This document shows positions 1-15,679 of a stretch of 15,679 nt of DNA, piece after piece. The DNA is taken from contig CAKSWA010000046.1 of NCBI GenBank assembly GCA_934511165.1, positions 1 to 15,679 of the forward strand, written 5' to 3'. The position numbers and the translations under genes were made by a program. This DNA comes from an uncultured Oscillospiraceae bacterium. Its GTDB lineage: Bacteria > Bacillota > Clostridia > Oscillospirales > Oscillospiraceae. The notes beneath the pieces are model-generated. The model was given only the letters and a program-made list of their open reading frames with translations. It ran no database searches and had not been told where the DNA came from. How positions within the stretch are numbered: position 1 is the first letter of the stretch; each line of letters begins with the position of its first letter.

Positions 1-76
1 AGCACCCCCTGATGTAGTTCTATTTTCCTACATCAGGGGGTGTTTTGTCTATTGTCCGTTTTTACTGGTCCTGTTC
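1..76. repeat. Left copy of a perfect 76-bp inverted repeat (partner at 7217..7292). It has an internal hairpin (stem 3..17 / 28..42, loop 18..27) followed by TTTTGTCT and a second TTTTT run.
   Basis: Reverse complement of 1..76 equals 7217..7292 base for base. Position 77 versus 7216 may add one more matching base. The window starts at position 1, so the repeat could extend further left. Confidence 0.9.
3..50 (+). terminator. Intrinsic-terminator-like hairpin inside the left inverted repeat, oriented to stop rightward transcription entering the module.
   Basis: A perfect 15-bp stem (CACCCCCTGATGTAG / CTACATCAGGGGGTG) with a 10-nt loop is followed on the plus strand by TTTTGTCTATTGTCCGTTTTT. 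Confidence 0.4.
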
Positions 77-99
77 AAAAGGAAAGCGGGAATTTTTTG

Positions 100-939
100 T
101 TATCTCAGCTTTTTGAGCTCTTCGAGCACCGAGTACGGTATTGCGAGATTGCCGCAGCCCGTGCCCATGGAGATATGGGTTTTGCGCGTGCCGTGGTAGT
201 CGCTGCCGCCGGAAACGCCCATGCCGTACTTCTCCGCGGCGCGCAGCAGCCACGCGGTCTGCTCGGCGGAAAACTCGGAATAATACGCTTCCAGCGCCCG
301 GATGCCGAGCGCCTTTGCCGTTTCGATCAGCTCGATGAGCTCCGGCTCCGGGTAATGGTACTGCATCGGGTGCGCGAGCACCGGTACGCCGCCCGCGGCG
401 ACGATCGTTTCCACGGCTTTTGCAATGGAGATCCGGCGCTTCGGCAGATAGTACGGTTTGCCCTCGCCGAGGTACTTTTCAAATCCCTCCTTTACGGAGG
501 AGATGTATCCCTTGCGTATCAGATGCTCGCAGAAGTGCGGGCGGCCGAGCACCGAGTCCGGGTACTCCTCGCGCAGCTGCGCGATGGAGATATCAAACCC
601 GTCGCGCTCGAACATCGCGGCAATCTTCTCGTTCCGTTCGTCCCGCTCGGTCTTCACCCAGTCGAGCACCGGGCGGAGCTGCGGCGCGGCGGGGTCGATG
701 AAATAGCCGAGGATGTGGACGTTGTTGTCGCGGTAGTCCGAGGACACCTCGATCCCCGGCACGACCTCCACGCCGAGCTCCGCCCCGGCGCGCATCGCCT
801 CCGGCACGCCGGAGACGCTGTCGTGGTCGGTGATGCTCACCGCGGCAAGGCCGAGGGCCGCCGCCTTTTCCACCGCGGCACGCGGCGAATCCGTGCCGTC
901 CGAGGCCGTCGTATGAATATGCAGGTCAATATAACTCAT
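100..939 (-). CDS. PHP-domain metal-dependent phosphoesterase (TrpH/YciV-like)
   Basis: The N-terminus reads MSYIDLHIHTTASDGTDSP...ITDHD, with conserved His/Asp metal ligands throughout. The ATG at 939 has AAGGAAAC about 8 nt upstream. The longer ORF in the track (start 1116) overlaps the upstream gene and is less likely. Confidence 0.8.
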   Translation of the reverse strand: MSYIDLHIHTTASDGTDSPRAAVEKAAALGLAAVSITDHDSVSGVPEAMRAGAELGVEVVPGIEVSSDYRDNNVHILGYFIDPAAPQLRPVLDWVKTERDERNEKIAAMFERDGFDISIAQLREEYPDSVLGRPHFCEHLIRKGYISSVKEGFEKYLGEGKPYYLPKRRISIAKAVETIVAAGGVPVLAHPMQYHYPEPELIELIETAKALGIRALEAYYSEFSAEQTAWLLRAAEKYGMGVSGGSDYHGTRKTHISMGTGCGNLAIPYSVLEELKKLR

Positions 940-976
940 GGATAAATGGGTTTCCTTTTGCGGAGAATTTTGCCCG

Positions 977-1498
977 TCAGGGCTTCCAGTCGTAGCTGCC
1001 GCTGTTCTGGCTGCCGTTCTGGCCGTTATTCTGGCCGTAGGGGTTCTGCTGGTAGGGGTTCTGGGTATAACCGCCTTGCTGACCGTAGGGGTTCTGCCCG
1101 TAACCGCCCTGGCCATACCCGCCGCCGTAGCCGCCGGAGGGGTATTTGGGGCTGTCGCCGTACTGGTTCCAGCCGGGCTGGCTGTCCTTGCAGAGCCAGA
1201 TGATCAGGATGATCTGCCCGACGAGGGGGATAAAGTTCAGGAAGAACCACGCGCCGCTGCGGCCGATATCGTGCAGACGCCGCCAGCAGACACCGAGGCC
1301 GGGCAGGAACACGCCGATGTTCCAGAGCGAGAGCAGCAGCGAAGGAAAGTTGCTGTCGGTATTGCGGACAAACGCGGTGAGGACCGCGGTCACCGCCCAG
1401 TTGAGCAGCGCGAAGTACCAGTACTCGCTTCGCCGCGCGCGGCCGGAAAAGCAGAGGTACTTCTGGAATACGGATGTGATGGCTTGCTGAAAGCTCAT
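977..1498 (-). CDS. DUF805-family inner membrane protein with a C-terminal G/Y/Q/N-rich low-complexity tail
   Basis: It carries the RRSEYWYF...CWRRLHDIGRSGAWF motif typical of DUF805 (YhaH/YhaI-like). A strong GGAAGGAG site sits 6 nt upstream of the ATG. The tail (GGYGQNPYGQ...) is encoded by tandem GTAGGGGTTCTG-like DNA repeats at about 1035..1115. Confidence 0.75.
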   Translation of the reverse strand: MSFQQAITSVFQKYLCFSGRARRSEYWYFALLNWAVTAVLTAFVRNTDSNFPSLLLSLWNIGVFLPGLGVCWRRLHDIGRSGAWFFLNFIPLVGQIILIIWLCKDSQPGWNQYGDSPKYPSGGYGGGYGQGGYGQNPYGQQGGYTQNPYQQNPYGQNNGQNGSQNSGSYDWKP

Positions 1499-1539
1499 GG
1501 GTTTATCTCCTTCCGGTTTGTCTTTTTCTGTGTGGGAAT

Positions 1540-1568
1540 ATAGTATCGTACTTTCCCCTCGATTGCAA
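1540..1568 (-). promoter_or_regulatory. Putative sigma-70 promoter for the DUF805/PHP operon
   Basis: Minus strand TTGCAA (1568..1563), a 17-nt spacer, then TACTAT (1545..1540). It lies about 40 nt upstream of the RBS. Confidence 0.3.
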
Positions 1569-1695
1569 GAGCCGTTCCGGCGGGTTCCCGGCAGGTTTTT
1601 CTCGCCGCATTTATATCTTCTTTATATACTCCCTTCTTTTTGCCAACATTTTTGCTATCTTTTTTCAAAAAAGTACAGAATGTTTGTTATTTCTA

Positions 1696-1724
1696 TTGCT
1701 ATGGCGCGTTTTAGGGCGTATAGT
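1696..1724 (+). promoter_or_regulatory. Putative sigma-70 promoter for the SulP permease gene
   Basis: TTGCTA (1696..1701), a 17-nt spacer, then TATAGT (1719..1724). The GGAGGG RBS at 1744..1749 and the GTG start at 1755 follow. Confidence 0.35.
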
Positions 1725-1754
1725 GGACAGGCATGTTTTTTTGGAGGGATTTTC

Positions 1755-3398
1755 GTGATTGCTTCGTTTTTTGCCGGATTAAAGAGAGAATTTTCCGGCT
1801 ACAACGCCGCGAGACTGATGAAGGACGTTCTTGCCGGTCTCACGGTATGCGCCGTGGCGCTGCCGCTCGCGCTCGCGTTCGGCGTTTCATCCGGCGCTTC
1901 CGCCGCGGCGGGACTCGTTACGGCGATTATCGCCGGTATCGTCATTGCGCTGCTCGGCGGCGCGTCGTTCCAGATTTCCGGCCCCACCGGCGCGATGAGC
2001 GCGGTGCTCGTCGGCATCGTGGCAACGCACGGCTTGCAGGGCGTATTTTTCGCGTGCTTCGCCGCCGGAATCTTACTGCTGCTCGCCGGTGTGCTCCGGC
2101 TCGGGCGGCTCATCAGCTTCATTCCGATGCCCGTCATCATGGGCTTCACATCCGGCATTGCGATCATCATTGCGCTCGGCCAGATCGACAATTTCTTCGG
2201 CACAACGTCCGAAGGGCTTACAAACATCGAAAAGCTGCTCTCCTATGGGCGGCTCGGCTTTCATGTGAACTGGCAGGCGGCGCTCATCGGGCTGCTCGTC
2301 GTGGCAATCATGATCCTCTGGCCGAAAAAGTGGGGCGCGCGCGTCCCCGGCTCGCTTGTCGGCATCATCGTGGCCGCCATCACTGCGGGTGTATTCCACA
2401 TGGATTCTCTCGCCACCGTCGGCGACATTCCCCGCACGCTGCTGCTCGCCGACCGGCTGGATCTCTCGTCGCTCAATTTTGCGATGGTCAAAGACTTGCT
2501 CTCACCCATCGTGACGATCGCGGCGCTCGGCATGATCGAGAGCCTCCTTTGCGGCGCTTCCGCCTCACGCATGAAGGGCGAGGCGTTCAACGCCGATCAG
2601 GAGCTGATCGCGCAGGGTGTCGGCAACATCCTTCTGCCGCTCTTCGGCGGCGTGCCCGCCACGGCGGCCATCGCCCGCACGAGTGTGGCGGTCAAGTCCG
2701 GCCAGCAGACGCGCCTGACGAGCGTTTTCCACTCGGTATTCCTGCTCGCGTCCATGTTCCTGCTCGGCGGCGTGATGGCGCGGCTGCCGCTCTCGGCGCT
2801 CGCGGGCGTGCTCATGGTCACGGCGTGGCGCATGAACGACTGGTCAGGCATCCGTTACGTCTTCCGCCACAAATTCAAATCCGGCATCAGCCAGTTTCTG
2901 CTCACGATGGTCGCGACGGTCGTATTTGATCTCACGGTCGCGATTCTGTTCGGCGTTGTCTACTCCGCCATTTTGTACATGGCCAAGTCCAGCCAGATCC
3001 GCGTGAGTTTTTCGGCCATCGATACGAACAAGCTCCGCGCCATCGACGGCAAGCCGCCGATCCTCGAATCCGCGGGCGTGGCGTATGTAACGGGCGCGCT
3101 GTTTTTCGGCGCGGTGGACGAATTCAATCACCGTATGGCGGAGATGCCCGCCTACGATCATGTGATCCTCTCGATGCGCGGCATGCCGAGCGTGGACGTG
3201 TCCGGCGCGCAGGCGATGCTTGAGCTGTGTGAGAATCTGCTTGCGCTGGGCAAGACCGTGGCCTGCTGCGGCATGAGCGAGAGCGTCCGGCGCTACTTTG
3301 ACCGCGCCGGGATCACTGAGGTTCTCGGCGAGAACGCGTATTTCTGGAGCGCCGACCAGGCGATCCTCGATCTGCTGGACGCGGAAATTGTGGAATAA
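1755..3398 (+). CDS. SulP-family inorganic anion (sulfate/bicarbonate) permease with a C-terminal STAS domain
   Basis: It has FAGLKREFSGYNAARLMKDVLAGLTV...ALPLALAFGVSSGAS and many transmembrane segments, with a C-terminal STAS domain (...VDVSGAQAMLEL...). I chose the GTG at 1755 because of GGAGGG 5 nt upstream. The ATG at 1701 and the track start at 1497 lack an RBS. Confidence 0.8.
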   Translation: MIASFFAGLKREFSGYNAARLMKDVLAGLTVCAVALPLALAFGVSSGASAAAGLVTAIIAGIVIALLGGASFQISGPTGAMSAVLVGIVATHGLQGVFFACFAAGILLLLAGVLRLGRLISFIPMPVIMGFTSGIAIIIALGQIDNFFGTTSEGLTNIEKLLSYGRLGFHVNWQAALIGLLVVAIMILWPKKWGARVPGSLVGIIVAAITAGVFHMDSLATVGDIPRTLLLADRLDLSSLNFAMVKDLLSPIVTIAALGMIESLLCGASASRMKGEAFNADQELIAQGVGNILLPLFGGVPATAAIARTSVAVKSGQQTRLTSVFHSVFLLASMFLLGGVMARLPLSALAGVLMVTAWRMNDWSGIRYVFRHKFKSGISQFLLTMVATVVFDLTVAILFGVVYSAILYMAKSSQIRVSFSAIDTNKLRAIDGKPPILESAGVAYVTGALFFGAVDEFNHRMAEMPAYDHVILSMRGMPSVDVSGAQAMLELCENLLALGKTVACCGMSESVRRYFDRAGITEVLGENAYFWSADQAILDLLDAEIVE

Positions 3399-3424
3399 AT
3401 TGCATATATGAGCATATATGATTT

Positions 3425-3463
3425 GAGCCGCGGAGGGAATTCCCTCCGCGGCTCATTGCTTTA
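3425..3463 (+). terminator. Rho-independent terminator after the SulP gene
   Basis: A perfect hairpin GAGCCGCGGAGGG-AATT-CCCTCCGCGGCTC (3425..3454) is followed by ATTGCTTTA. Confidence 0.55.
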
Positions 3464-3497
3464 CAGGCTTGGCATGCAGCAGGGGGCGGTTTCGTTT

Positions 3498-3527
3498 TTC
3501 AAAATCCCCGGCGGCGCATGTTATAAC
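3498..3527 (+). promoter_or_regulatory. Putative promoter with extended -10 (TGtTATAAC) for the micro-ORF/SPFH/PcfJ operon
   Basis: TTCAAA (3498..3503), an 18-nt spacer, then TG-n-TATAAC (3519..3527). It lies about 28 nt upstream of the first small ORF. Confidence 0.3.
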
Positions 3528-3554
3528 CGTAGTTGAAGGGAGGAAGGAAAAGCG

Positions 3555-3656
3555 ATGATAAACCGTTCCATCGAAAATGCCTTTGCAGAAAAAGAGGCGG
3601 CATTCGGCAGGATTCTGGAGGACGGCGACAAACTTACGATCGAAACGGAGGGATAA
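3555..3656 (+). CDS. Small hydrophilic protein, 33 aa (MINRSIENAFAEKEAAFGRILEDGDKLTIETEG)
   Basis: An excellent RBS GAAGGGAGGAAGG ends 6 nt before the ATG. It is too short for the ORF track. Its stop codon lies within the RBS region of the next micro-ORF. Confidence 0.4.
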   Translation: MINRSIENAFAEKEAAFGRILEDGDKLTIETEG

Positions 3657-3660
3657 GGCA

Positions 3661-3741
3661 ATGGCAACGACAATGGCGGCCATATGTGCGCTTCTGGGTC
3701 TGGGGCTTCTGATCTGGGGGTTCGCTGTCGCGAGTTGGTGA
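3661..3741 (+). CDS. Hydrophobic single-transmembrane micro-protein, 26 aa (MATTMAAICALLGLGLLIWGFAVASW)
   Basis: GGAGGG sits 8 nt upstream of the ATG. The sequence is entirely hydrophobic and transmembrane-like. It is tandem with the preceding 33-aa ORF. Confidence 0.35.
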   Translation: MATTMAAICALLGLGLLIWGFAVASW

Positions 3742-3791
3742 CGCGAGCTTGCAGCGCACACAAAACATCACAAAAAGGAGAGGATGATTAC

Positions 3792-4763
3792 ATGTATCAG
3801 AGAATGCGCATCAGTGTGATCCGCGATCCCGGCGGCGACAGCCTGATCCGCTGTCAAGGCGACCTTTGTGGGCGCGGTAAAGGCGTGGTCGATGGAAGTC
3901 TTCTTCTGGTTCCGCCCAACACCACTGCCTATGCTTTCTGCAACGGCGTGATCTCTCCGGCGATCCCGCCGGGGCGGTACGAGCTGCTTAACACCGGAAT
4001 CCCTTCGCCGTTCTTCCATAGGCTAAAAATCATTCTTACCCGCGGCGATCCCGGCACCGATCTACGCGTTTTCTTCATTTCCGAAAGGACGAAATTCTAT
4101 AAGCTCGGCACCGGGGAGCTGCTTTTCACGAAGCGTTTAGGTCAACAATTCTCCTTCACAATGACCGCACTGGCCGCCTGTGGACTCGCCATGTCCGTTT
4201 CGGATCCCCTGAGGCTCATAAAAACGCTGGTTGGCTCTTGCACCGCGCTCGGCGAAGAGAATGTTGAAGCATGCTATCGCCATGCGATCCTGACCACCGT
4301 ACGTGAAGCGCTCTCGCGGGAAATCAACAAGCTTACTATCACCGAATTCAACAGTCATTTGACAGATATTTCGAGCGCGGTCTTCCCGGTCGTTTCCAAA
4401 GAGCTGGACGCCTACGGCCTGCATCTTGCGTCGTTTAAGGTCGAGGCAATAAACATCCCGGAGACGGAGCGCGGCAAACTGTTCGCCATGGAACAGAAAT
4501 ACGTGGACACAGATGTGGAGTTCGATAACTTGCAGCGCATCTTTGGCGGCTCGCTGAAAGACCGAACGGCAGCAGAAGCCTTGACCGGCATTCCCAGCCG
4601 GGGGCAGATTCTGCCCGCCGGAACCGGGGGCGGTATGGTGACGCCCCTGATACAGCTGGCCATGCTCAGCCGGGCCATGAAGAACCCGGATCTCTTCGAC
4701 GGCATCACGGACATGTATACCGGTGCTTCCTCTTCCGATGATGAAAAGAAAGGAACGACTTGA
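3792..4763 (+). CDS. SPFH/band-7 superfamily protein of the YdjI-like group (323 aa)
   Basis: AAAGGAGAGG lies 9 nt upstream of the ATG. Motif order matches my recall of YdjI-type SPFH proteins: IRDPGGDSLI..., LLLVPPNTTAYAFCNGVISPAIPPGRYEL...NTGIP, ...LRLIKTLVGS and ...KELDAYGLHLASFKVEAINIPE. This is from memory, not a search. The track start at 3684 has no RBS. Confidence 0.55.
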   Translation: MYQRMRISVIRDPGGDSLIRCQGDLCGRGKGVVDGSLLLVPPNTTAYAFCNGVISPAIPPGRYELLNTGIPSPFFHRLKIILTRGDPGTDLRVFFISERTKFYKLGTGELLFTKRLGQQFSFTMTALAACGLAMSVSDPLRLIKTLVGSCTALGEENVEACYRHAILTTVREALSREINKLTITEFNSHLTDISSAVFPVVSKELDAYGLHLASFKVEAINIPETERGKLFAMEQKYVDTDVEFDNLQRIFGGSLKDRTAAEALTGIPSRGQILPAGTGGGMVTPLIQLAMLSRAMKNPDLFDGITDMYTGASSSDDEKKGTT

Positions 4764-4765
4764 CG

Positions 4766-4879
4766 ATGAAACGCCATTACTCTCTCATTCTTCCCGTTGC
4801 CGTTGGTCTCGCGGCGGTGTTCCTGCCGCCTCCGCCGCCTCTTCCGCCGCAATACGGATCTTACCGATACGGGAGGTAA
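4766..4879 (+). CDS. Micro-ORF, 37 aa, with a transmembrane-like N-terminus and polyproline tract (MKRHYSLILPVAVGLAAVFLPPPPPLPPQYGSYRYGR)
   Basis: The ATG is 2 nt after the SPFH stop, with AAAGGAA 10 nt upstream. Its last codons contain the GGGAGG RBS of the downstream gene, and its stop is 6 nt before that gene's GTG start. Confidence 0.3.
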   Translation: MKRHYSLILPVAVGLAAVFLPPPPPLPPQYGSYRYGR

Positions 4880-4885
4880 TTTGTC

Positions 4886-6439
4886 GTGCCAAAGAAGAAT
4901 GTAGCCTCTCTTGCCGAAAAGTTCCCGGAGGCTGTCCGCTGGGGCGATGTACCGGATCAAAACCGTCCCGACGTGAACACCGGCAGGGGTTGCTCGGCGG
5001 CTTATGCAGAGGAGGTTCGATTGCTCCTTGAGAAGCATTTCGGGACACCCGTGCCCTCTCTTACACTTGACGCACCGCCCCGCGGAGAAAAGAACACGCG
5101 GTATTTTCTTATACTGGATGACGCAGAGAAAGAGAAAATCCGCGCGCTGCGCGATACATTCAACGCGCTTCCTGCCGCGGTCAAGGCCGGTTTCCCGGAG
5201 CTCATTCAGCCTGAAGCGAAGCCGAAACCGCAGCGGCAGGCCATCCGGTGCGTCAAGCTTCAGATGAACCGGGAAGTGTGGGTCATACAGTTCTACACCT
5301 TGGAGGGGGTGAAATATCACCGTTCTCTCGGCCGGACCATCGCGGCTGCGCTGCTCCCCGGCAAGCGTCCGTTCATCACGCTCTCCTCGGATGCTCCTGC
5401 AAGCGAGTTCTACGGGCTGTGGAACCCGCCGCAGGACAAAAGCGACTTTTTCTATCCCGGCCGGAACGAAGGAATGCGCTACAGCGTAAACAAAAATCTT
5501 ATGGAGAATCGTGCCTTCCGCGGTTTCGTGGTTGGCTTTCTCCGGACGGTCGCCGCGGCAGAGAAAAAACACATTCTTAAAGACGCTGCGCGCACCATTG
5601 AGCGTTGCGGCTGCTTTCTGCCGCAGCTGTCGTTTCCGGCTCTTCTCAAATTTCATACGCCGGGCGAGATCATCGCGAGCGTCCTCCCGGCGCGAAATGT
5701 CCTAAACCGCAATCTCAACACCCTCGATCTGAACGCCGGGTACGTCGCCGCCCGTTTCCTTTCGATGATCGATCCGCAGGATCGCCCGGCGCTTTCGTGC
5801 ATCACGGCCGAAGACGTACATCGTGTCCTTGCGAATGCGCCCTCGGTTCTGTTTCACGGCATGGGCACGAGAGCCGGGGTCACAGCCTATCTCGACGCCT
5901 ACATAGCAGATAAGTTTCGACAGGAGCCCTTTGATTTCAATCCCTCCGGGGCGTTGGCCATGGCGCGGGATTACCTGAACATGTGCGAAAATCTGCATGT
6001 AAAGATAAGGTATGGCCTTGAGCCGGAGGCATATCTGCGCGCCCATGACGAGCTTGCCCGGCTGCAGCGGGATCGCATAGCGGAACAGGAAGATGCGCAG
6101 CCGCTGATCACCGAGCCCTCCGGATTCGACAAGCTGGAAGCTGTCTTGCCGGGCGAATTTACCCGGATGCGGTCAACAAGGCAGCTCCGGCTTGAGGGTC
6201 AGCGCCAGCGGAACTGCGCATTCAGCCGCCGCGGGCTCCTGCGCTCAGATACGGCCGCGATTTTTCATTGGGACTGCGGGGAAAAGTCTTACACCGTGCA
6301 ATTTGGCATACTGCCAAACGGCCGGTATAGTATTGACGAGATGCGCGGCCGCTGCAACGAGCCCTGTCTGCCGGAGCACCGGCGAAAGCTGGAGGGGCTT
6401 CTCCGCGGGATCAACCGCAAGGGAGCGTTGGGGGCATAG
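4886..6439 (+). CDS. Large protein (517 aa) with a PcfJ-like C-terminal region; function unknown
   Basis: The GTG start has GGGAGG 9 nt upstream. The C-terminal segment LEGQRQRNCAFSRRG...IFHW...YTVQFGI...YSIDEMRGRCNEPCLPE resembles, from memory, the conserved block of PcfJ-like proteins (PF14284), which are typical of conjugative plasmids, ICEs and phages. This is unverified. Confidence 0.45.
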   Translation: MPKKNVASLAEKFPEAVRWGDVPDQNRPDVNTGRGCSAAYAEEVRLLLEKHFGTPVPSLTLDAPPRGEKNTRYFLILDDAEKEKIRALRDTFNALPAAVKAGFPELIQPEAKPKPQRQAIRCVKLQMNREVWVIQFYTLEGVKYHRSLGRTIAAALLPGKRPFITLSSDAPASEFYGLWNPPQDKSDFFYPGRNEGMRYSVNKNLMENRAFRGFVVGFLRTVAAAEKKHILKDAARTIERCGCFLPQLSFPALLKFHTPGEIIASVLPARNVLNRNLNTLDLNAGYVAARFLSMIDPQDRPALSCITAEDVHRVLANAPSVLFHGMGTRAGVTAYLDAYIADKFRQEPFDFNPSGALAMARDYLNMCENLHVKIRYGLEPEAYLRAHDELARLQRDRIAEQEDAQPLITEPSGFDKLEAVLPGEFTRMRSTRQLRLEGQRQRNCAFSRRGLLRSDTAAIFHWDCGEKSYTVQFGILPNGRYSIDEMRGRCNEPCLPEHRRKLEGLLRGINRKGALGA

Positions 6440-6448
6440 CATCACAAA

Positions 6449-6488
6449 GCTTAACCGCCGCCAGGCAGCTGCCCGGCGGCGGTTAAGA
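6449..6488. terminator. Bidirectional terminator: GC-rich near-perfect palindrome of about 38 bp between convergent genes
   Basis: GCTTAACCGCCGCCAGGCAGCTGCCCGGCGGCGGTTAAG has one mismatch. It lies between the PcfJ-like stop (6439) and the minus-strand stop at 6493. Confidence 0.55.
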
Positions 6489-6492
6489 TGCT

Positions 6493-7128
6493 TCATTTCT
6501 CAATTTTAAAAGGGTTTTCGTCCCAGCGGTCTGGCTTCAGAACGCTTCGCTTTGCAACGCTTTTCGGGTTTTCCTTGGATATTGCGTCAACGGCTGCGAT
6601 CAAAAAGGCGCCGCTGACAATTGCCCAAAACCAGCGGCGAAATGCAAAGAGGATCGCTGTCACGAATGCGATGCCGGCGGCAAGAAAAATATACGTCAGG
6701 AGCGGGACTTTCTGCTCGGCATAGTTGTCCCGGCGGGATTCATAAACATTTTCGGCGTAATTTCGCATCTCGTCTGTAACAGCGTTGAATCGCACGAGCT
6801 TTTCCCAGACTCCGGATGCATACCCTTTTCCGCAGGGGTCGAGATCCTGAAAATCGTGTGTCTCGGCTTTTAAAATAAGATGATAAAGACGCACCTCGAG
6901 CGGATGATCGGCTGCCAGCTGCCGGAAAAGGTCGGACGCTGTAGGCCAGTTTCCGGCTTCGAGATGGGCTATTGCCTTAGCATACTTCCGGCTGTCTTCC
7001 ATCTGCTTTTTTGCATCATCGAACTGGTCGATCGGCGTCCCACAGAGATCACAAACGAGCCTCATCTTTTTGTTCAGATGATAGGTGCTGCAGCCGCATC
7101 GCGGGCAGGCCTGCGTTTGATTCATCAT
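6493..7128 (-). CDS. Zinc-ribbon / TPR-like / C-terminal transmembrane protein (211 aa), function unknown
   Basis: It starts ATGATG with GGAGGGG 5 nt upstream. The N-terminus has CPRCGCSTYH...CDLCG. The middle is helical and TPR-like. The C-terminus has two hydrophobic segments (LTYIFLAAGIAFVTAILFAF / FWAIVSGAFLIAAV). The track start at 7248 is an unsupported extension. Confidence 0.6.
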   Translation of the reverse strand: MMNQTQACPRCGCSTYHLNKKMRLVCDLCGTPIDQFDDAKKQMEDSRKYAKAIAHLEAGNWPTASDLFRQLAADHPLEVRLYHLILKAETHDFQDLDPCGKGYASGVWEKLVRFNAVTDEMRNYAENVYESRRDNYAEQKVPLLTYIFLAAGIAFVTAILFAFRRWFWAIVSGAFLIAAVDAISKENPKSVAKRSVLKPDRWDENPFKIEK

Positions 7129-7146
7129 AAGATCCCCTCCTGTATT

Positions 7147-7161
7147 CTGTGTTAAACACAG
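7147..7161. promoter_or_regulatory. Perfect 15-bp palindrome CTGTGTT-A-AACACAG in the 5' region of the zinc-ribbon gene
   Basis: It is seen directly and lies 19..33 nt upstream of the start codon on the minus strand, abutting the RBS. It is a candidate operator. Confidence 0.3.
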
Positions 7162-7216
7162 TATCTCACATTTCAAAAAGGGAAATGGGAAATGAAAAGC
7201 AGCCCCCGCAGACGGT

Positions 7217-7292
7217 GAACAGGACCAGTAAAAACGGACAATAGACAAAACACCCCCTGATGTAGGAAAATAGAACTACATCAGGGGGTGCT
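7217..7292. repeat. Right copy of the perfect 76-bp inverted repeat (hairpin at 7251..7290)
   Basis: It is the exact reverse complement of 1..76. On the minus strand the hairpin is followed by the T-runs, so it would stop leftward transcription entering the module. Confidence 0.9.
7243..7290 (-). terminator. Terminator-like hairpin inside the right inverted repeat, minus-strand orientation
   Basis: It mirrors 3..50. Confidence 0.35.
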
Positions 7293-7295
7293 GTT

Positions 7296-7472
7296 ATGTC
7301 AAAAAGAGAATATACCCATGTACGGTTGCTGTATCCAGAGATTAAAGCAATGATAGAAGCAGGGAAAACGCAGCGGGAGATCGCGGAATACTATGGATTC
7401 AAGGACAAGTATGTAGTAAAGGGACTGTTTGCTTATACGGCATACCCTGATATTATTATGGAGAGTCTTTAA
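7296..7472 (+). CDS. 59-aa helix-turn-helix-like protein, possibly the N-terminal remnant of a transposase or recombinase gene
   Basis: The sequence is MSKREYTHVRLLYPEIKAMIEAGKTQREIAEYYGFKDKYVVKGLFAYTAYPDIIMESL. The ATG lies 4 nt after the right repeat. Its only SD-like sequence (GGGGG) sits within the hairpin stem. It is below the track's length cutoff. Confidence 0.3.
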   Translation: MSKREYTHVRLLYPEIKAMIEAGKTQREIAEYYGFKDKYVVKGLFAYTAYPDIIMESL

Positions 7473-7540
7473 CTCGCAGTGAACCACAAAACAATTACAA
7501 TCAAAGTCTAAATTAGAAGTTGGAGGTGTTTCTCATTGCC

Positions 7541-7564
7541 AATCATAACAAATCTGTTATGATT
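7541..7564. repeat. Perfect 10-4-10 inverted repeat AATCATAACA-AATC-TGTTATGATT in an AT-rich 416-bp non-coding leader
   Basis: It is seen directly. It is a candidate operator or element-end remnant. Confidence 0.5.
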
Positions 7565-7888
7565 AGAATTTAAAACAATATTATACAAAAATTTTATGCT
7601 GTGCTAGTATTATTTTGTTGCAACAGACAGACGGCGCGCCCTTGTGTCAGAGTTCAGAAAAATCCAATCTAAGTTTATACCCTATATTTTAATGCAGAAT
7701 CTGGGAGGTTATTCGTTTCTGCTTTCGTAACAGGCATAGTGCAGGATTATATTATTCCTTTCTATTGACATCGAACTGGAATAATTCGAAAACTTCCAAC
7801 AAGAGCTATTCACTTCTACTTTAAAGTGGCGGCTCTCGCCAAATTCTGCCCCTAAAGACCCTTAAAAAAAGAAAGTGAGGGAATCCTT

Positions 7889-9076
7889 ATGACTTGGTCT
7901 CCTATTTTGGCATTCGCAGTGATTGCGCTGGCATTTGGCATTGGCGATGTGATTGCTGCAAAGACACGCGGCGTTATCAGTTCCGTCTTGGTGGCTATTC
8001 TTTTGTTCCTTGTATTTGGAAGTACGTTCAAACTTCTTCCTGCCGATTTGATGAATCAGTCTGGCCTGATGAGCCTTATTCCCACGTTCGGTATGGCTCT
8101 TATTCTCGTGAATGTGGGTTCTATGCTTGATCTGAATGTTCTGAGACGTGAATGGAAAACCGTCCTTGTTTCGCTTGCAGGTGTGGCTGGATTAGTAGTG
8201 ATCTACCTCACTGTTGGCACATTGATTTTTGGCAAGGAGTACGCTCTGGGAGCGATGGGCCCTGCCTCTGGCGGTATGGCAGCAACCATGATTCTAACTG
8301 CTGCGGCGAACGAGGCCGGACGTGCAGATCTGGCAGGTTTCGTCGCTTCGGTGATGGCCCTTCAGGTTCTGGTTGGACTCCCTATTGCATCCTTCTGCCT
8401 GCGAAAAGAGGCTAACCGATTCTTAAATGCTGGCGAAAATCAGCGGGCCAAAATGCTGGAAGAAGGCAGAAAACTGAGCATTCGTATTTTGCCTGAAACC
8501 CCCGAAGTACTGGACACCCCGAATATCCATCTGGCTCGAGTGGCACTTGTTGGGTTTATTGCCTATATGGTGACTTCCCTGACTGGTATTTCCACAGGTA
8601 TTACATATTTGGTGGGTGGTGTGCTGTTTGCTGCCTTGGGTGTCATTGAACCGGGTGCTGTTCGAAAAGCTGGTGCGGAGGGCCTGCTGATGCTGGCTAC
8701 TTACTGCAGTGTCACCAGCAGCTTCGTGAGCATGACTCTTTCACAGTTCGGCGGAATGCTTCCGTCAGTTGTTGGCCTGTTGCTGATTGGAGCAATCGGT
8801 GTTATTGGATTCTCTATATTAGTTGGAAAACTTCTAAAATGGAGTCCGTGGCTGTCTGTTGCTGTTGGTATCGGTTGTATGTTGGGCTATCCTGTAAACT
8901 ATGCTGCAGCCATGGAAGTTTCTTCTGGCGTATCCAAGGGAAGAGGACTCAATAAAGAAGATGAGCAGAAATTGGTGGATCAGTTACTGCCCAAGATGAT
9001 CGTCTCTTGTGTGGTATCGATAAGTATTGCTTCTGTGATACTGGCAGGCGCCATCGCCCCTATTTTGTTTGGTTAA
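7889..9076 (+). CDS. Polytopic membrane protein, putative transporter (395 aa); family not confidently assigned
   Basis: GTGAGGG lies 7 nt upstream of the ATG. It has about 10 to 12 predicted hydrophobic helices. It ends 1 nt before the amidohydrolase start and is probably a substrate transporter for it. Confidence 0.65.
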   Translation: MTWSPILAFAVIALAFGIGDVIAAKTRGVISSVLVAILLFLVFGSTFKLLPADLMNQSGLMSLIPTFGMALILVNVGSMLDLNVLRREWKTVLVSLAGVAGLVVIYLTVGTLIFGKEYALGAMGPASGGMAATMILTAAANEAGRADLAGFVASVMALQVLVGLPIASFCLRKEANRFLNAGENQRAKMLEEGRKLSIRILPETPEVLDTPNIHLARVALVGFIAYMVTSLTGISTGITYLVGGVLFAALGVIEPGAVRKAGAEGLLMLATYCSVTSSFVSMTLSQFGGMLPSVVGLLLIGAIGVIGFSILVGKLLKWSPWLSVAVGIGCMLGYPVNYAAAMEVSSGVSKGRGLNKEDEQKLVDQLLPKMIVSCVVSISIASVILAGAIAPILFG

Positions 9077-10288
9077 ATGACAAATATGAATACGCTTTTG
9101 AACGATGCGCGGATTCTGCAAGAAGAGATTGTTGCAAATCGTCGCGCGATTCACAAATTTGCAGAAGTAGGGTTTGATTTACCTCATACCTATGCCTACG
9201 TCTTTGATAAGTTGATCGAGTATGGCTATAACCCCCAAAAGGTTGGTAAGATGGGCATTACCTGTTTGGCGGGGAAGCCTGGGGCCACTATCTTGCTTCG
9301 GGCAGATATGGACGCTCTTCCCATGATGGAGGAGAGCGGAGAAAGCTTTGCTGCCACCAATGGCAATTGCCATTCTTGCGGACATGACTGCCATACCGCA
9401 ATGCTCTTAGGAGCAGCCAAGCTCCTGAAAGAACGGGAAAACGAACTGTGCGGAACAGTAAAGTTCATGTTTCAGCCTGCCGAAGAGATCATGGGCGGAG
9501 CCCTAGATATGTTGGAAAATGGCATCTTAGAAAACCCTAAAGTGGATATGGCTTTGGGCCTTCATATCATTACCGGAAACGAAATCAGCAAGTCAGGGCG
9601 TATCTGCTGTATTCACCATTGTGTAGCTACTTCAGGCGATGCAATAAAGATTACTGTGCAGGGAAAGGATGCCCACGGCTCACTGCCGGAAAAAGGTGTA
9701 GATGCAATTCATATTGCTGCTCATATCATCCTGGCCTTAGAGGAACTGACAGCTCGTGAGCTTCCCATGAAGCAGGACAGTATTGTTTTGGTGGGACGTA
9801 TTGTGGGTGGTACAACTTGCAACAGCGTAGCCGGTGAGACAACACTGGAGGTATCTGTTCGTACTAACGGCCCTGAAGAGCGCAATTTTCTTCTTAAACG
9901 AGTTGAGGAAATCGCCACCGGTGTAGCAGCTACCTTCCGGGGAAAAGCAAAGGTAGAACATTTATATGGTGCTCCACCACTTGTAAACCCCGAACCGGAG
10001 TTGTTGGAAATTCAGTCATACCTAAGGGAAATGCTTCCACAGGAATTTGTTGTAGACTGTCCCAAGATGGGTGGAAGTGAGGACTTTACGATGGTTTCCG
10101 AACGGGTGACATCAGTATTTCTTCAACTTGGAGTGGGAAGCATTGATGAAGGCTACCCATGCGGTCCCCATCAGCCTGCTATGCGGGTGGATGAATCTGC
10201 CCTCCCAGTGGGTGTGGCCGCTTATACTCAATGTGCTTTGCGCTGGCTGGAAGAACACCAAAATGAAGAACCTAGATTTGATAGATAA
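9077..10288 (+). CDS. M20D-family amidohydrolase (N-acyl-amino-acid amidohydrolase / hippurate hydrolase-like)
   Basis: It carries HSCGHDCHTAMLLGAAK, the metal-binding signature of the ama/hipO-type M20D peptidases. The N-terminus reads LQEEIVANRRAIHKFAEVGFD. The start is coupled to the upstream gene (TAAATG) with no SD. Confidence 0.85.
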   Translation: MTNMNTLLNDARILQEEIVANRRAIHKFAEVGFDLPHTYAYVFDKLIEYGYNPQKVGKMGITCLAGKPGATILLRADMDALPMMEESGESFAATNGNCHSCGHDCHTAMLLGAAKLLKERENELCGTVKFMFQPAEEIMGGALDMLENGILENPKVDMALGLHIITGNEISKSGRICCIHHCVATSGDAIKITVQGKDAHGSLPEKGVDAIHIAAHIILALEELTARELPMKQDSIVLVGRIVGGTTCNSVAGETTLEVSVRTNGPEERNFLLKRVEEIATGVAATFRGKAKVEHLYGAPPLVNPEPELLEIQSYLREMLPQEFVVDCPKMGGSEDFTMVSERVTSVFLQLGVGSIDEGYPCGPHQPAMRVDESALPVGVAAYTQCALRWLEEHQNEEPRFDR

Positions 10289-10326
10289 AACTGGGGGAAT
10301 TGCTTCCTTTTTGATGAGTAAAAATC

Positions 10327-10401
10327 ATGTTAGGAATTGTGTTTAATGCAGCGAGTGTGATATGCGGCAGCTTTTTTGGCGTGCTGGTTGGGAAAAAATA
10401 A
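10327..10401 (+). pseudogene. Possible 24-codon N-terminal remnant of a DUF554-type membrane protein gene
   Basis: MLGIVFNAASVICGSFFGVLVGKK resembles DUF554 N-termini (YdfK-like). There is no RBS and the frame terminates immediately. Confidence 0.2.
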
Positions 10402-10561
10402 ATCATTCCTTTGCAGAAGTAATGAATCAGGTCTTGCCGTATTGCAAAACTGTGTGACTTTCCAGTAGCAGATATGCTTCCAGCCCTTGTAATAGTCTTT
10501 CCCTTGAGTGCACTTTGGGGCCGGATTCCGCTCTAATCTAACTTATTCTCAAAAGCCATCT

Positions 10562-10590
10562 TTCAAGTATAGAAATATTTATGGTATACT
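10562..10590 (+). promoter_or_regulatory. Putative promoter (extended -10 TGgTATACT) for the LysR gene
   Basis: TG-n-TATACT at 10582..10590 with a weak -35 TTCAAG. It lies about 25 nt upstream of the AAAGGAG RBS. Confidence 0.3.
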
Positions 10591-10631
10591 GGCAATGTCC
10601 TGAAAGTGGGTAACGAAAAGGAGTTGGATAT

Positions 10632-11558
10632 ATGACGATTGAACGGCTCCGCTGTTTTGTGGCGGCAGCAAAGCACTTGAATTTCACTCGGGCAGCAGCA
10701 GAACTGCACATGGCCCAAACTGCCATGAGTCGGCAGATTGCTACGTTAGAGGATGAATTAAACTGTCGCCTATTTGATAGGACCAATCGGTCTGTCCAAC
10801 TCACCCCCGCGGGCAAGTGCTTTTTTGATGGAATTGGCCCTTTGCTGAAATTATATGATAAGACCATAGAAGAAACTCAAGTAGTAAGTAAGCGCTTGGC
10901 AGGAGAACTGCGGGTAGGAATTGGACAGTATGAGCAAAGTTTTGTCTCTGAATTGGTGCGGGAATTTCATCAGAGTTATCCAATGGTAGAGGTAATGGTA
11001 ACCAAGTATGGCTATCAGGACTTGCTCGAACACTTGGTCACAGGAGAGATAGATGTGGCGTTTGCCCTCCCAGTCAGCACTGAATATCTGGCAGATCAAG
11101 AGGTAGAGATACGGGAACTCTTCTATTCGGATGTTTGCATTGCGGTGTGTGAGAATCATCCGATGGCTGGTGCAAAGACATTTCCGAAGGAACGCTTTGA
11201 GCAAGAGCGTCTTTTAACTATCAGTGAAGAGGATGGTCCATGTTCTTTTCGTATCTTGATTGAAAAATTTGAAAAAAAACACGTGCGCTTTAAGGATATT
11301 CGTCGAGTAAACAGCCTGGATGCAGCACTTTTGATGGTCAAGGCGGGGCTGGGCATTGCTATAATCCCTGAATTCTTAAAAGTAAGGGTGCCAGAGGGAG
11401 TTACCACAGTTCCTACCAGAGGTTGGCAAGCGGCAGGGAATCAGTTTGTGGCTATTTCACGCAAAGGTCATAAAGAATCGCAGGTTGAAGCTTTTCTTCA
11501 GGGAATCGCAACATCCCATACTCTTTGGGAACAAATGGAACTACTTAATGTCTACTGA
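10632..11558 (+). CDS. LysR-family transcriptional regulator
   Basis: It has an N-terminal HTH (IERLRCFVAAAKHLNFTRAAAELHMAQTAMSRQIATLEDEL) and a C-terminal substrate-binding domain. AAAGGAG lies 8 nt upstream. Confidence 0.85.
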   Translation: MTIERLRCFVAAAKHLNFTRAAAELHMAQTAMSRQIATLEDELNCRLFDRTNRSVQLTPAGKCFFDGIGPLLKLYDKTIEETQVVSKRLAGELRVGIGQYEQSFVSELVREFHQSYPMVEVMVTKYGYQDLLEHLVTGEIDVAFALPVSTEYLADQEVEIRELFYSDVCIAVCENHPMAGAKTFPKERFEQERLLTISEEDGPCSFRILIEKFEKKHVRFKDIRRVNSLDAALLMVKAGLGIAIIPEFLKVRVPEGVTTVPTRGWQAAGNQFVAISRKGHKESQVEAFLQGIATSHTLWEQMELLNVY

Positions 11559-11566
11559 ACAATAGC

Positions 11567-12602
11567 CTATTTTTCCACGGGCATGAAAATAGCCAGCAGA
11601 TATGTAAGCAAACGCAAAATGGCGCACTGAATCTTGCGGAGATTCAGCACCAGAACGGACATAGCAATCACATGGGCAGCCGTTTCCCGCAGTTTAGCGG
11701 TGACAAGTCCCATACCGCATTTTCGCTTTGCCAGACTGAACTTGCGCTCCACTTCCACGCTCGCACTCATCCCGGTAATCCTGAGCCTTGTCTCTGGTTT
11801 CGCCCTTCTTAGGACGTCCCAGTGCCGGACCGGATAGCCGGATTCCGTGTGCCTTGCAATAGTTGAGATTCTCACGGTTTCGGTAGATCTTGCCTGCCAG
11901 AATGCGGCTTGGATAATGTCCTTCCCGCTCCCGGAACCGTTCCGCCATCTCCTGCAGATTCCCAGCTTCATTGTAGGCATCAAAAGAGCAGCATTCCAGC
12001 CGTGTCCATCCATCTACAACACTGATGTCCAGCTTGGCGCCAAACTCCACCGGCTTGCCTGTTTTTCCCCGTACGATGGGACGGACGAAAGGCTGGCTCA
12101 CACTGACGATTCGGTCATTCACATGGTGGGTGTGGTTATCATACATGTACTTCTGCTGCTCATAGATGGTGCGGACCGTATCCAGACGTTCCATCTGCCG
12201 TGTGGTCAAGGTTTTTCCAAGGGACAGTTTGCCATCTATGGCATCGAGGTCACGCCGGAGATAAGTCAGCTGCTTTCCGATTGCTTTGCGGGTCATCTTG
12301 GCGGTATGCTTGCGACATCTTGTGTATTTCAGGTAATCTTTCCGGGCCCGCTTGCGGTAAGTGCGTGGCTTCTTCCCATCCGCGGGATCATGGAGAACAT
12401 CCAGAAGCGCCTCGGCGTTCTCTCTGGCCTCATTGAGCAGAGAAACGTCCTGGGGATAACGGATATTGGACGGTGCACAGGTGGCGTCCACAATCATGGT
12501 GCCGCTGTTTCCGCCTGTTCCTGGATGATTGCCAGAGTCATTATCGTCATCCCTGGATTTGGCCTCTTTTTCCTGACGCTCCTTTGCGTCCCGCACGATC
12601 AT
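11567..12602 (-). mobile_element. Decayed IS5/IS1182-superfamily (DDE_Tnp_1-type) transposase gene: N-terminally truncated and frameshifted near 11756..11770
   Basis: Frame 1 (11694..12602) has TMIVDATCAPSNIRYPQD...YRNRENLNYCKAHGIRLSGPALGRPKK. The expected C-terminal block VEVERKFSLAKRKCGMGLV...LNLRKI continues in a different frame (11567..12013). The catalytic Asp lies only about 35 aa into the ORF, so about 100 N-terminal residues are missing. No terminal inverted repeats are evident, and the last stop is only 8 bp from the LysR stop. Confidence 0.7.
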
Positions 12603-12626
12603 CTCATTTTTTTGACAAAGGACAGC

Positions 12627-13412
12627 ATGGTTTTCAATTCCGCGGAGGAAATCAATGGCCTGTACGTTGTCTTAAACGGAACACTGGAATCCTTTTTCTA
12701 TGAAAACGGAAACTATTACACAAACAAGATCCTCAAGCAGGGCGCAATCGTCGGGACGAGCCGGTTTTTGACCGGCGGCCGTCACACGGGATTGAAATGC
12801 CGGACCGATGCGATCGTTGCCTATGTTTCCCATGATGTCCTGATCCGCTGGGATAAGCAGGCGCTGCTGCAGCTTCTTTCCACCCAGTCCCAGAAAAACC
12901 AGCACCTGATCAACCAGATCACAACGCTGTTCCTGTGCTCCTGTACGAAGCGGCTGCTCCTTTTCCTGTACGAAATGGCAAAGGACAATCTCACCATGGG
13001 AAGAATGGATATCCCGGTTCAGATCTCCATATCCAACAAGGACATTGCCAGCATCATCAACACCTCCCGGGAGATCGAGCTTCTCGCGGTGGTTGACGGC
13101 GAGGTCGTTGGCACCGCTGGGATAGACGCCGTCGGAACAAAATACAAAGTGGCGCACCGCGCCGAATTCGGCATCAGCGTGCTGAAGGAATTCTGGGGGC
13201 TTGGCATCGGCCGCGCGATGATGGACGCGTGCATCCAATGCGCGAGAGACGCCGGGTATGTCCAGCTGGAGCTGAGCGTGGTGGCGGACAACGCTCAGGC
13301 GATCGCCATGTACCAAAGGGCCGGGTTCGTGGAATGCGGCCGGAACCCCAGGGGCTTCCGCTCACGGGCGGCGGGGTATCAGGAAGTTGCTTCCATACTT
13401 CTGACGCTGTGA
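12627..13412 (+). CDS. Mosaic ORF: a Crp/Fnr-type fragment (cNMP-binding domain plus partial HTH) fused in frame to the C-terminal two-thirds of a GNAT acetyltransferase
   Basis: The 12603..13080 part is Crp-like (AEEINGLYVVLNGTLE...GAIVGTSRFL...RLLLFLYEMAK...ISNKDIASIINTSREIE) but lacks both its N-terminus and its recognition helix. From about 13081 it continues as GNAT motifs (AVVDGEVVGTAG...EFWGLGIGRAMMDA...AIAMYQRAGF). Base composition changes visibly at the same point. Confidence 0.5.
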   Translation: MVFNSAEEINGLYVVLNGTLESFFYENGNYYTNKILKQGAIVGTSRFLTGGRHTGLKCRTDAIVAYVSHDVLIRWDKQALLQLLSTQSQKNQHLINQITTLFLCSCTKRLLLFLYEMAKDNLTMGRMDIPVQISISNKDIASIINTSREIELLAVVDGEVVGTAGIDAVGTKYKVAHRAEFGISVLKEFWGLGIGRAMMDACIQCARDAGYVQLELSVVADNAQAIAMYQRAGFVECGRNPRGFRSRAAGYQEVASILLTL

Positions 13413-13460
13413 CGCACCCCGCAAAGAAAAACATACGGCAGCAGAGGAAAAGAAACGTCT

Positions 13461-13889
13461 ATGGAAATTCGCCCATTGGATAAGGAAACCTATGCGGGCA
13501 GGAAATTTACCGCCCGGTATACGACAAGCGGGTATTACGATATCGCCGTCTCGGAAGGCGGCTTTGCGATGCAGTATACGCCGTTTGAAGCGCCTCTCGA
13601 GCGCGTGAATTTGGAGCCGTATTTGGACGGCGTGGAGCTGGTCGTTGCCGGCGGAGAGTCGGACAGGGACGCAAGACCTCTGGACTACGAATGGGTGCTG
13701 GACATCCGCGAGCAGTGCATCCGAAAGCAGGTCAATTTCGAGTTCCGCCAATGCGGAACGCACTCCATCAAAGACGGCAGACAGTATAAGCTCCAGACCC
13801 GAGACCTGTGCCGGCAGGCGCGTCTGGCCGGTATCAACTACCAATGTGAGCCGAGCCGGGATAATAAACGGGAGTCATCTTATGCATGA
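13461..13889 (+). CDS. 142-aa ORF with a DUF5131 (phage Gp37/Gp68-like) C-terminal block and a possibly GNAT-like N-terminus
   Basis: LVVAGGESDRDARPLDYEWVLDIREQCIRKQVNFEFRQCG matches the recalled DUF5131 C-terminus (WVIVGGESGPGARP...WVRSIRDQC...FFFKQWG). The Cys-motif N-terminal half is absent. The first about 47 aa (MEIRPLDKETYAGRKFTARYTTSGYYD...) instead resemble the start of a GNAT subfamily. Confidence 0.45.
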   Translation: MEIRPLDKETYAGRKFTARYTTSGYYDIAVSEGGFAMQYTPFEAPLERVNLEPYLDGVELVVAGGESDRDARPLDYEWVLDIREQCIRKQVNFEFRQCGTHSIKDGRQYKLQTRDLCRQARLAGINYQCEPSRDNKRESSYA

Positions 13890-14409
13890 TACATTGACGG
13901 TAAACAACGCGGGATATGCCGTGATCAAGCTCCTTGGCAAGGGAAAGGGCGGCTATTCCTATCTCGTGACGGACGGCGAGCGGGAATACGTTCTCAAGCA
14001 GATCCACCACGAGCCGTGCGAATACTACACCTTCGGCGACAAGCTGCAATCGGAGCTGCGCGACTATGAAACGCTGCGCGCTCTCGACATCCCCATGCCG
14101 CGGCTGCTGGTGGTGGACGAGGCGCAGGAGCGCCTTTTGAAGGAATATATTCCTGGGGCGACGGTTGCGGAGCGGCGTGCGGCGAGAGAGATAGACGAGC
14201 GCTGGACAGAGCAGGTGCGCGTCATGTGCGCCATTCTGTATCCGGCAGGGCTGAACATCGACTATTACCCCACCAACTTCGTCCCCTGCGGCGAAACGCT
14301 CTATTACATTGACTATGAATGCAACGCCTATATGGAAGAATGGGATTTTGAGCATTGGGGCGCGCAGTACTGGACACTCCAGCCGCCGGAGCCATCTGCG
14401 CCAATTTGA
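13882..14409 (+). CDS. Minimal protein-kinase-like fold protein (175 aa)
   Basis: It has a Gly-rich loop GKGKGGYSY, a VLKQ lysine, a hinge-like LLKEYIPG, a catalytic-loop-like NIDYYPTNFV and a DFG-like YIDYE. The start overlaps the upstream stop (ATGCATGA). GGGAG lies 8 nt upstream. Confidence 0.55.
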   Translation: MHDTLTVNNAGYAVIKLLGKGKGGYSYLVTDGEREYVLKQIHHEPCEYYTFGDKLQSELRDYETLRALDIPMPRLLVVDEAQERLLKEYIPGATVAERRAAREIDERWTEQVRVMCAILYPAGLNIDYYPTNFVPCGETLYYIDYECNAYMEEWDFEHWGAQYWTLQPPEPSAPI

Positions 14410-14414
14410 CAGAA

Positions 14415-14449
14415 TTGCCCGCCGGGAAACCGACGGGCAAAATTTTTTT
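14415..14449 (+). terminator. Rho-independent terminator
   Basis: The hairpin TTGCCCGCCGGGAAACCGACGGGCAA is followed by AATTTTTTTC, 6 nt after the stop. Confidence 0.6.
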
Positions 14450-14459
14450 CAAAACCCTA

Positions 14460-14488
14460 TTGACAATCCGCAAATGTGCTGCTATATT
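14460..14488 (+). promoter_or_regulatory. Strong sigma-A promoter of the perR-rubrerythrin operon
   Basis: TTGACA (14460..14465), a 17-nt spacer, then TG-c-TATATT (14480..14488). This is a consensus -35 with an extended -10. Confidence 0.65.
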
Positions 14489-14496
14489 AAAAATAA

Positions 14497-14511
14497 CAAT
14501 AATCATTATTG
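14497..14511. promoter_or_regulatory. Fur-family (PerR-type) operator: perfect 7-1-7 palindrome CAATAAT-C-ATTATTG overlapping the predicted transcription start
   Basis: It is seen directly. It matches the ATAAT-N-ATTAT core of Bacillus-type Fur/PerR boxes and starts 9 nt after the -10, the classic autorepression position. Confidence 0.6.
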
Positions 14512-14542
14512 ATTATGAAGTTCCCCAGCAAAGGAGCCAATC

Positions 14543-14962
14543 ATGGAAAGCACCCGGCGGCAAAGTAAAAAACGTGACGCGATCCGCGAGATACTGCTCG
14601 CGTCGTACGATCACCCGAGCGCGGAGGAGATCTACCGGCGGCTCAAGCCGGACATCCCGGATCTCTCGCTCGGCACGGTGTACCGCAATCTCGCGCTCTT
14701 CCGTGAGGAGGGCAAGGCGATGAGCGTTGCCACGGTCGCGGGGCAGGAGCGGTTCGACGGCCGGACGCACCCCCACGCGCACTTCATCTGCGAGAAGTGC
14801 GGCCGCGTGGACGATGTGGACGCGGTGCTGCCCGAAACGCTCGTCACCGGCGAAATGCCCGGCGAGGTTCGCTCCTGGGCGCTGACATTTTACGGCATCT
14901 GCCGCTGCTGCGCAGCGGACGATCATAAAGAAAACAACAAAGAAAACAAAGAGAAAAATTGA
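14543..14962 (+). CDS. perR: Fur-family transcriptional regulator, PerR-like (peroxide-responsive repressor), with an unusual K/N/E-rich C-terminal tail
   Basis: [38 protein letters not shown] and YGICRCC align with B. subtilis PerR blocks. AAGGAG lies 6 nt upstream. It precedes a rubrerythrin gene as in clostridial perR loci. Confidence 0.75.
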
Positions 14963-14981
14963 TTTAATGGAGGATCTTATT

Positions 14982-15551
14982 ATGAAAAAGTGGGTTTGCC
15001 CGGTTTGCGGTTATGTTCATGAAGGCGAAGAGCCCCCGGCGGAGTGCCCGGTTTGCCATGTCCCCGGCAGCAAGTTCAAGCTGCAGGCGGAGGAAAAGAC
15101 CTGGGCGGCGGAGCATGTCGTCGGCGTCGGCAAGGTGTTCGGCGCGGACGTTCCCGCCGAGGTGCAGGAGGAGATCATCTCCGGTCTGCGCGCCAACTTT
15201 GAGGGCGAGTGCAGCGAGGTCGGCATGTATCTGGCCATGTCCCGCGTTGCGCACCGCGAGGGCTATCCGGAGATCGGCCTCTACTGGGAAAAGGCCGCGC
15301 TGGAAGAGGCCGAGCACGCCGCGAAGTTCGCCGAGCTCCTCGGCGAGGTTGTGACGACCTCCACGAAGAAGAATCTGGAGATGCGCGTTGACGCCGAGAA
15401 CGGCGCCACCGCCGGCAAGTTCGAGCTCGCGAAGCTCGCGAAGAAGTACAATCTCGACGCCATCCACGACACTGTGCACGAAATGGCCCGTGACGAGGCG
15501 CGTCACGGCAAGGCATTCGAGGGTCTGCTGAACCGCTACTTCGGCAAGTAA
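14982..15551 (+). CDS. Reverse rubrerythrin (N-terminal rubredoxin-like Cys4 domain plus C-terminal ferritin-like diiron domain)
   Basis: It has CPVCGY...CPVCHV, then the diiron ligand motifs EEAEHAAKF and [14 protein letters not shown] lies 8 nt upstream of the ATG at 14982. The track start at 14967 sits on top of the SD. It is 19 nt after perR, so it is likely co-transcribed. Confidence 0.8.
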
Positions 15552-15574
15552 TTCAGCCTAAAATAAGCCTTTTG

Positions 15575-15606
15575 GAGAGGAAGCAGGAACAAACCTGCTT
15601 CCTCTC
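15575..15606 (+). terminator. Probable terminator hairpin after the rubrerythrin gene (13-bp stem, no clean U-tract)
   Basis: GAGAGGAAGCAGG-AACAAA-CCTGCTTCCTCTC. A second small GC hairpin (TTTGCGCC-CGCA-GGCGCAAA) follows at about 15631..15651. Confidence 0.35.
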
Positions 15607-15679
15607 AGACTGTCAAAAAAGCCTCGCAGAGTTTGCGCCCGCAGGCGCAAATAGAGTATCAATCATTTTCTCCGGCGAC

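Follow-up and report, generated by a model that had tools for sequence, protein, structure and literature searches.

The two exact inverted repeats that bracket the first 7292 nt of a 15,679-nt stretch of DNA from an uncultured Oscillospiraceae bacterium (contig CAKSWA010000046.1; this whole stretch is referred to as the window) very probably represent the left (IRL) ends of a multi-copy IS3-family insertion sequence (IS), present here as two copies in opposite orientations. Copy A is reduced to 77 nt by the end of the contig and copy B is a stump; chromosomal DNA lies between them, and both insertion sites are in terminator loops (Table 1).

Table 1 Features at and between the two IS copies in the window.
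Feature	Position	Strand	Remarks
IS copy A, left end (IRL side), pointing left out of the window	1..77	-	arm complementarity; L001 continuation
Copy A terminal inverted repeat TGAACAGGACCAGTAAAAACGGACA (minus-strand reading)	53-77	-	hairpin at 2-43
Surviving half-hairpin GGAAAGCGGGAATTTTTT + 3 junction nt	78..99	.	rest of bidirectional terminator between PHP gene and GntR-family gene
PHP-domain phosphoesterase, 279 aa	100..939	-	Pfam PF02811; identical protein in L001 and L002
DUF805 membrane protein, 173 aa	977..1498	-	Pfam PF05656, 99.9 bits
SulP-family anion permease with STAS domain, 572 aa as called in L001	1680..3398	+	Pfam PF00916, PF01740
SPFH/Band-7 protein, 323 aa as called	3792..4763	+	Pfam PF13421, PF01145
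PcfJ-like protein, 517 aa	4886..6439	+	Pfam PF14284, 24.9 bits (gathering score 25.0)
211-aa protein, N-terminal CxxC...CxxC, C-terminal hydrophobic segment	6493..7128	-	translation
A-run + GC-rich half-hairpin AAAAGCAGCCCCCGCAGACGG, flank of right insertion site	7195..7215	.	partner arm missing; scores as half-terminator flank
IS copy B, 214-bp left-end remnant of the same IS	7216..7429	+	214/214 aligned at 99.5% to L001 IS copy
Copy B IRL	7216-7240	+	extended inverted repeat to ~7264
Copy B promoter-like pair	TAGACA 7242-7247 / GAAAAT 7266-7271	+	
Copy B hairpin	7250-7291	+	Shine-Dalgarno GGGGGTG in 3' arm
Copy B orfA start	7296	+	broken after codon 45; frame continues to stop 7470-7472
Unrelated AT-rich DNA, 35.7% GC	7430..7888	.	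IS homology ends at 7429

A reading of this DNA from its sequence only had described perfect 76-bp inverted repeats and observed that the window starts at the left copy. The left arm does begin at window base 1, and the repeat is real and 100% complementary, but it is one nucleotide longer: the arms 1-77 and 7216-7292 match over 77 nt with 7138 nt between them, against a chance expectation that we estimate at ~1e-38 (~1e8 position pairs x 4^-77). Neither 76 nor 77 nt is the biological length of the repeat. Another assembly of the locus (L001), 99.99% identical over window positions 1-7370, has a further 330 nt to the left of window base 1, which take in a complete orfA (95 aa counted from the first ATG) and the beginning of orfB, and the two copies are homologous over 214 bp with a single mismatch (99.5% identity), up to window position 7429. 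The L001 extension and the many IS copies bear out the reservation, made at the outset, that the repeat might extend further or have several copies, which could explain an assembly break. Because both arms are copies of one IS, a recent duplication or gene conversion of the 76-mer need not be invoked. The suggestion that the arms are terminal repeats of an element holds insofar as they are left terminal inverted repeats, but these belong to two separate IS copies and are not both ends of one 7.2-kb element. The contig end truncates copy A at base 1; the element goes on outside the window, as L001 shows. Two JGI metagenome scans (IRR-plus-arm pattern and GntR-side arm) gave no sequence of copy A past 407 nt, no IRR junction, and no target duplication, and we assume that it is full length.

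The IRL 25-mer is present in 45 stretches of GTDB genomes, mostly at contig ends, where the length of the IS stub tracks the assembler k (77, 55, 119, and 141). A MAG labeled 'ASSEMBLY_K77' has stubs of 77, 77, 76, and 76 nt at four contig ends, all 100% identical to the window 77-mer, while stubs measure 116-119 nt in k119 contigs, 140-141 nt in one further MAG with unrecorded k, and 50-55 nt in NODE-named (SPAdes-style) contig sets, for which we infer k = 55; L001 is a k141 contig. From this pattern in other assemblies, the 77-nt length in the window probably reflects a de Bruijn-graph assembler, run most likely at k = 77, that broke off the contig at the repeat and so left only the last 77 nt of copy A. 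An exact inverted or direct repeat at a contig end whose length equals a common assembler k should be taken as a signature of a collapsed multi-copy element, and modules so "bracketed" should not be labeled mobile or invertible without read-level evidence.

The element, ~1283 bp long, has orfA and orfB between the termini TGAAC...GTTCA; the full-length relatives found in L054-L056 and L059 measure 1283 bp and are 97.8% identical to the L001 fragment. The window itself contains only the first 45 codons of orfA, and OrfB was tested in the L056 relative: against NF033516 ('IS3 family transposase', cutoff 160) its score is 308.8 bits, and it has further matches to Pfam rve, HTH_21, rve_2, and rve_3. 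OrfA matches none of the Pfam or NCBIfam models and has more than 3000 homologs, typically on contigs of ~1.3 kb. In L056, orfA occupies 3001-3291 and orfB 3288-4145, which places orfB in the -1 frame ((3288-3001) mod 3 = 2). The 40-nt overlap window contains no A6G or similar slippery heptamer, and the GTG of orfB overlaps the TGA of orfA (GTGA stop/start), an arrangement that suggests translational coupling or an unusual shift. The +1 transcriptional slippage of IS1447-type IS3 elements (PMC6211511) was considered for this gene pair and rejected, as no A7-A9 run is present.

The IRL reads TGAACAGGACCAGTAAAAACGGACA... and the IRR reads ...TGTCCGCACAAACTGGAGCAGTTCA, giving ends of the form 5'-TG...CA-3' and an imperfect inverted repeat that reaches ~48 nt. 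The IRR was located by local alignment and with the full-length relatives, a strict-pattern search having missed it. Target duplications are 3-4 bp (TAT in L082, CAG in L066, TTT in L086, and CGAA in L076); each of the window copies has one flank only. Judged by its transposase model, -1 frame ORFs, TG...CA ends, and target duplications, the element classifies as an IS3-family insertion sequence. It shares with IS3, IS150, IS911, and IS2 a length of 1.28 kb, a pair of ORFs of which orfB lies in the -1 frame, an OrfB with the DDE/rve domain that passes NF033516, the 5'-TG...CA-3' termini, and the 3-4 bp duplications, but departs from them in its missing canonical A6G motif in the 40-nt overlap and in an OrfA that is without a Pfam or NCBIfam model. 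Gut Oscillospiraceae and other Clostridia carry this IS in abundance; plasmid and phage collections yielded almost no relatives (one viral contig and two weak hits to Subdoligranulum plasmids).

Ordinary chromosomal DNA makes up the 7.1 kb that separates the copies; its position between two insertion sites is coincidental. Relatives of the locus were found through the PcfJ-like protein and its cluster members; only three homolog clusters of this protein were found. A homolog search with the 211-aa protein gave no return, although identical proteins are on record; it matches no significant Pfam family, and its gene adjoins the IS site in all relatives. Three relatives (L092, L093, and L095) are 98.4-98.5% identical over window positions 81-7266 (81-6437 in L093, where its contig ends), and in the relatives the six genes stand in chromosomal synteny (PfkB, RbsD, oxidoreductases, GntR / PHP...). 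None of these three strains has an IS between the GntR-family gene and the PHP gene, where an intact terminator hairpin is found instead: the empty site reads AAAAAAATTCCCGCTTTCC-GAGG-AGAGCGGGAATTTTTT, with a folding energy of -26.5 kcal/mol (z = -6.4). Copy A thus appears to have split a predicted bidirectional terminator hairpin between the PHP and GntR-family genes. Three nucleotides differ at the junction, which has TTT beside copy A and GAG in the empty-site loop of the relatives. The PcfJ-like protein, which had been called a hallmark of conjugative or phage DNA, is a borderline hit below the cutoff, and its gene lies in conserved chromosomal synteny.

At the right site, copy B is a dead stump; blastn and tblastn found no other part of the IS in the window that would mark it as interrupted rather than truncated. 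The AT-rich island had been said to begin 1 nt past the right arm; the IS in fact runs to 7429 and the low-GC DNA starts at 7430, a boundary that is a rearrangement or deletion breakpoint outside the repeat. Strains differ in the DNA beyond 7429 (for example, L092), and in L092 and L094-L096 the opposite end of the IS is found at the right-site junction. An inversion between the copies, considered as a way of turning an L092-type flank/IRR junction into the flank/IRL junction of the window, was rejected: each flank keeps its own IS end in an inversion, and independent insertions at the right site are therefore required.

Three other accounts of the bracketed segment, along the lines of the sequence-only reading, were weighed against the interpretation of the arms as IS ends. 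One treats the genes as the cargo of a composite transposon, mobilized by the two inverted IS copies. IS3-family elements are able to form such units, inverted copies of one IS do flank a gene set here, and one of the genes gives the borderline PcfJ-like hit. Against it, the right copy is a 214-bp stump with neither transposase nor outer (IRR) end, and both IRL tips point into the segment, which is therefore not bounded by outward-facing ends. The 98.5% identical strains keep the same genes in the same chromosomal neighborhood; their left site lacks the IS and their right site bears its opposite end. A 93.7% identical strain also has DUF805-PHP without the IS. The sequence-only reading had itself named related strains with these genes but no flanking repeats as grounds for refuting it, and such strains exist. 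We found neither a functional outer end on each copy nor presence and absence of the genes as a block (L092, L093, L095, and partly L002), and consider mobilization as cargo exceedingly unlikely.

A second account, in which the 7.1-kb module is turned around by homologous recombination between the two inverted IS copies and might act as a switch, is very unlikely. An inverted identity of 214 bp at 99.5% does exist between the copies and is enough in principle for RecA-dependent inversion, and short-read contigs that end in the repeat would be compatible with a minor inverted subpopulation. A domain search of the window ORFs, however, detected neither an invertase nor a recombinase, whether within the segment or next to it, and the flipped junction occurs in no contig. 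In all independent assemblies, the PHP side is joined to the copy whose sequence runs on into orfB, the 211-aa side is joined to the stump and the AT-rich DNA, and the sole SNP that separates the copies has the same phase. The probability that the 77-mer is instead a non-coding, REP-like dispersed terminator repeat, with the module merely lying between two of its copies, is close to nil. It has a strong hairpin followed by a T-rich tract and many copies across genomes, as such a repeat would, but wherever downstream sequence is available it is continuous with IS3-family orfA/orfB or their remnants, it begins with a canonical terminal repeat that is mirrored at the other IS end, and no Rfam family matches it.

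The hairpin inside the IS left end has the 15-bp stem and 10-nt loop first ascribed to it, plus one G-U pair, and folds at -39.3 kcal/mol for positions 1-100 (z = -6.0). Read on the inward strand, the hairpin leads into TTTTGTCTATTGTCCGTTTTT. This gives it the terminator-like geometry that had been proposed, here for transcripts leaving the IS toward the module, but it is a conserved internal part of the IS and not a device of the module. The hairpin is found in all intact members of the IS family, always with the Shine-Dalgarno sequence in its 3' arm. Compensatory changes (CCCCCTGATGTAG/CTACATCAGGGGG versus CCTCCTATGGTAG/CTACCGTAGGAGG), covarying base pairs (CAC/GTG, ATA/TAT, and AGC/GCT), and a paired deletion in L003/L019 preserve the fold; covariation was judged from individual folds, since MAFFT had placed one divergent hairpin out of register. 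Searches for tRNA genes and known RNA families yielded none for the hairpin or the AT-rich spacer.

The 5' arm of the hairpin lies within the extended terminal inverted repeat, and the 3' arm contains the orfA Shine-Dalgarno sequence, 6-9 nt before the start codon. A promoter-like site has its -35 element (TAGACA) in the IRL and a -10-like hexamer in the hairpin loop. This layout suggests a putative regulatory role. Read-through transcripts from a neighboring gene whose terminator has been split would contain both arms and so sequester the ribosome-binding site, whereas an RNA initiated at the promoter of the IS itself would begin within or past the loop, with its Shine-Dalgarno sequence unpaired. 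On the opposite strand, the hairpin and the T-rich complement of the IRL could terminate transcripts leaving the IS. IS911 has a circle-junction promoter; if this IS used a similar one, those transcripts would also hold the hairpin, which would not fit a simple model in which only external transcripts are silenced. Among known elements, IS200 combines a left-end terminator against impinging transcription with a 5'-UTR stem-loop that sequesters a GGGGG-type Shine-Dalgarno sequence (PMC4513863), and an end-proximal stem-loop of IS1181 terminates the transcript of a neighboring gene (PMC7049690). The hairpin described here could serve both jobs and differs from these in that a single structure is predicted to join anti-SD/SD pairing on the sense strand with a terminator-like hairpin and U-tract on the antisense strand.

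Over ~70 independent insertions, this IS lineage favors the loops of intrinsic-terminator hairpins as its target, and both window copies fit this pattern, which is the one mildly novel aspect of the locus. Half-terminator-like flanks occur at 41/69 IRL-side junctions (p = 1e-35) and 15/22 IRR-side junctions (p = 3e-15), compared with 4.9% of controls, and reconstructed insertion sites are perfect hairpins with 3-4 bp duplications. Because the null for cross-pairing between flanks is high (the 95th percentile of the best of 69 partners is a 10-nt run), pairing was counted as evidence only for runs of at least 12 nt or for own-locus pairs of at least 8 nt. The earlier idea of hairpin-targeted insertion is therefore true in another sense than was meant, in that the IS itself enters terminator-hairpin loops.

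We tentatively propose, as something we judge slightly short of probable, that this IS3-family lineage recognizes the structure of its target, entering the loops of unrelated terminator hairpins in either orientation and the same loop repeatedly, that its own hairpin hides the transposase ribosome-binding site from read-through and re-terminates outward transcription, and that the sites become strain-level rearrangement hot spots. The locus shows one IS lineage shaping strain variation in gut Clostridia, with terminators split, the insertions tolerated, loops re-hit, and stumps left beside variable DNA. The annotation of ISs and the reading of assembly breaks in gut metagenomes could gain as well.

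IS1397, ISKpn1, and ISPsy8 are IS3-family elements with a strong preference for extragenic GC-rich palindromes (REP) (PMC1525189). The present IS resembles them in its IS3-family transposase and its preference for palindromes, and here the insertions lie in hairpin loops. In contrast to a single REP consensus, its targets are individually different terminators (A-tract, GC stem, and T-tract), which suggests recognition directed by structure and not by sequence, and its hosts are gut Clostridia, not Proteobacteria. If the proposal is true and the behavior undescribed, it would extend the REP-targeting paradigm of IS1397/ISKpn1 to generic terminators in Firmicutes. IS1272 and TnSha1, of the IS1182 family in staphylococci, target terminator hairpins without a primary-sequence consensus and re-hit the same hairpin in both orientations (PMC4923244), much as the right site of the window has the IRL in one strain set and the IRR in another. 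IS1272, however, has a transposase of a different family and cuts the stem, deleting part of the hairpin and producing no target duplication, whereas the IS described here enters the loop, keeps both arms, and generates duplications of 3-4 bp.

The inverted repeat that brackets the first ~7.1 kb of genes is real, although a repeat search of the window shows that its two arms are 77 nt long, one base more than the sequence-only reading had given, with 100% complementarity and 7138 nt between them. By our own estimate (~1e8 position pairs x 4^-77), such a repeat cannot have arisen by chance. Window base 1 is the first base of the left arm. L001, a MEGAHIT k141 contig of the same locus that was retrieved by looking up the PHP-domain protein of the window in public assemblies, is 99.99% identical to window positions 1-7370 and extends 330 nt further left. 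These extra nucleotides continue the neighbourhood of the right-hand arm: past the 77-mer lie an ATG, the whole of a 95-aa orfA (MSKREYTHVRLLYPEIKAMIEAGK...IERK), and the beginning of an overlapping orfB. Because homology between the left and right copies reaches window position 7429 (214 bp, one mismatch), the repeat spans 214 bp or more, with the left copy running off the contig.

The arms are very probably the ends of an IS3-family element. Searches with orfA return more than 3000 matches, typically on ~1.3-kb contigs, as expected for a collapsed IS, and full-length copies of 1283 bp are present in four of these loci (L054-L056 and L059). The full-length element has the termini TGAACAGGACCAG... 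(IRL) and ...CTGGAGCAGTTCA (IRR), which form an imperfect inverted repeat spanning ~48 nt, and shares 97.8% identity with the L001 IS fragment. OrfB (285 aa) contains HTH_21 and rve domains and reaches 308.8 bits with the NCBIfam model NF033516 ('IS3 family transposase'; cutoff 160). Its gene lies in the -1 frame relative to orfA with a 40-nt overlap, which lacks an A6G slippery site and instead features a GTGA stop/start overlap. The right copy is a stump in which orfA is broken after codon 45; no IS parts other than this stump and the left arm occur anywhere in the window.

The length of the arms reflects assembly. The arm's first 25 nt (TGAACAGGACCAGTAAAAACGGACA) are present in 45 stretches of GTDB genomes, from gut MAGs of Oscillospiraceae and other Clostridia as well as Lawsonibacter hominis and Intestinimonas butyriciproducens, with up to 10 matches per MAG, mostly at contig ends. 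Related copies exist in cultured strains of the two named species, L. hominis NSJ-51 and I. butyriciproducens An565. Across assemblies, the length of these contig-end stubs follows the assembler k: 77, 77, 76, and 76 nt in a MAG labelled ASSEMBLY_K77, where they match the window's 77-mer with 100% identity; 50-55 nt in NODE-style (SPAdes-like) contig sets with an inferred k of 55; 116-119 nt in k119 contigs; and 140-141 nt in another MAG, for which no k is given. As stub length tracks k elsewhere, the window appears to derive from a k = 77 assembly, and we infer that its base 1 marks where the assembly graph broke on a multi-copy repeat. The repeat is real and its 77-nt length artefactual, both explained by an ordinary, very abundant IS3-family element and an assembly break. 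The sample that yielded L001 divides the content of the window into two contigs (L001 and L049), split inside the right copy. Sequence to the left of base 1 would run through orfA/orfB and past the IRR to ...AGAGCGGGAATTTTTTATGCGG and a GntR-family gene. At its other end, the window stops within a near-palindrome (TTTTCTCCGGCGAC ATGC GCGTCGGAGAAAA), where a hairpin has probably broken the assembly again; L049 (8430-8470 region) runs 66 nt beyond this point.

The sequence-only reading had listed a mobile cargo module and an invertible segment among its candidate explanations for the bracketed genes. Starting from the PcfJ-like protein's cluster members, we reached three strains from other samples (L092, 22.9 kb; L093; L095) that share 98.4-98.5% identity with the window beginning at position 81 and have no IS at the left site. 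They carry the same genes in chromosomal synteny, in a neighbourhood of PfkB, RbsD, two oxidoreductases, and a GntR-family regulator convergent on PHP. Related strains thus hold these genes without the flanking repeats, the very observation that the same reading had named as refuting its module, and these data also exclude a currently functional composite transposon. The 46 nt between the GntR and PHP genes in these strains form an intact bidirectional terminator, AAAAAAATTCCCGCTTTCC-GAGG-AGAGCGGGAATTTTTT (-26.5 kcal/mol, z = -6.4), and in the window the left IS end is placed three nt past the first terminator arm. Since the relatives carry an intact empty site, the left copy is a recent, strain-specific insertion in the terminator loop. 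The IS is also absent from L002, a more distant strain (93.7% identical). Adjacent to the left IS end, window positions 78-80 read TTT on the PHP-sense strand versus GAG in the three empty sites, a difference that may reflect loop variation among strains or material brought by the insertion. Inversion finds no support either: no recombinase genes were found among the window ORFs, and linkage and SNP phase are identical across every assembly compared. The module is not mobile, and the bracketed genes are not cargo.

Features of the window
Feature	Position	Strand	Remark
Left arm	1-77		end of left IS copy
Half terminator	78-99		flank of left IS copy
PHP phosphoesterase gene	100-939	-	within segment
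DUF805 protein gene			within segment
SulP/STAS permease gene			within segment
SPFH protein gene			within segment
Palindromic hairpin	3424-3455		14-bp stem
PcfJ-like protein gene	4886-6439		borderline, 24.9 bits versus cutoff 25
Palindromic hairpin	6450-6487		17-bp stem
211-aa protein gene	6493-7128		no function assigned
Half hairpin	7195-7215		flank of right IS copy
Right arm	7216-7292		
Right IS copy	7216-7429		IS3 stump
Low-GC block	7430-11566		45.7% versus 58% in module
DDE_Tnp_1_2 transposase remnant	~11567-11770		right edge of low-GC block
DUF5131 fragment and weak APH-like ORF	13461-14409		DUF5131 profile positions 157-226 of 243 only
Near-palindrome	15640-15679		right end of window

Within the segment, the PcfJ-like protein has just three homologue clusters (99%, 53%, and 37% identity) in a search of 5.8 billion proteins; its gene is rare and lineage-restricted, and its context is chromosomal. 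A homologue search with the 211-aa protein at E <= 1e-10 came back empty though the contig index lists exact copies, which looks like a quirk of tool sensitivity rather than biology. The two palindromic hairpins, long, perfect, and terminator-like, lie between convergent/adjacent genes and are potential, unoccupied targets of the kind that the IS uses.

At the right site, L092 and L094-L096, which are 98.4-99% identical to the window, carry an IS at the identical junction (…GCAGACGG|TGAAC…; L092 coordinates 12310-12740 and the ends of L094-L096), where it presents the IRR end of the same element in the orientation opposite to that of the window. The L092 copy is likewise truncated (407 bp). 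Because recombination between copies cannot turn flank|IRR into flank|IRL, insertions in the two orientations must have occurred here independently. Rightward of the stump, the strains have entirely different DNA, with window positions 7430-13913 corresponding to ~1.1 kb of unrelated DNA in L092 before homology restarts at 13914, which marks 7429/7430 as a rearrangement breakpoint. The low-GC block, edged by the stump and the transposase remnant, encodes a 395-aa protein without a family match, an M20 peptidase, and a LysR regulator. The DUF5131 fragment and the APH-like ORF are probably gene remnants of the variable region.

We surveyed the flanks of the IS in loci L003-L091 and in the window, scoring a flank as a half terminator if an A-run and then a GC-rich arm occurred within 35 nt (mirror image for the IRR side). 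This pattern is found at 41 of 69 distinct IRL-side flanks (Fisher p = 1e-35) and 15 of 22 IRR-side flanks (Fisher p = 3e-15), against 4.9% of 20,000 control windows drawn from those loci; both window copies match it. Paired flanks, put back together, give perfect terminator hairpins in whose loop the IS sits, with target duplications of 3-4 bp: TAT in L082 (17-bp stem), CAG in L066 (16-bp stem), TTT in L086, and CGAA in L076. Seven of 16 own-locus flank pairs display at least 8 nt of perfect complementarity (8 nt being the 99th percentile of a single-pair null). Several flanks have a perfect partner (15, 28, and 13 nt) on a different contig, which shows that flanks have been exchanged between IS copies in short-read assemblies. 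Several short metagenome contigs that span the full IS (L067/L071, L064/L068, L072/L078, and L081) join left and right flanks from different insertion sites, with the perfect hairpin partners on other contigs; they are either chimeric joins or products of genuine recombination between identical IS copies.

The nearest published parallels are IS1397, ISKpn1, and ISPsy8, IS3-family elements with REP palindromes as insertion sites (PMC1525189), and IS1272, which targets terminator hairpins (PMC4923244). IS1272, however, cuts in the stem and produces no duplication, whereas the present element inserts in the loop with 3-4 bp duplications. No description of this lineage's target preference was found in the searchable literature. 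Novelty is limited to this very abundant, unnamed lineage, with its terminator-loop preference and left-end hairpin.

That hairpin comprises 15 Watson-Crick pairs and one G-U around a 10-nt loop in each arm, and is followed by TTTTGTCTATTGTCCGTTTTT on the strand reading into the segment (fold of window 1-100: -39.3 kcal/mol, z = -6.0). Terminator-like structures therefore do face the module, as had been proposed, but they would serve the IS rather than the module. The hairpin is an internal feature of the IS found in every intact family member sampled. Its stem varies in a compensatory manner (CCCCCTGATGTAG/CTACATCAGGGGG in the window versus CCTCCTATGGTAG/CTACCGTAGGAGG in L005), L003 and L019 have lost one base pair from both arms, and the basal pairs covary (CAC/GTG, ATA/TAT, AGC/GCT). 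The Shine-Dalgarno sequence (GGGGG or GGAGG) always lies within the 3′ arm, 6-9 nt upstream of the orfA start codon, and a lower stem (GACAA/TTGTC) often continues the pairing up to the ATG. A promoter-like pair spans the hairpin, TAGACA in the IRL being separated by 18 nt from GAAAAT in the loop; loop variants retain a -10-like hexamer (TATTAT in L031, TAGAAT in L005).

This arrangement suggests a regulatory role, to which we give an even chance. Read-through transcripts of a neighbouring gene would hold both arms and so would not be translatable, while the IS's own transcript would begin in or after the loop and be translatable. On the antisense strand, the hairpin and the U-rich complement of the IRL would act as an intrinsic terminator for outgoing transcripts. 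Both proposed roles have precedents: the left end of IS200 combines a terminator against impinging transcription with a Shine-Dalgarno-sequestering stem-loop (PMC4513863), and a stem-loop at the end of IS1181 terminates the mRNA of a neighbouring gene (PMC7049690). The left-end hairpin of the IS may in turn serve as a target. Copies in L036 (minus strand, from 6516) and L039 (minus strand, from 3999) are interrupted in the loop of their left-end hairpin by another IS-type end, the L036 insert being a 45-nt palindrome of two back-to-back IRR-like termini (TGAACCGCCCCAGTTTGTGC GGACA GCACAAACTGGGGTGGTTCA).

Follow-up and report, generated by a model that had tools for sequence, protein, structure and literature searches.

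Organization of the gene cluster

The window, that is, the whole stretch of 15,679 nucleotides analyzed here, carries a cluster of six open reading frames (Table 1), all of which were found where and as the preliminary description had them. The m1, m2, SPFH, m3 and PcfJ-like genes form an operon bracketed by two strong terminator hairpins, and the ZnTPR gene converges on this operon. The hairpin of the upstream gene, which Pfam assigns to SulP, marks the left boundary of the unit.

Table 1. Features of the cluster, numbered from the first nucleotide of the window
Feature	Position	Strand	Length	Description
Terminator	3424..3455	+		Ends the upstream SulP/STAS transporter gene; intrinsic; 14-bp stem, 11 GC; T-rich tail
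Candidate promoter	3498..3527	+		TTCAAA (3498-3503), 18-nt spacer, extended -10 TGtTATAAC (3519-3527); read from the sequence
m1	3555..3656	+	33 aa	Remnant of a beta-grasp, ubiquitin-like gene
m2	3661..3741	+	26 aa	Transmembrane (TM) peptide; by alignment, what remains of a ~142-aa TM/PPLPxR/zinc-binding protein, namely its N-terminal TM helix
SPFH	3792..4763	+	323 aa	Soluble; Band_7_1, YdjI/SamI-type, without C-terminal zinc ribbon
m3	4766..4879	+	37 aa	Vestige of a four-TM protein, Mem (~180-210 aa)
PcfJ-like	4886..6439	+	517 aa	GTG start; three domains
Terminator	6450..6487	.		Bidirectional, intrinsic, common to the PcfJ-like and ZnTPR genes; 17-bp stem, 12 GC pairs
ZnTPR	6493..7128	-	211 aa from MM start	Zinc ribbon, TPR-like helical region, C-terminal TM hairpin

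The spacing is as tight as had been noted, with m3 starting 2 nt past the SPFH stop codon and the PcfJ-like gene 6 nt past that of m3. The strong ribosome-binding sites ascribed to every frame are borne out by Shine-Dalgarno-like GGAGG motifs read 5-12 nt 5' of each start, except that the m3 motif (AAAGGAA) is weak. Likewise, the single promoter proposed upstream is visible in the sequence and is a plausible promoter of the m1-to-PcfJ-like unit, but a consensus scan did not return it. The host of the cluster is a gut bacterium.

The three large proteins

The SPFH protein matches PF13421 (Band_7_1) with 46.1 bits (cutoff 24, E=5.9e-12) and PF01145 with 27.9 bits (cutoff 23.6), in agreement with its earlier assignment. 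Its hydropathy profile lacks any hydrophobic segment, and the AF2 model (mean pLDDT 67) has a beta region at the N-terminus, a core of alpha/beta type and one long helix (224-265). The proposed likeness to Bacillus subtilis YdjI (SamI) extends to the shared Band_7_1 subfamily, but not to the C-terminal zinc finger that YdjI/SamI bears (PMC8581546). This finger is missing from the window protein, whereas 364-aa paralogues display the complete SamI layout of SPFH domain, low-complexity region and C-terminal zinc finger.

The ZnTPR protein starts with a zinc ribbon (CxxC-x14-CxxC) and ends with an NPF motif. The four cysteines of the ribbon are invariant across 17 diverse homologues, and the N-terminus matches the zinc ribbons of eS27 and eL37. 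Two hydrophobic segments and weak matches to TPR_14 and TPR_16 complete a picture consistent with the zinc-ribbon/TPR/TM architecture suggested previously. The protein is 32-44% identical to its orthologues in four related loci (L001, L017, L020 and L021), and is predicted to be the membrane anchor for SPFH.

PcfJ takes its name from the plasmid pCF10. Homologues that begin MPxxxV confirm the GTG start of the PcfJ-like gene, and the protein consists of an alpha/beta domain (40-170), an all-alpha domain (199-420) and the PcfJ core (425-517). Alignments identified the conserved motif E437-G-x-x-Q-x-N443-C444 as well as D233, N278, D455, T470 and N491; full-length homologues read Q-H-N-C, with N443 invariant and C444 near-invariant, where the window reads Q-R-N-C. 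The C-terminal ~150 aa match PF14284, the family of pCF10-type plasmids and large phages, at 24.9 bits (cutoff 25), and the precomputed Pfam entry of a 99% identical protein (P0001) lists this family. The AF2 model (pLDDT 90.3, pTM 0.81) gave 24 Foldseek matches at E<=1e-3 over the whole protein, mostly to phage proteins annotated as PcfJ-like and with probabilities up to 1.0; no PDB structure matched the fold. The PcfJ call, borderline by Pfam, thus holds with the backing of the predicted fold. PcfJ-domain proteins of plasmids are very distant (20-24% identity), and a tblastn search of 50,697 phage records with the window protein found no match. At E<=1e-3 the homologues fill 536 representative clusters; the full-length architecture of 470-520 aa is that of a small Clostridia subfamily (56 representative clusters at E<=1e-30).

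A larger operon in related genomes

The SPFH protein has homologues in related metagenome loci, 78 in all, and their sequences group into 28 clusters at 90% identity and 11 at 60%. In these loci the gene lies within a fixed operon, hereafter the parent operon. Its order is Ubl, TM/zinc-binding protein, ThiF E1, E2-like, JAB, transglutaminase-like, SPFH, Mem, ZnTPR and a variable 3' slot. Counted over the loci with enough flank, the genes are nearly constant: Ubl 39/43, ThiF 44/47, E2-like 49/53, JAB 58/59, transglutaminase 64/65, Mem 55/59, and ZnTPR 56/56, in every case after SPFH-Mem. The operon is made up of a conjugation set (Ubl, E1, E2 and JAB), a membrane module (transglutaminase-like, SPFH, Mem and ZnTPR) and swappable 3' output genes, which in 33 of 43 loci are a HerA-like ATPase and a WHH nuclease.

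The E1 was identified by precomputed Pfam annotation, with weaker, sub-cutoff matches to the PADLOC E1-E2 and NCBIfam ThiF-family models; the E2-like profile matches UBC E2s across the active-site cysteine, and the JAB protein carries the JAMM motif HTHPDLGVFYSGTD. The Ubl, sometimes in tandem, weakly matches UN_NPL4, Rad60-SLD and DUF2604. Other matches are to Transglut_core, DUF87/HerA, Colicin-DNase and WHH. PPLPxR docking motifs occur in this system and are absent from the window.

Where the flanks are informative, the parent operon lies among conjugative-element genes. T4SS coupling-protein genes (T4SS-DNA_transf/TraG) flank L021. In L068 and L074, ZnTPR is followed by ClpP and then by a large ATPase-like gene, at whose position L021 has a T4SS coupling-protein gene; L020 contains a KilA-N gene. 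Such a setting, seen in at least two loci, fits the theme of bacterial Ubl operons (PMC1779556). Like these operons (Iyer-Burroughs-Aravind 6a-6e; Bil, Bub and CBASS Cap2/Cap3), the parent operon combines a beta-grasp Ubl, a ThiF-type E1, a UBC-like E2 with a conserved cysteine and a JAB/JAMM peptidase. However, its Ubl has G-V-A in place of the terminal GG, and the described classes consulted for comparison include no SPFH, transglutaminase-like or Mem/ZnTPR proteins and no PPLPxR motifs. PADLOC did not recognize the parent operon as a known system. It is apparently an undescribed coupling of a ubiquitin-like tagging set to a membrane scaffold, and a more interesting discovery than the window cluster itself.

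The window compared with the parent operon

The window lacks the E1, E2, JAB and transglutaminase genes, and its small frames are not the dedicated micro-proteins they had been taken for. Our alignments show that m1 retains ~17 residues from the N-terminus of a Ubl of ~95 aa, plus its final strand (LEDGDKLTI), with the core missing; in six loci (L001, L020, L021, L089, L098 and L101; tblastn E=0.001 for L001) the Ubl proteins of 93-119 aa match it at both of their ends. The full-length relative of m2 is the Pro-rich protein encoded between Ubl and E1, where all 44 of 44 loci have a frame of 121-161 aa. As proposed, m2 itself is a TM peptide, hydrophobic over its whole length (Kyte-Doolittle 2.34), and L001 has a 22-aa counterpart with its own ribosome-binding site. 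The third frame, one TM segment followed by PPPPPLPP, is all that is left of Mem, preserving its N-terminal hydrophobic segment and C-terminal PPLPP motif, and its blastp match is the PPPPLPP tail of the L001 Mem. The m1 and m3 frames were left behind by recent in-frame deletions; their translation is probably just incidental, or else they stay open for translational coupling. The m2 truncation is older, and its product may survive as a genuine TM peptide.

The PcfJ-like gene occupies the 3' slot only in the subclade of the window. Three sister lineages (L001/L002, L017-L019 and L004) have ZnTPR and PcfJ on one strand, with ZnTPR directly 5' of the PcfJ-like gene, which supports a functional link of the convergent zinc-ribbon gene to the operon, as had been suspected; in the window this gene has been moved and inverted. 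L001/L002 maintain the synteny SPFH-Mem-ZnTPR-PcfJ at 62% (SPFH), 44% (ZnTPR) and 48% (PcfJ) identity to the window proteins, L017-L019 share the synteny, and L004 has ZnTPR followed by a PcfJ at 53%. Given that the same genes come together again in independent lineages, their arrangement is not due to chance. The neighborhood of SPFH and PcfJ is limited to this one subclade: around 11 PcfJ-like genes of more distant loci, neither SPFH nor ZnTPR occurs within 10 kb, and the wider family occurs in other contexts (MoxR and DUF2201, WYL, ADP-ribosylglycohydrolase). The combination in the window is absent from PADLOC, NCBIfam and PHROGs and from the literature searched, in line with the initial view that it is not a described system, and the PADLOC models did not match any window protein.

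Interpretation

We tentatively favor the view that the cluster is a chromosomal, reduced descendant of the Ubl-conjugation/SPFH-membrane operon, in which a ZnTPR-anchored SPFH scaffold and a PcfJ-like effector serve a conflict function. Its three large genes are still intact: SPFH, ZnTPR and a lineage-specific output gene. The TM hairpin of ZnTPR would hold the zinc-ribbon/TPR-like domain at the membrane on its cytoplasmic side, where the domain could recruit and organize soluble SPFH oligomers, by analogy with SamG/SamH and SamI. The scaffold may hold or gate the cytoplasmic PcfJ-like protein, which would be the effector or output subunit in an anti-phage or anti-plasmid role. Most parent operons pair an FtsK/HerA-superfamily ATPase with an HNH-fold (WHH/colicin DNase) nuclease in the 3' slot, which follows the general pattern of defense effectors built from an ATPase and a nuclease, as in HerA-nuclease modules; in the window both are absent and PcfJ-like fills the slot. 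Because E1, E2 and JAB are lacking and only the 33-aa Ubl relic remains, the window module is unable to perform Ubl conjugation, and without Mem, transglutaminase and docking motifs the scaffold may itself be non-functional.

A different and rather unlikely explanation is that the cluster is the remnant of an integrated element's Ubl/SPFH operon nearing pseudogenization, its coordinated function lost and its large frames not yet hit. The missing enzymes, the internal deletions in Ubl, TM/zinc protein and Mem, and the relocated, inverted ZnTPR gene all suit such decay. Moreover, m1 differs in strain L024 by three nonsynonymous and no synonymous changes, the m3 motif reads PLLP in L023 and is lost in L024 through a 12-nt deletion, and no mobile-element genes are left near the cluster in L024. 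On the other hand, all frames are intact in three strains, each of which keeps SPFH, PcfJ-like and ZnTPR at full length, and the within-species pN/pS values of these three genes, 0.08-0.55 (SPFH 0.26-0.41, PcfJ-like 0.08-0.32), based on 3-18 substitutions per gene, are similar to those of neighboring housekeeping genes. The window proteins are not outliers at family-invariant columns; the ribosome-binding sites, close spacing and terminators are kept; neither of the two window-specific deletions nor the 12-nt polymorphism shifts the reading frame; and SPFH, ZnTPR and PcfJ remain together despite divergence to 44-62% identity. Judged from these sequence comparisons, the three large genes show no decay, bear signs of purifying selection and look selectively maintained. 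The polymorphic m3 motif, the nonsynonymous-only changes in m1 and the differing contexts of the wider PcfJ-like family were also counted against the conflict module that we favor.

An envelope-stress or membrane-maintenance module like PspA-SamGHI, in which SPFH and ZnTPR sense or stabilize the stressed membrane and an accessory PcfJ-like protein replaces PspA, seems improbable. SamG and SamH of B. subtilis bring SamI to the membrane, a precedent for a soluble Band_7_1 SPFH protein anchored by zinc-ribbon/TM and multi-TM proteins (PMC8581546; bioRxiv 10.64898/2026.02.06.704340). Both systems have such an SPFH protein, which has no membrane anchor of its own and is encoded beside an N-terminal zinc-ribbon TM protein and, in the parent operon, beside a multi-TM protein. 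ZnTPR and Mem are likened here to SamG and SamH by layout and gene neighborhood, and the order is SPFH-Mem-ZnTPR as opposed to G-H-I in Bacillus. The window lacks PspA/IM30, as had been observed, and also LiaI/F, PspC and a sigma-W-type regulator, and for the related loci looked up Pfam lists none of these either; the SamI-type zinc finger is missing as well. The conserved partners (Ubl, E1, E2, JAB, transglutaminase and nuclease) are a conflict or mobile-element signature rather than that of a housekeeping stress operon, and two of the loci looked up have T4SS-coupling or KilA-N genes. The PcfJ-like protein does not stand in PspA's place, as had been proposed, but in the slot usually held by HerA and WHH.

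Finally, a conjugation accessory inherited from an ICE, with an entry-exclusion, mating-pair stabilization or establishment function, is very unlikely: the pCF10-derived name, the T4SS coupling-protein and ClpP/ATPase-like genes beside some parent operons, the weak VirB4, TraG and TraD similarity of the HerA-like ATPase, and the distant PcfJ-domain proteins on Butyrivibrio and Enterococcus plasmids speak for it, but no relaxase, T4SS or integrase gene lies within the ~6 kb flanks on either side in the window or L024, PcfJ-like proteins are common in lytic phages too, and the usual 3' partner, a WHH/colicin-type DNase, is a toxin-type effector and not transfer machinery.

Organization and chromosomal setting of the cluster

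The preliminary description had proposed six ORFs in the cluster, and all of them were confirmed at the coordinates claimed for them.

Features of the SPFH–PcfJ-like cluster, in window coordinates
Feature	Position	Strand	Description
Terminator hairpin	3424–3455		14-bp; ends upstream SulP/STAS transporter gene
m1 (micro-ORF)	3555–3656		33 aa
m2 (micro-ORF)	3661–3741		26 aa; hydrophobic throughout
SPFH	3792–4763		323 aa
m3 (micro-ORF)	4766–4879		37 aa; hydrophobic segment then PPPPPLPP; start 2 nt past SPFH stop
PcfJ-like	4886–6439		517 aa; GTG start, 6 nt past m3 stop
Bidirectional terminator hairpin	6450–6487		17-bp; between convergent PcfJ-like and ZnTPR genes
ZnTPR	6493–7128	minus	211 aa; convergent

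A consensus scan returned no promoter 5′ of m1; by eye, TTCAAA-18-TGtTATAAC at 3498–3527 is a plausible candidate for an extended −10 promoter. The Rfam and tRNA scans of the whole window were empty, and thus indicate neither a riboswitch leader nor a tRNA integration site. A 13-nt palindrome, TGTGTTAAACACA, occupies 7148–7160; read on the minus strand, it is 20–32 nt 5′ of the ZnTPR start codon and between this start and an interrupted terminator. It may be an operator of the separately transcribed ZnTPR gene.

The same species is represented by two further strains, L023 and L024, both with 99% nucleotide identity to the window. L024 is a contig of a human-gut metagenome and runs colinear with window 81–7217 and 13914–15551. 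Its flanking genes are housekeeping genes (sugar kinase, GntR, PHP, DUF805, SulP, Fur, rubrerythrin, pyrophosphatase and proline symporter), and no integrase or T4SS genes were found in these flanks. The cluster, ~3.7 kb long, is an island resident in the chromosome; that a mobile element carries it here was considered and rejected, because housekeeping genes flank it in L024.

The SPFH, ZnTPR and PcfJ-like proteins

The SPFH assignment was confirmed by matches to PF13421 (Band_7_1; 46.1 bits versus a cutoff of 24) and PF01145 (27.9 versus 23.6). The protein is soluble, with no hydrophobic 19-mer of 1.6 or more on the Kyte–Doolittle scale, and its AF2 model, of moderate confidence (pLDDT 67), has a β-rich N-terminus, an α/β core and a long helix at 224–265. 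The closest homologs are 62–64% identical to it, and the remoter ones (33–50% identical) are ~364 aa long and carry a C-terminal zinc ribbon. This RCPSCNG...CPICG ribbon is present in nearly all of the aligned ~364-aa paralogs. The window SPFH and its homologs P0005 and P0006 stop short of it, and the window protein does not possess the C-terminal zinc finger and low-complexity linker of the YdjI/SamI type.

The convergent protein, ZnTPR, had been described as a zinc-ribbon, helical-repeat and transmembrane (TM) protein, and this description largely stands. Its cysteines C8, C11, C26 and C29 (CxxC-x14-CxxC) are invariant in 17 diverse homologs, the N-terminus resembles the eS27/eL37 zinc ribbons (E = 6e-5), and two adjacent hydrophobic segments occupy 140–184. 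A terminal NPF motif is also conserved. The TPR matches were sub-threshold only, and the repeat is therefore labeled "TPR-like".

The PcfJ-like protein matched PF14284 (PcfJ) over profile positions 3–143 of 147 with a score of 24.9 bits (E = 1.9e-5), just below the cutoff of 25, and the same family is precomputed for P0001, a protein 99% identical to it. The fold search gave 24 BFVD matches at E ≤ 1e-3, mostly with a probability of 1.0 and many annotated as PcfJ-like; their global TM-scores are low (0.17–0.26), as expected for a flexible three-domain protein. Among 34 full-length homologs, D233, N278, L407, N443, D455, T470 and N491 are invariant, and the motif E437-G-x-x-Q-x-N-C444 is nearly so.

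Conservation of the cluster in close relatives

In L001/L002 and L017–L019, the loci of the closest SPFH homologs, the genes for a transglutaminase-like protein, SPFH, Mem (a four-TM protein of 188–210 aa), ZnTPR and the PcfJ-like protein follow each other in this order on one strand. L001 also has an upstream protein kinase, a 93-aa β-grasp-like protein and a 22-aa TM ORF. In L004, a ZnTPR gene is followed by a PcfJ-like gene (53% identity). This shared order links SPFH, ZnTPR and the PcfJ-like protein in at least four lineages, with the proteins diverged to 44–62% identity. Since ZnTPR is linked to the PcfJ-like gene in the relatives, the convergent gene of the window is truly part of the system; in the window lineage it is moved and inverted relative to them. 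The preliminary description had staked its proposal on finding homologs of these genes adjacent in other genomes. They do recur together there, and both its family calls and the functional linkage that it had drawn were right. The gene content and synteny of the cluster are observed directly.

A larger Ubl-linked parent operon

The SPFH gene of the window led to a larger operon of human-gut and rumen Clostridia, in which 9–10 genes are tightly conserved and a ubiquitin-like conjugation set is combined with a SamI-type SPFH membrane module. It is here that the remoter SPFH homologs (33–50% identical) are encoded, in a strikingly constant arrangement; in L020, the full operon lies at 93–110 kb of contig JAJCKG010000001.1 (GCA_020558355.1). 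We collected 80 metagenome loci with the SPFH profile and labeled their ORFs by BLAST. The gene order is (YbjN-like), Ubl (a ubiquitin-like protein), a ~142-aa TM/Pro-rich/zinc-binding protein, a ThiF-type E1, a ~209-aa protein, a ~287-aa JAB protein, a transglutaminase-like protein, SPFH, Mem, ZnTPR and variable 3′ genes. When only loci with enough flanking sequence are counted, ZnTPR is present in 56/56, Mem in 55/59, the transglutaminase in 64/65, JAB in 58/59, the 209-aa protein in 49/53, ThiF in 44/47 and Ubl in 39/43, and the gap between Ubl and E1 holds an ORF of 121–161 aa in 44/44. Clustering of the SPFH sequences from these loci gave 28 groups at 90% identity and 11 at 60%, and the parent operon is therefore not one repeated element.

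The best PDB profile matches of the 209-aa protein are UBC enzymes, across the YP...pN...G.aCiD active-site region, and its Cys is invariant; by sequence, the protein is E2-like. The 287-aa protein has the exact JAMM motif HTHPDLGVFYSGTD. The Ubl matches UN_NPL4, Rad60-SLD and DUF2604 weakly. The parent-operon Ubls terminate in G-V-A(-A), not GG. The Ubl of L020 (3162–3725) is a tandem duplicate of 187 aa with two near-identical β-grasp units, and an extra 228-aa Ubl-related ORF lies between ZnTPR and the HerA-like ATPase in L043, L046 (10241–10927) and L054.

In 33 of 43 loci, the 3′ slot is filled by an FtsK/HerA-superfamily ATPase and a Colicin-DNase/WHH nuclease; elsewhere it has PP2C-like and kinase sets, has ClpP with a large ATPase-like gene after it, or is empty. 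In L081 (12162–16031), ZnTPR is followed by a set of PP2C-like protein, ~490–520-aa protein and Ser/Thr kinase, a set that in L046 (14329–18346) comes after the nuclease, and in the PcfJ subclade a protein kinase gene (L001:3833–5080) lies 5′ of the Ubl-like gene. From these three loci, it seems that the SPFH platform can have phosphorylation modules as partners instead.

A proline-rich PP(L/M)PxR motif recurs in several parent-operon proteins (L020, L021, L069–L101), at the JAB N-terminus, the E2-like C-terminus (twice), the SPFH C-terminal linker, the Mem C-terminus and the linker of the TM/zinc protein (for example L020:5483–6112, 6129–6992, 8001–9095 and 9096–9647; L021:3722–4150). This recurrence suggests one common, putative docking receptor. 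The window has one degenerate, polymorphic copy, in m3 only.

Micro-ORFs as truncation relics

The three window micro-ORFs had been read as micro-protein genes. For m1 and m3 this reading was not upheld, as both align as truncation relics of larger genes. The product of m1 matches the two ends of the Ubl proteins, namely ~17 N-terminal residues and the final strand (L-x-D/E-G-D-x-L-x-I); it is devoid of ~60 core residues and is not a complete β-grasp Ubl. Of Mem, the m3 product retains the first hydrophobic segment and the PPLPP(R) tail at the C-terminus, with ~150 residues missing. Both truncations are confined to the window lineage, because the L001 versions are full-length. The third, m2, matches the TM helix with which the ~142-aa TM/zinc-binding protein begins, and its truncation is common to the window and L001. 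A TM ORF of 22–26 aa with its own RBS has thus persisted across considerable divergence, and m2 may be a genuine micro-protein. For micro-ORF discovery this is a caution: each of the three "micro-genes" looks well formed and has an RBS, yet all are relics of truncation (with this reservation for m2).

Pure decay, with the cluster as a whole a remnant, is unlikely in our judgment. Among the strains, the differences in m1 are three in number and all nonsynonymous, and the PLPP motif of m3 is PLLP in L023 and is lost through an in-frame 12-nt deletion in L024. The large genes show another pattern: SPFH, the PcfJ-like protein and ZnTPR are intact in all strains (the window, L023 and L024), and the window proteins are not outliers at family-invariant columns. 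Within the species, pN/pS is 0.08–0.32 for the PcfJ-like gene and 0.26–0.41 for SPFH, values that rest on small substitution counts, and each ZnTPR comparison has two nonsynonymous substitutions and no more than one synonymous, too few to judge.

The wider PcfJ-like family

An exhaustive profile search with the PcfJ-like protein retrieved 536 representative clusters at E ≤ 1e-3, of which 56 reach E ≤ 1e-30; the larger proteins of 600–770 aa have only the C-terminal ~300 residues in common with it. Eleven genome loci from Oscillospiraceae, Lachnospiraceae, Christensenellales-like and other Clostridia MAGs encode full-length relatives with 31–36% identity. An SPFH or ZnTPR gene was found within 10 kb in none of the 11. 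Their neighbors include MoxR-type AAA and DUF2201 (VWA/metallopeptidase) genes, other AAA ATPases, a WYL regulator, an ADP-ribosylglycohydrolase and a metallophosphoesterase, so that the context of the remoter genes is heterogeneous and cargo-like. The PcfJ–SPFH association therefore arose by a single acquisition and was retained within one subclade. A further recurrent context of PcfJ-like genes is that of L008, L010 and L013 (~7697–11494), although these are near-identical copies of one element: there, the PcfJ-like gene directly follows an overlapping MoxR-type AAA gene and a DUF2201 (metallopeptidase/VWA) gene, and a CbbX-like AAA gene comes next. In tblastn searches, phage genomes gave no match and plasmids two remote matches only.

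No functional account of PcfJ/PF14284 was found in the literature searched. The cluster offers a genomic handle on this large phage and plasmid family, which has no known function or solved structure; its member here fills the "effector slot" that is elsewhere taken by the ATPase–nuclease pair.

Comparison with known systems and interpretation

The six window proteins gave no match in PADLOC-DB 2.0 at E ≤ 0.1, and NCBIfam and PHROGs yielded nothing useful for them. PADLOC does not recognize the parent operon, of which only generic E1 and HerA models match. The Bil/Bub and 6a–6e Ubl-conjugation systems differ from the window in that E1, E2 and JAB/DUB are absent from it, although they are present in the parent operon of the related loci. 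In the literature accessible, the Iyer–Burroughs–Aravind classes 6a–6e and Bil/Bub include no SPFH, transglutaminase or these membrane proteins, and the literature searched contained no description of an operon link between SPFH and Ubl. The parent operon appears to be undescribed. The window cluster itself is reduced, and the parent operon is the more interesting object.

The cluster had previously been likened to the PspA–YdjGHI envelope-stress operon, with PcfJ replacing PspA. In B. subtilis, SamG, a zinc-ribbon TM protein, and SamH, another membrane protein, recruit SamI/YdjI, which is a soluble protein of the Band_7_1 type (PMC8581546; bioRxiv 10.64898/2026.02.06.704340). The likeness of ZnTPR and Mem to SamG and SamH is architectural only (zinc ribbon plus TM; multi-TM). 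The PspA/IM30 family was absent from the Pfam scans of the window ORFs and from the gene tables of L001, L017, L020 and L021. Without PspA, and with the operon of the relatives linked to Ubl/E1/E2/JAB, the Psp framing was not upheld, and a Psp-like envelope-stress role is improbable. An accessory role in conjugation is more improbable still. The parent system is associated with conjugative elements where flanks are readable, with T4SS coupling-protein genes adjoining L021 and a KilA-N gene within L020 as signs of such carriage at those two loci.

In the best-supported reading, to which we give nearly an even chance, the window retains a membrane platform and one output gene from the larger Ubl-linked system, with SPFH anchored by ZnTPR and the PcfJ-like protein as the output. 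By analogy with SamG/SamH–SamI, ZnTPR would anchor and organize the soluble SPFH at the cytoplasmic face, and the PcfJ-like protein, in place of the ATPase–nuclease effector, is the predicted output. We infer anchoring, scaffold–output coupling and a conflict function.

A broader proposal, which we advance more tentatively, is that the window is a stripped-down survivor of an undescribed ubiquitination-like class, in which Ubl/E1/E2/JAB are hard-wired to a membrane platform that drives interchangeable effectors, and whose parts a shared PPLPxR docking motif appears to connect. In the few loci with informative flanks, this class is associated with conjugative elements. The platform would consist of the TM/zinc-binding protein, the transglutaminase-like protein, a SamI-type SPFH, the four-TM protein and ZnTPR, and the effectors would be the HerA-like ATPase with the WHH nuclease, the kinase/phosphatase sets or the PcfJ-like proteins. 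If this is true, the PcfJ-like proteins that are common in phages and plasmids act as effectors of conflict systems, and in bacteria Ubl signaling is tied to the membrane by SPFH scaffolds. The parent operon would connect two active fields, bacterial ubiquitination-like immunity and SPFH/flotillin membrane organization.

Strain-specific insertion and repeats

Window 7218–13913 is a strain-specific insertion of 6.7 kb in place of 1.37 kb of L024 sequence, and it splits a terminator hairpin that L024 has. Its GC content is lower (0.39–0.51). It encodes a 58-aa IS-type HTH fragment, a 395-aa membrane protein/transporter with no Pfam match, an M20 peptidase, a LysR regulator, a truncated DDE transposase, a cNMP-binding/GNAT chimeric ORF and a DUF5131 fragment.

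Window 1–77 and 7216–7292 form a perfect 77-nt inverted repeat, which includes a 40-nt palindrome (CACCCCCTGATGTAG...CTACATCAGGGGGTG). The L024 colinearity ends exactly at both repeat arms (81 and 7217), so that the same element end abuts both sides of the 7.1-kb segment bearing the cluster. A length of 77 nt is a common assembler k-mer size, and the left copy may be a contig-end/repeat artifact and not a second insertion. Within this segment, the DUF805 membrane protein (977–1498, minus strand) has a low-complexity, G/Q/N/Y-rich C-terminal tail coded by imperfect 45-nt tandem repeats at 1031–1123.

What the first reader, a model, noticed from the sequence alone, without database searches (positions are those of the whole stretch)
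12603..13412. An in-frame chimeric ORF fuses a Crp/Fnr fragment to a GNAT C-terminal fragment exactly at a compositional breakpoint
The reading frame stays open across a junction at about 13077..13083. A Crp-like protein (cNMP-binding barrel, dimerisation helix, first two HTH helices up to NTSREIE) lacks its recognition helix. It switches directly into beta-strand 4 (AVVDGEVVGTAG) of a GNAT that lacks its first about 50 residues. GC content shifts visibly at the same spot. The Crp part also lacks its own N-terminus, having been replaced by the IS remnant. This looks like a recombination or deletion scar that happens to preserve frame. Alternatively, if expressed, it is a neo-protein coupling a ligand-binding domain to a partial acetyltransferase. 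Natural cNMP-binding-plus-GNAT proteins exist (the mycobacterial KATmt type), but not with an interposed half-HTH.
Basis: partly seen in the sequence, partly recalled or inferred. Interest (0 to 1): 0.55.

Follow-up and report, generated by a model that had tools for sequence, protein, structure and literature searches.

The report
Deletion scar fusing two gene fragments
The odd Crp–acetyltransferase hybrid reading frame is the scar of a 1,152-base deletion between two copies of an 8-base sequence, which removed the end of one regulator gene, a whole second regulator gene and the start of an acetyltransferase gene; it is an ordinary decaying pseudogene, not a new kind of protein.

Summary
The chimera is real. 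Window 12608..13073 matches codons 34-188 of a 225-aa Crp/Fnr-family gene. Window 13066..13412 matches codons 68-181 of a 181-aa GNAT gene. The two matches overlap in 8 bp, CCCGGGAG (13066..13073). A sister contig from another sample (L094) carries intact Crp–TetR–GNAT. It has CCCGGGAG once in Crp and once in GNAT, 1,152 bp (384 codons) apart. Deleting that interval in silico reproduces the window with 5 mismatches in 805 nt. So this is a microhomology-mediated deletion that happens to stay in frame. It removes the Crp recognition helix, the whole TetR gene and GNAT β1-α1-α2. Among 5.8 billion protein clusters only one has this architecture. It is seen in three assemblies. Everything else is an intact 181-aa GNAT or a Crp allele. 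In sister strains the Crp gene is broken in at least four other ways. All substitutions in it are nonsynonymous, and two of the window's private changes hit GNAT positions invariant in the family. The GC step (50% vs 63%) is real but unexceptional. The undeleted locus already has it at the Crp/TetR border. The neo-protein reading is very unlikely. Low interest.

The parts
12608..13065 (+). Fragment of a Crp/Fnr-family regulator gene, codons 34-186 of 225. It keeps most of the cNMP-binding barrel, the dimerisation helix and the first HTH helices. It lacks 33 N-terminal codons and the 37 C-terminal codons (recognition helix and wing).
   Evidence: 99.8% identical to L094 1493..1958. Pfam cNMP_binding and a partial HTH_Crp_2 match. 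Intact 225-aa alleles are P0170 and P0171. Distant full-length relatives are 211-234 aa.
13066..13073 (+). 8-bp microhomology CCCGGGAG, the deletion junction. The undeleted allele has one copy in Crp and one in GNAT. Here a single copy remains.
   Evidence: Matches to the Crp parents end at 13073. Matches to the GNAT parents begin at 13066. In L094 the octamer sits at 1951 and 3103, 1,152 bp apart.
13074..13412 (+). 3' fragment of a 181-aa GNAT acetyltransferase gene, codons 70-181 plus the stop. It spans β2 to β7 and includes the P-loop region WGLGIG. It lacks β1-α1-α2 (motif C).
   Evidence: 99.4% identical to L003/L004 and 98.5% to L094. Pfam Acetyltransf_1 profile positions 31-116 of 116. 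Secondary structure from the model. Alignment to intact GNATs.
12627..13412 (+). 261-aa chimeric ORF counted from internal Met40 of the Crp gene. A weak AGGA lies 4 nt upstream. This is how the gene was called in sister contig L001.
   Evidence: No sigma-70-like promoter or terminator was found on the + strand nearby.
11847..12602 (+). Spurious 5' extension of the ORF. It is an open frame antisense to the transposase remnant. The public gene call (P0163, 521 aa) includes it.
   Evidence: The region encodes an IS5 transposase on the opposite strand.
11567..12602 (-). IS5-family transposase remnant. It is 5'-truncated (the match starts at profile position 133 of 419) and split into two frames. 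It replaces the Crp 5' end and upstream flank.
   Evidence: NCBIfam transpos_IS5_1 E = 1.9e-64 (profile 133-378) and 9.2e-07 (profile 370-417). Pfam DDE_Tnp_1_2. Sister contigs L001, L090 and L094 carry the Crp 5' region here instead.
13461..13889 (+). Neighbouring second deletion scar. A 142-aa in-frame fusion of the first 48 codons of a 174-aa GNAT to the C-terminal part of a DUF5131 gene. The junction is the 8-bp microhomology TCGAGCGC at 13597..13604.
   Evidence: Pfam DUF5131 profile positions 157-226 of 243. L010 and L005 match up to 13604. L010 and L006 match from 13597. About 1,140 bp are missing relative to L010.

Best explanation
The chimeric ORF is a fusion pseudogene left by one microhomology-mediated deletion.

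**Ancestral locus and the event**
- The ancestral locus is still intact in sister strains of an uncultured gut Oscillospiraceae-like bacterium. It reads Crp/Fnr-family regulator (225 aa), 183-bp spacer, TetR-family regulator (210 aa), GNAT acetyltransferase (181 aa).
- The octamer CCCGGGAG occurs in the same reading frame in Crp (codons S186-R-E188) and in GNAT (P67-R-E69).
- Illegitimate, RecA-independent recombination between these two short direct repeats removed the 1,152 bp between them. The route was template switching, replication slippage or microhomology-directed end joining. This step is inferred.
- The removed stretch holds Crp codons 189-225, the spacer, all of TetR and GNAT codons 1-69.
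- 1,152 is a multiple of three, so the frame stays open. That is a one-in-three accident.

**Later event**
- In the window's lineage, an IS-associated rearrangement replaced the Crp 5' end (codons 1-33 and the upstream flank) with a truncated IS5 element.

**Consequence**
- The product, if made at all, would lack the Crp DNA-recognition helix and N-terminal strands, and the GNAT β1-α1-α2 arm. It is most likely non-functional and evolving neutrally.
- The real genetic consequence of the event is loss of the TetR regulator and of the first GNAT.

**Shown versus inferred**
- Shown: both parental genes, their adjacency, the repeat at both endpoints, the exact deletion size, and the rarity of the fusion.
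- Inferred: the molecular route of the deletion, and the lack of function.
For: **The deletion itself**
- The breakpoints are exact and reproducible.
  - Every Crp-bearing contig matches the window up to 13073 (L002, L009, L094-L097).
  - Every GNAT-bearing contig matches from 13066 (L003-L005, L010, L011, L091-L094).
- The junction alignment shows the shared CCCGGGAG.
- L094, L095 and L096, from three different samples, carry the intact Crp and TetR genes on one contig. L094 and L095 also carry the complete 181-aa GNAT; L096 ends 56 codons into it.
- In L094 the octamer lies at 1951 and 3103. Cutting out the 1,152 bp reproduces window 12608..13412 with 5 mismatches in 805 nt.
- L009+L003 and L009+L005 give the same size independently.

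**Rarity**
- 1 cluster of 2 sequences has the fused architecture, against more than 100 intact 181-aa GNAT clusters.
- Only P0001, P0002 and P0121 are close to the Crp half.

**Not an artefact**
- The junction is present in the window, in L001 (SPAdes, with 5 nt differences and a different left flank) and in L100 (MEGAHIT, another sample).

**Decay of the locus**
- The Crp gene is independently broken in sister strains by:
  - a MITE-like insertion (L090/L002);
  - a 5' deletion (L009);
  - a nonsense codon at codon 25 (L001);
  - a fusion to DUF5131 (L097).
- All 5 substitutions in the Crp part are nonsynonymous.
- The window's three private changes are all nonsynonymous.
- Two of them, R to Q in DNARA and M to I in SMLL, hit positions invariant in the 22 GNAT homologues aligned.

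**Context**
- Two more microhomology deletions occur at the same locus: TCGAGCGC at 13597..13604, and about 11 bp in L097.
- RecA-independent deletion between short direct repeats a few kb apart is an established process (PMC7145654).
Against: - No single contig shows the exact parent. L094 is 99.8% identical over the Crp part but 98.5% over the GNAT side. L003 is closer for GNAT (99.4%), but its TetR is only 85% identical to L009's. The neighbourhood is therefore mosaic among strains.
- An ATG with a weak AGGA (12627) exists and the frame is intact, so translation cannot be excluded.
- The GNAT fragment keeps motifs D, A and B.
- AlphaFold gives moderate confidence for both half-domains (mean pLDDT 70).
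- Too few substitutions are available for a formal dN/dS test.
- All three fusions seen at this locus are in frame. If that is not ascertainment, it hints at some selection on frame.
Confidence: 0.9

Rival explanations
1. Functional neo-protein. The fusion is expressed from Met40. It works as a ligand-sensing domain coupled to a partial acetyltransferase, or as a dominant-negative Crp that dimerises but cannot bind DNA.
For: - The frame is intact, with an ATG and AGGA at 12618-12629.
- The dimerisation helix and most of the β-barrel are retained, as are GNAT motifs D, A and B including the P-loop region.
- The allele persists in at least three assemblies.
- Natural cNMP-GNAT fusions exist (Rv0998/MtPatA; PMC4964394).
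Against: - GNAT β1-α1-α2 is missing. This is motif C, which contributes to stability and to the acceptor site (PMC4964394).
- About 39 N-terminal residues of Crp and the whole recognition helix and wing are missing.
- Only one protein cluster has this architecture.
- Private substitutions hit invariant GNAT residues, with no synonymous changes.
- The Crp gene is inactivated in several other independent ways in sister strains, so it is dispensable.
- No promoter-like site lies upstream; only the antisense strand of an IS remnant does.
- pTM is 0.43, with no confident inter-domain packing.
Confidence: 0.04
2. Inter-lineage recombination. The two halves come from different organisms or replicons and were joined after horizontal transfer. 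The GC step would mark the boundary of foreign DNA.
For: - GC is 49.9% vs 62.8% across the junction.
- The Crp half has no relatives in the GTDB species representatives, whereas the GNAT half has many.
- The TetR gene differs by 12-15% between otherwise near-identical strains.
Against: - Crp, TetR and GNAT are contiguous on single contigs.
- The undeleted locus has the same GC step at the Crp/TetR border (Crp 0.49, TetR 0.62, GNAT 0.61).
- GC3 is high in both halves (0.71 and 0.78).
- A simple 1,152-bp deletion explains every base.
Confidence: 0.03
3. Assembly artefact. A metagenome assembler joined two unrelated contigs through a short shared sequence.
For: The source is a metagenome-assembled contig. 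The related contigs have low coverage (3-6x).
Against: - The shared sequence is only 8 bp, far below assembler k-mer sizes.
- The same junction appears in independent assemblies made with different assemblers and samples (SPAdes NODE_50470 in ERZ15609701; MEGAHIT k141_557878 in ERZ27287511). These differ in point substitutions and, for L001, in the left flank.
Confidence: 0.01

Closest known systems
RecA-independent (illegitimate) deletion between short direct repeats, by template switching, replication slippage or microhomology-mediated end joining
   Same: The undeleted allele has two identical short direct repeats (8 bp) about 1.15 kb apart. One copy is retained at the junction and the intervening DNA is lost precisely. 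Further examples occur in the same locus (8 bp and about 11 bp).
   Different: Nothing unusual. The mechanism itself cannot be observed from sequence. The octamer contains a CCCGGG palindrome, so a break-and-rejoin route cannot be told apart from slippage.
Crp/Fnr-family transcription regulators (cNMP_binding + HTH_Crp_2)
   Same: The N-terminal half descends from a 225-aa member of this family. It keeps the β-barrel, the long dimerisation helix and the start of the HTH (…NTSRE).
   Different: It lacks the 33 N-terminal codons and the 37 C-terminal residues that carry the recognition helix and wing. The parent gene is a divergent, narrowly distributed member, with only 43 relatives at E ≤ 1e-3 among 1.84 billion representatives.
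GNAT (GCN5-related N-acetyltransferase) superfamily; a 181-aa TetR-linked GNAT widespread in Clostridia
   Same: The C-terminal half is 99% identical in DNA to the 3' two-thirds of this gene (β2-β7, motifs D, A, B).
   Different: β1-α1-α2 (motif C, 69 residues) is missing. It carries substitutions at family-invariant positions.
cAMP-regulated protein acetyltransferases (Rv0998/MtPatA, KATmt type)
   Same: The superficial domain order is the same: a cyclic-nucleotide-binding-type domain followed by GNAT sequence.
   Different: In MtPatA a complete cNMP domain is joined to a complete GNAT catalytic domain, and the fusion is a conserved family. Here both parts are truncated, half an HTH is interposed, and the fusion is a strain-level deletion allele.

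Membership tests
Microhomology-mediated deletion scar | The undeleted allele exists and carries the same short sequence as a direct repeat at both endpoints | tested here: met
   In L094, CCCGGGAG sits at 1951 (Crp) and 3103 (GNAT).
Microhomology-mediated deletion scar | One repeat copy is retained, the flanks are colinear with the parent, and nothing else is changed | tested here: met
   The in-silico deletion of L094 matches window 12608..13412 with 5 mismatches in 805 nt.
Microhomology-mediated deletion scar | Molecular route (slippage or template switching versus end joining), and RecA independence | not testable with these tools
   Sequence alone cannot tell these apart. The background is from PMC7145654.
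Crp/Fnr-family regulator | N-terminal cNMP-binding β-barrel | tested here: inconclusive
   PF00027 scores 29.8 bits against a cut-off of 27.5, at aa 4-81. The barrel is incomplete, because 33 codons (39 residues if counted from Met40) are missing relative to P0170.
Crp/Fnr-family regulator | C-terminal winged HTH with the DNA-recognition helix | tested here: not met
   HTH_Crp_2 matches only profile positions 2-37 of 70, at 17.3 bits against a cut-off of 27. The 37 residues HVTKMLRSLEK…FWSI of P0002 and P0170 are absent.
GNAT acetyltransferase | Complete core fold β1-α1-α2-β2-β3-β4-α3-β5-α4-β6, with motifs C-D-A-B | tested here: not met
   The first 69 residues of the 181-aa parent (motif C region) are absent. 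The model starts at β2. The topology is from PMC4964394.
GNAT acetyltransferase | Motif A P-loop (Q/R-x-x-G-x-G/A) for acyl-CoA binding | tested here: met
   W-G-L-G-I-G precedes helix α3, as in the parent. The first position is W rather than Q or R in the whole subfamily.
cNMP-regulated GNAT (Rv0998/MtPatA, KATmt type) | Complete cNMP-binding domain fused to a complete GNAT catalytic domain | tested here: not met
   Both domains are truncated, and a half-HTH lies between them.
cNMP-regulated GNAT (Rv0998/MtPatA, KATmt type) | The fusion architecture is conserved as a family across genomes | tested here: not met
   Only one cluster of 2 sequences at 98% identity or above has it, among 1,992 hits.
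IS5-family insertion sequence (left neighbour) | Full-length DDE transposase with terminal inverted repeats | tested here: not met
   The transposase match covers profile positions 133-417 of 419 only and is split over two frames. It is a remnant.

The most novel reading that the evidence does not exclude
The frame preservation may not be accidental. All three independent microhomology deletions seen at this locus are in frame: Crp–GNAT here, GNAT2–DUF5131 at 13597..13604, and Crp–DUF5131 in L097. This could reflect selection for deletions that keep translation running through the operon, for example to preserve translational coupling into the downstream kinase-like gene. It could also reflect the Crp-barrel fusions being expressed as ligand-binding or dominant-negative proteins.
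Probability: 0.04. Interest if true: 0.45.

Novelty: new member of a known kind. Interest (0 to 1): 0.15.

Why it matters
**Annotation hygiene**
- The public gene call for this contig is a 521-aa "protein" (P0163). It is really three things joined: the antisense strand of an IS5 remnant, a Crp fragment and a GNAT fragment.
- Domain-architecture surveys could mistake it for a natural cNMP–GNAT fusion.

**Illustrative value**
- The locus is a clean natural example of how short direct repeats and insertion elements erode a small regulatory and detoxification-type gene cluster within one gut bacterial population.
- Five alleles have been recovered: the intact one, three microhomology-deletion alleles and one with a MITE-like insertion.

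It does not reveal a new mechanism or protein family.

Tried and rejected
- **Genome-contig scan with the reconstructed Crp protein.** 87 pattern hits, none confirmed. The Crp gene is absent from the GTDB species representatives.
- **Metagenome-contig scan for the Crp-side 27-mer.** No hit. The GNAT-side 28-mer gave three loci (L091-L093). None matches the window upstream of 13066. Two (L091, L093) are GNAT alleles about 90% identical to the window; the third (L092) matches only 42 bp at its contig end.
- **Exact look-up of the 261-aa ORF of the window.** Not on record, because the public call is the 521-aa ORF.
- **Plasmid-collection search with the IS5 remnant.** Only distant hits at 80% identity or less, so the IS-side breakpoint at 12608 could not be resolved.
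- **Rfam scan of the window.** Nothing.
- **Promoter and terminator scan of 12300..13700.** Nothing on the + strand near the ORF.
- **GC-based change-point analysis.** It does not place the strongest change at the junction.
- **Restriction cut-and-rejoin origin, suggested by the CCCGGG palindrome.** Considered and set aside as the main explanation. It cannot be told apart from microhomology-mediated events. The second junction's DUF5131 side lacks the corresponding hexamer palindrome.
- **Full history of the IS3/IS5 rearrangement left of 12608.** Not resolved. The data show only that window 7218..12607 replaces the Crp upstream flank seen in L001, L009 and L094.

Full report
**1. What is in the window**

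The + strand frame is open from 11847 to 13412 (521 codons). The first 252 codons lie antisense to an IS5-family transposase remnant at 11567..12602 on the minus strand. NCBIfam transpos_IS5_1 matches profile positions 133-378 and 370-417 of 419, in two frames. That part is a shadow ORF.

From 12603 onward, Pfam finds three things:
- cNMP_binding at aa 4-81.
- Only the first half of HTH_Crp_2 (profile 2-37 of 70, aa 117-157).
- Immediately after, Acetyltransf_1 from profile position 31 to its end (aa 155-242).

**2. Where the two halves come from**

A search of 5.8 billion protein clusters with the 261-aa ORF (12627..13409) returned 1,992 hits.
- Only one covers the whole query. This is P0001, 98% identical, in a cluster of 2 sequences.
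- The 120 best hits that are listed comprise P0001, P0002 (165 aa, the Crp C-terminal part with a complete HTH, 97% identical) and 118 GNAT-only proteins, 109 of them exactly 181 aa. P0003 and P0004 are 93% identical to the query over the GNAT half.

The protein sequences show the join:
- Crp parent: …ISNKDIASIINTSRE|HVTKMLRSLEK…
- GNAT parent: …FLASKAESPRE|IELLAVVDGEVVGTAG…
- Window: …NTSRE|IELLAVVDG…

At DNA level:
- Crp-type contig L002 matches window 12706..13073 at 99.2%.
- GNAT-type contigs L003 and L004 match from 13066 on (L003 to 13707, L004 to 13589) at 99.4% and 99.2%.
- The two matches overlap by exactly 8 bp, CCCGGGAG (13066..13073).

Every other related contig breaks at the same bases: L005, L009, L010, L011, L091-L094 and L097.

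**3. The undeleted allele**

The cluster of P0002 contains 225-aa members, P0170 and P0171. Three contigs from three samples encode P0170 (L094, L095, L096). All three carry intact Crp (225 aa) and TetR (210 aa). L094 and L095 also carry the complete 181-aa GNAT; L096 ends 56 codons into it. Downstream, L094 and L095 carry the same neighbours as the window.

In L094 the octamer CCCGGGAG occurs at 1951, in Crp, and at 3103, in GNAT. These are 1,152 bp apart. The interval adds up as follows:

| Deleted segment | Length (nt) |
|---|---|
| Crp codons 189-225 plus stop | 114 |
| Spacer | 183 |
| TetR gene | 633 |
| Spacer | 15 |
| GNAT codons 1-69 | 207 |
| Total | 1,152 |

Removing this interval in silico reproduces window 12608..13412 with 5 mismatches in 805 nt. 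Bridging L009 (Crp–TetR) with L003 or with L005 (TetR–GNAT) gives the same size.

This is the classic signature of deletion between short direct repeats. That process is RecA-independent and known for repeats within a few kb of each other (PMC7145654). Which route was used is an inference: slippage, template switching or end joining.

The Crp and GNAT genes share 15 octamer matches in direct orientation, and 5 of these are in frame. Being in frame is therefore the expected one-in-three accident.

**4. Not an artefact, but rare**

The junction occurs in three assemblies:
- the window, a complete 15,679-nt public contig;
- L100, a MEGAHIT contig from ERZ27287511 that encodes an identical 521-aa ORF;
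- L001, a SPAdes contig from ERZ15609701 with 5 nt differences.

L001 has the native Crp 5' region instead of the IS5 remnant, but with an AAA-to-TGA nonsense change at codon 25. So the deletion predates the loss of the Crp 5' end in the window's lineage.

No other protein cluster has this architecture. The Crp-side 27-mer is absent from the JGI metagenome collection.

**5. What is missing from each half**

Crp side:
- Intact alleles begin MNLDTAAPLYVSKDCLNHHDYLLNKILDTAEIH-FLTKDSM… (P0135, P0170).
- Window homology starts at codon 34 (12608/12609).
- Distant full-length relatives of 211-234 aa align their residues 31-39 to the first residues of the fragment. This confirms the N-terminal truncation.
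- The C-terminal 37 residues, carrying the recognition helix and wing, are gone.

GNAT side:
- 69 of 181 residues are missing.
- The AlphaFold model has mean pLDDT 70 and pTM 0.43.
- After the junction it shows three strands, the P-loop helix, a strand, a helix and two strands. That is β2-β3-β4-α3-β5-α4-β6-β7 in the canonical topology (PMC4964394).
- So β1-α1-α2 (motif C), said there to contribute to stability and to the acceptor site, is absent.

**6. Evidence on function**

- All five substitutions among the Crp sequences are nonsynonymous.
- The window's private changes are S-to-F at 12931, R-to-Q at 13297 and M-to-I at 13397. All are nonsynonymous.
- The last two hit residues invariant in the 22 aligned GNAT homologues (DNARA; SM(L/R)L).
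- Sister strains break the Crp gene in other ways:
  - a roughly 275-bp MITE-like element with 20-bp terminal inverted repeats, inserted at about 12705 (L090 + L002);
  - a 5' deletion (L009);
  - a nonsense codon (L001);
  - an in-frame fusion to DUF5131 through about 11 bp of microhomology (L097-L099).
- No promoter-like site precedes the ORF.

Together this points to a dispensable gene in decay, not a recruited neo-protein. The numbers are too small for a formal test, and expression was not testable here.

**7. The GC step**

| Region | GC |
|---|---|
| Window Crp part | 49.9% |
| Window GNAT part | 62.8% |
| L094 Crp | 0.49 |
| L094 TetR | 0.62 |
| L094 GNAT | 0.61 |

- The difference between the two window halves gives Fisher p = 3e-4.
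- GC3 is 0.71 vs 0.78, so codon usage is similar in both halves.
- 17.6% of positions in the window show as large a step.
- The likelihood-best change point within the region is 12731.
- In the undeleted L094 the step sits at the Crp/TetR border. The deletion merely moved it to the junction.
- It is no evidence for different lineages.

**8. Context**

The right part of the window (13066..15552) is 90-92% identical to a contig of an uncultured Oscillospiraceae MAG (L010). Its order is TetR–GNAT–GNAT2–GNAT3–DUF5131–kinase-like–Fur–rubrerythrin.

Relative to L010, the window carries a second in-frame deletion scar. ORF 13461..13889 fuses 48 codons of GNAT2 to the DUF5131 C-terminal part at TCGAGCGC (13597..13604). 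That scar is also present in strains with the intact first GNAT (L003, L094).

To the left, window 7218..12607 holds a membrane protein, an M20 peptidase, a LysR regulator and the IS5 remnant. It replaces the Crp upstream flank seen in L001, L009 and L094. It begins with the end and truncated orfA of an IS3-family element (7216..7472). An inverted 77-bp copy of that end sits at 1..77. I did not fully resolve that rearrangement.

**9. Comparison with known systems and verdict**

The object works like, and is, a fusion pseudogene produced by deletion between short direct repeats.
- It descends from a Crp/Fnr regulator and a GNAT, but fails a defining feature of each: the recognition helix, and the complete core fold.
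- It is not a member of the Rv0998/MtPatA type of cNMP-regulated acetyltransferases, which join complete domains and are conserved (PMC4964394).

The neo-protein alternative gets about 4%.

Interest is low. The value lies in flagging a misleading 521-aa gene call, and in a tidy natural example of microhomology- and IS-driven locus erosion.

Noticed in passing
window 13461..13889 (junction 13597..13604): A second in-frame chimeric ORF of 142 aa. The first 48 codons of a 174-aa GNAT are fused to the C-terminal part of a DUF5131 gene at the 8-bp microhomology TCGAGCGC. About 1,140 bp are missing relative to L010. The scar is also present in strains whose first GNAT is intact (L003, L094-L096).
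   Followed up: yes
L097:297-1307 (also L098, L099); junction L097 about 945-957: A third in-frame fusion in sister strains (P0175, 336 aa). A nearly full-length Crp (to …DVDKKL) is joined to the DUF5131 C-terminal part through about 11 bp of microhomology (GGACAAAAAGC). TetR and the three GNAT genes are deleted.
   Followed up: partly
L090:322-586 + L002:1-65 (insertion site corresponds to window about 12705): A roughly 275-bp non-coding element with perfect 20-bp terminal inverted repeats (GCGTCGATTAACAAGGGCAC) is inserted in the Crp gene of other strains. AA appears to be duplicated at the site. It looks like a MITE. A similar end sequence occurs in L010 at 7216 and in L091.
   Followed up: partly
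window 1..77 and 7216..7292; 7296..7472: A perfect 77-bp inverted repeat. It is the terminal end of an IS3-family element, whose intact orfA (95 aa) and orfB (rve) are seen in L094 3..1072. Window 7296..7472 is a truncated orfA of 58 aa. The 7.1-kb segment 78..7215 therefore lies between two inverted IS ends, one of them cut by the contig start.
   Followed up: partly
window 7218..12607 versus L009:1-547: L009 joins window 6825..7217 (100% identity) directly to the Crp upstream flank, inside a hairpin (CCCCCGCAG…CTGCGGGGG). So the block carrying the 395-aa membrane protein, the M20 peptidase, LysR and the IS5 remnant is absent there. It is an IS-associated insertion or rearrangement whose history I did not resolve.
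   Followed up: partly
window 11847..13412: The public gene call for this contig is the full 521-aa ORF (P0163, held by NCBI and ENA). It merges the antisense strand of a transposase remnant with two gene fragments, so it is a misleading annotation.
   Followed up: yes
window 7889..9076: A 395-aa multi-pass membrane protein with no Pfam match at E ≤ 0.01, lying directly upstream of the M20 peptidase gene (9077..10288).
   Followed up: no
L011 (CAVIVK010000151.1): A contig binned as 'Bifidobacteriaceae bacterium' carries the Oscillospiraceae-type GNAT locus (91% aa identity to P0003, 91% DNA identity to window 13066..13604). This is probably binning contamination.
   Followed up: no
L009 vs L003 vs L005 (TetR gene): The TetR gene differs by 12-15% between strains whose flanking Crp and GNAT genes are about 99% identical to the window. 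This indicates mosaic recombination within the locus.
   Followed up: no
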